From Candidatus Marinamargulisbacteria bacterium SCGC AG-343-D04 (lineage in GTDB: Bacteria; Margulisbacteria; Marinamargulisbacteria; GCA-2716485; GCA-002719695): a stretch of DNA of 64,000 nucleotides. Below are positions 1 through 64,000 of this stretch, one piece after another. Both the position numbers and the translations under genes were made by a program. The stretch spans positions 2,358 to 66,357 of the forward strand of contig QFBQ01000002.1 of assembly GCA_003265885.1 (NCBI GenBank), read 5' to 3'. Position 1 is the first letter of the stretch, and the number at the start of each line of letters is the position of its first letter. The notes beneath the pieces are model-generated. The model did not search any database and was not told the DNA's origin. It was given only the letters and a program-made list of their open reading frames with translations.

Positions 1-2027
1 TTATTATTAAAAAGCTTTCCTACGATATCCATTCCTGCCATTAAAGGGATGTTAATAACTTCTAATGGTGAATATTTCTGAAGTGCTTCATCTATGTTTT
101 CAAGTAGAGCCTCTTTGGTTCCTTCTACGATATTGATTTCTAAACGCTTTTCAACTGTTAGTGATGAAAGATCTTTCTTTTCTTTTTCTACAGATTTTTT
201 GCCTCTAAAGTAAGCTGCAAACTTGGCTACAGGATCATCACCTCTATACCACAATAAATCATCACATAGCTGTTTTTCTTCTTCTGTGATCTGAGAAAAG
301 CGTACTAGCTTTTCGGAATTAACAATGGCGGTATCAAGGCCAGCTTTTACACAATGGTGTAGGAAAACAGAGTTTAATACCTCTCTTCCTGCGTTAGGTA
401 ATCCAAAAGATACATTGGAGATACCTAGAGTACTTCTCGTTTTAGGATACTTTTCTTTAATTAAGCGAACACCTTCTATGGTTTCTTTTCCAGAGCCAAA
501 ATAGTTTTCATCACCTGTGCCGCAAGGAAAGACAAGAGGATCCCATATGATATCTTCTTCTGGAATACCATATTTTTTGGTTAATAACTCATAGGCATTT
601 GTAGCAACTTTAAGTTTATCTTTAGCGGTAACGGCCATTTCGCCTTCGATACAACCGACTACCACACTTGCTCCATATTTTTTGACAATTGGCAATAAAG
701 ATTTAAAAGAATCTTCACCATCCTCTAAATTTACAGAATTCAAGATGCATTTTCCCTGTATTAATTTAAACGCTTCTTCAACTACTTCAGGTACTTGAGA
801 GTCTATCATAAAAGGAGCCTTGGTCATTTTTGTGACTTTTGTTAAAAAATTAATCATATCCTCAGTTTCATCTCTATCTGGGTTTGATAGACATATATCA
901 ATAACATGTGCTCCAGCCTTAACTTGCTTCCTAGCAATTTCAGAGGCCTCATCAAAGAGCTCTTCTTCAATCATTTTTTTGAATTTTCTAGATCCAATGA
1001 CATTTGTCCTTTCACCTACTATGTAAGGACCATCACCATCTTCCATAATTAAGGTATCTATTCCAGAAATACGTGAAAATGTATGGGTTGCAGGAATCCG
1101 AGGCTTAGCTTTTTCAGTAATTAAGGAAAGAGCTTTAATATGTCTAGGTGTTGTTCCACAACACCCTCCTAATAAATTTATCCATTTTTCGTTTACAAAA
1201 GATTCTAGAATATCTGCTAGCATTTCTGGAGACTCAGGATAAACCCCTTCTTCATCTGGAATTCCTGCATTGGGAACTACAGACACTGGAAATTTAGAGA
1301 TTTGGGAAAGTGACCGTATATGATCTCTCATAAACTCCGGCCCAGTTGCACAATTAAGTCCAATATACAGTGGATTCATATGCTCTACGGATGTATAAAA
1401 TGCTTCGACACTTTGGCCAGCCAACATAGTTCCCATTGTTTCTATTGTTCCTGAAATGGCTATAGGTATTTCCTGCCCTAACTCTTCAAATGCACGTAAA
1501 ATGCCAATATAGGCTGCTTTTATATTTAAGGTATCTAAAGCCGTTTCTAATAATAAGAAGTCCGAGCCTGCGGCTGTTAAGGCTTTGGCTTGTTCATAAA
1601 AAGAGTAAGACAGGTCATCAAAGCTAATCCCTCCTGTTACAGAAAGAGCTTTTGTAGTTGGGCCCATAGCTCCAGCAACAAACCGTGGTTTTTCAGGAGT
1701 AGAGAACTTTTTGCATGCCGCTTTTGCTAGTTCTACTGCCTTGCTATTAATTTCTTCAACTTTACTTTCAAGTCCGTATTCACCTAAAACAAAGTTTGCT
1801 CCGCCGAAAGTATTGGTTTCCACAATATCAGCTCCGGCTTCAAGGTATTCTTCGTGTATTTCTTGTATTATTTCAGGACGCGTTAAAACTAGGTTTTCGT
1901 TACATCCATCTAGATCTTCCCCTCCAAAATCGTTTGCAGAAAGATTTCGATCTTGTAACGCGGTCCCCATTGCTCCATCTAGAAGCATGATTTTTTCTCT
2001 AAATAATTTATGCAGTTTTTTGGACAT
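1..2027 (-). CDS. metH: cobalamin-dependent methionine synthase, N-terminal ~675 codons (3' end lies beyond the window start)
   Basis: Absent from the supplied ORF track because it has no stop inside the window. My reverse-strand translation from the ATG at 2027-2025 reads MSKKLHKLFREKIMLLDGAMGTALQ... This gives a homocysteine S-methyltransferase domain (LLGGCCGTTPRHI zinc-site motif), a pterin-binding domain (ERTNVIGSRKF, ISNVSFGLP) and the start of the B12-binding cap (PLEVINIPLMAGMDIVGKLF). The + strand ORFs 820-1026, 1711-2043 and 1796-1990 are antisense shadows. Confidence 0.9.
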   Translation of the reverse strand, partial: MSKKLHKLFREKIMLLDGAMGTALQDRNLSANDFGGEDLDGCNENLVLTRPEIIQEIHEEYLEAGADIVETNTFGGANFVLGEYGLESKVEEINSKAVELAKAACKKFSTPEKPRFVAGAMGPTTKALSVTGGISFDDLSYSFYEQAKALTAAGSDFLLLETALDTLNIKAAYIGILRAFEELGQEIPIAISGTIETMGTMLAGQSVEAFYTSVEHMNPLYIGLNCATGPEFMRDHIRSLSQISKFPVSVVPNAGIPDEEGVYPESPEMLADILESFVNEKWINLLGGCCGTTPRHIKALSLITEKAKPRIPATHTFSRISGIDTLIMEDGDGPYIVGERTNVIGSRKFKKMIEEELFDEASEIARKQVKAGAHVIDICLSNPDRDETEDMINFLTKVTKMTKAPFMIDSQVPEVVEEAFKLIQGKCILNSVNLEDGEDSFKSLLPIVKKYGASVVVGCIEGEMAVTAKDKLKVATNAYELLTKKYGIPEEDIIWDPLVFPCGTGDENYFGSGKETIEGVRLIKEKYPKTRSTLGISNVSFGLPNAGREVLNSVFLHHCVKAGLDTAIVNSEKLVRFSQITEEEKQLCDDLLWYRGDDPVAKFAAYFRGKKSVEKEKKDLSSLTVEKRLEINIVEGTKEALLENIDEALQKYSPLEVINIPLMAGMDIVGKLFNN

Positions 2028-2080
2028 GTTTCTAATTATATAATATTTATTTATTTACCAGTAGTAATCAAAATAACTAA

Positions 2081-2109
2081 TTGACAGTGATACTATACCC
2101 AATTACTCT
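2081..2109 (+). promoter_or_regulatory. candidate sigma70-type promoter of the riboswitch/receptor transcript
   Basis: TTGACA (2081-2086), 17-nt spacer, TACTCT (2104-2109). This is a sequence match only and the -10 is weak. Confidence 0.3.
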
Positions 2110-2255
2110 TGAGTTTAATCACTAAGATAGGGAAATTGGGTAAAAACCCCAGCTGGCCCGCAACCGTATAATGATATTCTAGATAAATCATGTAGTCGGA
2201 ATGCCTATGTAAGTGTAAAAATCCTTCCACTTCGTGGATCAAGACTTGGAGGTCT
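2105..2255 (+). promoter_or_regulatory. cobalamin (B12) riboswitch plus expression platform
   Basis: The core AGATAGGGAAATTGGGTAAAAACCCCAGCTGGCCCGCAACCGTATAATG (2125-2173) parallels the conserved AGGGAA / short hairpin / GCUG.C.CGCA.C.GUA core I recall from the E. coli btuB leader. A B12-box-like GTAGTCGGAATGCC follows at 2192-2205. It ends next to the GGAGG RBS (2248-2252, 7 nt before the ATG at 2260). CCTTCC at 2223-2228 could pair with that RBS. It lies directly upstream of a TonB-dependent receptor. Boundaries are approximate. Confidence 0.8.
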
Positions 2256-2259
2256 ATCA

Positions 2260-4413
2260 ATGAAAAATAATCGCATTAAATGTGCAGTTTTATTTGTGTT
2301 TATAGTTTTTTTTAGCTTAAATGTAAATAACTTTGCAGAGACTCAAAAAAATATCGTCTTTACTATTGAGGAATTGCAGTCTTTAGGAGCATCAACTGTT
2401 GATGAATCCTTAAATCTAATTCAATCCAGTATTAAAAGCGATTCAGAAATCTCATCCAAAAAAAGTGTATTTTACAAAGGTTCTAGAATAGAGAATGTTA
2501 ACGAAGAAGATATTTCAAATATTTTTAAAAGTTTAAAACTCGATAAAATCGATCATATTGAAGTTTCTAAAAATGGTAATGAAGTAAAATACCATCTTTC
2601 AAAGTCATTGACGAAAGAGGGAATTACAGCTTTATTCAGTTTTAGTTTGTTAGAAGAAAAGGATGAAGACCCTTTCAACCCTAAAATTATTACAGGAACT
2701 AAGTCTTTAATTAGTTCAAAAAAATTAGCATCTCCTGTTCGAGTTATTTCAAATCAAGAGTTATCTATGATGGGCGCTGTTTCTGTAAAAGAAGCCCTTG
2801 AAAAAGTTGCCAGTTTAACTATTAGTGATTCAGGCGGTGTGCAAACCTTATTTTACAGAGGTTTTTCTGATGGAAATACTAAAGTTTTGTATAATGGAGT
2901 TGACTTATCAGATCCATCAGGAATCAGTGGGTCTCCAATCTTTAGTCATATACCTGTGGAAGATGTAGAAAGAATTGAGATTCTTTCAGGATCTAATTCG
3001 ATTTTGTATGGGACTGGTGCTGTAGCAGGAGTCATCAATATTATCTCAAACAAAAAAAATCATTTATCTTATTCTACTAAAGTAGGACCCTCTCAATATG
3101 TCTCCTCTATTAGCACGGGCAAGAGTTTTGGCTTAACATCTTTCTTTCTTGTGGGATCAAAGTCTTTCAATAATTCTTTATCAATGTTTACTAACACTGA
3201 AGAAAAAGATGCTTTTTTGAATGAGCATGTAACCTTTGGTTTTAGTCATCAATTGAAAAATGGTGTTATAGATGCTTTTTATACTAAAAATGAAGCATCA
3301 AATCAATTGGATACGGAAGTTTATGGACCAGCCCCAGATTTCAAGAAAAACTTTGTAGATGATAGTAATAGTGAGTCCAGCCTTTCTCAAGGTATCGCCA
3401 AGGTGACATATAAATTTTCAGATTCTTCTAGTGTAGGAAATCAGATTAATTGGACAAGAAGTAATATAGTGAGACGGTACTATAATCAAGAAGATTCGGC
3501 AGAGAACTCGGCTACTGCAGACAATCAATACAGAGGTACTGTTGATACGGTTGATATAATAAAACACCTACAACTTGAAAAAAATAAAATGCTTGTATTT
3601 GGTTTAGAAGGACGTCAGGAATCTAGTAAAAATTCAGGTACTTTCAATGGATTTAAGACTGAAAGTCCATTACAAAAAAGACGATCAATTGGTTTTTTTA
3701 GTCAATACTTTGCTGACTATAAATGGGTTTCAACGGAATTAGGTGGACGTCTTGAAGAGTATTCTTCTGGATTCTCTGACACATATAATGCTTCTGTATT
3801 CAGAAATATCCCCTTTGTAAATGTTGAAATCAAAGGAACTTACAAGACGGGATTTAAACTGCCTAGTTTGTATCAACTTACTTCTTTAATTGGAGATCCG
3901 AATTTAGAGGCCGAGAATTCTGAAACTACAGATGTTGGTTTTTCTAAAGAGTATAAATATGTGAAATTAGGAAGTAGTTTTTTTAAAAGTAATATTACTA
4001 ATCAAATAGCTTATGATTTCTCAACTAATACTTATCAGAATATTAAAAAAAGTGTGTTTTCAGGACAAGAGTTTAGAATAGAAGTTAAAAAATATGAAAT
4101 TCTAGATTTTTTTACTGTTGAATATACAAAAATGAAGTCTAATAATATAAAAGTTCCTGAATATAAGGCTGTTGTTTCAACTGGATTAAAATGGGGTAAA
4201 CTTGGTTATGGTTTATTCATTACTAGCGTAGGTGAGAATGAATTGACCAAGAAAGCATATTCTATTACGGATACATCTATTCATTATGAGTTTAACAATA
4301 AAACTAATAGTTTTATTAAGGTTCATAATGTATTTAATGAAAGTTATGTGCTTGTCTCGAACTATGCAACTCCCGGACAAACTCTGTTTTTTGGTTTGAA
4401 TCATAGTTTTTAG
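2260..4413 (+). CDS. TonB-dependent outer-membrane receptor, BtuB-like by context
   Basis: Signal peptide MKNNRIKCAVLFVFIVFFSLNVNNFA. Plug domain VRVISNQELSMMGAVSVKEALEKVASLTI...LFYRGF...IEILSGSNSILYGTGAVAGVINII. Long beta-barrel region ending FFGLNHSF (C-terminal aromatic residue typical of OM barrels). Strong RBS and a B12 riboswitch upstream. Confidence 0.85.
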   Translation: MKNNRIKCAVLFVFIVFFSLNVNNFAETQKNIVFTIEELQSLGASTVDESLNLIQSSIKSDSEISSKKSVFYKGSRIENVNEEDISNIFKSLKLDKIDHIEVSKNGNEVKYHLSKSLTKEGITALFSFSLLEEKDEDPFNPKIITGTKSLISSKKLASPVRVISNQELSMMGAVSVKEALEKVASLTISDSGGVQTLFYRGFSDGNTKVLYNGVDLSDPSGISGSPIFSHIPVEDVERIEILSGSNSILYGTGAVAGVINIISNKKNHLSYSTKVGPSQYVSSISTGKSFGLTSFFLVGSKSFNNSLSMFTNTEEKDAFLNEHVTFGFSHQLKNGVIDAFYTKNEASNQLDTEVYGPAPDFKKNFVDDSNSESSLSQGIAKVTYKFSDSSSVGNQINWTRSNIVRRYYNQEDSAENSATADNQYRGTVDTVDIIKHLQLEKNKMLVFGLEGRQESSKNSGTFNGFKTESPLQKRRSIGFFSQYFADYKWVSTELGGRLEEYSSGFSDTYNASVFRNIPFVNVEIKGTYKTGFKLPSLYQLTSLIGDPNLEAENSETTDVGFSKEYKYVKLGSSFFKSNITNQIAYDFSTNTYQNIKKSVFSGQEFRIEVKKYEILDFFTVEYTKMKSNNIKVPEYKAVVSTGLKWGKLGYGLFITSVGENELTKKAYSITDTSIHYEFNNKTNSFIKVHNVFNESYVLVSNYATPGQTLFFGLNHSF

Positions 4414-4464
4414 TAGTGTTGAAAATTGTGGTATTAAATTTATAAGTTAGTTAGTATAGTACTA

Positions 4465-4995
4465 ATGAAAAAAGAAACACTTTTAATTTTAGGATTAATT
4501 ATATTGGTGAGTTTATTTAGGTTTATACCTCATCCTCCCAATATGACGCCTGTAATAGCTATTAGTATTTTATCTGTGGCCTATTTTAATAAAAAATATT
4601 TACAATGGGGATTGCCATTATTAATTATGGTAATCACAGATGTCTTTCTTGGGTTTCATGCTTTAATTCCTTTTGTATATGGGGCCATCTTATTGGCAGG
4701 CCTGGGGGGGCATATACTAAGAAAAAAATATTCATTTATAAATAGTTTAGGAGTTAGTTTTCTTGGGTCTATTATCTTTTTCTTAGTTAGCAATTTTGGA
4801 GTATGGTTGGTCGGAGATATGTATCCAAAAACGATGACAGGTATCATAAGCTGTTATGTAGCGGCTATTCCTTTTTTTCATAATACACTCATTTCTACAT
4901 TAGCTGTTTTATCTGGGGTTGTTTTATTAAATATGTTTGTTGAACGCACACTTAAAAGTTCAGCGTCTGATTTAGCTAAAGATAATTCTTATTAA
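4465..4995 (+). CDS. small 5-6 TM membrane protein (recalled as DUF6580-like, ECF S-component-like); candidate inner-membrane B12 transporter by context
   Basis: 176 aa and hydrophobic throughout. Motifs are FIPHPPNMTPVIAISIL, SNFGVWLVGDMYPKT and CYVAAIPFFHNTL. It starts 51 nt after the riboswitch-controlled receptor on the same strand. The family name is from memory and the function is inferred from context only. Confidence 0.55.
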   Translation: MKKETLLILGLIILVSLFRFIPHPPNMTPVIAISILSVAYFNKKYLQWGLPLLIMVITDVFLGFHALIPFVYGAILLAGLGGHILRKKYSFINSLGVSFLGSIIFFLVSNFGVWLVGDMYPKTMTGIISCYVAAIPFFHNTLISTLAVLSGVVLLNMFVERTLKSSASDLAKDNSY

Positions 4996-6502
4996 TTAAT
5001 AGTTGTAATTGCTCATGTTTTTGAGCCTGATTTGTATTCTTATATAATCTCAGTAAGTTTTTATACGCTAAATCTAACTGTCCATATTGAATACTTTTAA
5101 TATAATGATCTTCAGCTAATTGGGGCTTTTTTTGATACTCAAATATAACACCAGCATTATTAAGAGCCATATCATAGGATTGATTGGGAGATTGTTGAAT
5201 GGAAATCAAAAAATACTCTAAGGCTTTGTCGTATTGCTTTTTTTTGTAATAGTAGACGCCTAAGTTATTAAGCATGACAAAACTCTTTGGTTCATGAATA
5301 AGATCGTTTTTATATAGTTTTTCTTCATTCCCCCAAAAACTATTTCTATGCAGAGTAGTTAGAGATAATAAAATGATTTGAATAAGTAGTAGTGGCAAAA
5401 TAATACGTTTATATTTTTCAAAATAACATTGAATGAGAAAAGTATAAATAATAATAATTCCAAATCCGGCAAAGGACAGCCAATGTTCTCTCAAAGTCGA
5501 GGCCAATGGGATGATAATATGAGTAACCGGCGCTAACCCGAAAATAAACCAGCTTAAGCCTATTATCATCCAGGCTCTATTACTCGATTTTTTTATTAAG
5601 AGAACTAAAGATATTAATAATACTACAAAAAGGCCACTATAGGGGTTTATGATGCTTTTTATGACAGTGTGATATTCCATATGGAGTGGATATGGAAAAA
5701 TAAGTAACTTTAGATATTCGATGATTATGTAAGGTAAGGTGTAGAGTCGTTCAAGAATAGAGGCTTCAGCAATATATGATAAAGATTTTTTGGAAACTGG
5801 GTACATGATGCGTACACATGCATACCCACCATAGATGACTGTATTAAATAGCAGCGTTTTTAGATAGGGAGTTTTAATGAAATAATGATAGATAAGAGCG
5901 ATTATAGGGAGTCCTATAATGTTTTCTTTGCATAAAAGTCCTGTTATAAATAAAAGTGTAATCCATAAGGGATTCCATTTGTTTGTGGATGCTTTGGTTA
6001 TGATTAGCATGATGCTAAATGCACATAGACTATATAAGAGATCTCCCCTACCTGATAAATAGCTTATGTTTTCTATATGAATAGGGTGAAGACAGTATAA
6101 TAATGTTATTAATAATCCTAGGATTCGCTTGAATTTAAACTGAATTAAGAGTAAATAGACAATATAACTATTGAGAATATGTATACTAATACTTGTTAAA
6201 TGAAACCCTTGAGGGTTCATTCCCCAAAGATAATAGTCCAGAATATAACTTGCACTTTGAATGGGCCTATAAAATGAAAGGGCTGTCCATTTTTCGCCAA
6301 AGACGGAGTGAGTAAAAATAGCTGCTATATTTCGAATATCTTTTATAAATGTATTGTTAACAATGATTTCAAGGTCATCCCAAATAAACGGGTGATAAAT
6401 AGTGTTTGCATATATCGTAATAATGGCAATGGATATGGTTGAAAATGCTATGAGCTTTTTGTCAAATAGCATATTTATAGCTTTGATAATTTTATTATTC
6501 AC
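4976..6502 (-). CDS. multi-pass membrane glycosyltransferase-like protein (PMT_2/TMTC-like) with C-terminal TPR repeats
   Basis: 508 aa. The N-terminus FIWDDLEIIVNN...FYRPI followed by about 10 TM segments resembles TMTC/DUF1736-type proteins. The C-terminus NNLGVYYYKKKQYDKALEYFLISIQ...ALNNAGVIFEYQKKPQLAEDHYIKSIQ is TPR-like. The start is either GTG 6502 or ATG 6472. The 3' end overlaps the previous gene tail-to-tail by 20 nt. Confidence 0.65.
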   Translation of the reverse strand: MNNKIIKAINMLFDKKLIAFSTISIAIITIYANTIYHPFIWDDLEIIVNNTFIKDIRNIAAIFTHSVFGEKWTALSFYRPIQSASYILDYYLWGMNPQGFHLTSISIHILNSYIVYLLLIQFKFKRILGLLITLLYCLHPIHIENISYLSGRGDLLYSLCAFSIMLIITKASTNKWNPLWITLLFITGLLCKENIIGLPIIALIYHYFIKTPYLKTLLFNTVIYGGYACVRIMYPVSKKSLSYIAEASILERLYTLPYIIIEYLKLLIFPYPLHMEYHTVIKSIINPYSGLFVVLLISLVLLIKKSSNRAWMIIGLSWFIFGLAPVTHIIIPLASTLREHWLSFAGFGIIIIYTFLIQCYFEKYKRIILPLLLIQIILLSLTTLHRNSFWGNEEKLYKNDLIHEPKSFVMLNNLGVYYYKKKQYDKALEYFLISIQQSPNQSYDMALNNAGVIFEYQKKPQLAEDHYIKSIQYGQLDLAYKNLLRLYKNTNQAQKHEQLQLLINKNYL

Positions 6503-6519
6503 TTGTATAATCTTAGCTT

Positions 6520-7338
6520 ATGAAACGCATTTTATTTACTATTATTTTTTTCTCATGGTCTTCGATTCTTTTATCCTCTGTATTTGATTCTCAGATCGAT
6601 TTTTTTAAAATAGCCAATGAAAAGAATGAGCCTTTCCCTGTTTTGTCTGAAAAACATTCCTTTATCCCCTATTCTTCTGCGTATCAGTTTCAAAAGGAAT
6701 GGGTAGCATATTTAGAGACGCTTTACAAAAAAACCGGATATAAAGCAGGCTTAACTTCCGCGTCTTCTCAGAAAAAATTTAATACGAATACACCGATTTT
6801 TGGTGTATTGGTTCCTGAACGAATTTATTATAACTTTGATATTATTCCTATTTCAGAGTATCAACATTTGTTTGTAGAGGCGGAAATAGGTTTTGTTATA
6901 GGGCGTGATATTACGACGCCAATAAAGACTCTTTCTACATTAAAACGTAGTGTTGCTTCTATTGTTGCTGTTGCAGAATTGCCGGATATTAAATTTAGTG
7001 ATCTCAATTCCTTTCAATTGGTTGATTTAATCATGATTAATTCAGGATCTAATACCTATGTTGTCGGTCAAGAAATAGATATGAAACAGGCTAATAATAT
7101 AGACATTGAATTCAAGCGTAATGATGAAGTTCTTTATACAGAGTCTTCTAATACAGTTATGAACGATCAATTTGTAGCCTTGCACTGGTTGGTTAATGAA
7201 TTGCTTAGTCATGGATGGTCACTTAAAAAGGGAGATTTGTTAATTACTGGTGCGATAGGATCTATGATTCCAGCTAAAAAAGGCCGATATGTTATCAATT
7301 ATGGGGATGAGACCTCGTTGGTATTTGATCTACGTTAG
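6520..7338 (+). CDS. fumarylacetoacetate-hydrolase family protein (2-keto-4-pentenoate hydratase/MhpD-like) with an N-terminal signal-like segment
   Basis: 272 aa. MKRILFTIIFFSWSSILLSS is hydrophobic. It is followed by YKAGLTS...IFGVL...VEAEIGFVIGRDI...VAELPD...GDLLITGAIG, which resembles the MhpD/HpcG hydratase-decarboxylase family. Confidence 0.6.
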   Translation: MKRILFTIIFFSWSSILLSSVFDSQIDFFKIANEKNEPFPVLSEKHSFIPYSSAYQFQKEWVAYLETLYKKTGYKAGLTSASSQKKFNTNTPIFGVLVPERIYYNFDIIPISEYQHLFVEAEIGFVIGRDITTPIKTLSTLKRSVASIVAVAELPDIKFSDLNSFQLVDLIMINSGSNTYVVGQEIDMKQANNIDIEFKRNDEVLYTESSNTVMNDQFVALHWLVNELLSHGWSLKKGDLLITGAIGSMIPAKKGRYVINYGDETSLVFDLR

Positions 7339-8072
7339 CCTTTGAATAAGTAACCTACAAAATATGCTAAGCACGCAGCTGTTCCGCCTATTAATATGGT
7401 TTCAAGTACTGAAATCCACATTTTTTCTTTTGTAATGACGGCTCTTAACATTCCTAAAAGTATGAGAGCAAAACACGTGAATAGAGATGCTGTAATAAAA
7501 GTTTCGTTAATAGAGCTCATGAAGAAGTAAGGAATGAGTGGGATAAATCCAAAAAAGATGAAAGATAAAAATGTGGCAAGTCCGTTGTATAAAGGACTCT
7601 CTTTAGTTGAGTCTTCTATTTCACATTCATGTTGTACCATAAATTTTACCCAGAAGTCTGTATTTTTGGATACTATTTTTGTAAGTAATTGTGAGTCTTG
7701 AGTTGTAAACCCTTGTTTTTTAAATAAATATTCAGTTTCTTTAATTTCAAAATTTTTATGTTTTTTCGTTTCATTTAATTCTTTATCATAGTTATACTGA
7801 TATAGCTTTTGAGATGATCTTATGGCAAGAAAATTGCCTAAGCCCATTGCAGCTCCATCCGCTATTAAATTGGCTAATCCAAATAATAGTACGATGACTA
7901 TAGATAAGTTCAGAGATTCACTTCCAATATTGGCTCCTGAAAATCCTGCAATGACGGCAAATGTTGTAACGATGCCATCATTCCCTCCATATACTATTTC
8001 TTTGATATATGTTGAAAAGGAGTTGTTTTGATGTTCTTCTTTTAAATGTTTTTCAAACTCTTCTTGATTCAT
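7335..8072 (-). CDS. VIT1/CCC1-family iron/manganese transporter
   Basis: 245 aa. The motif YGGNDGIVTTFAVIAGFSGA is followed by TM segments, a cytosolic acidic stretch and three C-terminal TM segments, as is typical of the VIT family. Confidence 0.8.
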   Translation of the reverse strand: MNQEEFEKHLKEEHQNNSFSTYIKEIVYGGNDGIVTTFAVIAGFSGANIGSESLNLSIVIVLLFGLANLIADGAAMGLGNFLAIRSSQKLYQYNYDKELNETKKHKNFEIKETEYLFKKQGFTTQDSQLLTKIVSKNTDFWVKFMVQHECEIEDSTKESPLYNGLATFLSFIFFGFIPLIPYFFMSSINETFITASLFTCFALILLGMLRAVITKEKMWISVLETILIGGTAACLAYFVGYLFKG

Positions 8073-8127
8073 GTGTATTTAATGCCCATAAAGTTTCTGT
8101 TTAAAACACTTCCGATTTGTCTTATGA

Positions 8128-9372
8128 TCACTGAAATGGTAAAAGTTTTTCAAACAACTTATTAAAACAGTTTATTAATGAATGTGATGGATCTTGTTTT
8201 TGATGGTGTAAAAAGGCTTTCTTTCCTAAAGATTCAACATGCTTAGGGTTTTGTAGATACTCGTATATTTTTTCTGCTAATTCTTGTGATGAATTTGGAT
8301 CTATAAGATCTCCTGTATTTTGAGGGACTATAGTTTCTAAACTTCCTCCTTCTTTGGCCGCTATTGTAGGTAAACTGTATGAAGCTGCTTCAATAGGAAT
8401 TAAACCCAAAGGCTCCACTCTTGAAACAGATATTACAAAATATGCAGATTTATATAGTAGATCTAACTTGTCATTGCTTAGAAAACCTTTGAAATTTATA
8501 AAAGATAAGACGTCTTGGTTTTTTGCGAAAATTTTCAGCTTTTCATCTAGCTCCCCTGTCCCAATAATATTTACTACAAAATCTTTTGGTTTTAGCTTAT
8601 ATTTTATTTTTAGTTCTTTAATGGCTTTGATGACAATATGAAGGTTTTTAAGCTTTTCTAAACGCGAAATAATGAGAATTTGCTTTTGATTAGTGAGAGG
8701 CTTTTCTTGGTTTTCTTTTTTCTTGTTTTTTAAAATGTTCCCAGGAAAATGTTGCGAGATAGCATCTCGCCCATAAATTTTTTTAACATTTTTTGCCGTA
8801 AATTGACTATTTGCTATCACTTCAGAAATCAAAGTGTTTACAGCGTCATTGTCTTTCTTAATTAGCCATTGCTGACGATTATCTTTTTTATGGCGAGCAT
8901 TTTTGGCTATGATTAAAGGGTTATCTAAAGCGGGGTCAAATTCTAAATTGACTAATCCATTATTAAGTTCTTCTTCATACAAACTTCTTGGCGGTTCATG
9001 GCAACTCCAAATGACCGGTGGGATGTTCTTTCTTTCGCCTTTTGAGGCATAGCTTAGCCATATATTTGCAGGGAAATTATGGCAGTTTATAATGTCATAA
9101 TTCTTTAGTAATGGCCTTATTCTTAAGCCCATAATCCATAAGTTTCGTCGAGCTGTATCATATCCTGGGATAAAGGGAGTTTTGATGGAAATCGTTTTGC
9201 AATGATTCCTATTTAGTTGAGTTTTTACTTCTTTTGAAAAACCGGCTGATATAATATCAACATGATGCCCTTCTTTAATCCATAATTTCGCCATATTTAA
9301 AATAACAACTTCGGCCCCACCTAAAATAGTCATTTTGGGATGTACTATGGCTATTTTGAGAGATTTTTTCAT
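8128..9372 (-). CDS. GT4-family glycosyltransferase
   Basis: 414 aa. The N-terminus is KIAIVHPKMTILGGAEVVILNMA. The C-terminal GT-B motif is SRVEPLGLIPIEAASYSLPTIAAKEGGSLETI (E-x7-E). It is the last gene of the nonulosonic-acid cluster. Confidence 0.8.
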   Translation of the reverse strand: MKKSLKIAIVHPKMTILGGAEVVILNMAKLWIKEGHHVDIISAGFSKEVKTQLNRNHCKTISIKTPFIPGYDTARRNLWIMGLRIRPLLKNYDIINCHNFPANIWLSYASKGERKNIPPVIWSCHEPPRSLYEEELNNGLVNLEFDPALDNPLIIAKNARHKKDNRQQWLIKKDNDAVNTLISEVIANSQFTAKNVKKIYGRDAISQHFPGNILKNKKKENQEKPLTNQKQILIISRLEKLKNLHIVIKAIKELKIKYKLKPKDFVVNIIGTGELDEKLKIFAKNQDVLSFINFKGFLSNDKLDLLYKSAYFVISVSRVEPLGLIPIEAASYSLPTIAAKEGGSLETIVPQNTGDLIDPNSSQELAEKIYEYLQNPKHVESLGKKAFLHHQKQDPSHSLINCFNKLFEKLLPFQ

Positions 9373-9379
9373 TCTAATA

Positions 9380-10411
9380 TCATGAAATCATTTCTAGATT
9401 TAATGGCGTTGCTTTTTTAATGTCTTTCTTAGCCTTCTTATTAAGCATATCTTCAAAATATTTTGGAGCTAAACCATCTCCTGGTCGAATGATTTTAATA
9501 TTGTCTTTTGTAAGAAACTCGCCTTTTTTAATATCTTTTACTACATAAATGGACCGTCTGAAGAGTTTTGATTTTTCTTCATTTTTAGATCCGCCGAACG
9601 ATACTTTACCTAATGCTAAATAGGCTTTTTCGACTTCCTCGACAAGTATTTTCATTTCCGCTGGTTCCATTGAAAACGCAGAATCTACGCCTCCTTCATC
9701 TCGTGATAAGGTGAAGTGTTTTTCTATTACTTTAGCTCCTAAAGCAATACTTGCTATTGCAACACCAATTCCTAATGTATGATCTGATAAACCTACGTCC
9801 ACATTAAATTGTGATTGTAGTTGGGGTATTGTTTTAAGATTGCAATCTTTTGGCGATGCTGGATATGTACTAGTACATTTTAAAAGGTATAGATTTTTGT
9901 TTCCATTTTCTTTTGCTGTGGTAACCATATCATGAATTTCTGATTCTGTAGCCATGCCTGTTGATATAATAAGTGGTTTTCCTGTTTGAGCGACTTTTTT
10001 AATTAATGGTAAATGTGTGTTTTCAAATGATGCGATTTTATAGGCCGGGACATTCAGTGATTCTAAAAAATCAACGGAGGTATCATCAAATGGTGTTGAA
10101 AAGCAATCAATTTGAAGATCTTTGCACTTTTTAAATATGGGTTCGTGCCATTCCCATGGAGTATGAGCTTTTTGATAAAGGTCATAGAGGGTTTCTCCAT
10201 GCCATAAACTATTTGGATCATTTATCTTAAATATACCTTCATTTGATTGAATGGTCATGGTATCTGCGGTATATGTTTGTATTTTTATAGCATCAACGCC
10301 AGTTTCAGCTGCAGCTTCTATAATTTTCATAGCTCTATCAAGTGATTGGTTGTGATTCCCTGACATTTCAGCAATAATATAAGGTTTTTCTAGATTATTT
10401 AGTTTAGTCAT
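9380..10411 (-). CDS. pseI: pseudaminic acid synthase (NeuB family with C-terminal SAF domain)
   Basis: 343 aa. Motifs are KPYIIAEMSGNHNQSLDRAMKIIEAAAETGVDAIKIQTYTADTMT and LSDHTLG, with a SAF-like C-terminus (RSIYVVKDIKKGEFLTKDNIKIIRPG). It is clustered with pseB, pseC and pseG. Confidence 0.88.
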   Translation of the reverse strand: MTKLNNLEKPYIIAEMSGNHNQSLDRAMKIIEAAAETGVDAIKIQTYTADTMTIQSNEGIFKINDPNSLWHGETLYDLYQKAHTPWEWHEPIFKKCKDLQIDCFSTPFDDTSVDFLESLNVPAYKIASFENTHLPLIKKVAQTGKPLIISTGMATESEIHDMVTTAKENGNKNLYLLKCTSTYPASPKDCNLKTIPQLQSQFNVDVGLSDHTLGIGVAIASIALGAKVIEKHFTLSRDEGGVDSAFSMEPAEMKILVEEVEKAYLALGKVSFGGSKNEEKSKLFRRSIYVVKDIKKGEFLTKDNIKIIRPGDGLAPKYFEDMLNKKAKKDIKKATPLNLEMIS

Positions 10412-10421
10412 ACGCTTTATT

Positions 10422-11942
10422 TTATATTATTTTTTTTCTAAATAATACTACTCTTTCTTTATTTTTATTATTGTGTTTATCGATAGTGACTTTTATTATA
10501 CTACGGTACTTTTTAAAACCTAGCTCTTTAAATGTATAAATTGATGATACGTTTGTTTCTTTTATTTCAGCTTTTATATATTCACACTCATTCCACTTTC
10601 TTTTTATTTTTATCAATCCTTCTTCTATGAGCACCTTCCCTAAACCGAGTCCTCGAAATTTTTTAGATATATATATATTTGCAATAATTGTTTTCTTTTG
10701 TTTCTCAAATCTTACTTGGCCTACAGTTTCGTCGTTGATTTTAAAAATATACATTTTACATCGTGTTGATTGTATTTTTCTTTTGAGCCATGTTTGATGT
10801 TCTTCCATCGAAATTTGTCTAGAATTAAAAGATTGTTGTCTTACTTCTGGATCGTTTATTAATTGTAGTAATATTAATTTATCTTTTAAATTTACGCTTT
10901 GAATACGAAGTTTAGGTTTTAAAATTAATTCTAGTTGAAGATGTTTTTTTAATTTAGATTTATGACCTATTTTTATATTCTGAATAATGGATGATCTTTT
11001 TTTTGAGCTCTTTAACTGATTAAAATACTTAATCGTTAATTGTGGATCTTTTTTTTCTTGAGTAAGAGCTAACGCTTCTTTTTTCAAATACTCAAGTAAG
11101 AATTTTTGATTTTCATAGTATTTAATAATAATTGATGGGGTTCGAAAAAGTAGAAGCTCATGTACAGTAGTTCCGCAGGCGGATATGGCGATATCAGTCT
11201 TTTTTAATAGAGTTGAATAATTATCGCTTGTGATATTGTTATGGATCTTTATAGTGCAATTCATTTCTTTTGAGTACTCTTCGATACTTTTTAGATTTGG
11301 GTTAATGGGGCTTATTAAAACGTGTACGATTAGATTTTGATTTATTTTGATATTCATATTCAAAATTTTTAGGGTAGCAAGAGTTTCATTGTTGCTATCT
11401 CCAGCCCCAAATACAACTAAAATATTTCTAATTTCTTTATTTATTTTGATATTTTTTTTATTTAATCTTAATTTTCGTCTAATTGCGGCAAATTGTGGAC
11501 CTAGTAGAAGTTTTGTATAACTCTCAGATGAGTATAGAGTATGCTCTTGAGTGTTTTGATTAATAATAATATCAGATACGAAATGATAAGGTGCGTAATC
11601 ATCAACACTTATGAGTTTGAAATCTGCCTTTTTTATTTTTTTTTGGTAATCTGTATGAAATTGGTAACCATCTAAGATTATCCATTTACAGCGTTCTTTT
11701 TTTGCAATTTCAATTGTGAATTCTGCATCTGACTCAATTGTCTTATCTGTTTTTTTAGGCCAAGAGATATAATTGATATTTTCACTTTTAAGCGTATCTA
11801 TTAACCCCTTACTCTCTGTTTGTGTTAATATAAAAGGATCTAAGTTCAAGTCTTGTAAATGTTGAGCAAAAGCGATTTGTCTTATTAAATGACCAGCTCC
11901 CATTTCTTTAGAGGCATCTGCTCTAATTAATATTTTTTCCAT
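10422..11942 (-). CDS. pseG: fusion of PseG-like UDP-sugar hydrolase and PseH-like GNAT N-acetyltransferase
   Basis: 506 aa. The N-terminal half is MEKILIRADASKEMGAGHLIRQIAFAQHL (PseG/SpsG-type). The C-terminal ~170 aa form a GNAT fold (VGQVRFEKQ...YISKKFRGLGLGKVLIEEG...NVSSIYTFKELGFKK). The start codon shares one nucleotide with the upstream stop (TAATG). Confidence 0.8.
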   Translation of the reverse strand: MEKILIRADASKEMGAGHLIRQIAFAQHLQDLNLDPFILTQTESKGLIDTLKSENINYISWPKKTDKTIESDAEFTIEIAKKERCKWIILDGYQFHTDYQKKIKKADFKLISVDDYAPYHFVSDIIINQNTQEHTLYSSESYTKLLLGPQFAAIRRKLRLNKKNIKINKEIRNILVVFGAGDSNNETLATLKILNMNIKINQNLIVHVLISPINPNLKSIEEYSKEMNCTIKIHNNITSDNYSTLLKKTDIAISACGTTVHELLLFRTPSIIIKYYENQKFLLEYLKKEALALTQEKKDPQLTIKYFNQLKSSKKRSSIIQNIKIGHKSKLKKHLQLELILKPKLRIQSVNLKDKLILLQLINDPEVRQQSFNSRQISMEEHQTWLKRKIQSTRCKMYIFKINDETVGQVRFEKQKKTIIANIYISKKFRGLGLGKVLIEEGLIKIKRKWNECEYIKAEIKETNVSSIYTFKELGFKKYRSIIKVTIDKHNNKNKERVVLFRKKII

Positions 11943-13243
11943 TATCTAACTTTAAATAACGTTTCAAGTTTTGAACAATTTAACATGTTTGAAATAGAAT
12001 TATTCGATAATCCCTTTAATACTTTATCAAAGTAATGTTCATAGGCTTTCATTAGAACATTAATATGTAATTTTGTATGTGCATAACTTATATTGTGAGA
12101 ACCTAAAGTTAAAATCCCTTTTCCAAACATTTCTTGCAATAACAATGTTTTTAATTCAAGTGAGGAGGAGTTCCTGCTATCTGCAATTTGCAAAAAAGAC
12201 CATGGAGCCAAGCCCGTTACAGAAAATATGTTTTTAAGTTTTTTTTGTTTGATTAATTCACCAAGTTCATTTTGAAGTAAGTTTCCAGTTTCCCATATTT
12301 TTTTAACTATAGGTTTTTCTTTTAGTTTATTTAATACAACTTTTGCGGCAGCTAAAGATAATGTTTCTCCACTAAATGTTCCTGAAAAAAAGATTTCTTC
12401 CATTAACATCATAATATCTTTTTTTCCGACAATTGCAGATAACGGGTACCCATTAGCAATTCCTTTTCCAAAAGTTGCTAAATCAGGAGTTACGTTAAAA
12501 TATTCTTGAGCTCCTCCATTTGCATATCTAAATCCAGTAATTGTCTCATCAAATATAAGAACACAATTATTTCTCTTTGCAATCTCCTGAACTTTTTGCA
12601 AGAAATCATCTTTAGGTTCTGTAATATTCATAGGCTCTAAAATAATTCCTGCAATTTTTTTAGGATGCTTATTAAAAATAGATTGTAACGATGAGATATC
12701 GTTATATTTAAATGTATGTGTCAATGCTTTGGTGGATTCTGGAATACCTAAATCTCTACTTGTAGATCCAATATACCAATCTTGCCAGCCATGATATCCG
12801 CATACTGCGATATGTTCTTTATTAGTGTAGGCTCTTGCAAGACGAATTGCTGCAGAAGTAGCGTCTGTTCCGTTTTTACCAAATCGAACCATTTCTGCAC
12901 AAGGTACCATTGCACAGATGAGTTCAGATACCTCACACTCTAAAGTTGTGGATAAGGAAAAGATAGTTCCTTTTTTTAATTGCTTTTGAACCTCTCTTGT
13001 AACATCTGGGTCATTATACCCTAGCGTAACTGAAGCTAAAGAATTTATAAAATCGATATATTCGTTACCATCAATATCATAAAGAAGGGCCCCGTTTGCA
13101 TGTGATGCAAAAAAAGGCGAAACCCCTATAGGAAATTGGGTTTTACTTTTACTAAATGTTTGAGCCCCTAAGGGAATGGTTTTTTCCGCTCTTTTTAGCC
13201 ATTTTTCTGATTTTGAATATCGTTGAATATCTTCTTTAGTCAT
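11942..13243 (-). CDS. class-III (glutamate-1-semialdehyde aminomutase-like) PLP aminotransferase
   Basis: The motifs FSKSKTQFP...GNEYIDF, GTDATSAAIRLARAYT, IFDETITGFR and TFGKGIANGYPLSA (PLP lysine context) are typical of the family. I place the start at ATG 13243 (MTKEDIQRY...). That gives an 8-nt overlap with the upstream stop, whereas the track start at 13273 would give 38 nt. Confidence 0.8.
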   Translation of the reverse strand: MTKEDIQRYSKSEKWLKRAEKTIPLGAQTFSKSKTQFPIGVSPFFASHANGALLYDIDGNEYIDFINSLASVTLGYNDPDVTREVQKQLKKGTIFSLSTTLECEVSELICAMVPCAEMVRFGKNGTDATSAAIRLARAYTNKEHIAVCGYHGWQDWYIGSTSRDLGIPESTKALTHTFKYNDISSLQSIFNKHPKKIAGIILEPMNITEPKDDFLQKVQEIAKRNNCVLIFDETITGFRYANGGAQEYFNVTPDLATFGKGIANGYPLSAIVGKKDIMMLMEEIFFSGTFSGETLSLAAAKVVLNKLKEKPIVKKIWETGNLLQNELGELIKQKKLKNIFSVTGLAPWSFLQIADSRNSSSLELKTLLLQEMFGKGILTLGSHNISYAHTKLHINVLMKAYEHYFDKVLKGLSNNSISNMLNCSKLETLFKVR

Positions 13244-14018
13244 ATTTATTATCTTTTTTATTATACCCTTCATTTCGAGGGATTTCTTTATTTATTTCCA
13301 ATAGTTCGGGCTTTTTCTCTAGGAGCTGAATAATGTCTCTAGTAGAAAAATTAGGATCTTTTACGTATAAAGCTTCATAAATTTTTGTGATGAACTCCAA
13401 ATCTTTTGCCTCATCTAATGTCCATCTATAATGAGAATAGTCTTCTTCTTGTTGAAAATTGCCGCATGAAAACAGATCTTTATTATCCCTAATGAATGGA
13501 GTGACATGTTCTCTTTCCATAGGTTTCTTCGCTTCTAAATAAGCTTTTTTTAATGCTGAAAATGTCATGACTTCAACATCCAGTCCATCAGGAAAGGTTT
13601 CAGGGAACCCATTACTTAGGTAATCAAATGATTGTGTTTTAAAATAGTGAATAGCATAGTCTATTAAATCAGGGTCATGTAACGGACAATCCCCTGTTAG
13701 ACGAACAATAATGTCTACTGAGTTACTGGATAAGGCGGCATGATAATATCTATCTAAAACATCGCTAGGGTGGCCACGAAAACATGTGATATTGCACTTT
13801 TTGCATATTTCTTCTAAGTAATTATCTTGCTCTAAATTTGTTGTTGCTACTAATAAATGATGTTCTGATTTTATTCGTTTCAGTCTTTCGATCATGAGCT
13901 CAAGAGTACTTTTGTTATTAATAATTTTTTTTCCCATTTTCCCCGGAAGTCGAGAGGACCCCATTCTTGCTTGAAGAATTATAAGTGTTTTTGATTTTTT
14001 TTGAACTAAATTATTCAT
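13236..14018 (-). CDS. SpsF-like cytidylyltransferase (probable CMP-nonulosonic acid synthetase of the cluster)
   Basis: 260 aa. Motifs are LIILQARMGSSRLPGKM and VRLTGDCPLHDPDLID, as in SpsF/FlmC-type acylneuraminate cytidylyltransferase-family proteins. No canonical PseF (PARGGSKR type) is present elsewhere in the cluster. Confidence 0.7.
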   Translation of the reverse strand: MNNLVQKKSKTLIILQARMGSSRLPGKMGKKIINNKSTLELMIERLKRIKSEHHLLVATTNLEQDNYLEEICKKCNITCFRGHPSDVLDRYYHAALSSNSVDIIVRLTGDCPLHDPDLIDYAIHYFKTQSFDYLSNGFPETFPDGLDVEVMTFSALKKAYLEAKKPMEREHVTPFIRDNKDLFSCGNFQQEEDYSHYRWTLDEAKDLEFITKIYEALYVKDPNFSTRDIIQLLEKKPELLEINKEIPRNEGYNKKDNKYD

Positions 14019-14136
14019 GATTTCTATTATATGTGTATTGTGTTTGATTGTCCAAATTAGTAGAAAACTTTTTTCTGAAAATGGTGAGATTTATGAAGAA
14101 ATGATATTATACATTAAAAATATTAAGGAACTATTT

Positions 14137-15216
14137 ATGAATCTAATCTATAAAAATGATCCCTCATTTGATGATTTGTTTGAAAGTATTCAAATTACAT
14201 TTTCTAATATGACTTATGCGTATACTACATTGATTCAAAACTATTTTTCTATATACTCTAATATTAAAGAGAATCTTTCATTTATTATAGAAATTGATAA
14301 TAAACCGGTAGCATTCTGTCCATTATTTTTGGAAATTAATAATTCTCAAAACATGTTTACTTTATCTCAGAGTTTTTTACCTGCCCCACTTTTTTTTCCG
14401 GGATTGGGACAAAAAATAATGAATAAAGTTACAACTTTATTAATGGCCACTATTGATGAGTTAGCATTTCGCTATGATGTAACTAAGCACTGTGTAAGAA
14501 TTGACCCTTTACTTGATTATGATGGAGTTTCATCTAACTGGCTCCTTAAATATGGATATCTTGGAACATCTATTCATACTCAAATTTTAGATTTAAGAAA
14601 ACCTTTATCTGATATTTTTTCAAAAGTAAGTAAGGGCCATAAAAGTGATATTAAAAAGGCTCAAAAGCATTTTTCTGTTTATGTTTGGGATAGGACAAAT
14701 GCTGATTTTGAATGTTTTGAAAATTACAGAAAACTTCATCATAAAGCTGCAGGGAAAGTGACTAGACCTCTAGAAACTTTTTCCCTTCAGTTTGAAGGTA
14801 TTAAGCAAGATAAAGCTATTCTAGTTGGTATAAAATATAAAGAGGACTGGATTGCATATTCGTATTTTTCTCATGTAAATAATTGTATTTATTATGGTTC
14901 TGCTTCGGATGATCCTGACTTTTCAGAATTACCAGCTTCTTGTGGGCATCTGCAGTTATGGACTGCTATAGAGTATTATCATCAGCGAGGGTTTCATTTT
15001 CTGGAGACAGGCTGGCAACATTATGGGCCTCAGCTTTTAGATTATCCGTCTGCTAAGGAAATTCATATTTCAAAATTCAAAAAAGGTTTTGGGGGAGAAA
15101 CCTTGCCTTTTTTTAGAGCAGTAAAATACTACTCTGAGAAAGCTTTCATTGAAGATGTCGATACTTTCAAACAAAAACAACTGGAGTTTATCAATTCCAC
15201 TCAGAAGGATTTGTGA
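14137..15216 (+). CDS. FemAB-family-like (GNAT-fold) aminoacyl/acyl transferase
   Basis: The central and C-terminal regions (KGHKSDIKKAQK...NYRKLHHKAAGK...ILVGIKYKEDWIAYSYF...IYYGSASD...LQLWTAIEYYHQRGFHFLETG) resemble FemA/FemB/FemX-type transferases. This is a weak motif-level call. I moved the start to ATG 14137, which has an AAGGAA RBS 8 nt upstream. It is the only + strand gene inside the cluster. Confidence 0.55.
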   Translation: MNLIYKNDPSFDDLFESIQITFSNMTYAYTTLIQNYFSIYSNIKENLSFIIEIDNKPVAFCPLFLEINNSQNMFTLSQSFLPAPLFFPGLGQKIMNKVTTLLMATIDELAFRYDVTKHCVRIDPLLDYDGVSSNWLLKYGYLGTSIHTQILDLRKPLSDIFSKVSKGHKSDIKKAQKHFSVYVWDRTNADFECFENYRKLHHKAAGKVTRPLETFSLQFEGIKQDKAILVGIKYKEDWIAYSYFSHVNNCIYYGSASDDPDFSELPASCGHLQLWTAIEYYHQRGFHFLETGWQHYGPQLLDYPSAKEIHISKFKKGFGGETLPFFRAVKYYSEKAFIEDVDTFKQKQLEFINSTQKDL

Positions 15217-16114
15217 TTTGTGGATATAAAAATGGGGCTATTTTTTTTCGAATGTTTTCGCAATCTTTTAAACTAAGTGTTTTCCTATCAAACAACTTTA
15301 TATTTTGCCTCAGTTGATTTTTGTTGTCTACGCCAATAACTAATGGGCATTGAATTGTATGTGCAATGTCAAATGCAAGTTCCTTTCTTGACTTATTAAG
15401 TTCATAAGATACTTTATTCCATTCATTGGATAGTTGAAAGGCGTTATTCATCTTCTTTTTTACATCATCTGGGCTCATTAATAATAATCCTTGCAAAAAA
15501 ATACTTCTTATAAAACATAATGTATTTTTTTGAATGGCTAATTGTTGAATTTCTTTTGTAAGAAATCGTTGATCCCAGGCATTAAAAGGCATTTGTATAA
15601 AATCTATTTTGGGATTATTAATGGCTGTTTTAGCGGCCTCTATACTATAAAGGGAAACGCCTGCAAACTGAATTAATTTTTCTTCTTTAGCTCTATCAAT
15701 GACAGGTTGAATGTGTTTCCACAGATCCAACCAAGTTTCATCATGCGCCATTATTCCCCATAGAGGAGCTCCAAGTCTATTTACTGATTTTTTAATGGAG
15801 TGGTATAGTTCTTCTCCATTGTTTGGATCTAATTGAGGATCCCACTTGCTAATGACGTTGACTTGTTTTTGTAGAGATTTTTTTTTAAAAGCTTCTCCTA
15901 ATAAAGTCTCTGAGTCCCCATAAGCTTGGGCTGTGTCAAAAAAGCATATCCCATGATCTATAGCATCTTCGACTATTTGAAAAATCTCTTTATTTTTGGG
16001 TTTTCCAGACGTATTTGAAATGCCATAGTCTAATCCTAACTGAACAGTTCCTAAGACAAATTGGGGGATTTCAATCCCTCGCCATTGAATTGACCTAATC
16101 AATCTTTTAGACAT
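15191..16114 (-). CDS. aldo/keto reductase
   Basis: 307 aa. Motifs LGTVQLGLDYG and FFDTAQAYGDSETLLGEAF indicate an AKR fold. It overlaps the pseC stop by 16 nt and the convergent FemAB-like gene by 26 nt. Confidence 0.8.
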   Translation of the reverse strand: MSKRLIRSIQWRGIEIPQFVLGTVQLGLDYGISNTSGKPKNKEIFQIVEDAIDHGICFFDTAQAYGDSETLLGEAFKKKSLQKQVNVISKWDPQLDPNNGEELYHSIKKSVNRLGAPLWGIMAHDETWLDLWKHIQPVIDRAKEEKLIQFAGVSLYSIEAAKTAINNPKIDFIQMPFNAWDQRFLTKEIQQLAIQKNTLCFIRSIFLQGLLLMSPDDVKKKMNNAFQLSNEWNKVSYELNKSRKELAFDIAHTIQCPLVIGVDNKNQLRQNIKLFDRKTLSLKDCENIRKKIAPFLYPQITNPSEWN

Positions 16115-17241
16115 TTTATAGCTGAAACTACGGTTTTAATATCAGTTTCAGACATTTTCGGAAAAATAGGTATACTGAGAGCTTTACTATAATACTCTTC
16201 ACAGTTCGGAAAGTGCTTTTGTTTATACCCTAATTGTTTATAATAAGGCTGCTTATAAACAGGGATATAATGTACTTGAGACCCTATACCCTTTTCTTTT
16301 AACTCTTGCATAACTTCTTGACGTGTCTTTCCAATCATTTGATAGTCAATAGATGTAACATATAAGTGATAGGAAGATTCATCAGTTTTTGTGTCTAAAA
16401 TGTTGACCCCATCAATATTATTAAACTCTTTATTATATATACCTGCAATATGTTGACGTTTTTGTGTGAATGTCTTTAATTTTTTTAGTTGTGAAATTCC
16501 TAGAGCTGCTTGTATATCTGTTAATCTATAGTTATATCCTAAAAGTTGCATTTCATAATACCAAGGACCTTCATTATCTTTTAGTTTACTTTCTTCTTTT
16601 GTAATACCATGACTTCTCAACATCACTAATTTATCATAGAGTTCTTTGTCATTTGTTGTTATTGCCCCTCCTTCTCCTGTTGCGATAGGTTTTACAGGAT
16701 GAAAGCTAAAGGTACACATATCGGAAAACTCACAGTTTCCAATGGGTTTTCCATTATAACTTCCTCCAAGAGCATGGCTTCCATCTTCAATGATTTTTGT
16801 GTCGAATTCTTCTGCAATGCGATGAATTTTTTTCATATTACAACTTTGACCAGCAAAATGAACTGGAATAATAACTCGAGTATCTTTTGAAATAAGCTTG
16901 ACTATATTGTTGGGATCAATATTTCCTGTTTTATTATCTATATCTGCAAATAAAACTTTGCTTCCACAATATAATGCTGAATTACTGGTAGCAACAAATG
17001 TATTAGGCGTAGTGATGACGTTATGAGTGTTATTGGTTTTGCACGCAAGCATTGCTAAGTGTAGTGCGGCAGTTCCGTTAGAAACAGCTACTGCATATTT
17101 AGCTCCCGTAAACTCACATAGAGCTTCTTCAAATTCTTTAACTTTTGGCCCTTGAGTTAAATAAGGGCTTCTTAAAGTGTTTATAACTGTCTGAATATCT
17201 TCTTCATCAACACTTTGACATGAATATGGTAAGAAAGACAT
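16099..17241 (-). CDS. pseC: DegT/DnrJ/EryC1-family aminotransferase, PseC-like (UDP-4-amino-4,6-dideoxy-N-acetyl-beta-L-altrosamine transaminase)
   Basis: 380 aa. FLPYSCQSVDEEDIQTVINTLRSPYLTQGPKVKEFEEAL...AVSNGTAALHLA matches the PseC N-terminal pattern. SFHPVKPI gives the PLP lysine context. It lies directly downstream of pseB. Confidence 0.85.
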   Translation of the reverse strand: MSFLPYSCQSVDEEDIQTVINTLRSPYLTQGPKVKEFEEALCEFTGAKYAVAVSNGTAALHLAMLACKTNNTHNVITTPNTFVATSNSALYCGSKVLFADIDNKTGNIDPNNIVKLISKDTRVIIPVHFAGQSCNMKKIHRIAEEFDTKIIEDGSHALGGSYNGKPIGNCEFSDMCTFSFHPVKPIATGEGGAITTNDKELYDKLVMLRSHGITKEESKLKDNEGPWYYEMQLLGYNYRLTDIQAALGISQLKKLKTFTQKRQHIAGIYNKEFNNIDGVNILDTKTDESSYHLYVTSIDYQMIGKTRQEVMQELKEKGIGSQVHYIPVYKQPYYKQLGYKQKHFPNCEEYYSKALSIPIFPKMSETDIKTVVSAIKCLKD

Positions 17242-17256
17242 GTTATATGAGTATCA

Positions 17257-18237
<981 letters not shown>

Positions 18238-18323
18238 TCATTAATCCAATTATAGTTTTGAGTGTTAAAATTAATTATATTAGTATAGCTTTAAATATAT
18301 ATAAAATCTAGTAAACGACAGTG

Positions 18324-19724
18324 TTATATTGAAGCTAAAATGGAATTAACTACTAGTTTTGTATTATATGATTCATCAAAACAAGTGAGCAAGCTTTTAT
18401 AATCCCTATCTACAAGTCCGTCTCCAAAGTGCTCTGTTAGAGATCTTACTTCTTTTTGAATATCAATGTCATTATTCTTCCATGATACTACTTCTTCATA
18501 AGTCACTTTATTTTTATACCAAAAAACACCAGGCAAGTTGTTGTACCATGCATAACCAAATGTTATTAATGGTTTTTTCATTTGTATCGCTTCCCACCCA
18601 GTATTTCCTGATGAGAGTGCTACGCATTGACAATTTTTGATTAGTTCAAAAGAGCTAAATTTTCCAGAAATAAGTGTGGTATTTCGGATGTTATTTAGCC
18701 GTTCAAAAAAGCCAGTGCTTCTCATGGATTCCATTTGCTTTGGGTTTTCTTTAATATAAATTTTTACATTCTTAGGTATCCATCGTGATACCGTCTCAAT
18801 AATTTTCACTTGCTCTGTATAGTTTCCCCCTAAAGTTGCGGATGATAATTCGGGTTGGTATGGTAATGGTATGTAGACATAAGGCACTGAAAGGTCAACC
18901 TTGTTTTTACTGTAGGTTTTCATATTTTGTATATAGGTTTTTAATATAGGTATTCTAAATCTCCTGCCATTGGCATCTAAGAAATGTGCTATGTGGCTAA
19001 AATTTCCTATTAAGAAAGAAATAATGAGTTTTATTTTATTTTCTTTAAGCAAGCTTTCGAGAGAAAAGTTTTTTTTCAATTCTTTTAATGAAAACACGGC
19101 ATCTTCAATGTTAGTCATATAGAAAAGTTTTGCTGGTTTTCCTGAAAATTCATACTTATAGTTACTTTTTTTGTATAACTTAGGTCTTGTTTGAGTAATA
19201 TTTCCAAATTCTTCAATGGAGTTGATAATAATAAATTTTCCAGGGAAAATAGTTTGCATACATAATCGTGTTTTTATGTTTAGTATTTTAGCCATTTTAT
19301 AAAGTACAAAATCGGCTCCTTCATGAAAAATATTTGCATGAATAACTAAATTAATGTTTTCACGAGTTAATTTTTCATAAAAAAAATGAACTAACCGATA
19401 GAATAAGTAGATATCATCATCTACAGATCTTGAAATAACTTTTTCATTTGCACAAAAGTTTATTTGATGACGCACCTGCATTAATAAAAATTCTTCTAAA
19501 AACTTTTGGGCCTTTATTATTATATCCTCAGGAGCTAGAGGGGTTTTTTCGATTTTTTGAAATATAAATAAGTCATCGTAGTAGTATATTAATGCCTTTG
19601 ACCAAGGAATCTTGTGGCGAGTTTGCTTTACCCATACTTTAATATTTAGATCACCCTTCTTTTCTAATTCCCTGAGAATATTAGGATTACATTTATTATC
19701 AAAGCCCCAAGCAAAAACATTCAC
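18324..19724 (-). CDS. putative GT-B-like polysaccharide/nonulosonic-acid transferase, paralog 1
   Basis: 466 aa with a GTG start overlapping the upstream stop (GTGA). It shares with its neighbour the motifs HEG.D.VLY, Y[VI][YP][FL]P[LY][HQ].QPELS..TLG, IY[IV]KENP.Q.ES, SG.[TA]GWE and KKP...FG.AWY. This layout resembles capsule-biosynthesis-type GT-B transferases, but I cannot name the family. Confidence 0.45.
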   Translation of the reverse strand: MNVFAWGFDNKCNPNILRELEKKGDLNIKVWVKQTRHKIPWSKALIYYYDDLFIFQKIEKTPLAPEDIIIKAQKFLEEFLLMQVRHQINFCANEKVISRSVDDDIYLFYRLVHFFYEKLTRENINLVIHANIFHEGADFVLYKMAKILNIKTRLCMQTIFPGKFIIINSIEEFGNITQTRPKLYKKSNYKYEFSGKPAKLFYMTNIEDAVFSLKELKKNFSLESLLKENKIKLIISFLIGNFSHIAHFLDANGRRFRIPILKTYIQNMKTYSKNKVDLSVPYVYIPLPYQPELSSATLGGNYTEQVKIIETVSRWIPKNVKIYIKENPKQMESMRSTGFFERLNNIRNTTLISGKFSSFELIKNCQCVALSSGNTGWEAIQMKKPLITFGYAWYNNLPGVFWYKNKVTYEEVVSWKNNDIDIQKEVRSLTEHFGDGLVDRDYKSLLTCFDESYNTKLVVNSILASI

Positions 19725-21124
19725 TGTTGAATTTTTTTTCGAAGAATATCTATCAAAGCTTTTTGATTATTTGATTCATTGTAACTGGAATAATTAGCGG
19801 TATATGCTTCATAAAATATTCCGTCAAAGAACTTTGATGTAATAGAAGCTATTTCTTTTTTTAATAAGTTCAGATCTATTTTTGTTGTAGTGATGCTTTC
19901 ATAAGTTGGATTATTCCTAATATGAAAAATCCCAGGCAAAGGTTTATACCAAGCTAATCCAAAAATTAATGCTGGTTTTTTTAATAATATAGATTCCCAC
20001 CCTGCTGTTCCAGATATGGTAGCCGTGAACTCTGCATTTTTAATTAAAGATATCGAATCTATTTCGTGATCTAAAAGAACTACATTTTTGATTTGGAATA
20101 ATCTATCAAAAAAATCTATAGGACGATGAGATTCCCATTGATAAGGATTTTCTTTAACATAAATTTTTACATTTTCAGGGATCAGTCCAGATAATTCTTC
20201 AATGGGTCTGAGTTGGTCGTAGTATTTGTCTCCTAAAGTATCTGTAGATAATTCAGGTTGTAAATGTAAGGGGAAATAAACATATTTGTCGTTCTTATTT
20301 ATTTTTTTTGTTGCATATTTTTTGTATAATTCAATATACTTTTTTAACTTTGTAATTCGTGATCCAGGTCCACGATTATTTAAAACACTAGATATCGCTT
20401 TATATTCTCCTAAAATCATAAATTTAATTAATTTCCATTTATGTTTTTTTATATACTCTTTAAATGTATAGTTGTTCTTCAACTCATCTAACTGAGTCTC
20501 CGCAGAGATTGTTTTCTTCATATAAAATGGTTTTTGTAAAAAAGTATCAATATTTATATCGATTGGTTTAGATACAATTGGCATGTTTTTGTCTGACATT
20601 TCAATATCTTCAATATTATTGATACATAGACATTTGTTTGGGAAAATTGTCTGATATAACAACAGCGTTTTAACTTTTAAAGCTTTTGCTACGATATATA
20701 AAACATAATCTGGTCCTTCGTGTGGAAAATTGTTAAATATTACAAGATTAATTTTTTTGCTCTTTAGAATCGAATAAAAATAATGAATTAATCGATAATA
20801 CAAGTGGTAATCATCGTATATATTGCGAGTTACAACGCATTCTAGAGGGTATTTATGAATTTGATGGCGAGAATTCATAACCATAAAACGAAACCTACAG
20901 GGCTCTAATTCATCAAATAGATCTAACGGAGGGTTGTTATCTTCAATTTTAAATTTATTTTGGATATATAAGTCGTAATAGAGGTCTGTTTTTTCACACT
21001 TTAACTTTGGTGTCTCGCTACAATCATGGATCCAATATTTTGGATCAATGATCTTTTGTTTTTTTAGTTCAATTAAAACATTTATTAATAAGGGACTGCT
21101 AAATCCATGTATTGCTGCATTCAT
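19721..21124 (-). CDS. putative GT-B-like polysaccharide/nonulosonic-acid transferase, paralog 2
   Basis: 467 aa, colinear with and clearly homologous to 18324-19724 (same motif set, for example YVYFPLHLQPELSTDTLG, ISGTAGWESILLKKPALIFGLAWY). It is the first gene of the minus-strand cluster. Confidence 0.45.
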   Translation of the reverse strand: MNAAIHGFSSPLLINVLIELKKQKIIDPKYWIHDCSETPKLKCEKTDLYYDLYIQNKFKIEDNNPPLDLFDELEPCRFRFMVMNSRHQIHKYPLECVVTRNIYDDYHLYYRLIHYFYSILKSKKINLVIFNNFPHEGPDYVLYIVAKALKVKTLLLYQTIFPNKCLCINNIEDIEMSDKNMPIVSKPIDINIDTFLQKPFYMKKTISAETQLDELKNNYTFKEYIKKHKWKLIKFMILGEYKAISSVLNNRGPGSRITKLKKYIELYKKYATKKINKNDKYVYFPLHLQPELSTDTLGDKYYDQLRPIEELSGLIPENVKIYVKENPYQWESHRPIDFFDRLFQIKNVVLLDHEIDSISLIKNAEFTATISGTAGWESILLKKPALIFGLAWYKPLPGIFHIRNNPTYESITTTKIDLNLLKKEIASITSKFFDGIFYEAYTANYSSYNESNNQKALIDILRKKIQQ

Positions 21125-21406
21125 ATTTATCTTTATGATACAGTATTATATTTTGTTAATAAACAACATCTTCACTCTTTGGACTAACTACTTTCTTAAT
21201 TATGGTAGAGATATAAAATTGGCCTAAAATTCTTCGCAAAACTTTCATACAAATAATGGCGCTAGGTGTGATGTTTTATTTAAGTGAACAAAAGAGAATT
21301 ATATGTTTTTTTGAAAAAATAAACTGTTTTTTTATTTTTAAAAATATCTCCAAAATCCTTTTGAGATTGTATAATCAATAAAAAAGTGTCTTAATATAAA
21401 ATTGTT

Positions 21407-21961
21407 ATGAATTTGCTTTCTCAAGATATTTTTTCATTGAGCACAATAGATTTTGCAAAACGAATTTTAGGGTGCTCTTTGATTTATGAAAATAAAGAGA
21501 TATCTTTAGGAGGTATCATAACAGAAGTTGAAGCCTACACTGAAGAAGATCCCGCTTGTCATGCCTATTTAGGAAAAAAAACCAAACGAAATGCTCCAAT
21601 GTTTGCTAAAGCGGGGACTATTTATATGTATATGATTTATGGTATGTATTATTGTTTAAATATTGTGACAGAAGAAGAAGGCCGTGGATGTGCTGTTCTT
21701 ATTCGCTCGATTGATCCAAAATATAATATCGAGATTATGCAAGAAAATAGAAAGCTTTCGTCTTCAAAGAATATTTCTAATGGTCCGGGGAAGTTAGTCC
21801 AAGCCCTTTCGATTCCTATGTCATTAAATGGTCAGATGTTTAACGAATCTTCTTTGAAAATTTTAGATGCAGGGGGTGATGTTAAAGAGATTGAAAGTTC
21901 CTCTCGAATTGGTATTGCGAAGGGTAAAGAATTGCCTTGGAGATTTGTTTGTCGTCTTTAG
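21407..21961 (+). CDS. mpg: DNA-3-methyladenine glycosylase (Mpg/AAG family)
   Basis: 184 aa. Motifs are FAKRILGCSLIY, GGIITEVEAYTEEDPACHAY, GTIYMYMIYGMYYCLNIV, GCAVLIRSIDP and NGPGKLVQAL. Confidence 0.85.
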   Translation: MNLLSQDIFSLSTIDFAKRILGCSLIYENKEISLGGIITEVEAYTEEDPACHAYLGKKTKRNAPMFAKAGTIYMYMIYGMYYCLNIVTEEEGRGCAVLIRSIDPKYNIEIMQENRKLSSSKNISNGPGKLVQALSIPMSLNGQMFNESSLKILDAGGDVKEIESSSRIGIAKGKELPWRFVCRL

Positions 21962-22107
21962 CCGCTATATTATGTTTTTGTAAAGTTTTTTTAATAATCT
22001 TTTTTTAGGTTTATTGAATTTTCTAGTACAGCATTTTTAGGAGAAAAAACTCTCTTTTTTTCATGATTTGTATTTTTAAATATTCTTTTAAAAGAAGTTG
22101 AGATTAA

Positions 22108-22182
22108 TGGTAGCCCTACGGGGATTCGAACCCCGGCTGCCAGGATGAAAACCTGGTGTCCTAACCCCTAGACGATAGGGCC
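22108..22182 (-). tRNA. tRNA-Glu (anticodon UUC), CCA encoded
   Basis: The reverse complement reads GGCCCTATCGTCTAGGGGTTAGGACACCAGGTTTTCATCCTGGCAGCCGGGGTTCGAATCCCCGTAGGGCTACCA. It folds by hand into a cloverleaf: 7-bp acceptor stem (G1-U72 wobble), D stem GTCT/GGAC, anticodon stem CCAGG/CCTGG with loop TTTTCAT (anticodon TTC), and T arm CGGGG-TTCGAAT-CCCCG. Confidence 0.9.
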
Positions 22183-22198
22183 ACGCTAGAGGATATCT

Positions 22199-22228
22199 AT
22201 ATTATCAAACTGTATTCATTTATGTAAA
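22199..22228 (-). promoter_or_regulatory. candidate promoter of tRNA-Glu
   Basis: On the minus strand, TTTACA (22228-22223) is followed by an 18-nt spacer and TAATAT (22204-22199), ending 16 nt upstream of the tRNA 5' end. This is a sequence match only. Confidence 0.3.
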
Positions 22229-22275
22229 TAATTTTCTTGCAAGTTTCTTTGAAAAACTTTCGTAATTCTATTGTC

Positions 22276-23028
22276 ATGATAGAACAAGTATGGGGGAACT
22301 CGAATCAGCGTGTGCAACAACACGTATTTTCTGAAAGGTATTCTGAACAGGATTTCTCCCTTCATGATTCCGATCAATTTCATAATTCCGATTACGACTC
22401 TCCTCCCAAAAATGAATTTGGTTTTGATTTTTCTCATTCTACTCTTGGGGAAAACAATAACCTTGATAGCTTTTTGTCTTCTTTAAAACCCTCTCACTCT
22501 AATACAATGTTCCAATTTCGGGATAATGCCATTAATGACAATGGATTTGTTAAACTCTGTAATTTTCTCAAAAATGATACTACGGTGAAACATCTCATAT
22601 TAGATCAAAATCAAATTATTATCTCAGAATTTGCGAAAGCCGCTGTTATGGACATGCTTAAAGTGAATCACTATATTGGGTGGCTTGTCTTAAGTGGTAA
22701 CGCGATTAGTAATATCGGGGCAGGCTATCTTGCTGAAGCTTTAAAAGATAATACATCGCTTAAACATCTTATTCTTTCCGATAACGATATTGGAAATGAA
22801 GGGATCACTTCCTTGTTAATTTCTCTAAAAGATCACCCTACCCTCGAATCTCTTTTTATTTCTGGAAACCCATTTGATGAAGGTGTTTTCCCAGAACTCT
22901 GTACATTTATTTCTGAATCAAGATCTCTTAAACGTGTTGACATTAGATCTTTGGATCTTTCTGCTTCAAACCTTTGTCATCTTCTTGCATTATGTCAAAA
23001 GCATTGTGTAAGATTAATGTATGAATGA
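22276..23028 (+). CDS. leucine-rich-repeat protein, ribonuclease-inhibitor (RI/NLR) type, eukaryote-like
   Basis: It carries about five ~28-residue repeats of the RI type (TVKHLILDQNQI..., WLVLSGNAISNIGAGYLAEALKDNTSLKHLILSDNDIGNEGITSLLISLKDHPTLESLFISGNPF). These follow an ~85-aa Ser/Asn/Asp/Phe-rich N-terminus. The start is uncertain (track TTG 22237, first ATG 22276). The stop overlaps the next gene's ATG by 8 nt. Confidence 0.7.
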   Translation: MIEQVWGNSNQRVQQHVFSERYSEQDFSLHDSDQFHNSDYDSPPKNEFGFDFSHSTLGENNNLDSFLSSLKPSHSNTMFQFRDNAINDNGFVKLCNFLKNDTTVKHLILDQNQIIISEFAKAAVMDMLKVNHYIGWLVLSGNAISNIGAGYLAEALKDNTSLKHLILSDNDIGNEGITSLLISLKDHPTLESLFISGNPFDEGVFPELCTFISESRSLKRVDIRSLDLSASNLCHLLALCQKHCVRLMYE

Positions 23029-24142
23029 TTCATATGCACAACTTCTCGTCAATTACTGCCTTTCTATTAAACCTAAACAACGTGTTCTTGTACGCTCTTC
23101 TAGTATAGCCACTCCTTTATTGCAATCTCTATATGAAGAACTACTAAAAAAGGGAGCTTATGTTGAACATATGATCTCATTTGAAGACCAAGATCGTCTC
23201 TTTTATGATCATGCTAATTCAGATCAGCTTTCTCATATCTCCTCTTTTTATGAAAAAGCGGTTCGAGAATATGACGCTATTATGTCTATTGGATCCCCGT
23301 TTAATGTGAAATCAACAGCCTCTGTTGACCAAGAAAAAAAGAAAATAGCCCAAAAAGCCATGACTGATATTCGTAAAGTTTTCATGGAACGTTCTGCAAA
23401 AAAGGAGCTAGCATGGGTTTTAGCGGTCTACCCTACTCAATCAGCGGCCCAAGAATCTGGACTTTCTTTACATGAATATTCAGACTTTGTTCATCATGCA
23501 TGTATGTTATATAATGAAAATCCTTCAGATTCCTGGAAAAGGCTCTCTTCTTCTCAAGAAAAAATTGTTCAACGTTTAAATCAAGGTTCTACTTTGAGAT
23601 ATAAACATGCTGATACTGATTTATCTTTTTCTATTAAAGGACGAATTTGGATTAACTCAGATGGCAAATATAACATGCCTTCTGGAGAAGTGTTTTCTTC
23701 ACCAGTTGAGAACTCAGTTAATGGTCATATTCATTTTGATATTCCTACCGTATATGATGGCAAAGATGTGGAATCTATTCATCTGGACATCAAAGATGGA
23801 ATTATTCAAGACTGGGACGCCAAAGTGGGAAAAGATGTTTTAGACCGTGTTTTTAGTATCGACGGAGCTAGACAATTTGGAGAAGTTGCAATTGGAACGA
23901 ATTATTCTATTAAAACACCTACTAAAAATATTTTGTTTGATGAAAAAATCGGTGGCACTATTCATATGGCAGTAGGTGCATCTTATCCTGAAACAGGAGG
24001 GCTTAATGAATCTGCTGTTCACTGGGATATGATTAAGACTATGTCAGATGGGGGGCTCATATATTTGGATGACGAACTTATCTACGAAAATGGTCGCTTT
24101 ATTATCGATGAAGCCGCTGACTTAAATACTCTTTTTAATTAG
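23021..24142 (+). CDS. M29-family aminopeptidase (AmpS/PepS-like)
   Basis: 373 aa. Motifs are LLVNYCLSIKPKQRVLV, GEVFSSPVENSVNGHIHFD, FGEVAIGTN, FDEKIGGTIHMAVGASYPETGG and AVHWDMI. Confidence 0.85.
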   Translation: MNDSYAQLLVNYCLSIKPKQRVLVRSSSIATPLLQSLYEELLKKGAYVEHMISFEDQDRLFYDHANSDQLSHISSFYEKAVREYDAIMSIGSPFNVKSTASVDQEKKKIAQKAMTDIRKVFMERSAKKELAWVLAVYPTQSAAQESGLSLHEYSDFVHHACMLYNENPSDSWKRLSSSQEKIVQRLNQGSTLRYKHADTDLSFSIKGRIWINSDGKYNMPSGEVFSSPVENSVNGHIHFDIPTVYDGKDVESIHLDIKDGIIQDWDAKVGKDVLDRVFSIDGARQFGEVAIGTNYSIKTPTKNILFDEKIGGTIHMAVGASYPETGGLNESAVHWDMIKTMSDGGLIYLDDELIYENGRFIIDEAADLNTLFN

Positions 24143-24828
24143 CTCTTTTTTGTTGTTAATGACAGTAAATATAAGCCTTCCATAAAACCCCAAGCCGGAG
24201 CTGCAATCATGGCTCCCATGGCCACTAGATAAATGAGTGGAACATATACAAAAGCATGTGCAATGGCTGTTAAAATATTTCCAACTCCCCATAGAAGTCC
24301 AAGTACTATTAATAATTTTGGAATATCTTTATTGTTGAAGCCCATTACACTAACAGAAATAAACCATACCCCAGGTAATCCTAACGAAATGAAAAATAGC
24401 ATAGGATTTGCAACCCCAAGTACAATAATAGTATCTTTTATCAGCTGAGGTTGAGTGACGTATTGAGATGCTATTTTAGGGATAATACTAATATCTATAA
24501 TGCATTGAAAAATACCGAAAGCATACCCAATAATTGCCAATACGGAAATCCAAGAAACCCATCCCTTATTATTTTCTCTACTTAATGCTGAAAAACAACA
24601 TACAACACCTATCATCGTAATATTTGCAATGAGCATGAAAATCTTTAAGTTTATAAACAAGTCCTCAACTTGAAGAAAATCATTGAAAAATGTCTCTGTT
24701 GCAATATAAGTCGCAATTGAAGGAGGCATCATGAAGGCGAATATGACGACCATTAAATATGAAATTCCTGCAATAATAGAACAAAAGGCTCCTGTTTTGC
24801 AGTAACTATTTTTTTCTATTTCATTCAT
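24139..24828 (-). CDS. multi-pass membrane protein of unknown function (recalled as DUF4386-like)
   Basis: 229 aa with 6-7 hydrophobic segments and no catalytic motif that I recognise. It overlaps the aminopeptidase stop tail-to-tail by 4 nt. Confidence 0.5.
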   Translation of the reverse strand: MNEIEKNSYCKTGAFCSIIAGISYLMVVIFAFMMPPSIATYIATETFFNDFLQVEDLFINLKIFMLIANITMIGVVCCFSALSRENNKGWVSWISVLAIIGYAFGIFQCIIDISIIPKIASQYVTQPQLIKDTIIVLGVANPMLFFISLGLPGVWFISVSVMGFNNKDIPKLLIVLGLLWGVGNILTAIAHAFVYVPLIYLVAMGAMIAAPAWGFMEGLYLLSLTTKKS

Positions 24829-24868
24829 ATATACTCTCTTTTCACTCTAATTATTTTTTTTAAACCCA

Positions 24869-24897
24869 TTGACCTATTCTCTGCGTCTTTTTACTAT
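24869..24897 (+). promoter_or_regulatory. candidate sigma70-type promoter of the men operon
   Basis: TTGACC (24869-24874), 17-nt spacer, TACTAT (24892-24897), about 35 nt upstream of the menB start region. This is a sequence match only. Confidence 0.4.
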
Positions 24898-24929
24898 ACA
24901 TAATAAATAAAAATTTGATTAGAGAGGGT

Positions 24930-25766
24930 ATGGGAATGACAACAATAACAAAGCAAACATGGAAGACGGTTAAAACGTATACAGATATCTTGTATGAAAA
25001 ACAAGAAGGGATTGCAAAACTTACAATTAATCGACCGGAAGTTAGGAACGCTTTTCGACCATTAACCGTTTCTGAGTTGATGGATGCTTTAGATCATGCA
25101 CGCATGGATGATGAAGTTGGGGTAATTATTTTAACTGGTTATGGAGAAAAGGCTTTTTGTTCTGGGGGAGATCAAAAAATTCGTGGAGATAAAGGGTATA
25201 AAGATGGTTCTGGGACCATGCATTTAAATGTTTTAGAATTTCAGCGTCGTATTCGGACTTGCCCTAAACCAGTTGTAGCTATGATTGCTGGGTATGCTAT
25301 TGGAGGTGGTCATATTTTACATATGATATGCGATATCTCAATTGCAGCTGATAATGCTATTTTCGGACAAACTGGTCCAAAGGTAGGGTCTTTTGATGGA
25401 GGCTATGGGGCTAGCTATATGGCTCGTATTGTAGGTCAAAAGAAGGCACGAGAAATTTGGTTTTTGTGCAGACAATATTCAGCACAAGAAGCGCTTGATA
25501 TGGGTTTAGTTAATAAAGTTGTGTCTTATGATCAACTGGAGACTGAAACTGTTCAGTGGTGCCAAGAGATTCTTCAACACTCTCCTATGGCTATTCGTTG
25601 TTTAAAATCGGCCTTAAATGCAGATTGTGATGGACAAGCTGGGTTACAGGAGTTAGCTGGGAATGCGACGATGTTGTTTTATATGTCTGAAGAAGGACAA
25701 GAAGGACGAAATGCGTTTAATGAAAAACGTAAACCAGATTTCAAAAAATTTGGAAGACAACCCTAA
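24930..25766 (+). CDS. menB: 1,4-dihydroxy-2-naphthoyl-CoA synthase
   Basis: Crotonase fold with [60 protein letters not shown] and [17 protein letters not shown]. The start is ambiguous (TTG 24915, ATG 24930 or ATG 24936); an AGAGAGGG purine run lies at 24921-24928. Confidence 0.9.
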
Positions 25767-25769
25767 AAT

Positions 25770-26102
25770 ATGCGTTTATTTCATAACCCTCGGTGCTCAA
25801 AATCTCGTCAGGCCTTAGCCTTATTAAACGACTCAAATAAAACATTTGAGATTATTCATTATCTCGTTGAGGGTATTCAAAGAGAGGATTTAAAACGTGT
25901 GTTTCATTTTCTTAGTGATGATTATCATTCGCTTATTCGGGCTAAAGAAGCGGCTGCATATGGATATAGTAACCAGGATTCTTTAGACGACGTGTTTAAC
26001 TTGATTTTGGAGCATCCTTCTCTTTTACAAAGACCTCTTTTGCTGTCTTCATCGTTTGCTATTGTGGCGAGACCTCCTGAGCTCATCCATTCGTGTCTAT
26101 GA
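25770..26102 (+). CDS. ArsC/Spx-family (glutaredoxin-fold, YfgD-like) protein
   Basis: 110 aa. LFHNPRCSKSRQALALL...LLQRPLL is the ArsC-family N-terminal Cys motif. It sits between menB and menC, 3 nt after the menB stop. Confidence 0.7.
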   Translation: MRLFHNPRCSKSRQALALLNDSNKTFEIIHYLVEGIQREDLKRVFHFLSDDYHSLIRAKEAAAYGYSNQDSLDDVFNLILEHPSLLQRPLLLSSSFAIVARPPELIHSCL

Positions 26103-27058
26103 CCGTTACTCTGTCGTATATCCCCTATACGATACCCTTTAAAAAGCCTTTTTATATTGGACACGAGTGTGTGCAAGAAAAATCTGGAATTTTTGTATGT
26201 ATACAAGATGAAGGGGGGCTAGGGATTGGGGATATTTCCCCTCTTCCTGGACTATCTTTGGAAACTCTTACTGATGTTGAACGTGAGTGTCAACGATGTT
26301 CTTCTATAACATTACCGTCTGTTTCCGATGATATAAAAGAAATGGAGATACCTTTGTTTTCTGAGCTTCCTTCTGTACAGTTTGGAATAGAATCTGCACT
26401 ATATTCTCTGTTAGATAGATCTTCATTTACAATCAAAATGAATAACTTGCTAATGCAAGGAGATGTATTTCGGGGTGAAGATTCCACTATGCATGTAAAA
26501 TATAAAGTGGGACGAGATTGTGACCAAGAGCTTCTTCACATTTTGACTCTTATTGATCGCTGTCCCTCTATTCAATTTCGCTTTGATACGAATGGATTGA
26601 TGAATCTGGACAAAAGTTGCGATTTTTTTTCTAAAATCCCTTCGTCTTATATAGATTATGTGGAAGACCCTTGTGACAACCCTGATGATTTTGATATTTT
26701 TCATCAACGAACAGGTCTTTCTTTTGCTCTTGATTATCGTCCGAATGTCTCTTCCTACACAAGATATTCTGCGGGTTTGAAGGCTCTTATTATTAAACCC
26801 ACCATTGTGGGGTCAATGAGATCTATAAAAGCTCTTCAGGCCGATTTTAAGAAGTGCTCTCTTGTTTTTTCATCATCCTTTGAGACGGCGGTGGGGATTA
26901 ATGCTATCGCTCGTTTGTCGTTTTATTTTAATCCAGATGGAGTTCATGGTTTAAGCACCTGTTCATATTTTCAAGAACCGTATTTATCGTCTTTAGAAAA
27001 ATCGTCTTGGGAATCACTGACATCGAATCGTTTATATGAATGGATAAACAGCTTATGA
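26099..27058 (+). CDS. menC: o-succinylbenzoate synthase (enolase superfamily)
   Basis: FRFDTNG, IDYVEDPC and LIIKPTIVGS match the D / E / D-metal-ligand and KP pattern of MenC-type enolase-superfamily members, and the gene sits between menB and menE. I chose ATG 26099 as the start (ATGA overlap with the upstream stop). The track start is GTG 26093. Confidence 0.75.
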   Translation: MTVTLSYIPYTIPFKKPFYIGHECVQEKSGIFVCIQDEGGLGIGDISPLPGLSLETLTDVERECQRCSSITLPSVSDDIKEMEIPLFSELPSVQFGIESALYSLLDRSSFTIKMNNLLMQGDVFRGEDSTMHVKYKVGRDCDQELLHILTLIDRCPSIQFRFDTNGLMNLDKSCDFFSKIPSSYIDYVEDPCDNPDDFDIFHQRTGLSFALDYRPNVSSYTRYSAGLKALIIKPTIVGSMRSIKALQADFKKCSLVFSSSFETAVGINAIARLSFYFNPDGVHGLSTCSYFQEPYLSSLEKSSWESLTSNRLYEWINSL

Positions 27059-43121: not shown

Positions 43122-45074
43122 TTATATTTGAGGTATAGATTCCTTTTTTTCTTTTTTAAATCGTTCTCTCAATTCTGAAACGATTCCTGGATTTGCTAAG
43201 GATGTCGTGTCCCCTACTTCTTGATTTAATGCAATAGCTTTTAATAATCTTCTCATGATTTTTCCACTTCTTGTTTTAGGAAGATCTTCTGTAAATACAA
43301 TGAACTTTGGCTTAGCTATGGGGCTTATTTTTTTACTTACAAACTGTTTCAACTCATATTTTAACTCATCTGTCTCAACCGTGTCTTTTTTTAATATAAC
43401 AAAGGCTAATAATGCTTGCCCCTTAATCTCATCTTGAACGCCTACCACTGCAGCTTCTGCAACCTTGTCACAATCTACTAAACTGCTTTCTACTTCCATA
43501 GTTCCTATACGATGCCCGGCAATATTAATTACATCGTCTACACGGCCTAATACCATAATATAGCCGTCTTTATCTCTTATAGCTCCATCACCTGTAAAAT
43601 AACTGTCTAATTGTGACCAATAGACCTCTTTGAAACGTTCATTATCGCCCCAAATTCCTCGTGCCATTGATGGCCATGGTTCGGTAAGGCTTAAAAGCCC
43701 GCCCCCTTTTTGAACAGAGGCATCTTTATGATCACAAATATCAGCACTAATACCTGGTAACGGTTTACCTGCATACCCAGGTTTCATATTATGCAAGCCA
43801 GGTAACGTTGAAATCATAATCCCGCCCGTTTCGGTTTGCCACCATGTATCAACAATGGGGCAATTATTATTGCCGATATGGGTGTAGTACCATGTCCAGG
43901 CTTCTGGGTTTATTGGTTCTCCGACACTTCCCAATAAACGTAAGGAGCTTAAGTCATATTTTGCTGGAATATGATCTCCCCATTTCATAAACGATCTAAT
44001 TGCAGTTGGCGCAGTATACATAATACTGATTTTATACTTTTCAATTAGTTTCCAAAATATGCCTTGATCTGGATAATCTGGAGTTCCTTCATACATAAAG
44101 ACAGTGGCTCCATTAGATAGGGGGCCATAAGTTAAATAGGTATGACCTGTAATCCATCCAATATCAGCCGTACACCAATATACATCATCATCTTTTAAAT
44201 CAAAGACTACTTTTGTTGAGTAAGTAGCATGGGTTAAATATCCGCCTGTAGTATGTAAAATTCCTTTTGGTTTACCCGTTGTTCCAGAGGTATATAAAAT
44301 AAAAAGAGGGTCTTCGCTGTCCATCACTTCTGCTTTGCATTCTGCAGATTCTTTTTCCATACTCGTCTGATAATCAACATCTCTACCCTCTTCCCAATGA
44401 CAGTCATTGTGAGCATGTTTGACGACTAAAACGTTTTCTACGTGATGCTCATTATTATCTAATGCTTCATCTACAATATTTTTTAGATTTAAAATTTTTC
44501 CTCGCCGTGATCCTCCATCGGCTGTAATGACAAGTTTAGAATCTGAATCTTGAACTCTGTCTTTTAATGATTCTGCTGAAAACCCTCCAAATACGACACT
44601 ATGAATAGCCCCAATTCGTGCACAAGCCAGAACGGCAAAGACAAGTTCTGGAATTAAGGGCATATATAGGGTAACTCTATCTCCTTTTTTAACAGATAAT
44701 TGATTTCTGAGAACATTGGATAATTGGTTAACATGTTGAGATAGTTCTTTATATGTGATATTTCTTTCGAGACCATTTTCGCCTTCCCACTGTAGAGCAA
44801 TTTTGTCTTTTTTTGTTTCAAGATGTCTATCTATACAATTAACTGAAGCGTTTAATTTTCCGTTTACAAACCATTTGGCAAAGGGCTTATTCCATTCACA
44901 TGTTGCTTCCCAGGGTTTTATCCACTCTAATTTTTGGGCTTGTTTATTCCAAAATTCCATTCGGTCTTGATCCGCTTCTTGATATAAGTCATCTGTGTTA
45001 ACAACAGCATTTTCTTTGAATGGTAGAGACGGTTGAAATACTTTTTCAGATATATAATGAGCATCAAATGACAT
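43122..45074 (-). CDS. acs: acetyl-CoA synthetase
   Basis: 650 aa. Motifs are FWNKQAQKLEWIKPW, LYTSGTTGKPKGILHTTGGY, YWCTADIGWITGHTY, WWQTETGG, VDDVINIAGHRIGT and LPKTRSGKIMRRLL. Confidence 0.92.
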   Translation of the reverse strand: MSFDAHYISEKVFQPSLPFKENAVVNTDDLYQEADQDRMEFWNKQAQKLEWIKPWEATCEWNKPFAKWFVNGKLNASVNCIDRHLETKKDKIALQWEGENGLERNITYKELSQHVNQLSNVLRNQLSVKKGDRVTLYMPLIPELVFAVLACARIGAIHSVVFGGFSAESLKDRVQDSDSKLVITADGGSRRGKILNLKNIVDEALDNNEHHVENVLVVKHAHNDCHWEEGRDVDYQTSMEKESAECKAEVMDSEDPLFILYTSGTTGKPKGILHTTGGYLTHATYSTKVVFDLKDDDVYWCTADIGWITGHTYLTYGPLSNGATVFMYEGTPDYPDQGIFWKLIEKYKISIMYTAPTAIRSFMKWGDHIPAKYDLSSLRLLGSVGEPINPEAWTWYYTHIGNNNCPIVDTWWQTETGGIMISTLPGLHNMKPGYAGKPLPGISADICDHKDASVQKGGGLLSLTEPWPSMARGIWGDNERFKEVYWSQLDSYFTGDGAIRDKDGYIMVLGRVDDVINIAGHRIGTMEVESSLVDCDKVAEAAVVGVQDEIKGQALLAFVILKKDTVETDELKYELKQFVSKKISPIAKPKFIVFTEDLPKTRSGKIMRRLLKAIALNQEVGDTTSLANPGIVSELRERFKKEKKESIPQI

Positions 45075-45136
45075 AATAAGCCCCTTTTTTTAATTAGTTG
45101 ATATTAGTATAAAGGGTTTAGATCATTTATGTGAAC

Positions 45137-46216
45137 CTAAAATTGAATCGACACTCTTTTTCGTCCCCAATCTCCTCGATTATTTAAAAACACACCTTCA
45201 ATAGGATAATTACAAAAGGCACAGTGGCTATCTTTGATATGATACTCTCCTAACTGGTACCAGTCTCTTTCAATAATACAACGATTGCAATTAGGGCAAT
45301 AGGTACTTGCTGTGTCTTGGCTATGCATGTTTCCTGTATATACATAATGAAGTCCATACTCTTTGGCAATTCGTCTTGCTTTGATTAAACATTCTGGAGT
45401 TGTAGCTGGGGTATCCATCATTTTAAAATCTGGATGAAAGGCCGTAAAATGTAAGGGTACATCGGGTCCAAGATTATCCATGATCCATTTGGACATTTCA
45501 TGGATTTCGGTATCGTTGTCGTTGTTATTAGGGATGACAAGATTTGTTATTTCGAACCAGACCTTGGTCTGATGTTTTAAATATTTTAGAGTCTCTAACA
45601 CGGGTTCTAAATTTGCCATACACAACTTTTTATAAAACGTTTGCGTAAAGGCTTTCAAGTCGACATTGGCTGCATCCATATAGGAATAAAACTCTTCTCT
45701 GGCTTCTGGACAAATATATCCAGCCGTAACAGCAACCGTTTTTAAACCCAATTTTTTACACTCTTTTGCAATATCTATAGCATACTCTGCAAATATGACA
45801 GGGTCATTATAGGTAAATGCAACACCTATACAACCTAATTCTTTACATCGATGCGCTATCGCTTCTGGAGATGCATATTGTTGTAATCGATCCATTTCTT
45901 TGGCTTTGGATATATCCCAATTTTGACAAAATCTACATCCTAAATTACAGCCTGCTGTACCAAATGATAAAATAGACTCTCCTGGATAAAAATGATTCAA
46001 GGGTTTTTTTTCAATAGGATCAACACAAAAGCCACTACTTCTTCCATAGGCCGTTAAGACCATCTTTTGCTTTACATTCTTTCTAACAAAACAAAAACCC
46101 CGCTGCTCGTTACCAATGACACAGTGTCTTGGACATAGATTGCACTGAATTTTATCCTCTGAAAATTCAGTGAAAAATCTGCCTTGATAGGGTTTTGTGT
46201 GATCTAACAAGCTCAT
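45137..46216 (-). CDS. AmmeMemoRadiSam-system-type radical SAM enzyme (PFL-activase-like)
   Basis: 359 aa. It has an N-terminal Cys cluster CNLCPRHCVIGNEQRGFCFVR, the radical SAM motif GCNLGCRFCQNWDIS and a C-terminal Cys cluster CPNCNRCIIERDWY...CAFCNYPIEG. I recall this pattern from the AmmeMemoRadiSam family. Confidence 0.75.
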   Translation of the reverse strand: MSLLDHTKPYQGRFFTEFSEDKIQCNLCPRHCVIGNEQRGFCFVRKNVKQKMVLTAYGRSSGFCVDPIEKKPLNHFYPGESILSFGTAGCNLGCRFCQNWDISKAKEMDRLQQYASPEAIAHRCKELGCIGVAFTYNDPVIFAEYAIDIAKECKKLGLKTVAVTAGYICPEAREEFYSYMDAANVDLKAFTQTFYKKLCMANLEPVLETLKYLKHQTKVWFEITNLVIPNNNDNDTEIHEMSKWIMDNLGPDVPLHFTAFHPDFKMMDTPATTPECLIKARRIAKEYGLHYVYTGNMHSQDTASTYCPNCNRCIIERDWYQLGEYHIKDSHCAFCNYPIEGVFLNNRGDWGRKRVSIQF

Positions 46217-46299
46217 GTCTTACTCTCTATTATACTATTCCCTCTTTTGAATAAATACATTCATGTTTATTTTTAATATAAATTTGGTAGCTCTTATAT

Positions 46300-46761
46300 A
46301 TGATTAAATCTGTTAATAATTGCACTTTGTTTTTGTTTGCTTTCTTTAAGATTCCCTTATTATGCTTTTGTTTTCCTCGAATAAAGAAAAAAAGCCTACA
46401 ATCTCTTCATCTTTATATCCCTCTTTATTTTTTCACAAAAAATCATTTAGGGTCTATGTATTTTGGGGTTTTAATGATGGGGGCTGATTTATCGGCCGGT
46501 CTTTTAGCTATGCATTGTGCATCTTTATCGACAAAAAAAGTGTCTATTATCTTTAAAGACACACAAGCAGATTTTTTGAAACGAGCTGAACATGCTGTTC
46601 TATTTTGTTGTGATGAAGGGGATAAAATTAATCAGCTTATTGACTTAGTCTGTTCTACAGAAGAACGTCATCATGCGCCTATTCAGATTCAAGGGATTTG
46701 TTCTGAAACTAAGGAAGTTGTCGCTCGATTCACTCTAACCTTGTCTTTAAAAGCAACATAA
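46300..46761 (+). CDS. hotdog-fold protein (recalled as DUF4442/PaaI-like)
   Basis: 153 aa. NHLGSMYFGVLMMGADLSAGLLAM resembles the N..G..HGG......D...G motif of PaaI-type thioesterase folds. The N-terminal 30 aa are odd and the start is uncertain. Confidence 0.45.
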   Translation: MIKSVNNCTLFLFAFFKIPLLCFCFPRIKKKSLQSLHLYIPLYFFTKNHLGSMYFGVLMMGADLSAGLLAMHCASLSTKKVSIIFKDTQADFLKRAEHAVLFCCDEGDKINQLIDLVCSTEERHHAPIQIQGICSETKEVVARFTLTLSLKAT

Positions 46762-46763
46762 CA

Positions 46764-47627
46764 TTACTGATATTGTTTTCTAAATTCCAATGGGGTTATA
46801 TCCAAATGTCGTTTAAAAAAACGATTAAAATGAGCAGAATTTGAAAACTCTAATTGACTAGAAATTTCTTTTATAGATAAGGAGGATTGTGTAAGAAGAC
46901 GTTTGCACTCTAGTAATATTTTTTGATTAATCCAAAAACTAGCGGGTTTATTAGTTTCTTTTTTAATGACTTCATTTAAATAGTTTGATGATACAAACAA
47001 TAAGTCAGCATAGTCTTTTACAAAGCGTTTTGAAATAGAGGAGTTATCTATATATTTATTAAACTCAATAACAAGATTCGGAGAACTATGTTGTTGACTA
47101 CTTTCTTTGATTAAATGCAGAAATTTATTTTGCAACTCTATTAAGAATATAACGGTATAGCTACTCATTAAGATATGATGATTGATTGATTTTTCGTCAT
47201 TCATCAATAATTTCCTTATCTTTTTGGTAAGCGTAATTAACGAATCAACTTCATCAAACACTTCGTAACCTGCTGTGTGAAATGATTGAAAAAACTCAAA
47301 ATGACTCAGCTTAACGACACTATTTAGTTGAATTTCATCACTATCTATGGCTACAAAGTAAAACTCAGTATCTTCATGAGGTAAAAACTGATGAACTTGT
47401 CCGGGTCTTAAAAAGAATATCTGATTATCTACCACATTTATCTTTTTGAAATCGATAAAGTGTGTACCCCCTCCTTTTTTTATAATTAAAATCTCGTGAT
47501 GTTTGTGTCGATGGATCCCAATTGTAGGGACATAGTTCTGTGTCTTCCCGGAGCTTCTTACCTCCGTAATCTTGTCGTCTTTACTGATTTCAAATCCTAT
47601 ATAAGGAATGTTTTTTTTATCCATCAT
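46764..47627 (-). CDS. AraC-family transcriptional regulator (N-terminal cupin-like sensor, C-terminal double HTH)
   Basis: 287 aa. The C-terminus VKDYADLLFVSSNYLNEVIKKETNKPASFWINQKILLECKRLLTQSSLSIKEISSQLEFSNSAHFNRFFKRHLDITPLEFRK is a classic AraC/XylS HTH pair. The gene is divergent from the KamA-like gene. Confidence 0.85.
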   Translation of the reverse strand: MMDKKNIPYIGFEISKDDKITEVRSSGKTQNYVPTIGIHRHKHHEILIIKKGGGTHFIDFKKINVVDNQIFFLRPGQVHQFLPHEDTEFYFVAIDSDEIQLNSVVKLSHFEFFQSFHTAGYEVFDEVDSLITLTKKIRKLLMNDEKSINHHILMSSYTVIFLIELQNKFLHLIKESSQQHSSPNLVIEFNKYIDNSSISKRFVKDYADLLFVSSNYLNEVIKKETNKPASFWINQKILLECKRLLTQSSLSIKEISSQLEFSNSAHFNRFFKRHLDITPLEFRKQYQ

Positions 47628-47658
47628 TCTAAGTTTACTTTCTCTACAACATTATTAC

Positions 47659-47734
47659 CATATTTATCGATTTCATTGTCATATTTATCTAACTCTGTCA
47701 TTAAGCCTTTTATAAACGTATAAGTTTATTTATC
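47659..47734. promoter_or_regulatory. phased direct repeats in the araC / kamA-like divergent region (candidate AraC-type operator)
   Basis: CATATTTATC occurs at 47659-47668 and again at 47680-47689, exactly 21 bp apart. A degenerate copy TTTATTTATC lies at 47725-47734. The regulator assignment is inference. Confidence 0.35.
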
Positions 47735-47773
47735 TTTACTTTGCTTATAAAACTTTATGACAAGGATGGTTTT

Positions 47774-49195
47774 ATGATGAATATGTCACATTATGATAAT
47801 TTTAAAGTAGATTTCACGCCTCCAAAAGATTACGTCTGTGATTCAGGCTATGTCATTAAGCATAAGCCTTATAAAAAATATTTACGGACAGATATAGCTC
47901 GCATTTTTGAAGAAAAAGGAATTGTTGACCCTTTCTTAAAAGAAAGAGAAATTGTAGCTCAAGTTTTTCCTTTTAAAATTAATCAACATGTGGTTGATAT
48001 TATTGATTGGGATCATTATCATTTCGATCCTTTATTCCAGCTAACCTTTCCTCAACCAGGCATGCTCGAAAAAGATGAGATTTCATGTATTTCACACTTA
48101 AATGACGAAGGAGCTTCTAGAGATCAGATTGCTGAAGCTATATCTAAATTAAGAAGTAAAAAAAACCCTGCTCCTGCGAACCAATCAGCAAACCGACCTA
48201 CAATTTTTGAAGATGATGATAGTTATGAATGCGAAGGCTTACAACATAAATACAAGAATACCTGTTTAATGTTTCATAAAAATGCTCAAACATGTCACGC
48301 CTATTGCACATATTGTTTTAGGTTTAATCAATTTGTAGGAAAAGACAGGTTTTTAGAGGATGATTCGACACGTTTGCATACGTATATTAAACAACATCCA
48401 GAAATTTCTGATATATTAGTTACGGGTGGAGATCCAGGAACAATGAAAGCAGACGTTTTCAGGTCTATGTTAATGCCTCTCACTGAACCTGATTTTGCTC
48501 ATATAAAAAATATTCGTGTTGGTACAAAAGCCTTGACCTATCACCCCTATCGCTTTTTAACTGAACCCGATGCGGATGATTTGTTAGGCTGTTTTAAAGA
48601 CGTTATTTCTAAAGGAAAACATATTTCGATTATGGCTCATTTTAGCCATTTCAATGAAATTACTCCGGAGACATTAGCTGCCGTAAAGCGATTAAGGCAG
48701 GCGGGGTGTAATATTCGTACACAGGCTCCTATCATGAGATATATCAATGACAACCCCACCACATGGGCAAAAATGTGGGAGATGCAAGTTCAAAATGGCA
48801 TGATCCCCTATTATATGTTTATTGCTAGAGATACAGGTCCTCAACGATATTTTGAAGTTCCTTTGGCAAAAGCTCTTTACATCTATCAGGAAGCACGAAA
48901 AAAATTATCAGGCTTATCACATACTGCTAGAGGTCCATCTATGTCTTCTGGGCCAGGGAAAGTTTGCGTTATGGGTAAAGAGCGAATTGGAAACGAGGAA
49001 GTGTTTATATTGAAATTTCTTCAAGCACGAAACAACGATTGGTGTGATCGTGTTTTCTTTGCAAAGTATGATGAAAAAGCAACGTGGTTAGATAACTTGG
49101 TACCCGCTTTTGGTGATAAAGAATTCTTTTTTGAAGAAGAGTATAAATCTATTATTAATGCCAAGAAAAAAGTGGAGGATTTATGTCCAGCATAA
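47774..49195 (+). CDS. KamA-family radical SAM protein (lysine-2,3-aminomutase-like)
   Basis: The radical SAM motif CHAYCTYCFRFNQF is preceded by LQHKYKNTCLMF, followed by ILVTGGDPG and IRVGTK, as in KamA/EpmB-type aminomutases. I moved the start from the track TTG 47741 to ATG 47774, which has an AAGGA RBS 8 nt upstream. Confidence 0.8.
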   Translation: MMNMSHYDNFKVDFTPPKDYVCDSGYVIKHKPYKKYLRTDIARIFEEKGIVDPFLKEREIVAQVFPFKINQHVVDIIDWDHYHFDPLFQLTFPQPGMLEKDEISCISHLNDEGASRDQIAEAISKLRSKKNPAPANQSANRPTIFEDDDSYECEGLQHKYKNTCLMFHKNAQTCHAYCTYCFRFNQFVGKDRFLEDDSTRLHTYIKQHPEISDILVTGGDPGTMKADVFRSMLMPLTEPDFAHIKNIRVGTKALTYHPYRFLTEPDADDLLGCFKDVISKGKHISIMAHFSHFNEITPETLAAVKRLRQAGCNIRTQAPIMRYINDNPTTWAKMWEMQVQNGMIPYYMFIARDTGPQRYFEVPLAKALYIYQEARKKLSGLSHTARGPSMSSGPGKVCVMGKERIGNEEVFILKFLQARNNDWCDRVFFAKYDEKATWLDNLVPAFGDKEFFFEEEYKSIINAKKKVEDLCPA

Positions 49196-49731
49196 ATGTA
49201 GAAACCCATAAAACACATTCAACATCCATTAATCATTCTTCAATCTCTGAAGAGCTGGCTAACTTTGTGTCTAAGTCTGCATGGAGCATAACTATTCAAG
49301 AGTCTTTCTTTTTGTTTTTAGAAAAAAATACTGACATTCGATCAAAATTAAACAATCTGTTTAAAAATAGAGACTTATTTACACAGTGCATACCTATCAT
49401 CACTTATCAAGAAAAGAAAGACATATTTACAGTTCTTTTTACAAACAAATTAGTATCTCCTCCTGAACCAGGAGAGCCTGGTTCAATTTTGTCATATTTC
49501 AGATCCTATGGGTATACAGACTCAACATTATACTCGGATTGTTATGGACAACTTTCGTGTTCATCTTGTGCAATTGAAGTAATGAATGGAACTCTTGAAA
49601 ACCCTACTCCACGTGACGAAGAATATGATATGTTATCTATTGATGATAATCGTCCTCCTACTCAATACACACGTTTAAGTTGTCAAACTGTGGTAGGCGA
49701 CTCTCCGTTAATCTTAACTATTCGAAAATAA
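49183..49731 (+). CDS. adrenodoxin-type [2Fe-2S] ferredoxin domain protein with a ~65-aa N-terminal extension
   Basis: 182 aa. The cysteine spacing C-x5-C-x2-C (CYGQLSCSSC) plus a fourth Cys about 37 residues later (RLSCQT) is the vertebrate/adrenodoxin-type [2Fe-2S] pattern. The start overlaps the KamA-like stop region by 13 nt. Confidence 0.7.
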   Translation: MSSINVETHKTHSTSINHSSISEELANFVSKSAWSITIQESFFLFLEKNTDIRSKLNNLFKNRDLFTQCIPIITYQEKKDIFTVLFTNKLVSPPEPGEPGSILSYFRSYGYTDSTLYSDCYGQLSCSSCAIEVMNGTLENPTPRDEEYDMLSIDDNRPPTQYTRLSCQTVVGDSPLILTIRK

Positions 49732-49732
49732 T

Positions 49733-51070
49733 TTAAATTGTTTTCAATTGTTCGTAGGGATAAAGGGATGAATGTCCATCGCTCCAATTAATACCTAAGG
49801 CATAATTTCCTACAGGGTTCATAGAAAGTGGATGGATATCATCTGATATATCTTCTGGTTTTATAAGCAAGTCATTTGTAAACTCGTCACGAGTTAACGC
49901 ACTTCTACACTCTAATCTCAATGCTTTAGGATCAAAACACTTTTCTTCATCTGGGAACTTAATAATAATTCCTTCTTTTTGGTTATAGCCTATTTTAGGC
50001 AGTTGATTTTCTCCATGTTTAATAATACTTATATCTCTAACTAATTGTTGTGTGAATTCATGTATTTTTTTGGTGTTTTTACTTTTTGGATAGGTCTCTA
50101 AATAGGGAACCCCTTTGTCTCCACATTCTGATATTCCTGAGTCTAGTTCTAAGCTAATCGTGTTTTGAAATCCGAATTCATTAATTAATCGTTTTAGTGA
50201 GCCTTGTCCAAAGGGATAGGTCTTCTCTTTACCTACTTCTAAATAACTCATATTCTCAACTGCTCCTATCACGGGAACTTTCAGCCTATCAAACATTTCA
50301 ATACCTTTGACGACATCAATAAAGCTTATATGTTGAGGAGTTGTTACCGTAATAGCTGCCGTTATGGGAAGAAGTTGGCATAAGGTCAATTGAATATCTC
50401 CAGTTCCAGGAGGTAAATCAATGACCAAATAATCACATTCCCCCCATTTGGTTTGCAATAAAAACTGTGACACAATTTGAGATACCATAGGACCTCTTAA
50501 AATAGCAGGCCCTTCATCGCTTTGCTCTAGGGCATATCCAAAGGACATACACTTGAGACCATTATAGTTAATTGGCTTAATATGAGGTCCATCCATCACT
50601 AGTTCTGAGTTTGCGTGTATCATTGTCGGTAAACTAGGGCCATAAACATCTGCATCAAAGAGACCTACCGTAGCCCCTTGTTCTTTTAACGCAATAGCCA
50701 AATTCACTGCCATAGTAGATTTTCCTACCCCACCCTTACAACTAGACACCACAATAATGGATGCTACTTGATCTAGCATCTTTTTATCTTGATCCATTAA
50801 GGGGTTCTTTTTAGCTTGTGCAGTCATCGTAACCTGAACGTCTTCAACTCCTTCAATAGCTTTTACGCAGTCTTCCGCTTGTTTTTTAAACAAATCTTTG
50901 ACAGGGCAAGCAGGCGTCGTTAATTCAATCGAAAAGGATACACGACCTTTGTCTATGGTGAGGTTTTTTATAAAATTTAACGACACAATATCTTTACCTA
51001 GATCAGGGTCTATTATAGAGGATAATGCTTTTAAAATTTTCTCTTTCATAAGTTCATATAAGTGTTGCAC
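49733..51070 (-). CDS. mrp: Mrp/ApbC/NBP35-family Fe-S cluster carrier ATPase with an N-terminal DUF59-like and a C-terminal DUF971-like domain
   Basis: 445 aa. The N-terminus is IIDPDLGKDIVSLNFIKNL...TTPACP. The deviant Walker A is SSCKGGVGKSTMAVNLA, followed by DADVYGPS and DLPPGTGD. The C-terminal ~90 aa (LRLECRSALTRDE...PVGNYALGINWSDGHSSLYPYEQL) resemble DUF971. Confidence 0.85.
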   Translation of the reverse strand: MQHLYELMKEKILKALSSIIDPDLGKDIVSLNFIKNLTIDKGRVSFSIELTTPACPVKDLFKKQAEDCVKAIEGVEDVQVTMTAQAKKNPLMDQDKKMLDQVASIIVVSSCKGGVGKSTMAVNLAIALKEQGATVGLFDADVYGPSLPTMIHANSELVMDGPHIKPINYNGLKCMSFGYALEQSDEGPAILRGPMVSQIVSQFLLQTKWGECDYLVIDLPPGTGDIQLTLCQLLPITAAITVTTPQHISFIDVVKGIEMFDRLKVPVIGAVENMSYLEVGKEKTYPFGQGSLKRLINEFGFQNTISLELDSGISECGDKGVPYLETYPKSKNTKKIHEFTQQLVRDISIIKHGENQLPKIGYNQKEGIIIKFPDEEKCFDPKALRLECRSALTRDEFTNDLLIKPEDISDDIHPLSMNPVGNYALGINWSDGHSSLYPYEQLKTI

Positions 51071-51144
51071 AAAATTATATTTATTTAAACCATTGTGTTC
51101 TATGTTAAACTATATATCTACACAAATTATTTTTGGAGGAAACA

Positions 51145-51579
51145 ATGGGAAAACAACAAGCAAATGCAACATGGACAGGATCTTTAAAAGAAGGAGCAGG
51201 TCAGTTCAACTTGCCAAAAGGTAATCATACAGGACAATTTACTTTCGAAACGCGATTTGAAGATGGAAATGGAACTAACCCAGAAGAACTTGTTGGAGCT
51301 GCGCTCTCTTCTTGCTTTTCTATGTTTTTATCCGCTATTTTAGGGAAAGACGATTTTACAGTAAACTCTATTTCGTCTAATGCGACTGTTACTTTGGATA
51401 AAGACGATAATGGACCATTGATTACATCTATTCATCTTGATGTTAAAGGGGATGTTGATTCAATTTCCAATGACGATTTTCAATCTTATGTTGAAAAAGC
51501 TAAGAATGGATGTCCTATTTCAAGATTATATCAAGGAACCTCTATTACGGTTTCTGCTAATAACGTAGTTAGTGCTTAA
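51145..51579 (+). CDS. osmC: OsmC-family peroxiredoxin
   Basis: Motifs are TNPEELVGAALSSCFSMFLS and the C-terminal NGCPISR. I placed the start at ATG 51145 because the track's TTG 51133 lies inside the GGAGG RBS. Confidence 0.85.
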   Translation: MGKQQANATWTGSLKEGAGQFNLPKGNHTGQFTFETRFEDGNGTNPEELVGAALSSCFSMFLSAILGKDDFTVNSISSNATVTLDKDDNGPLITSIHLDVKGDVDSISNDDFQSYVEKAKNGCPISRLYQGTSITVSANNVVSA

Positions 51580-52558
51580 TTTTCTGTATTAAATGACTTA
51601 ATTCTAGTGCGGCGTAGGTAAATATAATATCTGCGCCTGCTCTTTTTATAGATGTGATCACTTCTAAAAGTGCATCATCATAATTTAACAGACCTTCTTT
51701 AGACGCATGTTTTAGCATCGCATATTCACCACTTACATGATATGCCGCCACTGGTAGAGTTGTGTTTTCTTTGATGGATTGAATGATATCTAAATAGGCT
51801 AAAGCGGGTTTCACCATCAAAATATCGGCGCCTTCTTCTTCATCTAATAAAGCCTCTCTCAAAGCTTCACGTTTGTTTGCGGGGCTCATTTGATAGGTTT
51901 TTTTATCACCCTCTTTTGGGGTGGAATTCAAAGCTTCTCTAAATGGCCCATAAAATGCAGACGCATATTTTGCAGTATAGGAAATAATACCGGTATCAAT
52001 AAAATCTTTTTTATCTAGAGATTCTCGAATTCTTACAACTCTTCCATCCATCATATCTGATGGAGCTACAAAGTCTGCACCTACTTGTGCATGTAAAACC
52101 GCCATTTCTGATAGAATATCAACCGTTTTATCATTAATGATTTTGCCGTTTTCAACAATACCATCATGACCGTCAGATGAATATGGGTCCAAGGCGACAT
52201 CTGTAATTACAATTAAATGAGGAAACTCTTTTTTAATATATTGCACAGCTTTGCATAAACAGTTTTTTTCATCTAATCCAATACTGCCCACTGAATCTTT
52301 TTTATTTTCATTGATTGAAGGAAATAAGGCTACCCCCAAAACATGTTGCTTACTTACTTCTTCGCAAATCTCTTCTAGTCGATCCACAGAGTATCGATTT
52401 ATTCCTGGAAGACTTGGGATTGACGTAACAGAGTTCTGATTATCATCAATAAAGATGGGGAAAATAAAATCATTTGAAGACAGCCTTGTTTCACTTACAA
52501 GTTCTCTGATTGCATCACTTTTTCGTAGTCGCCGAGGTCGTTTTAAGTTATCCATCAT
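51569..52558 (-). CDS. hemB: porphobilinogen synthase (delta-aminolevulinate dehydratase), Asp-rich (Mg-type) metal site
   Basis: 329 aa. Motifs are RPRRLRKSDAIRELVSET, DVALDPYSSDGHDG (Asp-rich rather than Cys-rich), VAPSDMMDGRV and MVKPALAYLDII (active-site Lys). Confidence 0.9.
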   Translation of the reverse strand: MMDNLKRPRRLRKSDAIRELVSETRLSSNDFIFPIFIDDNQNSVTSIPSLPGINRYSVDRLEEICEEVSKQHVLGVALFPSINENKKDSVGSIGLDEKNCLCKAVQYIKKEFPHLIVITDVALDPYSSDGHDGIVENGKIINDKTVDILSEMAVLHAQVGADFVAPSDMMDGRVVRIRESLDKKDFIDTGIISYTAKYASAFYGPFREALNSTPKEGDKKTYQMSPANKREALREALLDEEEGADILMVKPALAYLDIIQSIKENTTLPVAAYHVSGEYAMLKHASKEGLLNYDDALLEVITSIKRAGADIIFTYAALELSHLIQKIKH

Positions 52559-52656
52559 TTTTTATTTAAACACAGTTCATTTACGATGACTATATTTTTC
52601 TTACTCCAAATGATAAAATAGACACAAATAATAAGACTCAAACGTGTAGGTGTATA

Positions 52657-53133
52657 GTGACAGAAATATTTAATAAAAGAGAATCGATAGAACAAGTGGA
52701 AGAAAGCCCAGCTTTTGCCCCTAAATTTGACACAAATGGATTAATCCCTGTTGTTACAACAGATTATTCTTCAGGTGAAGTACTCATGCAAGGATACATG
52801 AATAAAGAAGCCTTAACAAAAACCCTTGAATTGGGAGAGGCTGTTTATTTTTCTCGTAGTCGAAAAGTATTATGGCACAAAGGTAAAACCAGTGGTTTAG
52901 TTCAAAAAGTGAAACAAATTCGTATTGATGATGATCAAGATTGTGTATGGTTACGTGTTGATGTTCAAGGTGGAGCAAGTTGTCATGTCGGCTACCGCTC
53001 TTGCTTTTATAGAAGTATTCCTTTTGGGAAAGACTTTGATCCGAATCATATTGCATTAAAGTTTGAAGAAAATGAAAAGGTGTTTGACCCAACTGATGTG
53101 TACGGAGATGCGCCTAATCCAACCATTTTATAA
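52657..53133 (+). CDS. hisI: phosphoribosyl-AMP cyclohydrolase (stand-alone HisI, no HisE fusion)
   Basis: 158 aa with a GTG start. Motifs are [43 protein letters not shown] and [28 protein letters not shown]. Confidence 0.85.
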
Positions 53134-53135
53134 TT

Positions 53136-53363
53136 GTGATCCATTCATTCTTAAAGGGTTTGATTTTGTTTTATAGATTCTGTATTTCTCCATTTAAGCC
53201 TAGAAGCTGTCGTTTTTCTCCGAGTTGTTCTGAATATGCTTATGAGGTTGTAAAGAACCATGGTGTGCTCAGTTCACTTTCTCTTATTTTTAAACGACTT
53301 TCTAAGTGTCATCCCTGGGGATCTTTTGGATATGACCCGGCACCATCAAAAAGCGAGCTATAA
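53136..53363 (+). CDS. yidD: membrane protein insertion efficiency factor YidD
   Basis: 75 aa with a GTG start. LILFYRFCISPFKPRSCRFSPSCSEYAYEVVKNHG...RLSKCHPW...GYDPAP is the YidD signature. Confidence 0.85.
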   Translation: MIHSFLKGLILFYRFCISPFKPRSCRFSPSCSEYAYEVVKNHGVLSSLSLIFKRLSKCHPWGSFGYDPAPSKSEL

Positions 53364-54830
53364 ATGACACTATTTATTTACAATACCTTATCCAAGGAAA
53401 AAGAAGAATTTCAGTCTATAGAGCCTCATAAAGTTCGTATGTATTTATGTGGACCTACGGTCTATGACCTCTTGCATATTGGCAATTTTCGAGGCGTCAT
53501 ATTTTTCAATCTTGTTCGAAATTGGCTTGAACGTAATGGGTATGACGTTAGATTTGTTTTAAATTTTACGGATATCGATGATAAAATTATCACTCGTGCC
53601 CAAGAAGAAGGGATATCTACTGAAGCGTTAACCAAAAGATATATCGCGGCTTATTTAGAAGATGTGCAATGCTTACATATTACCCCTCACGAACTTAATC
53701 CAAAGTGTACAGATCATATCCAAGACATGATCACCTTTATTACTCAATTAATAGACAAAAAATCTGCATATGTTAGTGAGGGTTCTGTGTTTTTTGATAT
53801 CAGCCGTTTTTCTGATTATGGGAAACTTAGCGGAAAAAAACTAGAGGATTTAATTGCCGGCCACCGTGTTGATCCTGATCCAACCAAGAAAAACCCTCTT
53901 GATTTTGTTCTATGGAAACCATCAAAGGAAGGGGAACCCTATTGGGACTCTCCTTGGGGAAAAGGAAGACCTGGATGGCATATTGAATGCTCTGCAATGA
54001 ATCACTGCATTCATGGAGACCAAATTGATATTCATGGCGGTGGAATTGATTTGATTTTTCCTCATCATGAAAATGAAATTGCACAAAGCGAAAGTCTGAC
54101 AGGAAAATCCTTCTCGCGCTATTGGATGCATAATAACTTTATTCGTTTTGGAAACGATAAAATGTCTAAATCATTGGGCAATGTCATTAAAGCTCGAGAT
54201 TATATGACTCAGTTTCATCCAGAAATTTTGAAATTTTTAATGTTAAGTGTGCATTATCGTTCTGAATTAAGTATCGATAACAAGCAAACCCACCAAGCGA
54301 TTGGCCGCTTATCTAGAATTTATCATGCATTAAAGACTGCTCAAGAATTATCTCAGGATACACAAGCTACGCCTTTACCCTTTATAGAAACTCTGAATAC
54401 TGCAGAACAACGTATTTCAGACGCATTAAATGATGACTTTAACACCCCCGTTGTGTTTGCAGCTTTCTTTGATGTTATTAGAGAATTTAATCAGCTTTGC
54501 AATCAATTAAAAAAGAAGGATCCTTCTTTGAAATCTGCTGCATATGCGTTATCCACGTTTATAGAAACAAAAGGAGCCTTGTTTAGTCTTTTTCAAGAAA
54601 ACTCGGATTCGTTTTTAAAAGCATTAGATATGATTCTCGTAAAAGAAAAAAATATTGATATTAGGCATGTTGAGGCTTTAATTCAACAGCGTAATGACGC
54701 TCGAAAAAACAAAGATTTCTCTCTATCTGACTCTATTAGAGACAAGTTGACAGATATGAGTATTCTTATCCAGGACACTCCAAACGGAACGGTTTGGGAG
54801 ATGGATAAATACTCAGATAGTGTCGATTAA
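53364..54830 (+). CDS. cysS: cysteine--tRNA ligase
   Basis: 488 aa. It has the class-I HIGH motif (CGPTVYDLLHIGNFRG), WHIECSAM, and KMSKS (NDKMSKSLGN). The ATG follows the yidD stop directly. Confidence 0.92.
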   Translation: MTLFIYNTLSKEKEEFQSIEPHKVRMYLCGPTVYDLLHIGNFRGVIFFNLVRNWLERNGYDVRFVLNFTDIDDKIITRAQEEGISTEALTKRYIAAYLEDVQCLHITPHELNPKCTDHIQDMITFITQLIDKKSAYVSEGSVFFDISRFSDYGKLSGKKLEDLIAGHRVDPDPTKKNPLDFVLWKPSKEGEPYWDSPWGKGRPGWHIECSAMNHCIHGDQIDIHGGGIDLIFPHHENEIAQSESLTGKSFSRYWMHNNFIRFGNDKMSKSLGNVIKARDYMTQFHPEILKFLMLSVHYRSELSIDNKQTHQAIGRLSRIYHALKTAQELSQDTQATPLPFIETLNTAEQRISDALNDDFNTPVVFAAFFDVIREFNQLCNQLKKKDPSLKSAAYALSTFIETKGALFSLFQENSDSFLKALDMILVKEKNIDIRHVEALIQQRNDARKNKDFSLSDSIRDKLTDMSILIQDTPNGTVWEMDKYSDSVD

Positions 54831-54838
54831 TTATCTAT

Positions 54839-56938
54839 TTAAATAGATAATAGCAAGTCATCATAACTTGGTAATGTCCAGAATTCATGACTCACTCGAA
54901 GTTCTGCTGTATCGACATCATCTCTAAGCGTTTGTAATAACTCTAAACCTTTTATAGCAATATCATATGCTTGCTTATAGCTATCGTCTATCTTTTCTGC
55001 ATCAACTATGTATTTTTTCAAATAAACTTCTTTGGTTTGGATAGATGAATATAAAAACTCTAATGCTCTAATATCATTTTTTAATGCAGCAGACGTTACA
55101 CCAGCATTCTTAGCAGCTAAAAAGGCCTCTCCCGTTACATTCATTTGTTTCAAAATCGATGGCAATATGCTTTTTCTTACTAAATCTAATGCAACTTTTA
55201 ATTCTATTAATTTCGAATTAGAATAAGCCTCACATTTAATCTCTACTCTAGATTTTAATTCTCGCTCAGTTAACACTTCAAATTCTTCAAACAAAGCAAT
55301 GCAATCTTTATTTAAATTGTACTTCAATGACTCTGGGGTCGTTTTAGGAACAAATAGTTTTCGTTTTTTGGCTTCTTTTTTCCACTCATCTGCATAATTA
55401 TTGCCTTCAAATCTTATCGCTTTTGTTTCCTTTAACACATCTTTTAATACTAATAATGCATTCTTTTTAATATCGCCCTTTTTCTTTTCTAATCGATCTG
55501 TTATGACTTTGTATCCATAGGCACATAAAAGATTAAGAATTTTTGCGGCATCAGATCCATTTGCAGAAGATCCAAGAGCTCGTAACTCAAATTTATTTCC
55601 TGTAAATGCTATTGGAGAGGTTCTATTTCTATCTGAAATATCTTTCACAACTTTTGGCATAACTTCTAGACCATGATTAATATAATTCATTTCTTTATCA
55701 GTAAAGGTTTTAGCTCCTTCAATATGCTCTAAAATTTCTGTTAAATAATCTCCTAGATATATAGATAAAATGGCTGGAGGTGCTTCATGGGACCCTAACC
55801 TATGCTCATTTCCTGCGTCTGAAATAGCTGCTGATAATAAGCCTGAGTATTTTTGAACACCCATCAGCAGTGCTCCTAATGTCATTAAAAAGGATATATT
55901 TTTCAATGGAGACCGTGACGGCTCTAAATAATTCGCTCCAGTATTATCTCCAATAGACCAATTCATATGCTTTCCAGAACCGTTTAATCCAGCAAATGGC
56001 TTTTCATGATGAAGTACTAAGAACTTATGTTTATGAGCCACTCGTCTCATTAAATCCATCACGATCAGGTTATGATCGATTGCCAAGTTCATTTCTTCAT
56101 AAAGCGGCGCTAACTCAAACTGATTAGGGGCAACTTCATTATGCTTTGTTTTAACCGGTATACCATATCGATATAACTCTTTATCTAAATCATTCATAAA
56201 CTTCATTACTTTAGGCTGAATAGCTCCAAAATAATGATCGTCCATTAACTGTCCTTTTGATGGAGCCGCTCCAAAAACGGTGCGTCCACAAATCATTAAA
56301 TCTGGACGTTTTTCAGCAATTTCTTTTGGAATCAAAAAATATTCTTGCTCCATACCTGAGTAGACCTTAATGCGTTTTGCTTGACGATTTCCTAATAATT
56401 TTTGCAACTTAATAACATGTTTATTCAAACTTTTTGTAGAACGGTTTAGCGGAGTTTTCATATCTAATGCTTCGCCCGTCCAGGACAAATAAATAGACGG
56501 AATAATTAAAGAACGCTCAGCCCCTTCATCTCTTAAAAAAACAGGAGAAGTTGGGTCCCAAGCGGTATAACCTCTTGCTTCAAATGTAGTTCGAATTCCT
56601 CCTGATGGAAATGAAGATGCATCAGGTTCAGACTGGATAAGTTGAGACGCTGAGAAAGTCTCAATAATTTTCCCCTCTTTATCATAACTAATAAAAGCAT
56701 CATGCTTTTCAGCGGTTCCAGATCGTTGAGGCTGAAACCAATGAGTGAAATGTGTTGCACCATTATCTACAGCCCATTCTTTTATAGCTCTAGCAACATC
56801 ATCTGCGATACTTTCATCTAGTGCAATTCCATTCTCAATTGTTTCAATTAACTTCTGATATGTTGCATTGCTCAAACGATTTTGCATCTCATCTTTAGTA
56901 AAAACCAATTCCCCATAACTATCTGTTACCCTTGCCAT
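54839..56938 (-). CDS. glnN: glutamine synthetase, type III
   Basis: 699 aa. FTHWFQPQRSGTAEKHDAF, SFPSGGIRTTFEARGYTAWDP, MEQEYFLI, KHNEVAPNQFELAP and FAGLNGSGKHMNWS match the long GlnN-type enzyme. Confidence 0.85.
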   Translation of the reverse strand: MARVTDSYGELVFTKDEMQNRLSNATYQKLIETIENGIALDESIADDVARAIKEWAVDNGATHFTHWFQPQRSGTAEKHDAFISYDKEGKIIETFSASQLIQSEPDASSFPSGGIRTTFEARGYTAWDPTSPVFLRDEGAERSLIIPSIYLSWTGEALDMKTPLNRSTKSLNKHVIKLQKLLGNRQAKRIKVYSGMEQEYFLIPKEIAEKRPDLMICGRTVFGAAPSKGQLMDDHYFGAIQPKVMKFMNDLDKELYRYGIPVKTKHNEVAPNQFELAPLYEEMNLAIDHNLIVMDLMRRVAHKHKFLVLHHEKPFAGLNGSGKHMNWSIGDNTGANYLEPSRSPLKNISFLMTLGALLMGVQKYSGLLSAAISDAGNEHRLGSHEAPPAILSIYLGDYLTEILEHIEGAKTFTDKEMNYINHGLEVMPKVVKDISDRNRTSPIAFTGNKFELRALGSSANGSDAAKILNLLCAYGYKVITDRLEKKKGDIKKNALLVLKDVLKETKAIRFEGNNYADEWKKEAKKRKLFVPKTTPESLKYNLNKDCIALFEEFEVLTERELKSRVEIKCEAYSNSKLIELKVALDLVRKSILPSILKQMNVTGEAFLAAKNAGVTSAALKNDIRALEFLYSSIQTKEVYLKKYIVDAEKIDDSYKQAYDIAIKGLELLQTLRDDVDTAELRVSHEFWTLPSYDDLLLSI

Positions 56939-57035
56939 TTCTTACATCTCCTTCTAAATATGCTTCTAATTTTAAGCATTTCTCAATATTGTGATACCAC
57001 AATACCATGATTTTCAAACAATTTCACTAATTTTG

Positions 57036-58211
57036 CTAGACAGATACAGAAATGGACACAGATTGGCCACCGCCAATGCAGAGAGAAGCAACTCCTTTAT
57101 GGCAAGATCGTCGTTGCATTTCATGGCATAAAGTTACAAGAATTCGTGCTCCTGAGGCCCCAATGGGATGCCCTAATGCTATAGCTCCCCCATTCACATT
57201 GATCTTTTCTTTTGGAATCTTTAACTCTTTCTGTATTACAATAGATTGCGCCGCAAATGCTTCGTTAATTTCAAAAAGGTCTACATCGCCTATGCTAGAG
57301 TGTGATTTTTTTAATAGAGTTTCTATGCCTTTTAATGGCGCAACCCCCATTAATGCGGGGTCGTATCCTGTAGAACAATACTCGTTGATACAGACAAGTG
57401 GTGTAAGATTAAGCTCCTTCATCTTTTTTTCACTGATGATAACAAGAAAAGCCGCTCCATCATTAATGCCAGATGCATTTCCAGCCGTTACCGATCCGTC
57501 TTTTGTAAAGGCGGGTCTTAATTTACTCAGAGTATCTAGGCTTGTATCTTCTCTAATAAATTCATCTTGCTCTTTTAAGAGTATATCTTTTTTTATCCTA
57601 ACTTCTACCGGAGAAATTTCATTCCTAAAGACTTCGTTTCGTCTCGCAGAGGCAGCTTTTTGTTGGGAATGAAAAGCAAATTCATCTTGTTCTTCTCTAC
57701 TAATGCTCCACTTTTTAGCCACGTTTTCAGCTGTTTCTCCCATATGAATATCACAAAAGGCATCCCACAGACCATCTTGAATAATGCTATCCAATACTTG
57801 CTGATGTCCAAGCTTTGATCCAAATCTCTGTTTTTTTAGTATATATGGAGCTTGAGACATAGACTCTACCCCGCCAGCGATAACAACATCTACATCTCCA
57901 CATTTAATCTGTTGGGCAGCCAACATAACGGCCTGCAATCCAGAACCACATACATGATTCAATGTAAACGATGGGATGGATTCGTCTATACCAGAATGAA
58001 TAGCGATTTGACGCGCCATGTTCTGTCCATGCCCCGCACCTAAAACATTCCCACAGATTAGCATATCGCAACTGTCTTTTAATCCCTGATGATCAGCAAG
58101 TAAATCCTCCACACATTGCCTCCCCAATTCTACAGGGGACAAAGAAGATAATCCTCCTCCAAAGTTTCCAATACATGTTCTTTTTGCTGCTACAATATAT
58201 ACCTTTTCCAT
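57036..58211 (-). CDS. acetyl-CoA C-acetyltransferase (thiolase II)
   Basis: 391 aa. Motifs are MEKVYIVAAKRTCIGNFGG, the active-site Cys in LNHVCGSGLQAV, NVNGGAIALGHPIGASGARIL and CIGGGQSVS. The 206-aa + strand ORF 57052-57672 is its antisense shadow. Confidence 0.92.
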   Translation of the reverse strand: MEKVYIVAAKRTCIGNFGGGLSSLSPVELGRQCVEDLLADHQGLKDSCDMLICGNVLGAGHGQNMARQIAIHSGIDESIPSFTLNHVCGSGLQAVMLAAQQIKCGDVDVVIAGGVESMSQAPYILKKQRFGSKLGHQQVLDSIIQDGLWDAFCDIHMGETAENVAKKWSISREEQDEFAFHSQQKAASARRNEVFRNEISPVEVRIKKDILLKEQDEFIREDTSLDTLSKLRPAFTKDGSVTAGNASGINDGAAFLVIISEKKMKELNLTPLVCINEYCSTGYDPALMGVAPLKGIETLLKKSHSSIGDVDLFEINEAFAAQSIVIQKELKIPKEKINVNGGAIALGHPIGASGARILVTLCHEMQRRSCHKGVASLCIGGGQSVSISVSV

Positions 58212-58250
58212 AGTTCTTGCCTCTTTTCTAATTAGATATTTTAAATATAA

Positions 58251-58278
58251 TGATCATCTTTATGATCAAAGATATCTT
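58251..58278. promoter_or_regulatory. two adjacent palindromes in the thiolase / acetoacetyl-CoA synthetase divergent region (candidate operator)
   Basis: TGATCAT-cttt-ATGATCA (58251-58268; perfect 7-bp arms) is followed immediately by the perfect 10-bp palindrome AAGATATCTT (58269-58278). Any function is inference. Confidence 0.3.
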
Positions 58279-58352
58279 AAATAATTGCAATAAATTTTTG
58301 ATAAGTGGATAATAGAGCTACAGATTACATATTTTTATAAAGGAGAACAATT

Positions 58353-60299
58353 GTGTCAACTATTTTGTGGAAACCTAAAGATTCAGATATTCAAGCCTCT
58401 CAGATGTTTCAGTTTATGGAGTATTTAAATAATCAGCATAGTTTATCTCTATCTCAGTTTACAGAAATGCATGATTGGTCTTGCTCAAACCCATCAGAGT
58501 TTTGGGGATCCTTTTGGGATTATTCTCAACTTTGTTATTCATCACCTTATGAATGTGTGATCTCAAATAAATCTATACCTGGAACAGATTGGTTTACAGG
58601 AGCCTCACTCAACTATGCTGAAAATTGTTTGAAATTCAATGATTCTCATACTGCTATTATTAATGCTGATGAATCAGGGGAAACACATCGAACTAGCTAT
58701 AGTGAATTAAGCAAAAAAGTCAGTCAATGCCAGCAATTCCTTCTTTCAAGAAATATCAAAAAAGGAGATCGAGTAGCAGCAATTGTTACGAACTGTGAAG
58801 AAACTATCGTATTTTTTCTTGCTGTGGCCGCCATAGGCGCTATATGGACCTCTTGCTCTCCGGACTTAGGGGATGAAGCTATTTTAAGCAGATTTTCTCA
58901 AGTTGAACCAAGGTGTCTTCTCTTTGTAGATTCTTATATGTTTAAAAATAAATCCTATGACATTCGTGAACGCATTACAACAGTCATTCAAGAGCTATCG
59001 ACTCTTCATACTTGCGTACAACTAGATAGAGTTAATATCGAATCTTCATATCTTGATAGTGTAAATTACTCTTCTATCCTTCAAAACTATCCGCCCACTG
59101 AAATTCACTTTGAACAACTCCCCTTTAACCATCCTCTCTACATTTTATACTCTTCTGGAACCACCGGAAAACCAAAGTCTATTGTTCATTCTGCAGGAGG
59201 ATCTTTACTCGAACATATCAAGGAACAACGTCTTCATTGTAATCTTACTCGTGACGATGTTTTCTTTTACTACACAAGCTGCAGTTGGATGATGTGGAAC
59301 TGGTTAGTTTCAGGTCTTTCAACAGGGTCTACATTATTAGTGTTTGATGGGTCTCCTTTTTATCCTACAAGACTCTCTACATGGAAGCTTATCGATGATT
59401 ATTCTATTTCCATTTATGGAACCTCTGCAAAGTTTATTAATGCCTCTAGTAAGTTTAAACTGCGTCCTCAAGAAGATTTAGATTTATCTTCTTTGCGTTT
59501 AATTCTCTCAACAGGATCTCCTTTATATGATGAAGATTTTGATTACGTCTACGAGCATGTCAAATCTGATGTTCAATTAAGCTCTATTTCAGGGGGTACT
59601 GACATCGTAGGGTGTTTTGCTCTGGGAAACCCGGTTATGCCGGTTGTTCGTGGAGAACTTCAGTCTTTGAGTTTAGGGTACCCTGTAAAAGCTTATTCTC
59701 CAGAAGGGAAATCTGTCTTAAATGAAAAAGGAGAATTGGTTTGCGAAGGGCCTTTCCCCTCTATGCCAATTTATTTTTGGAATGACCCTGAAAACAAGAC
59801 GTTTAAAGATAGCTATTTTTCTAAATACAATAATATCTGGCATCATTCTGATTATATCTGTATTTCAGATACGGGTGGTGTTCGAATTTTAGGGAGAAGT
59901 GATGCCACTTTAAACCGGGCGGGAATAAGAATTGGAACCGCTGAAATTTATCAAGTAGTAGAGTCTCTCGACTTTGTTTCCGATAGCTTGGTCATCCATT
60001 TAGAAAAAACTGATCAGATGTTTCTGTTTGTCACCTCCCCCGATCACGAGACCTTAACACCCGAAATCAACAAAGCTATACTCCAACATATTAAAACAAC
60101 ACTCTCCCCTCGCCATTCTCCAAATAAAGTGTATATTGTTCCAGAAATCCCTTATACAAAAAATGGTAAAAAAATTGAATTAGCCGTAAAACACATCTTT
60201 ACTGGAAATGAAGAGTTGATTAACTATTCAAGTCTAGCAAATCAGAGTTCACTAGACTTTTATAAAACACTTGCAGACTCTATCTTATCTGTCTCGTGA
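58353..60299 (+). CDS. acetoacetate--CoA ligase (acetoacetyl-CoA synthetase)
   Basis: 648 aa with a GTG start and AAGGAG RBS. Motifs are ILWKPKDSDIQASQMFQFMEY...FWGSFWDY, LYSSGTTGKPKSIVHSAGG, GRSDATLNRAGIRIGTAEIY and IPYTKNGKKIE, as in AACS-type adenylate-forming enzymes. Confidence 0.85.
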   Translation: MSTILWKPKDSDIQASQMFQFMEYLNNQHSLSLSQFTEMHDWSCSNPSEFWGSFWDYSQLCYSSPYECVISNKSIPGTDWFTGASLNYAENCLKFNDSHTAIINADESGETHRTSYSELSKKVSQCQQFLLSRNIKKGDRVAAIVTNCEETIVFFLAVAAIGAIWTSCSPDLGDEAILSRFSQVEPRCLLFVDSYMFKNKSYDIRERITTVIQELSTLHTCVQLDRVNIESSYLDSVNYSSILQNYPPTEIHFEQLPFNHPLYILYSSGTTGKPKSIVHSAGGSLLEHIKEQRLHCNLTRDDVFFYYTSCSWMMWNWLVSGLSTGSTLLVFDGSPFYPTRLSTWKLIDDYSISIYGTSAKFINASSKFKLRPQEDLDLSSLRLILSTGSPLYDEDFDYVYEHVKSDVQLSSISGGTDIVGCFALGNPVMPVVRGELQSLSLGYPVKAYSPEGKSVLNEKGELVCEGPFPSMPIYFWNDPENKTFKDSYFSKYNNIWHHSDYICISDTGGVRILGRSDATLNRAGIRIGTAEIYQVVESLDFVSDSLVIHLEKTDQMFLFVTSPDHETLTPEINKAILQHIKTTLSPRHSPNKVYIVPEIPYTKNGKKIELAVKHIFTGNEELINYSSLANQSSLDFYKTLADSILSVS

Positions 60300-61117
60300 C
60301 AACTATTGGCATTATCGGATGTGGGTGGCTTGGACTTCCCTTAGCAAAGGCTTTAATTAAAGAAGAGTTCACTGTCTATGGAAGCACGACCTCAGACTCA
60401 ACATACACTACATTAACCGAATCTAATATTCACCCTTGCAAGCTTCTTATTGATGATAAACATAGAATAACATGTTCAGACCCGGATATTTTTTCTTCCG
60501 ACATCATAATCATCACCCTTCCATTCAAACGTTCTTTTTCTGAACCACAGGACTACGTTCTTCAGTTAAAAGCCCTGTTATCTACTATTGAAGAACGTAA
60601 TCGTTGTCATTCTGTACTATTTACCTCCTCTACATCAATTTACCCCCTAAATAATGGCATAGTTACAGAAGACACACCTATTGAGCCTAAAAACCCTAGA
60701 CAACAAGCCCTCTTAGATGTTGAGCAGTATCTTTTAAGTCTCTCATCCATAGATACGTGCATACTGCGTTGTGGGGGTATGTATGGCAATGATCGCCATA
60801 TTGGCAACTTTTTATCTGGCAAGAAAGTAAAAGGAAATGGCCAAGAACCCGTGAATCTTATTCATCTTTACGACTTAATTGGAATCATTACTCTAATCGT
60901 GAAGCGACCTATAAAAAACTCTATTTATAACCTTGTATCCACTGACCATCCATCTAAATCAGACCTCTATCATTTTCATTGCATAAAAAATGGAATATCT
61001 CCCCCAACATTTACTGATACATCATGCGCCTCTTTCAAGATAGTATCTAATCACAAGATCCTTCAGAGTTACTCATACTCATTAAAGTATCCAACTCCCC
61101 TAGCTGTCTATTCCTAA
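60296..61117 (+). CDS. NAD(P)-binding Rossmann-fold protein (epimerase/SDR-like)
   Basis: 273 aa with a GTG start in a GTGA overlap with the upstream stop. IGIIGCGWLGLPLAKAL is a dinucleotide-binding G-x-G-x-x-G motif. The rest is unrecognised. Confidence 0.55.
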   Translation: MTTIGIIGCGWLGLPLAKALIKEEFTVYGSTTSDSTYTTLTESNIHPCKLLIDDKHRITCSDPDIFSSDIIIITLPFKRSFSEPQDYVLQLKALLSTIEERNRCHSVLFTSSTSIYPLNNGIVTEDTPIEPKNPRQQALLDVEQYLLSLSSIDTCILRCGGMYGNDRHIGNFLSGKKVKGNGQEPVNLIHLYDLIGIITLIVKRPIKNSIYNLVSTDHPSKSDLYHFHCIKNGISPPTFTDTSCASFKIVSNHKILQSYSYSLKYPTPLAVYS

Positions 61118-61225
61118 GCACTACACATTTTCAACCTCTAGTATATAAATCAATTATTCTTATAAAGAAATCGTTAAACACAAAATTAACTGTATCTTTA
61201 TAATTCAACGAATGTCACAATACAG

Positions 61226-61253
61226 TTGACAAGGTTTATTCACTCTATAAAAT
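61226..61253 (+). promoter_or_regulatory. candidate sigma70-type promoter of the OM-barrel gene
   Basis: TTGACA (61226-61231), 16-nt spacer, TAAAAT (61248-61253), about 70 nt upstream of ATG 61323. This is a sequence match only. Confidence 0.3.
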
Positions 61254-61322
61254 AATATCAAATGGAGCAGTATGATATAATTTCTCTTATTCCTTTAAAT
61301 ATTCAAGCCCATTAAGTAAATT

Positions 61323-64000: not shown

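Follow-up and report, generated by a model that had tools for sequence, protein, structure and literature searches.

A putative pseudaminic acid-type biosynthesis and transfer locus in a free-living marine Marinamargulisbacteria genome

Gene Content and Setting of the Locus

The window, by which we mean the whole 64-kb stretch of DNA analyzed, encodes proteins which were a 100% match to contig proteins of the single-cell genome (SAG) SCGC AG-343-D04 (Marinamargulisbacteria). The block at 8128-21124 spans approximately 13 kb and is composed of eleven ORFs, ten on the minus strand and one on the plus strand (Table 1). Junctions between co-directional genes ranged from overlaps of 1-16 nt to gaps of 7-101 nt, while the aldo-keto reductase (AKR) and FemX-like genes converge with an overlap of 26 nt. 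Families were called using NCBIfam curated equivalog cut-offs (TIGRFAM models) and Pfam profiles on the window proteins, and the ORF and family assignments bore out the gene content and order given in the original prediction. A sigma-70-like sequence just upstream of the cytidylyltransferase (CT) start was the best match of a regional scan and is a possible internal promoter for the genes from CT through the class-III aminotransferase (AT), PseG and PseI to GT4, although the evidence for it is weak because promoter-like matches were no more numerous than in shuffles (69 observed versus 74).

Table 1. Features of the block, with strand and the principal match of each.
Feature	Position	Strand	Match
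GT4 glycosyltransferase, last gene of block	8128..9372	-	Pfam Glycos_transf_1, 106 bits; Glyco_transf_4, 59 bits
PseI, pseudaminic acid synthase	9380..10411	-	TIGR03586, 507 bits (cut-off 340)
PseG (UDP-sugar hydrolase)-GNAT N-acyltransferase fusion	10422..11942	-	TIGR03590, 187 bits (cut-off 153.6), residues 3-284
Class-III (GSA-aminomutase-like) PLP enzyme, AKR-CT-AT module	11942..13243	-	Pfam Aminotran_3, 184 bits
FlmC/SpsF-type cytidylyltransferase	13236..14018	-	Pfam CTP_transf_3, 94 bits
Sigma-70-like match, possible internal promoter	14026..14054	-	TGGACA-17-TATAAT, 11/12 matches
FemX-like tandem-GNAT transferase	14137..15216	+	TIGR04421 FemAB_IMCC1989, 89 bits (below cut-off 250)
Aldo-keto reductase, AKR-CT-AT module	15191..16114	-	Pfam Aldo_ket_red, 80 bits
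PseC, UDP-4-amino-4,6-dideoxy-L-AltNAc transaminase	16099..17241	-	TIGR03588, 529 bits (cut-off 423.5)
PseB, inverting UDP-GlcNAc 4,6-dehydratase	17257..18222	-	TIGR03589, 502 bits (cut-off 408)
KpsS/KpsC-like GT-B glycosyltransferase, paralogue B (Kps1)	18324..19724	-	Pfam PF05159, 33 bits
KpsS/KpsC-like GT-B glycosyltransferase, paralogue A (Kps2)	19721..21124	-	Pfam PF05159 Capsule_synth, 30 bits

The host is a free-living marine bacterium with flagellar genes. The sequenced cell was sorted from seawater at a depth of 180 m in the SE Pacific. In the KO table published for this SAG, FliP, FliN and FlgC are rated reliable, while FliF and FliG are recorded as present but carry a length flag; the type IV pilus proteins PilB, PilC and PilD are listed as well. 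According to the authors of the SAG study, Margulisbacteria move by means of polar flagella. The window itself also encodes housekeeping genes, leucine, histidine, haem and menaquinone biosynthesis, and a TonB receptor. The premise of a host-associated, non-flagellated intracellular organism therefore fails, given the seawater single-cell origin and the listed flagellar and pilus genes.

Pathway to the Activated Sugar

PseB, PseC, PseG and PseI belong to the pseudaminic acid (Pse) families, as each exceeded its equivalog cut-off, while the legionaminic and neuraminic acid models failed on the same proteins. The LegB model gave 58 bits on the PseB protein, LegC gave 243 bits on the PseC protein (cut-off 420), and NeuB gave 319 bits on the PseI protein (cut-off 400). 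Profile testing thus favored a Pse-type pathway, as had been proposed. With respect to the suggested PseG-PseH fusion, the PseG portion stood but the PseH portion did not, the GNAT domain (residues 345-488) reaching only 49 of the 93 bits required by TIGR03585 PseH. This fusion recurs in many related loci, and by analogy the GNAT domain probably fills the PseH role. The PseF model likewise gave no match to the window cytidylyltransferase, and two of the six pathway steps therefore rest on analogy. The enzyme activities assigned throughout the block are those predicted from family.

The cytidylyltransferase was 38% identical to Caulobacter crescentus FlmC over its full length (E 4e-49; FlmC sequence from the PMC7591256 supplement) and also matched PDB 6OEW (E 2e-46). 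FlmC, which is not a PseF, was the sixth enzyme in an Escherichia coli reconstitution of flagellin pseudaminylation (PMC7591256), and SpsF genetics in Bacillus subtilis place a requirement for that enzyme after legionaminic acid synthesis (PMC7439481). When 80 related loci were scanned by phmmer using the window enzyme, the only additional cytidylyltransferases were further copies of this type in three of the loci, and Pfam gene tables showed a single cytidylyltransferase in the Chryseolinea and Oceanobacillus loci. The original suggestion that an SpsF-type enzyme performs CMP activation is plausible on the basis of the SpsF genetics and the identity to FlmC, and the protein may be a CMP-pseudaminate synthetase which is functionally analogous to PseF.

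The set thus keeps the equivalogs and six-step logic of the canonical Campylobacter/Helicobacter pathway, but differs from it in having an FlmC/SpsF-type enzyme in place of the PseF family, a divergent GNAT acetyltransferase domain fused to PseG, and additional AKR, class-III aminotransferase and FemX-like genes. Like the Caulobacter flagellin system it has a non-PseF cytidylyltransferase, and one of the same type, whereas in Caulobacter the TPR-GT-B protein FlmG moves Pse to flagellins and here KpsC/KpsS-like and GT4 proteins are encoded, with an AKR and a class-III aminotransferase added to the cluster. The B. subtilis sps pathway (SpsM, C, D, G, E, F) similarly has an SpsF-type cytidylyltransferase and a PseG-like hydrolase acting on UDP-linked intermediates (PMC7439481); its product is legionaminic acid, in contrast to the present locus where dehydratase, aminotransferase and synthase are Pse equivalogs.

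AKR, Aminotransferase and FemX-like Genes

The order PseB-PseC-AKR-CT-AT-PseG-PseI was repeated among related loci and is a conserved operon core found in at least 554 species of many phyla, which rules out the AKR, cytidylyltransferase and aminotransferase being oddities of this genome. Counts were taken over 56 related loci that extended at least 6 kb to either side: CT was present in 53/56, PseC in 51/56, AKR and PseB each in 49/56, PseI and PseG each in 45/56, and CT lay directly upstream of AT in 46/56. A second Margulisiibacteriota genome shares the PseB-PseC-AKR-CT-AT head. The catalytic tetrad of the AKR (D60/Y65/K90/H124) was kept across 39 homologues; the reductase is fused to PseB in one related locus (L060) and to a cytidylyltransferase in Vibrio (PMC7371886). 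The class-III aminotransferase was 53-65% identical to homologues across phyla, is often fused to a cytidylyltransferase among them, and scored 384 bits with NF004856 (below the cut-off of 486). Its K260, the presumed PLP lysine in an FGKG motif, was invariant in a 14-sequence alignment.

The embedded plus-strand gene probably starts at 14137 and not at the mechanical ORF start of 14017, because homologues measure approximately 355 aa and align only from around residue 35-85 of the long ORF onward. PF13480 and PF02388 occur in homologues of the protein. An AF2 model (pLDDT 95) gave its best fold matches to Weissella FemX (TM 0.68-0.72, E 5e-15) and also to the aminoacyl-tRNA-dependent synthases Sbb17 and Sba18, making the protein a candidate aminoacyl-tRNA-dependent acyltransferase on the basis of modeled fold. 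The gene is a recurrent accessory of related pse loci, found in only about 6 of the 56. The AKR, class-III aminotransferase and FemX-like enzyme are most likely involved in tailoring of the sugar.

Glycosyltransferases

Paralogues A and B were 39% identical over their full length, and their tandem order was also found in the marine MAG GCA_902591055.1 (locus L001). Paralogue A is 100% identical to DID78_00475 of SAG AG-343-D04, and its AF2 model (pLDDT 90) has a GT-B fold which Foldseek matched to WbbB GT99 and KpsC GT107 (E about 1e-6) with low TM scores (0.2-0.47). A profile of the family matched KpsC at E 2e-8 and WbbB at E 4e-3. The GT-B fold and a C-terminal nucleotide-sugar-binding region are common to this family and the beta-Kdo transferases KpsC (GT107, with KpsS) and WbbB; sequence similarity to KpsC is limited to about 75 residues, and Asn replaces the His of the KpsC 'HP' motif (KENP versus KVHP). 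Homologues of the transferases adjoin ABC exporters, GT2 genes and NeuB. Acinetobacter baumannii KpsS1 (GT118), a retaining Pse5Ac7Ac transferase, sets a precedent for Pse transfer by a KpsC/KpsS-related enzyme, and it adjoins pse genes in the K locus (PMC12887879), as paralogues A and B do here. KpsS1, compared by description only, is a single enzyme whereas two tandem paralogues are present here. Because of this analogy paralogues A and B may be pseudaminyltransferases, with paralogue A a candidate CMP-pseudaminate-dependent transferase and the donor specificity of both proposed on the same grounds. For the GT4 no TM segments were predicted.

Proposed Mechanism and Alternatives

We consider it probable that the block converts UDP-GlcNAc to CMP-activated pseudaminic acid, or to a closely related derivative, and transfers this sugar to a lipid-linked or polysaccharide acceptor. 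Synthesis would begin with inverting 4,6-dehydration by PseB and C4 transamination by PseC, after which the new amine would be N-acylated by the GNAT domain of the PseG fusion. UDP would then be removed by PseG, the hexose joined with PEP by PseI, and the CMP-sugar formed by the FlmC/SpsF-type cytidylyltransferase. The two soluble GT-B paralogues, which have the CMP-Kdo transferases KpsC, KpsS and WbbB as relatives, would act as pseudaminyltransferases and, together with the GT4, would give a Pse-containing surface glycan, whether a polymer resembling O-antigen or capsule, a glycolipid, or an oligosaccharide on a lipid carrier. A polysaccharide acceptor is indicated by Chryseolinea soli, in which the genes after a near-identical cluster encode Wzx, a PF05159 protein, Wzy and a GT4. 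Counting against this mechanism, no Wzx, Wzy, ABC exporter or initiating phosphoglycosyltransferase was found in the cluster or the 64-kb window. The Asn in the 'HP' motif and the low TM scores were also counted against it, as was the potential of the AKR and aminotransferase to shift the product away from Pse5Ac7Ac.

The flagellar and pilus genes of the organism leave room for a protein acceptor, in which case flagellin or type IV pilin, rather than a polysaccharide or glycolipid, would receive the sugar from its CMP donor by O-glycosylation, as happens in Campylobacter, Aeromonas and Caulobacter. The FlmC type of the cytidylyltransferase would suit such a role, and a membrane protein at 4976-6502, 1.6 kb from the block, has approximately 9 TM segments and a C-terminal TPR region and could be a GT-C-type protein glycosyltransferase. 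We regard this reading as unlikely, since a Pfam scan of window ORFs of at least 100 aa found neither a Maf (PF01973) nor an FlmG-like (TPR then GT-B) protein, no flagellar gene lies within the 64 kb, Wzx and Wzy accompany the nearly identical cluster of Chryseolinea, and known acceptors of the KpsC/KpsS/WbbB superfamily are lipids and glycans (PMC12887879). Quite improbable, in our view, is a further modified nonulosonate, in which the AKR oxidizes a hydroxyl, the class-III enzyme transaminates, and the FemX-like protein adds an amino acid from aminoacyl-tRNA. The tight AKR-CT-AT module, with CT so regularly upstream of AT, and the conserved AKR tetrad and K260 would fit such a scheme, and the Sbb17 and Sba18 structures which the FemX-like fold resembles were crystallized with bound streptothrisamine. 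In Shewanella the transaminase KdnA reportedly acts after KdnB in 8-amino-Kdo synthesis. PMC5125639, citing Gattis 2013, gives the KdnB oxidase as the first step to that sugar, an 8-amino-pentadeoxy-manno-nonulosonic acid occurs in the Flexibacter maritimus O-antigen (PMC3210612), and fusions are known of AT with CT and of PseB with AKR, as well as of CT with AKR (the last from PMC7371886). Against this, the Caulobacter reconstitution required FlmC but neither a reductase nor a class-III enzyme (PMC7591256), AKRs usually reduce and do not oxidize, and the FemX-like gene is infrequent among related loci. A single N-acyltransferase candidate was present in 27/56 loci, and an extra amine for acylation is therefore not general.

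Recent acquisition of the block as a genomic island appears rather doubtful. G+C content was 31.2% in the cluster, 34.4% in the rest of the window and 35.5% in the assembly, and gene by gene the cluster was lower in both GC and GC3 (Mann-Whitney p about 0.001 and 0.004). The earlier spot counts of 26.7% and 36.7% were numerically right but unrepresentative, and of the compositionally distinct, possibly acquired block originally proposed the dip is real, but amounts to about 3 points with unsharp bounds. A tRNA-Glu lies approximately 1 kb beyond the block end, the pooled codon-usage shift of the cluster ranked third among 45 contiguous 11-gene blocks, and the closest source-named aminotransferase homologue (64% identity) is from Bacteroidota, family Cyclobacteriaceae, all of which would favor acquisition. 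However, the low-GC zone runs from approximately 2 kb to 21 kb and takes in flanking non-glycan, housekeeping-type genes, individual cluster genes did not differ from the others in their codon-usage distance to the window average (p = 0.44), and no integrase, transposase or flanking direct repeat was found around the block. The five-gene head in the second Margulisiibacteriota genome and the transferase pair in the related marine MAG also argue against recent acquisition, and AT-rich surface-glycan loci are common without recent transfer.

Relation to AKR-CT-AT Clusters

The block is mostly ordinary, because its operon layout is common to hundreds of bacteria. AKR-CT-AT clusters of Chryseolinea soli, Janthinobacterium, Methylomonas, Nostoc, Priestia, Legionella and Vibrio have the same gene set, mostly in the same order. 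The Legionella pneumophila Sg6/Sg12 LPS locus encodes PseG, GSA aminomutase, cytidylyltransferase, AKR, DegT, CapD, a 'capsule polysaccharide biosynthesis protein' and NeuB (PMC3694923), and Vibrio sp. B9-25K2 has a CT-AKR fusion instead of NeuA (PMC7371886). Unlike these clusters, the present one has an inverted FemX-like gene inside the operon and two tandem PF05159 transferases, with no Wzx, Wzy or ABC exporter nearby. These data indicate that the 13-kb block is a real and apparently complete gene set for an activated Pse-type sugar and its attachment to a cell-surface glycan, and within the literature searched it is the first AKR-CT-AT Pse-type cluster noted in Margulisbacteria.

Gene content and pathway assignment of the cluster

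Ten minus-strand open reading frames and one plus-strand frame were identified in the Pse cluster, window positions 8128-21124, with neighbouring genes either overlapping slightly or separated by no more than 101 nt. The gene content was essentially as originally predicted, in both the reading frames and their family matches, and is presented with other features of the window in the table below. Equivalog tests used curated NCBIfam models, each with its own cut-off. While the PseB, PseC, PseG and PseI models all exceeded their cut-offs, the LegB model scored 58 bits on the PseB protein, the LegC model 243 bits on the PseC protein (cut-off 420) and the NeuB_NnaB model 319 bits on the PseI protein (cut-off 399.65). 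As the competing models scored worse on the same proteins, this comparison, which had been proposed as a means of refuting the assignment, favours pseudaminic acid over legionaminic or neuraminic acid. The further claim of a complete pathway held for these four enzymes but not for the remaining two. The GNAT domain fused to PseG reached 49.2 bits with the PseH equivalog TIGR03585 (cut-off 93.1), and no model for PseF, the NeuA-type CMP-Pse synthetase, was among the NCBIfam matches at E <= 1e-5, which held only weak KdsB-type ones. The pathway encoded by the cluster is complete only with two steps taken by analogy: the GNAT domain, which plausibly acts in the role of PseH, and the FlmC-type enzyme as a putative replacement for PseF.

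Features of the Pse cluster and other window features discussed in the text
Feature	Position	Strand	Model match or note
GT4	8128-9372	-	
PseI synthase	9380-10411	-	TIGR03586, 507 bits (above cut-off 340)
PseG UDP-sugar hydrolase, N-terminal 284 residues	10422-11942	-	TIGR03590, 187 bits (above cut-off 153.55)
GNAT domain, C-terminal part of PseG protein	10422-11942	-	passes Pfam GNAT families
Class-III aminotransferase (AT)	11942-13243	-	close to glutamate-1-semialdehyde (GSA) aminomutases
Cytidylyltransferase (CT)	13236-14018	-	CTP_transf_3, 94 bits
Aldo-keto reductase (AKR)	15191-16114	-	
PseC aminotransferase	16099-17241	-	TIGR03588, 529 bits (above cut-off 423.5)
PseB, inverting UDP-GlcNAc 4,6-dehydratase	17257-18222	-	TIGR03589, 502 bits (above cut-off 407.75)
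PF05159 paralogues, 39% identical	18324-19724 and 19721-21124	-	weak PF05159 (Capsule_synth) match
TPR membrane protein, 508 aa	4976-6502	-	
tRNA-Glu	22108-22182	-	
Leucine-rich-repeat protein, 263 aa	22237-23028	+	LRR_6
men genes	24915-28386	+	
Small ArsC-family gene	25770-26102		
726-aa protein	31772-33952	+	PF04488
667-aa protein	34134-36137	+	PF04488
HAD phosphatase	41050-41718	-	
Second AKR-domain protein, 461 aa	41685-43070	-	

Cytidylyltransferase and CMP activation

Of the pathway steps, CMP activation was the least certain. The coding sequence of Caulobacter crescentus FlmC was taken from the synthetic operon in the supplement of PMC7591256, and the CT aligned with it over its full length (residues 12-239 against 3-229) with 38% identity (E 4e-49). 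That eLife study, on flagellin glycosylation in Caulobacter, describes FlmC as not homologous to PseF (PMC7591256). The activity of FlmC is itself inferred from the reconstitution reported there. In Bacillus subtilis, legionaminic acid is still made when spsF is missing, but its transfer requires the gene (PMC7439481). Taken together, the homology to FlmC, the non-homology of FlmC to PseF and the spsF genetics make this FlmC/SpsF-type enzyme the likely CMP-Pse synthetase. We also considered that the SpsF-like protein might have another job while a nearby PseF carries out activation. When the 80 related pse loci (L005-L084) were searched by phmmer with the window CT, no other kind of cytidylyltransferase was recovered; 3/80 loci had two copies of the window-type enzyme, and Pfam gene tables gave a single CTP_transf_3 gene in each of the Chryseolinea soli and Oceanobacillus loci. 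Since no PseF/NeuA-type enzyme was found across the 80 loci, this idea was dropped.

The AKR and class-III aminotransferase in a widespread operon

Related loci were collected with one genome per species, which gave at least 554 loci, of which 80 were kept. These came from Bacteroidota, many Proteobacteria, Cyanobacteria, Bacillota, Nitrospirota, Acidobacteriota, Elusimicrobia and others, and included one short archaeal-binned contig. Gene counts were made by searching open reading frames with the window proteins in the 56 loci with 6 kb or more on either side. The CT was found in 53/56 loci and lay directly upstream of the AT in 46; the AKR was present in 49, PseB in 49, PseC in 51, PseI in 45 and PseG in 45, with all seven genes together in 30/56. 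The usual order, PseB-PseC-AKR-CT-AT-PseG(-GNAT)-PseI, was that of the window, and the Pse cluster is a new, phylogenetically remote case of a common operon type. For Legionella pneumophila serogroups 6 and 12, the LPS locus is listed with the same gene set, its function uncommented (PMC3694923). In four loci (L016, L019, L022 and L068) a left-handed beta-helix acetyltransferase stood at the usual place of the AKR.

The AT or AKR was often fused to the CT or PseB. A CTP_transf_3 domain was fused to some AT homologues, PseB and the AKR were fused in one related locus (L060), and a CT-AKR fusion is present in a Vibrio Pse cluster lacking NeuA (PMC7371886); these fusions connect the AKR, CT and AT with the pathway. 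AT homologues were 53-65% identical across phyla and 53-62% within the 80 loci, a conservation unusually high for an enzyme of no assigned role. Both proteins look catalytically competent from their alignments: K260 of the AT, presumed to be the PLP lysine and lying in an FGKG motif, was invariant, and the AKR had a conserved D60/Y65/K90/H124 tetrad. Against PDB sequences the AT matched only GSA aminomutases, sugar C-6' aminotransferases and D-phenylglycine aminotransferase, and the AKR had no match at E <= 1e-8. No biochemistry of the trio was found in the literature searched, where it was mentioned only in genome comparisons. As Caulobacter requires neither the AKR nor the AT, both are accessory to CMP-Pse formation.

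A second locus from the phylum, L087 (Margulisiibacteriota MAG, ENA ERZ27247322, 1-21068), carried the same PseB-PseC-AKR-CT-AT head as the window. The head was followed by genes for a methyltransferase, an AP_endonuc_2 protein, NeuB, an epimerase, a metallophosphatase and an ATP-grasp protein, next by those for a FemX-like protein, two PF27859 (LIC12162) proteins, a formyltransferase-like protein and PIG-L, and last by PF27889 (PLP_IMCC1989) and a second CTP_transf_3 gene. Such a gene content suggests far more extensive tailoring.

The embedded FemX-like gene and possible tailoring of the sugar

For the plus-strand FemX-like gene, the deposited annotation DID78_00450 (399 aa) takes the longest open reading frame and overlaps the start of the divergent CT gene (window 14017-14136, plus strand). 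Homologues were about 355 aa long, with PF13480 and PF02388, and their homology began some 35-85 residues into the long frame; on these alignments the start is therefore likely M41, at 14137, which would leave about 118 nt for divergent promoters. Among sigma-70-like sequences in the region, the best (11 of 12 positions matching; 14054-14026) was just upstream of the CT. As promoter-like matches overall were not enriched over shuffles, this match is weak evidence. The predicted structure (pLDDT 95) had the tandem-GNAT Fem fold, with a TM of 0.68-0.72 to Weissella FemX (E 5e-15), followed by matches to the aminoacyl-tRNA-dependent peptide synthases Sbb17 and Sba18, FemA and aminoacyl-phosphatidylglycerol synthases. 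The score with TIGR04421 (FemAB_IMCC1989) was 89 bits against a cut-off of 250. FemX-like genes followed PseI in a few related loci and occurred also in the second Margulisiibacteriota Pse-type cluster. We infer both donor and acceptor in proposing that the enzyme probably adds an aminoacyl group onto a sugar or glycan.

A more specific proposal is that AKR-CT-AT turns Pse into a further aminated nonulosonate, which in this genome the FemX-like enzyme then aminoacylates. Here the sugar would be oxidized and then transaminated, in steps coupled to CMP activation; the product might be, for example, an 8-amino derivative resembling the Flexibacter maritimus sugar, and the FemX-like enzyme would aminoacylate it from aminoacyl-tRNA. 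We consider this proposal improbable. In its favour, the 8-amino-Kdo route of Shewanella reportedly includes a transaminase step. That route is opened by the oxidase KdnB (PMC5125639), and an 8-amino nonulosonate is present in Flexibacter maritimus (PMC3210612). An extra amine made by the AT would require a second N-acyltransferase, and candidate counts were mixed, tilting against this: one candidate per locus was found in 27/56 loci, two or more in 19/56, and none was detected in 10/56. For the last step of the proposal, we know of no precedent of tRNA-dependent aminoacylation on a sugar of the nonulosonic acid class.

PF05159 transferases and the probable glycan acceptor

An AlphaFold model of the 467-aa PF05159 paralogue, built from 42 homologues, had a pLDDT of 90. 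By Foldseek against the PDB it matched GT-B proteins including WbbB (GT99) and KpsC (GT107) with E of about 1e-6 and low TM. The family profile matched KpsC (E 2.3e-8) and WbbB (E 4e-3) in the C-terminal part that binds nucleotide sugars. The fold and the homology of the CMP-sugar-binding domain place the paralogues within the KpsC/KpsS/WbbB superfamily. In the family, K324, E325 and P327 were invariant and N326 nearly so, and this K-E-N-P consensus aligned with K-V-H-P of KpsC, such that His-Pro was not found at the KpsC 'KVHP' position. WbbB and KpsC are beta-Kdo transferases, and a KpsC/KpsS relative, KpsS1 of Acinetobacter baumannii, is described in a recent JBC paper as a retaining Pse5Ac7Ac transferase which founds GT118 (PMC12887879). 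By position and ancestry, the PF05159 paralogues are the best candidate pseudaminyltransferases.

A marine MAG (L001; GCA_902591055.1, 1965-7974) had orthologues of both paralogues in the same tandem order. Immediately upstream of them were genes for an MsbA-like ABC exporter, a GT2 and a 206-aa protein lacking any Pfam match; unlike the pair, these three were absent from the window. More distant homologues lay in polysaccharide loci with NeuB. In Chryseolinea soli the order is PseB-AKR-PseC-MT-CT-AT-PseG/GNAT-NeuB, then Wzx, a PF05159 protein, Wzy and GT4, an arrangement that matches a Wzx/Wzy-dependent polysaccharide locus and is the main reason why a glycan or glycolipid acceptor is favoured. 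A Pfam scan of window open reading frames of at least 100 aa found neither a Maf- or FlmG-type flagellin glycosyltransferase nor adjacent flagellar genes; with no Maf- or FlmG-type gene in the window, flagellin and pilin are possible but less likely acceptors.

The TPR protein 1.6 kb from the cluster was tried as an FlmG analogue and rejected, its C-terminal TPR following about nine TM helices, which is not the architecture of FlmG. Its helices are predicted in the first 390 residues, with an early 'WDD' motif, an arrangement reminiscent of GT-C-type (PMT/ArnT/TMTC-like) membrane glycosyltransferases; Pfam and NCBIfam saw only the TPR part. Elsewhere in the window, the adjacent 726- and 667-aa proteins carried a PF04488 DXD-motif glycosyltransferase region at about residues 150-230, with no TM segments, NCBIfam match or other recognisable feature. 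The second AKR-domain protein was unusually long, with the domain in its first 245 residues; its gene overlapped that of the HAD phosphatase and was, as far as seen, unrelated to the Pse cluster.

Base composition and possible acquisition of the cluster

The cluster had been proposed to be a compositionally distinct, possibly acquired block. The spot counts behind this proposal were correct (26.7% and 36.7% G+C), but over the entire cluster G+C is 31.2%, compared with 34.4% in the remainder of the window and 35.5% in the assembly. Gene-wise GC and GC3 were significantly lower in the cluster. Against a distinct block, the low-GC stretch started near 2 kb, well outside the cluster, and formed a 3-point dip with no sharp edges, and per-gene codon-usage distance in the cluster was no different (p = 0.44). 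The pooled distance of the cluster ranked 3rd of 45 contiguous blocks. A tRNA-Glu gene lay about 1 kb from the cluster; only short, chance-level flanking repeats were found at the cluster borders, and no integrase domain was found by Pfam scan of the window open reading frames. Recent acquisition is no more than a possibility.

The organism and the question of a host

The genome corresponds to AG3B, a single-cell genome from 180 m in the Southeast Pacific, of 1.58 Mb, 35.5% G+C and about 65% completeness (Matheus Carnevali et al., supplement). The KO column for AG3B in that supplement gives FliP, FliN and FlgC as reliable, FliF and FliG as length-flagged, and lists PilB, PilC and PilD. Ruthmannia eludens, of the same class, is an intracellular symbiont of Trichoplax (PMC6784892), and a non-flagellated intracellular lifestyle had been suggested for the present organism. 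The AG-343-D04 cell was sorted from seawater, and genes of the window include leuA, leuB, PRA-CH of the histidine pathway, hemB, men genes, cysS, glutamine synthetase III and a TonB-dependent receptor. Given the seawater origin, the flagellar and pilus entries and the biosynthetic genes, the intracellular, non-flagellated premise is unsupported. The men operon was found as described, with a MenB-like enoyl-CoA hydratase, MenC and a MenE-like AMP-binding enzyme; the ArsC-family gene stands between MenB and MenC. The leucine-rich-repeat protein, whose gene adjoins tRNA-Glu and which had no NCBIfam match, may be one feature behind the earlier hint of host association.

Significance

No description of nonulosonic acids in this candidate phylum was found in the literature searched, which included the Marinamargulisbacteria papers. 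To our knowledge no member of the phylum is in culture. The main interest lies in the AKR/AT pair with the FemX-like accessory, and it is a property of the family rather than of this window: the form of the Pse operon that is conserved most widely contains two enzymes with no assigned role, a GSA-aminomutase-like PLP enzyme of about 60% identity across phyla and an AKR. If the tailoring proposal were true, AKR-CT-AT would be a very widespread, uncharacterised branch of nonulosonic acid biosynthesis. The role of the pair matters for genome-based prediction of glycan structure and for enzymatic CMP-Pse production, and culturable carriers of AKR-CT-AT exist in Janthinobacterium, Priestia megaterium and Chryseolinea soli. 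For the organism itself, the cluster predicts a sialic-acid-like surface sugar on a pelagic member of a candidate phylum, which is relevant to how phages and grazers recognise cells in the ocean.

Follow-up and report, generated by a model that had tools for sequence, protein, structure and literature searches.

The arrangement of genes encoding an aldo/keto reductase (AKR), an SpsF-type cytidylyltransferase, and a class-III aminotransferase (AT3) is already known, without a function, from Aeromonas group-I flagellin glycosylation islands, the L. pneumophila Sg6/12 LPS loci, and a Vibrio; in Vibrio B9-25K2, AKR and SpsF were reported to be fused (PMC7371886). The Aeromonas group-I islands follow the order pseB-pseC-AKR-pseF-class III aminotransferase-pseG-(pseH)-pseI (Forn-Cuni et al. 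2021, PMC7874193), and the island of A. hydrophila AH-1 (subgroup IA) comprises only pseB-pseC-AKR-pseF-AT3-pseG-pseI (PMC7874193). The flagellin of this strain carries a single sugar resembling pseudaminic acid (Pse), with a mass of 403 Da versus 316 Da for Pse5Ac7Ac (PMC4691044). The L. pneumophila Sg6/Sg12 locus contains genes for a GNAT, PseG, a GSA-aminomutase-like aminotransferase, an SpsF-like 'acylneuraminate cytidylyltransferase', an AKR, DegT, CapD, a 'capsule polysaccharide biosynthesis protein', and NeuB (PMC3694923). For Caulobacter crescentus, six genes in a synthetic operon, with FlmC as the last enzyme, were enough to obtain FlmG-dependent glycosylation of flagellin in E. coli (PMC7591256). 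The Clostridium difficile type-B flagellin locus includes a FemAB-like gene (CDR20291_0244), an ATP-grasp gene (0245), and an aminotransferase gene (0247), and its glycans were termed 'sulfonated peptidylamido-glycans' (PMC5207246). Our literature search found no assay of any enzyme of the AKR/AT3/Fem set.

Organization of the Pse-type island

The window, i.e., the whole stretch of 64,000 nucleotides that was analysed, belongs to the marine Candidatus Marinamargulisbacteria bacterium SCGC AG-343-D04 and contains a 13 kb Pse-type island at positions 8128-21124. The island is composed of genes encoding two KpsC-like proteins, PseB, PseC, an AKR, a Fem-like protein, an SpsF/FlmC-type cytidylyltransferase, AT3, a PseG-GNAT fusion, PseI, and a GT4 glycosyltransferase, of which the Fem-like gene lies on the plus strand and all the others on the minus strand. 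Homology shows that the six core Pse functions are covered by predicted PseB, PseC, PseG-GNAT (PseH-like), and PseI proteins together with the SpsF/FlmC-type protein replacing PseF. The flanking Pse genes had been called correctly by an earlier, sequence-only reading, as the UDP-GlcNAc 4,6-dehydratase (inverting) PseB (17257-18222; TIGR03589, 502.3 bits, cut-off 407.75), the UDP-4-amino-4,6-dideoxy-L-AltNAc transaminase PseC (16099-17241; TIGR03588, 528.7 bits, cut-off 423.5), the UDP-sugar hydrolase PseG (10422-11942; TIGR03590, 187.1 bits, cut-off 153.55), and the pseudaminic acid synthase PseI (9380-10411; TIGR03586, 507.4 bits, cut-off 340.25) all scored above the equivalog cut-offs. PseG is fused to a PseH-like GNAT N-acetyltransferase domain that reached 49.2 bits with TIGR03585, under the cut-off of 93.1, and shared 23% identity with FlmH (E=1e-9); the same fusion was also found in locus L086. 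The GT4 glycosyltransferase gene (8128-9372; PF00534, E=2.2e-30) forms one end of the island. The other is formed by two adjacent KpsC/KpsS-like (Capsule_synth, Pfam PF05159) paralogues with 39% mutual identity, paralogue 1 (18324-19724; E=7.7e-8) and paralogue 2 (19721-21124; E=3.7e-7), which are candidate CMP-ulosonate (CMP-Pse) glycosyltransferases; paralogue 1 weakly resembled KpsC, a beta-Kdo transferase (8fux, E=4e-4).

Between pseC and pseG-pseH, the sequence-only reading had placed three genes, and the ORF check located all of them at the coordinates given; a fourth, the SpsF/FlmC-type gene (13236-14018, minus strand; CTP_transf_3, PF02348, E=1.7e-26), had been missed. Its product is a putative stand-in for PseF (CMP-Pse synthetase). 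Aligned along its entire length with C. crescentus FlmC, as translated from the eLife supplement, it showed 38% identity (E=7e-44), and it also matched PDB 6oew (E=2e-46); it is not a canonical PseF, and the PseF model gave no match. Just upstream, a promoter-like site (TGGACA-17-TATAAT; 14026-14054, minus strand) matched the consensus at 11 of 12 positions, in a region where the total of such sites was not above shuffle expectation, and might allow the minus-strand operon to restart past the inverted Fem gene. The AT3 gene (11942-13243; Pfam Aminotran_3, PF00202, E=4.9e-54) had as its top NCBIfam match the GSA-aminomutase-like PRK06209 (383.7 bits, under the cut-off of 486), and NCBI likewise takes the start that gives 433 aa. 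The AKR gene (15191-16114; Pfam Aldo_ket_red, PF00248, E=1.6e-22) does overlap both neighbours, as had been noticed earlier, by 16 nt with pseC and by 26 nt with the converging 3' end of the Fem-like gene. Both enzymes appear catalytically intact, with the PLP lysine K260 of AT3 invariant and the AKR tetrad D60/Y65/K90/H124 retained by 90% or more of 44 orthologues.

When compared to the Aeromonas group-I polar flagellin islands (PMC7874193), the window shows PseB, PseC, AKR, the SpsF-type 'PseF', AT3, PseG, GNAT, and PseI in the same order. In contrast, the Aeromonas islands have neither a Fem-like gene nor KpsC-like transferases and are linked to flagellin and Maf, while in the window PseG and GNAT are fused and flagellar genes were not found near the island. 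The L. pneumophila Sg6/Sg12 LPS O-antigen locus shares with the window the AKR-SpsF-AT3 module, a KpsC-like gene, and a surface-polysaccharide setting, but it carries HisH/HisF, an LPS biosynthesis protein, and an extra acetyltransferase where the window has the Fem-like gene (PMC3694923). A gene similar to KpsC-like paralogue 1 was present in the Legionella locus as well as within related clusters (L017). The HisH/HisF genes and the LPS biosynthesis protein of the former presumably constitute an acetimidoylation set. The reconstituted C. crescentus Flm pathway (FlmA, B, H, D, NeuB, FlmC; PMC7591256) resembles the island in its SpsF-type FlmC and FlmH-type GNAT and differs in having no AKR, AT3, or Fem protein; since these six enzymes work without an AKR or AT3, neither is needed for CMP-Pse itself.

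The AKR-SpsF-AT3 module and the Fem-like protein

A total of 80 AT3-centred loci, including one of A. cavernicola (L080), was compared, and the 58 long ones (at least 17 kb) were used for gene-presence counts. PseI was detected in 54/58, PseB in 52/58, the SpsF-type gene in 51/58, PseC in 49/58, and the AKR in 45/58, whereas a GNAT was detected in 17/58, many AT3 clusters being without a detectable PseH. The order AKR-SpsF-AT3 was found in 49 of the 80 loci, and SpsF-AT3 fusion proteins exist. Orthologues of AT3 were 47-65% identical across phyla, and its relatives at E<1e-60 filled more than 7,900 protein clusters, the best 120 of which were 59-65% identical. Comparative genomics shows that the predicted AKR, SpsF-type protein, and AT3 form a three-gene module that lies within Pse clusters in most bacterial phyla. 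The AKR and AT3, part of a combination that the sequence-only reading could not match to any described pathway, are thus neither unusual nor new as a pair: AT3 matches occurred in at least 596 species-representative genomes, and this common core module had been described before. In several loci (L086, L087, L009, L011, L074, L079, and others), a Gfo/Idh/MocA dehydrogenase fills the slot of the AKR beside SpsF and AT3. Such use of two unrelated oxidoreductase families with the same aminotransferase speaks for plain C-OH/C=O chemistry coupled to the transamination.

The Fem-like gene is inverted between the AKR and SpsF genes, at 14137-15216 on the plus strand. It is annotated as hypothetical DID78_00450 from 14017, but the start at 14137 is favoured because an AAGGA Shine-Dalgarno sequence lies 8 nt upstream and homologues are 350-362 aa long. 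The ORF had no Pfam match of its own. The double-GNAT Fem fold expected by the sequence-only reading appeared in a confident AF2 model (pLDDT 96.4), whose top Foldseek matches were Weissella FemX (E=1.7e-14), Sbb17/Sba18, and S. aureus FemX and FemA. The protein resembles the aminoacyl-tRNA-dependent, amide-forming enzymes FemX/FemA/MurM and Sbb17/Sba18 in fold (TM about 0.62-0.76), in its FK(K)GFGG motif (FKxGFGG), which aligns with Sbb17 and S. aureus FemX, and in an Arg that aligns with FemX R211; its profile matched FemX at E=2.5e-11. It differs from them in sequence, with an identity of 12-14%, and in its nonulosonic-acid context, as opposed to peptidoglycan or antibiotic synthesis. The Sbb17 structure was solved as a complex with streptothrisamine, which we take to be an amino-sugar compound. 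Together with the UDP-linked sugar-peptide on which FemX acts, this complex provides a precedent for a sugar-bound amine as the acceptor.

The sole NCBIfam model matched by the window protein and its homologues was TIGR04421 (FemAB_IMCC1989, a hypothetical equivalog), with 88.9 bits for the window protein against a cut-off of 250. A bona fide member (264.8 bits) is encoded directly after PseI in the AKR-SpsF-AT3 cluster L028. Judged by sequence similarity, the window protein belongs to a sister subfamily of TIGR04421 with 155 representatives at E<=1e-30. Among nine neighbourhoods of Fem homologues, from Margulisbacteria, Clostridia, and unclassified metagenomic contigs, CTP_transf_3 was present in 9/9 and NeuB/PseI in 8/9. 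Fem-like genes occurred in 8 of the 80 AT3-centred loci (about 10%) and also in the AT3-free clusters L001, L004, and L005, so the Fem protein is not strictly dependent on the AKR-SpsF-AT3 module. The neighbourhood survey showed a strong association of the AKR, AT3, and Fem families with nonulosonate synthases elsewhere, as the sequence-only reading had expected. In two loci (L002 and L087), an ATP-grasp gene adjoins the Fem gene. The C. difficile type-B locus likewise has its FemAB-like gene near a sugar aminotransferase gene, but its glycan is not a nonulosonic acid and its ATP-grasp gene has no counterpart in the window (PMC5207246).

Proposed tailoring of pseudaminic acid and alternative explanations

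Our preferred reading, to which we give a probability of roughly 0.45, is that the AKR and AT3 add an extra amine to Pse or CMP-Pse, that the Fem-like protein aminoacylates a sugar amine, and that the product is a tailored Pse. Once PseI has formed Pse, the NAD(P)-dependent oxidoreductase would act on Pse or CMP-Pse and turn a free secondary hydroxyl, most likely that at C8, adjoining the C9 methyl, with C4 as the alternative, into a ketone, which the PLP enzyme AT3 would transaminate to a third amino group. The logic is analogous to Kdo8N formation in Shewanella, where, at or before the stage of CMP activation, the dehydrogenase KdnB and the aminotransferase KdnA replace an ulosonic-acid hydroxyl by an amine. 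The enzyme families differ, since KdnB is an iron-dependent alcohol dehydrogenase, and the Kdo8N route acts on the primary C8-OH of Kdo. The Fem-like enzyme would then move an aminoacyl group from aminoacyl-tRNA either to the new third amine or to N7 of the UDP-4-amino intermediate; as a PseH-like GNAT is present, N7 is probably acetylated, which leaves the acceptor uncertain. An extra amine and an aminoacyl group had been proposed by the sequence-only reading, and the proposal is consistent with findings such as the Gfo/Idh/MocA enzymes that replace the AKR beside AT3, while the atom aminated, the amine aminoacylated, and the use of tRNA are what we infer. Against an oxidative role, AKRs are usually reductive in vivo and favour NADPH. 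No triamino nonulosonic acid was found in the searchable literature. Because the nominal mass of the AH-1 sugar is odd, its nitrogens must be odd in number, and a three-nitrogen ion, C17H30N3O8+, differs in mass by no more than 2 mDa from the formula that the authors ranked first, which suggests three nitrogens rather than one, one remaining compatible. The replacement of OH by NH2 changes the mass by -1 Da and does not by itself explain the +87 Da of this sugar.

This mass difference, which requires a substituent bigger than an amine, also speaks for a rather unlikely explanation in which the AKR and AT3 leave the sugar ring alone and make a small-molecule side chain that replaces a Pse N-acetyl group and is attached by the Fem-like protein or another transferase. 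In such a route, a hydroxy acid could arise, through an aldehyde intermediate, from an omega-amino acid or amino-aldehyde, with the path from GABA through succinic semialdehyde to 4-hydroxybutyrate, or a glutamate-semialdehyde derivative, as instances. The closest characterised relatives of AT3 are GSA aminomutase, GABA/ornithine-type omega-transaminases, and GntE, aldehyde reduction is a typical AKR activity, PseH is undetected in many AT3 clusters and absent from the Aeromonas subgroup IA island, and hydroxybutyryl, glyceroyl, and glutamyl groups are known as N-acyl groups on Pse/Leg. However, minimal clusters of seven or eight genes have no ligase, CoA-/ACP-activating enzyme, or extra acyltransferase, and the SpsF-AT3 and AKR-SpsF fusions link both enzymes to the cytidylyltransferase step and not to precursor supply. 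Gfo/Idh/MocA enzymes typically are dehydrogenases of sugars, and their presence in the place of the AKR is easier to reconcile with sugar chemistry; the structurally characterised relatives of AT3 also include sugar C-6' aminotransferases and an aminopentol aminotransferase. The pair might instead run in reverse, with AT3 turning an amine into a ketone and the AKR reducing it to an alcohol, or epimerise a carbon, giving a deaminated or epimeric nonulosonic acid such as a 7-hydroxy or C4/C8-epimeric form. The reductive preference of AKRs favours this course, as do the racemases and epimerases among AT3 relatives (isoleucine 2-epimerase, GenB-type 6'-epimerase) and the fact that the Legionella loci with the module are from non-Sg1 serogroups, in whose strains epimeric legionaminic acids occur. 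We nevertheless hold it to be decidedly improbable, because removing the amine that PseC has just installed would be wasteful, epimerisation needs one enzyme whereas AKR and AT3 are conserved together, and the AH-1 mass suggests three nitrogens over one, even if one is still compatible.

As regards the Fem-like protein, the fold search also returned acetyl-CoA-dependent tandem GNATs, namely the clavulanate tandem GNAT, the C. acetobutylicum glucosamine N-acetyltransferase, and VipF (E about 1e-9 to 1e-10), and homologues carry Pfam Acetyltransf_6, so that a tRNA-free, acyl-CoA-dependent N-acyltransferase acting on a sugar amine has to be considered. The eleven best structural matches and every significant sequence-profile match are, in contrast, aminoacyl-tRNA-dependent enzymes, the FKxGFGG motif is common to the protein, Sbb17, and FemX, and the CoA-binding P-loop motif Q/RxxGxG/A is absent, which makes this function rather unlikely. 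It is highly improbable that the gene encodes an ordinary peptidoglycan cross-bridge enzyme placed here by chance and that the cluster makes plain Pse5Ac7Ac. The closest solved structures are indeed peptidoglycan Fem enzymes and the gene lies on the strand opposite to the operon, but identity to FemX is just 12-14%, the GC content of the gene agrees with that of the island, all nine Fem homologue neighbourhoods are nonulosonic-acid or flagellin-glycosylation loci, TIGR04421-type Fem genes come after PseI in Proteobacteria, and AH-1 shows that AKR/AT3-type clusters do not give plain Pse5Ac7Ac.

Under the preferred reading of an aminated and aminoacylated sugar, the KpsC-like transferases would use the tailored, CMP-activated sugar to decorate a surface glycan, and the predicted product is a Pse derivative and not plain Pse5Ac7Ac. 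The three genes had been regarded as non-canonical accessories, a description that suits the comparatively rare Fem-like gene and not the common AKR and AT3. As comparative genomics shows, the putative AKR and AT3 are not lineage-specific additions and belong to the core of one of the commonest types of Pse cluster. The Fem-like gene is, on the same genomic comparison, a rarer accessory of this cluster type, and its FemX-like product probably links an amino acid to the sugar.

Layout and core pathway of the Pse island

The ORF listing and HMM scans placed the genes for pseudaminic acid (Pse) in a compact island (8128-21124), in which every gene except one lies on the minus strand. In order of transcription, the island is composed of two KpsC/KpsS-like Capsule_synth paralogues, PseB, PseC, an aldo/keto reductase (AKR, 15191-16114(-)), the inverted Fem-like gene (Fem, 14137-15216(+)), an SpsF/FlmC-type cytidylyltransferase (SpsF, 13236-14018(-)), a class-III aminotransferase (AT3, 11942-13243(-)), a PseG-GNAT fusion (10422-11942(-)), PseI, and GT4. 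The sequence-only reading had described AKR, Fem, and AT3 as three accessory enzymes that could tailor the nonulosonic acid or its acceptor; these ORFs and their overlaps were confirmed, with 16 nt shared by PseC and AKR and 26 nt by the converging 3′ ends of AKR and Fem. No intrinsic terminator was found between these two converging genes. A near-consensus sigma-70-like site, TGGACA-17-TATAAT (14026-14054(-)), is situated just upstream of the SpsF gene and could restart the minus-strand operon past the inverted Fem gene, as far as its sequence indicates; promoter-like sites in this region were no commoner than in shuffled sequence.

PseB and PseC (502.3 and 528.7 bits against curated cut-offs of 407.75 and 423.5), as well as PseG and PseI (187.1 and 507.4 bits against 153.55 and 340.25), all exceeded the thresholds of their equivalog models. 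PseG is part of a single 506-aa protein whose GNAT domain scored 49.2 bits on the PseH model TIGR03585 (cut-off 93.1) and showed 23% identity (E=1e-9) to the functional analogue FlmH from the Flm pathway of Caulobacter crescentus; by sequence, this domain is PseH/FlmH-like, though below the PseH cut-off. The same fusion was observed in another Fem-containing cluster, locus L086 (7406-8908). The model for canonical PseF, TIGR03584, was absent among the NCBIfam matches of the window. The sequence-only reading missed that the cytidylyltransferase encoded at 13236-14018 differs from canonical PseF: it matched CTP_transf_3 only, plus the distant KdsB and spiro-SPASM models and the Leptospira-type structural-genomics entry 6oew. 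It was 38% identical over its full length (E=7e-44) to C. crescentus FlmC, whose sequence was obtained by translating flmC out of the synthetic operon given in the supplement to PMC7591256. FlmC, stated to show no homology to PseF, is the final enzyme of a six-gene set that is enough for E. coli to glycosylate flagellin in an FlmG-dependent manner (PMC7591256). The PseF function is probably supplied by the SpsF/FlmC-type CTP_transf_3 protein, so that the six Pse steps would be covered by PseB, PseC, PseG, PseI, the PseH/FlmH-like GNAT, and SpsF, with no need for AKR, AT3, or Fem.

The tandem Capsule_synth/KpsC-like paralogues upstream of pseB (18324-21124(-)) are 39% identical to each other, match the domain weakly, and show weak similarity to KpsC, a CMP-Kdo-dependent transferase. 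Their sequences suggest that they are probably CMP-Pse-dependent glycosyltransferases. Genes resembling them occur within related Pse clusters (the Fem-bearing P0040 contig and the AT3-bearing locus L017) and in the Legionella Sg6 locus. According to Pfam scans, the island is flanked by housekeeping genes, namely menaquinone genes, a DNA glycosylase, leucine biosynthesis genes, CysRS, and glutamine synthetase, and no flagellar genes were detected among the flanking ORFs scanned; the G+C content is about 34% across the window. A gap of about 1.6 kb holding two unrelated genes separates the island from a polytopic membrane protein of 508 aa (4976-6502(-)), which has TPR repeats at its C terminus and could have a glycan-handling or O-glycosyltransferase-like role. 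A small leucine-rich-repeat protein, unusual for a free-living bacterium, is encoded about 1.1 kb from the island (22237-23028(+)). Further away, two large tandem ORFs of 726 and 667 aa (31772-33952 and 34134-36137, both (+)) have a DXD 'Gly_transf_sug' region as their sole Pfam match, and a second, unusually long (461 aa) protein with an aldo/keto-reductase domain (41685-43070(-)) adjoins an acetyl-CoA synthetase-like gene.

A widespread AKR-SpsF-AT3 module

Both AKR and AT3 look catalytically intact from their sequences. AT3 matched PF00202 (Aminotran_3) with 184 bits, and D232 and the PLP lysine K260 were invariant in the alignment, while AKR matched PF00248 with 80.4 bits and its tetrad D60/Y65/K90/H124 was kept in at least 90% of 44 orthologues. 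A HemL role in haem synthesis was ruled out for AT3, given that its scores were under the equivalog cut-offs (277.2 against 527.3 bits for HemL TIGR00713 and 383.7 against 486 for PRK06209) and that its orthologues are found in Pse clusters, not with hem genes.

AT3 matched 7,993 protein clusters at E<1e-60, the best 120 of which were 59-65% identical despite belonging to different phyla. At least 596 genome stretches were confirmed by the genome scan, and the matches listed included Bacteroidota, Acidobacteriota, Elusimicrobia, Alpha-, Beta-, Gamma-, and Deltaproteobacteria, Bacillota, Actinomycetota, Leptospirales, Cyanobacteria, and Pelagibacteraceae. The window proteins were searched by tblastn against 80 retrieved AT3-centred loci from other genomes, and genes were counted in those 58 that span 17 kb or more. 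PseI was present in 54/58, PseB in 52/58, SpsF in 51/58, PseC in 49/58, and AKR in 45/58 of these; the expectation that the accessory families would lie beside nonulosonate synthases elsewhere was borne out. AKR-SpsF-AT3 was the gene order in 49 of the 80 loci; typically, the operon ran PseB-PseC-AKR-SpsF-AT3-PseG-(GNAT)-PseI. The order in the window, PseB-PseC-AKR-[Fem, inverted]-SpsF-AT3-PseG/GNAT-PseI, agrees with the definition of the Aeromonas group-I module, whose genes are adjacent and located between pseBC and pseG/pseI. Across phyla, AT3 was 47-65% identical to the window protein, above PseC (about 36-52%) and about level with PseB and PseI; at the sequence level, this conservation suggests a tightly constrained substrate.

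The three genes are also physically tied together. Fusion proteins of SpsF and AT3 of about 680 aa occur, and an AKR-SpsF fusion is reported in Vibrio B9-25K2 (PMC7371886). In several loci where AKR was not detected, a Gfo/Idh/MocA oxidoreductase adjoins SpsF/AT3: L009, L011, L074, L079, L086, and L087, where it sits exactly in the AKR slot, and L052, L058, L066, and L075. The two oxidoreductases are interchangeable, and this substitution, like the two kinds of fusion, links AKR, SpsF, and AT3.

The arrangement is already described in the literature, without explanation. The same gene set is listed in the LPS loci of Legionella pneumophila Sg6/Sg12 (PMC3694923), and the minimal island of Aeromonas hydrophila AH-1 (subgroup IA) has only pseB, pseC, AKR, pseF, AT3, pseG, and pseI. 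The pairing of AKR with the aminotransferase, part of the combination that the sequence-only reading could not match to any described pathway, is very common and documented in Aeromonas, Legionella, and Vibrio loci. Our locus is a Fem-bearing variant of this very common, already documented type of Pse cluster; the earlier observation is confirmed and its interpretation partly supported. The polar flagellin of AH-1 carries one single Pse-like sugar of 403 Da, compared with 316 Da for Pse5Ac7Ac (PMC4691044). From the odd nominal mass we, rather than those authors, infer an odd number of nitrogens, and C17H30N3O8+ (404.2027), with three nitrogens, is within 2 mDa of the formula that they ranked first (404.2046). 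As regards the AH-1 substituent, only this nitrogen-parity argument and the formula check are defensible from the mass, and specific structures are speculation. Our literature search returned no biochemical role for the AKR-, AT3-, or Fem-type genes of Pse or nonulosonic-acid clusters, and nothing linking nonulosonic acids to aminoacyl-tRNA transferases or triamino sugars; a match in a Thaumarchaeota paper proved irrelevant.

The Fem-like protein and its genomic neighbourhoods

The Fem product is 100% identical to the annotated hypothetical protein DID78_00450 of Candidatus Marinamargulisbacteria bacterium SCGC AG-343-D04. The public annotation begins this gene at 14017 (399 aa), 40 codons too early, adding the stretch 14017-14136(+); the ATG start at 14137 is favoured because an AAGGA Shine-Dalgarno sequence is located 8 nt upstream and homologues are 350-362 aa long. 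Pfam returned no match for the window protein at E≤0.001, including FemAB (PF02388) and Acetyltransf_6 (PF13480), families present in many of its homologues, and it scored 88.9 bits on TIGR04421, under the cut-off of 250. A PDB search with the single sequence gave only noise; matches came from a 60-sequence profile, which recovered FemX of Staphylococcus aureus (2.5e-11) and of Weissella (about 6e-6), as well as Sbb17 (6.8e-7), an aminoacyl-tRNA-dependent peptide synthase. The Fem/GNAT fold suspected by the sequence-only reading was supported by the AlphaFold model (pLDDT 96.4, pTM 0.92), in which Fem is predicted to consist of two tandem GNAT-like domains in the Fem arrangement. In the Foldseek comparison with the PDB, Weissella FemX (1ne9) ranked first (E=1.7e-14, TM 0.64/0.68), followed by Sbb17/Sba18 (Sbb17 also as its streptothrisamine complex), S. 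aureus FemX and FemA, and, further down, acetyl-CoA tandem GNATs and aminoacyl-phosphatidylglycerol synthases.

Residue K315, within the motif FKKGFGG, was invariant in 60 homologues, and the aligned counterparts of this motif are FKLGFGG (Sbb17) and FKKVWG (S. aureus FemX); the corresponding C-terminal Phe-Lys motif of Weissella FemX contains the catalytically essential K305. Likewise, R210 aligns with FemX R211, which presumably contacts the UDP pyrophosphate. The acetyl-CoA P-loop motif [QR]xxGx[GA] was absent from Fem. Motifs and model together make a tRNA-dependent mechanism appear more likely than a CoA-dependent one. Among 1.84 billion proteins, the Fem subfamily counts 155 representatives at E≤1e-30 and is therefore small. 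Recent foreign insertion of the gene was rejected (GC 0.316, compared with 0.28-0.34 in its neighbours), as was a peptidoglycan role, on the evidence of the homologue neighbourhoods.

These neighbourhoods comprised nine independent homologue loci, including the window. A CTP_transf_3 gene was present in 9/9 and NeuB/PseI in 8/9, while an AT3 orthologue occurred in 6/9, namely L002, L086, L087, the two contigs P0006 and P0040, and the window itself. The architecture of the window is nearly matched on the P0040 contig, where the order is PseB-PseC-Capsule_synth-AKR-CTP_transf_3-AT3-Fem-PseG-GNAT-DUF1810-NeuB followed by the PLP_IMCC1989 and LIC12162 genes. In L086, which shares the PseG-GNAT fusion, Fem comes directly after PseI, whereas clostridial homologues are found in flagellin-Maf islands with a Gfo/Idh/MocA and DegT pair and two CTP_transf_3 genes. 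Among the AT3-centred loci, 8/80 contained Fem-like genes, including the Janthinobacterium locus L028, where a true TIGR04421 member (264.8 bits) immediately follows PseI. An ATP-grasp ligase adjoins Fem in L002 and L087, and a PIG-L deacetylase is encoded in L001, L002, and the P0006 contig. LIC12162-family transferases (TIGR04331/PF27859) and the putative aminotransferase PLP_IMCC1989 (TIGR04422) often accompany Fem, as in L002 (11068-16836), P0040, P0006, and L087. Radical-SAM/B12 enzymes, ATP-grasp ligases, PIG-L deacetylases, and formyltransferase-like genes recur in Fem-containing clusters, and by gene content these companions look like a larger nonulosonic-acid tailoring toolbox.

A proposed amination route and its significance

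AT3 is paired with either of two NAD(P) oxidoreductase families that are unrelated to each other, and both partners show physical and genetic links to the cytidylyltransferase of the last step. These pairings are most simply read as a conversion of C-OH to C=O and then to C-NH2 on Pse or CMP-Pse. The oxidoreductase (AKR or Gfo/Idh/MocA) would oxidize a hydroxyl of Pse or CMP-Pse, and AT3 would convert the resulting ketone into an amine, a logic similar to that of Kdo8N formation. Following the carbons through the pathway, we know of only two hydroxyls, at C4 and C8, that are free after PseI; oxidation at C8 gives a methyl ketone, a typical omega-transaminase substrate. In the window, L086, and Janthinobacterium-type clusters, N5, whose acetyl is carried over from UDP-GlcNAc, and N7 are expected to be acetylated, and no other amine-forming enzyme was detected, which makes the AT3-derived amine the most economical acceptor for Fem; alternatively, Fem could act on N7 of the PseC product.

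We consider it unlikely, at roughly one chance in five, that the module makes an undescribed triamino nonulosonic acid (8- or 4-amino-Pse) to which Fem, in about one tenth of clusters including this one, adds an aminoacyl or peptidyl group from aminoacyl-tRNA. The main weaknesses of the amination model are that AKRs are usually biased towards reduction, that the literature contains no known triamino nonulosonic acid, and that the additional 87 Da of the AH-1 sugar calls for more than an amination. Mass spectrometry could easily miss a triamino nonulosonic acid, since the acetamidino form would be isobaric with it.

Flagella, capsules, and LPS are coated with Pse and other nonulosonic acids related to it, sugars that shape motility as well as phage and immune recognition. 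The AKR/aminotransferase pair is among the most widespread Pse-cluster components without an assigned role, with hundreds of species carrying it, among them Aeromonas, Legionella, SAR11-type Pelagibacteraceae, Bacillota, and Cyanobacteria, and AH-1, the sole analysed strain with the minimal version of the module, produces the 403-Da derivative. Assigning a role to the module would allow thousands of genes now called 'glutamate-1-semialdehyde aminomutase' and 'aldo/keto reductase' to be re-annotated and could bring to light Pse derivatives of a new class. If Fem uses aminoacyl-tRNA, tRNA-dependent amide formation would extend beyond peptidoglycan and antibiotics to cell-surface sugars, in what would be the first case of a sialic-acid-like sugar being tailored with the help of tRNA. 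The interest therefore lies in the widespread module and a plausible new use of Fem-type enzymes more than in this single window.

Follow-up and report, generated by a model that had tools for sequence, protein, structure and literature searches.

A marine bacterial locus with a divergent, putative KamA-fold radical SAM aminomutase, an adjoining adrenodoxin-type ferredoxin and an AraC-type regulator

The known radical SAM/PLP aminomutases act on lysine, arginine and, in clostridia, glutamate. In the lysine enzyme KamA, Lys337 reportedly binds PLP and Arg134 the α-carboxylate of the substrate (Lepore et al., 2005). For the clostridial glutamate enzyme Eam, Ruzicka and Frey reportedly described in 2007 a Lys/Asn pair at the two positions where the lysine enzymes have their lysine-binding Asp residues. 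In incednine-type macrolactam clusters, glutamate is converted to β-glutamate by IdnL4, whose partner IdnL3 then decarboxylates the product (PMC11284099, PMC10662134, PMC11350588). The activity of IdnL4 is known genetically and from feeding experiments only, and attempts to make the enzyme work in vitro have never succeeded (PMC11284099). Here, we compare with these systems a three-gene locus found in a 64-kb stretch of DNA, which we call the window.

The locus consists of an AraC/XylS-family regulator gene (287 aa; 46764..47627, minus strand) and, divergent from it, the gene of a KamA-fold radical SAM/PLP aminomutase of the 'RDTG' clade (473 aa; 47774..49195, plus strand), followed by that of an adrenodoxin-type [2Fe-2S] ferredoxin (182 aa; 49183..49731, plus strand). 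The first-pass annotation had proposed a KamA-like enzyme, a 182-aa ferredoxin overlapping it by 13 nt and a divergent AraC regulator, and each is found where it had been placed. The KamA-like reading frame carries the motif CHAYCTYCFRF. Its longest form starts at TTG 47741 and yields 484 aa; a start at ATG 47774, which is preceded by AAGGA, yields 473 aa, in exact agreement with the NCBI record. With this ATG as start, the spacer between the divergent genes spans 47628-47773, i.e., the 146 bp reported earlier. The ferredoxin ATG lies 13 nt ahead of the aminomutase stop codon (TAA, 49193-49195). Its Shine-Dalgarno sequence GTGGAGGA (49172..49179, plus strand, with GGAGGA at 49174-49179) is located within the 3'-terminal part of the aminomutase gene, which implies translational coupling. 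All relatives likewise have a tight junction, with a 29-nt overlap and a 12-nt gap as extremes.

This arrangement is conserved. The ferredoxin gene stands immediately 3' of the aminomutase gene in 16/16 loci read (about 12 distinct arrangements), and the trio of regulator, aminomutase and ferredoxin recurs in about 12 marine loci with differing flanks. In the window and nine further loci, the AraC and aminomutase genes are transcribed divergently, and in three more a single gene separates the two. The aminomutase-ferredoxin pair, mostly together with the regulator, is thus kept as a unit across differently flanked loci, in agreement with the compact module suggested earlier. The window holds the core unit only, with no transporter, aminotransferase or acetoacetate-CoA ligase beside the operon.

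For the aminomutase, both sequence and structure lead to KamA. The KamA structure 2A5H is the sole match of the PDB sequence search and the sole strong Foldseek match of the AF2 model (pLDDT 87; E 3.4e-17, 413 aligned columns, TM 0.59/0.67), and the next matches are generic radical SAM cores (E ~1e-4). The two proteins share the fold over these columns, the CxxxCxxC and GGD SAM motifs, the Arg for the carboxylate and the Lys for PLP. The residues C174/C178/C181, G218-G219-D220, R183 and K396 are invariant among 61 family members, as is R352; K396 and R183 align with KamA Lys337 and Arg134, respectively. On the other hand, the TIGR00238 family score of 134.8 bits stays under the cut-off of 199.2, i.e., the window enzyme is a divergent branch of the KamA superfamily and not a typical member. 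Differences to KamA/AblA concern the zinc site, whose Cys268/375/377/380 positions are not Cys in the window protein, and both terminal domains: the N-terminal one carries an insertion, and the C-terminal β domain is of another kind. The Pfam domain LAM_C is absent in 61/61 members.

The curated equivalog models were rejected one after the other: KamA/AblA (TIGR03820) scores 117.9 bits vs 525.4, EpmB (TIGR03821) 101.4 vs 369.3 and clostridial Eam (TIGR04368) 97 vs 650. The relative from a macrolactam cluster is also under the Eam cut-off (85 bits). In a NJ tree, the window enzyme falls into a separate group with 100% bootstrap, apart from EpmB and canonical KamA, which bears out the expected placement outside both families; actinomycete members lie inside this group. 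The clade covers at least 591 species in about 220 clusters at 50% identity, and a sister subclade ('SS') has Ser in place of the Arg discussed below. By sequence, the window enzyme is thus best described as a KamA-fold radical SAM/PLP enzyme that is not KamA/AblA, EpmB, BlsG or clostridial Eam.

The residues at the specificity positions differ as well. The KamA Asp293 position is occupied by Arg352, and the Asp330 position by Ser389 in the window protein (Ser/Val in the clade, with Val in many members). E. coli EpmB has Asp + Glu at these positions. At the Asp293 position, Asp is present in all lysine/arginine enzymes compared, i.e., AblA, BlsG, EpmB, AblA-like-2, a Thioflavicoccus KamA-family protein and the VioP-like enzyme of a viomycin cluster, which speaks against lysine or arginine as substrate of the window enzyme. 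The alignment around this position is ungapped between the PYY and F anchors. Asp353 directly follows Arg352, such that a shift by one residue in the real structure would restore an Asp at the specificity position. As the clade-wide Arg352 is invariant, an anionic side chain of the substrate is favoured. Eam resembles the window enzyme in its predicted chemistry and, reportedly, in having a basic residue for Asp293, but it belongs to a different lineage of the KamA superfamily and differs in its terminal domains.

We consider it very improbable that the database label is correct, i.e., that the protein is a lysine 2,3-aminomutase making β-lysine for osmolyte, fermentation or EF-P (KamA/AblA or EpmB). 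NCBI names the identical protein 'lysine 2,3-aminomutase', a label that is common across the clade, and fold and catalytic core are those of KamA. This is opposed by the AblA and EpmB scores, the replacement of both lysine-binding Asp by Arg and Ser, the four missing zinc ligands, the lack of LAM_C and the separate, fully supported clade. Furthermore, the neighbouring genes annotated between 36 and 58 kb include no ablB, efp, epmA or kam, which agrees with the initial remark that efp and epmA are not nearby.

The ferredoxin carries the ligand pattern C120-x5-C126-x2-C129-x37-C167. The four Cys are invariant in 35 homologues (39-63% identity), so that the earlier assignment to an adrenodoxin-type ferredoxin is upheld by both ligands and fold. 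The Pfam Fer2 score lies slightly under its cut-off (20.6 vs 21 bits), fdx_isc gives 22 bits, and many homologues have a precomputed PF00111 match. PDB sequence matches are Arx, terpredoxin, FDX2 and adrenodoxin. The AF2 model (pLDDT 89, pTM 0.85) has FDX1, Etp1, Arx, FDX2 and adrenodoxin as top Foldseek matches (target-normalised TM 0.64-0.74). The ferredoxin fold covers residues ~68-182. In contrast to adrenodoxin, putidaredoxin, Arx and FDX2, with which it shares ligands and fold, the protein has some 65 additional N-terminal residues, a helical extension specific to the family that packs on the fold, and the genetic partner is a radical SAM enzyme instead of P450 or ISC machinery. Homologues were found solely in a marine, Margulisbacteria-like group, and aminomutase relatives in other phyla come without this ferredoxin.

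We predict that the ferredoxin is the dedicated reductant of the aminomutase, to which it would pass electrons. The [2Fe-2S] protein might instead be a protective or regulatory subunit, i.e., a shield like FeSII (Shethna) or a redox sensor that gates the oxygen-labile enzyme in an aerobic cell. The FeSII protein shields nitrogenase from oxygen, and fold matches to its structures are significant (target-normalised TM ~0.70, ranks 21, 25, 33 and 41). Both the extra helices at the N-terminus and the strict 1:1 coupling speak for a stable complex and less for a carrier that diffuses freely, and the ferredoxin-free relatives in other phyla fit this role, too. We nevertheless regard it as quite unlikely, given that the best matches are electron-transfer ferredoxins (the five named above and putidaredoxin) and that the chemistry absolutely requires a one-electron donor; the two roles are not mutually exclusive. 

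The regulator exceeds the Pfam cut-offs for HTH_18 (66.9 bits), HTH_AraC (39.3) and AraC_binding (33.4), i.e., it combines an N-terminal cupin sensor (AraC_binding) with a C-terminal double helix-turn-helix. An NCBIfam equivalog search gave no match at cut-off, with HpaA as best (68 bits vs 275). Domain composition and divergent orientation to the target operon are those of AraC/RhaS/XylS-type activators, whose half-sites lie two helical turns apart. The spacer contains two similar boxes: CATATTTATC occurs exactly at 47659 and 47680, confirming the direct repeats 21 bp apart noted before, and only one further copy of this 10-mer is present in the 64 kb. The repeat extends to 15 nt as ATTACCATATTTATC (box 1, predicted distal half-site; 47654..47668, plus strand, ~30 nt from the AraC start codon) and ATTGTCATATTTATC (box 2, predicted proximal half-site; 47675..47689, plus strand, 85-99 nt 5' of the aminomutase ATG).

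To rate the repeat, we used composition-matched shuffles of the spacer and tiled windows of the whole sequence (n=875). Direct repeats of at least 10 nt with 20-22 bp spacing appear in 0.2-0.6% of the shuffles and in 1/875 tiled windows, while such repeats at any spacing are found in 9-11% of the shuffles. The weight of the operator case is therefore on spacing and conservation and not on the repeat by itself. In the alignment, 7/9 orthologous spacers including that of the window have the box 1 core CATATTTA in place, and the other two have the variants TCGATATTA and TCAAATTTA. At the orthologous positions of box 2 we find TCGATATCATC, TCAATATTATC, TCAATTTTATC, CCGATATCCC and TCATTATCC, with the 21-bp register unchanged. 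Both boxes and their spacing are thus kept where the rest of the spacer sequence has diverged. This does not hold for the degenerate third copy proposed in the first-pass annotation: TTTATTTATC (47725-47734) agrees in 8/10 positions, lies 45 bp and not 42 bp from box 2 and has no counterpart in the orthologous spacers. A consensus sigma-70 promoter was not found in the spacer, and a riboswitch search at the locus gave no hit; the missing promoter consensus and the lack of a curated equivalog set the system apart from the described activators. From sequence, these two boxes with their 21-bp spacing (47654-47689) are the predicted binding site of the AraC protein.

Four independent genomic contexts of relatives bear on the substrate. 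The first is a cassette on a Streptomyces plasmid with the order type I PKS, VinJ/IdnL2-type proline iminopeptidase, aminomutase, class-I PLP enzyme, adenylating enzyme, PKS. Its aminomutase is 41% identical to the window protein over 421 aa (E 1e-123), and both have the signatures QTCHAYCTYCFRW, PYY..RDTG and RGP.MS..GK. This gene order is the literature signature of macrolactams with a 3-aminobutyrate starter (PMC11284099, PMC10662134, PMC11350588). From this cluster architecture, and not from the IdnL4 sequence, we infer that IdnL4 belongs to the clade of the window enzyme and that the same reaction may be expected. The actinomycete genes lack regulator and ferredoxin, whereas the window gene has both and lies outside a PKS cluster.

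In Halomonas/Billgrantia (at least 9 species), the next genes downstream, in the same orientation, encode a TAXI binding protein with its fused TRAP permease. The binding protein matches 8S4J, the glutamate-specific VcGluP, with 398 bits. This synteny could be inheritance within one family. Marine relatives have an acetoacetate-CoA ligase 3' of the pair in two arrangements (TIGR01217, 714 and 757 bits vs 521), with an AspAT-like aminotransferase or a FAD amine-oxidase-like gene 5' of the pair, or a thiolase nearby. In Amycolatopsis, the aminomutase is accompanied by a PLP enzyme 50% identical to that of the macrolactam cassette, and the same locus holds genes for a C5-dicarboxylate-type CoA transferase, a hydratase and a lyase. 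Outside actinomycetes the link to the PLP enzyme is weak, because class-I PLP enzymes are commonly about 30% identical to one another.

Given residues and contexts, the substrate pair is probably glutamate/β-glutamate. Regarding the earlier expectation of a β-amino-acid-forming pathway, the aminomutase part is supported, and the enzyme may equally consume a β-amino acid. It is possible, but to our assessment rather unlikely, that the same architecture serves another substrate, which could be a different acidic or polar amino acid, such as 2-aminoadipate or one with a phospho or sulfo group, or else a small neutral one. For instance, 2-aminobutyrate could be turned into 3-aminobutyrate, whose transamination yields acetoacetate directly, such that the acetoacetate-CoA ligase link suits 3-aminobutyrate as well as β-glutamate. 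Variable Ser389 in the wider clade, clade members within varied NRPS/PKS clusters and the 'SS' subclade, i.e., specificity shifts within the group, point in this direction. Against it stands the invariant Arg352 with its preference for an anionic side chain, and macrolactam cassette and VcGluP-like transporter both point specifically to glutamate.

Taken as a whole, we see about even chances for an IdnL4-type glutamate 2,3-aminomutase with dedicated reductant under AraC control, for which we infer the aminomutase reaction, the substrate, the in vivo direction, electron transfer from the ferredoxin, AraC binding and the inducer. What the analysis itself establishes is the gene anatomy, the fold, the conserved catalytic residues, the separate clade, the co-occurrence of the genes and the conservation of the operator. 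In this model, the two genes would form an operon under the divergently encoded AraC-type activator. A free α-amino acid would be bound as external aldimine on Lys396, with Arg183 holding the α-carboxylate and the side chain facing Arg352, where lysine enzymes carry Asp293. The [4Fe-4S]+ cluster (Cys174/178/181) would cleave SAM, and the resulting 5'-deoxyadenosyl radical would start a reversible 1,2-amino shift, most likely between L-glutamate and β-glutamate, i.e., an enzyme of the IdnL4 kind and not of that of clostridial Eam. The ferredoxin, with its private N-terminal helical domain, would dock on the enzyme and supply the single cluster-reducing electron in an aerobic marine cell. AraC on its two boxes would switch the operon on when it meets a small ligand, for which the substrate is a plausible candidate. 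Relatives may drain the product via the aminotransferase or FAD oxidase-like enzyme and the acetoacetate-CoA ligase, i.e., from β-glutamate via 3-oxoglutarate (or 3-aminobutyrate) and acetoacetate to acetoacetyl-CoA.

β-Glutamate is a major marine metabolite, abundant in the deep ocean, and to our knowledge still genetically orphan, with no bacterial turnover genes described. It reaches 730 mM in Nitrosopumilus maritimus and increases with depth in marine particles (PMC8269262). Early NMR studies of methanogens spoke against β-glutamate being made by an aminomutase (PMC1224877). Tentatively, and with more doubt than confidence, the module could be the missing bacterial turnover route in the ocean: β-glutamate, the dominant solute of ammonia-oxidising archaea, would upon release be sensed by AraC and converted to L-glutamate, or in some lineages instead via 3-oxoglutarate or 3-aminobutyrate to acetoacetyl-CoA, and the oxygen-exposed enzyme would work solely with its private ferredoxin. 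If true, the need for such a ferredoxin would also explain why IdnL4-type enzymes resist in vitro reconstitution, for which the locus offers a natural, genetically coupled candidate reductant.

The locus supplies candidate genes with which aerobic bacterioplankton may make or consume β-glutamate, and the dedicated [2Fe-2S] partner is one way in which an aerobic cell may sustain an oxygen-sensitive radical enzyme. The enzyme clade appears as a large separate branch that the genetically studied IdnL4 would, given its presumed membership, already represent, and Arg in place of Asp293 may serve as the specificity signature to re-annotate it. Surroundings are uninformative in most proteobacterial loci (aceEF, lon, bioA, Zn peptidase). 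In one singleton, the aminomutase is fused to a Lys/Orn-type N-hydroxylase, a hint that the substrate of this lineage may be basic.

Gene calls together with profile matches confirm the module proposed in the first-pass annotation, i.e., an AraC regulator, a KamA-like aminomutase and a ferredoxin. The regulator gene (46764-47627, minus strand) encodes cupin AraC_binding and HTH_18 domains, both scoring over the Pfam thresholds. Divergent from it, the aminomutase gene starts at ATG 47774, which is preceded by an AAGGA ribosome-binding site. The longest ORF opens at TTG 47741; the 473-aa product of the ATG start is identical to the NCBI entry of Candidatus Marinamargulisbacteria bacterium SCGC AG-343-D04. 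The 182-aa ORF of the ferredoxin starts at 49183, i.e., inside the aminomutase gene and 13 nt before its stop codon, such that the overlap noted earlier is reproduced. Given this overlap and the GGAGGA found four bases 5' of the second ATG, we consider both genes translationally coupled. At the window locus, neither a transporter nor a downstream enzyme accompanies the module, such that in vivo it may either make or consume beta-glutamate.

Read from its sequence, the module most likely consists of an IdnL4-type glutamate 2,3-aminomutase under AraC control and its own adrenodoxin-type ferredoxin, which carries an N-terminal extension. We are confident about the enzyme class, the ferredoxin partnership and the operator anatomy as described in the following. 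For glutamate/beta-glutamate as the substrate, which would follow from an Arg at the specificity position and four genomic contexts, we see about even chances.

With regard to known families, the aminomutase shows no Pfam match and reaches 134.8 bits for the KamA family model, which is under the cut-off of 199.2. Scores for the more specific models are also below their cut-offs, i.e., AblA (117.9 vs. 525.4 bits), AblA-like-2 (103.1 vs. 396.25), EpmB (101.4 vs. 369.3), glutamate 2,3-aminomutase (97 vs. 650) and arginine 2,3-aminomutase (90.5 vs. 600). We computed a neighbor-joining tree (422 columns, 100 bootstraps) using references from annotated records, namely AblA (next to ablB), BlsG (blasticidin-type cluster), AblA-like-2 and E. 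coli EpmB (next to efp). Therein, one group with 100% support unites the window protein with its relatives from Proteobacteria and Actinobacteria and with a sister subclade ('SS'), and this group is set apart from AblA/BlsG/AblA-like-2 (99%) and from EpmB. The ferredoxin-linked marine sequences form a clade of their own (100% support). Thus, tree and model scores both place the enzyme outside EpmB and canonical KamA. One scan found the family in the genomes of at least 591 species, and it comprises 220 clusters at 50% identity (E <= 1e-30). Its hosts include Marinobacter, Halomonas, Ectothiorhodospira, Thauera, Azoarcus, Nitrosomonas, Calothrix, Melioribacteraceae and Binatia as well as many actinomycetes. 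The name 'glutamate 2,3-aminomutase' does not occur in the plasmid records that were listed (60, with a further 81 unlisted).

Both by sequence and by fold, C. subterminale KamA is the only solved relative of the enzyme (AF2 model with pLDDT 87; Foldseek E 3e-17 over 413 columns). The residues C174/C178/C181, R183, G218-G219-D220 and K396 are invariant in 61 relatives, where R183 aligns with Arg134 and K396 with Lys337 of KamA. This catalytic core is thus intact. KamA's four zinc ligands are missing, and a LAM_C domain was found in no member of the family.

The alignment between the conserved PYY and F anchors is gap-free. Two Asp residues of KamA (Asp293, Asp330) reportedly bind the epsilon-ammonium group of lysine (Lepore et al. 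2005), and clostridial glutamate 2,3-aminomutase (Eam) is said to have Lys and Asn at these positions (Ruzicka and Frey 2007). The Asp293 position is Asp in every lysine/arginine enzyme compared (KamA, AblA, BlsG, AblA-like-2, EpmB and a VioP-like enzyme next to vioC/vioD) and an invariant Arg in the clade of the window enzyme (PYYMF[IV][AE]RDTG; RDTG clade in the following). The Asp330 position is Ser or Val in this clade. Since a cationic residue (Arg352 of the window protein) takes the Asp293 position, an anionic substrate side chain is predicted. This reasoning would fail if the register were off by one residue in the true structure, as Arg352 is immediately followed by Asp353. A basic substrate in one lineage is hinted at by a metagenomic protein of 882 aa (P0203), in which an L-lysine 6-/L-ornithine 5-monooxygenase-family domain (PF13434, 336 bits), i.e., a Lys/Orn-type N-hydroxylase, is fused to an RDTG-clade aminomutase domain. 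This fusion, like the other long relatives, is a singleton. In one of the latter (P0345, 1148 aa), a KamA-like domain is combined with AMP-binding-like and RidA/L-PSP regions.

Deviating residues at the specificity position were seen in two further groups. In the sister subclade (P0212, P0234, P0236, P0238 and P0274, 100% bootstrap), Ser replaces the invariant Arg (PYY.F[IL][DET]S[SDQ]) and the motif before the PLP lysine differs as well; presumably, these enzymes have another substrate specificity. On a plasmid of Rhizobium sp. CCGE532 (L102) and many other rhizobial plasmids, a 383-aa protein annotated as 'lysine 2,3-aminomutase' takes a basal position in the clade, and its gene is adjoined by an ATP-grasp/biotin-carboxylase-like gene. 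It shows Gly-Arg (PYYLFQGRPVK) and not Asp at this position, and its lysine annotation is probably also wrong.

Four genomic contexts of related enzymes point towards glutamate as the substrate. A clade member with 41% identity to the window protein is encoded on a Streptomyces plasmid, downstream of type I PKS genes and a hydrolase of the proline-iminopeptidase family. It is followed by a class-I PLP enzyme and an adenylating enzyme as well as another type I PKS gene. This same gene set is the literature marker of macrolactam clusters with a 3-aminobutyrate starter, in which IdnL4 acts as radical SAM glutamate 2,3-aminomutase and IdnL3 as beta-glutamate decarboxylase (PMC10662134, PMC11350588, PMC11284099). 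The role of IdnL4 is backed by gene disruption and feeding experiments, while the enzyme has been inactive in vitro so far (PMC11284099). From the cluster architecture, and not from the IdnL4 sequence, we infer that IdnL4 belongs to the clade of the window enzyme. An aminomutase gene accompanied by a PLP enzyme that shares 50% identity with that of the macrolactam cassette was also found in Amycolatopsis, together with genes for CoA-transferase, hydratase and lyase of the C5-dicarboxylate type.

In at least nine Halomonas/Billgrantia species, genes for a TAXI binding protein, its fused TRAP permease and a Usp protein lie behind the aminomutase gene in the same orientation. The binding protein matches PDB 8S4J with 398 bits and is a close homologue of this protein, VcGluP, which binds glutamate specifically (Kd 65 nM; PMC11574862). 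This is possibly an uptake-plus-isomerisation unit of halophiles. In the loci L036, L049, L056, L064, L072, L077 and L086, these genes lie about 200-300 nt 3' of the aminomutase gene, and in L036 and L064 a DctPQM TRAP system is also located immediately upstream.

Among the marine relatives, a bona fide acetoacetate-CoA ligase gene follows the aminomutase-ferredoxin pair in two different arrangements. Upstream, the pair has a gene for either an AspAT-like aminotransferase or an FAD amine-oxidase-like protein, or else a thiolase gene is nearby. Such genes would fit a pathway in which beta-glutamate is transaminated to 3-oxoglutarate and then decarboxylated to acetoacetate. Alternatively, decarboxylation to 3-aminobutyrate would come first and transamination to acetoacetate second. 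The AspAT-like family is also encoded directly after the aminomutase gene in Halioglobus and nearby in a Binatia MAG, a weak link at about 30% identity. Marine particles from depth are rich in beta-glutamate, and the concentration in Nitrosopumilus maritimus is as high as 730 mM (PMC8269262), which makes an inducible catabolic role attractive, although on circumstantial grounds only. The Arg in place of Asp293 is a testable specificity signature, the 182-aa ferredoxin would be a natural reductant for enzymes of this recalcitrant class, and the module provides candidate genes for beta-glutamate turnover in the sea.

Most proteobacterial contexts of the aminomutase are uninformative. A neighbor clustering of 90 loci, which is crude and unreliable in GC-rich genomes, revealed no universal partner outside the marine clade. 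In Thioalkalivibrio, the downstream BioA was rejected as a partner: it is a bona fide biotin enzyme, and thus its adjacency is probably coincidental. On a plasmid of Amycolatopsis sp. AA4 (L107, 3984-16188), an aminomutase homologue lies inside an apparently catabolic island. Besides a GntR regulator, this island encodes a Trp/Glu-dehydrogenase-family enzyme, a PLP aminotransferase-like enzyme, a family III CoA transferase and, twice, a CoA-ester lyase paired with a MaoC dehydratase.

For the 182-aa protein, matches to known families are confined to the C-terminal part, i.e., Pfam Fer2 (20.6 bits, slightly below the cut-off of 21), the ISC ferredoxin model (22 bits) and, among PDB sequences, Arx, terpredoxin, FDX2, adrenodoxin and putidaredoxin. 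A database search yielded 78 homologues, and those with a name belong to Margulisiibacteriota or Marinamargulisbacteria. Across 35 sequences (39-63% identity), all four cysteines (C120, C126, C129, C167) and the surrounding SDC.GQLSCSSC motif are invariant, while the first ~65 residues vary. AlphaFold predicts a confident single body (pLDDT 89, pTM 0.85), in which a helical bundle (residues ~23-67) packs on a ferredoxin fold. The latter best matches human FDX1, Etp1, Arx, FDX2 and adrenodoxin (target-normalised TM 0.64-0.74). In every context read (window, L007-L014, L092-L098; about twelve distinct arrangements), the ferredoxin gene lies directly 3' of the aminomutase gene, with junctions from a 29-nt overlap to a 12-nt gap. 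The ferredoxin is predicted to be the reductant of the aminomutase. Given the fold comparison, it may instead protect the enzyme in an FeSII-like manner.

The spacer between regulator and aminomutase gene (47628-47773) spans 146 bp with 25% G+C. It holds CATATTTATC twice, at 47659 and 47680, i.e., exactly 21 bp apart as first reported, and the repeat extends to 15 nt (box 1, 47654-47668; box 2, 47675-47689). Direct repeats that are 10 nt or longer and spaced by 20-22 bp occur in 0.2-0.6% of shuffled spacers and in 1/875 tiled windows of the sequence, whereas repeats of this length at any spacing occur in 9-11% of shuffled spacers. Aligned orthologous spacers have TGAyCATATTTAnnG in common, followed after 8-9 nt by TC[AG]ATAT[TC]ATC. 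The box 1 core CATATTTA is present in 7/9 spacers, with near variants in the other two, and box 2 stays in the 21-bp register. Outside the two boxes, the spacers have diverged, and the degenerate third copy proposed earlier is not conserved. The two-box block is the footprint expected of a (predicted) AraC-type direct-repeat operator. Since the spacer contains no consensus sigma-70 promoter and no conserved -10 element recurs at constant distance to box 2 in the orthologous spacers, we claim no promoter here. The spacer also holds no riboswitch, Rfam element or other known RNA; one tRNA is the sole known RNA of the whole window.

The AraC gene is divergent from the aminomutase-ferredoxin pair in the window and in L007, L011, L012 and L092-L097, and from an oxidase-aminomutase-ferredoxin operon in L008, L013 and L098. 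Since the genes on either side of it change between loci, the trio forms a unit. The conserved unit, the placement of the enzyme outside EpmB and canonical KamA, the invariant ferredoxin cysteines and the conserved boxes support the initial interpretation of the module.

Among the neighboring genes, an acetyl-CoA synthetase (43122-45074, four genes away) was considered as part of the pathway and rejected. Its score (956 vs. 725 bits) marks it as a true Acs and not an acetoacetate-CoA ligase; as only the window and its closest relative (L007) have it in common, we attribute this to synteny by descent. An ApbC/Mrp-type Fe-S cluster carrier with a C-terminal GBBH-like_N (DUF971) domain (49733-51070, minus strand) adjoins the two Fe-S proteins. 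Its gene and the ferredoxin gene converge, their stop codons being separated by a single base. As this adjacency is limited to the four closest loci, the carrier is probably outside the module. A type III glutamine synthetase (54839-56938, minus strand) and an acetyl-CoA acetyltransferase-type thiolase (57036-58211, minus strand) are encoded 5-8 kb 3' of the module, a closeness that may be chance; thiolase genes are near the module in L094 and L096, too.

An AmmeMemoRadiSam-system radical SAM enzyme (45137-46216, minus strand; TIGR04337, 586 bits vs. cut-off 220) has no AMMECR1 or Memo partner gene adjacent. It adjoins the acetyl-CoA synthetase and a weak DUF4442/hotdog ORF (46300-46761), a layout also seen in L007. 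Kept in L007 as well are a 461-aa aldo/keto reductase (41685-43070, minus strand), whose family match covers the first ~245 residues only and leaves a long uncharacterised C-terminal half, and a nearby TerB-DnaJ domain fusion protein (40199-41008, minus strand). The closest relatives from the genome collection, L011 (PBBX01000011.1) and L012 (NZWE01000016.1), show 74-75% identity and the same synteny. Their MAG labels ('bacterium' and 'Actinomycetota bacterium') as well as that of L014 ('Rickettsiales'), which carries the aminotransferase/acetoacetate-CoA ligase version, look doubtful because the gene content is Marinamargulisbacteria-like.
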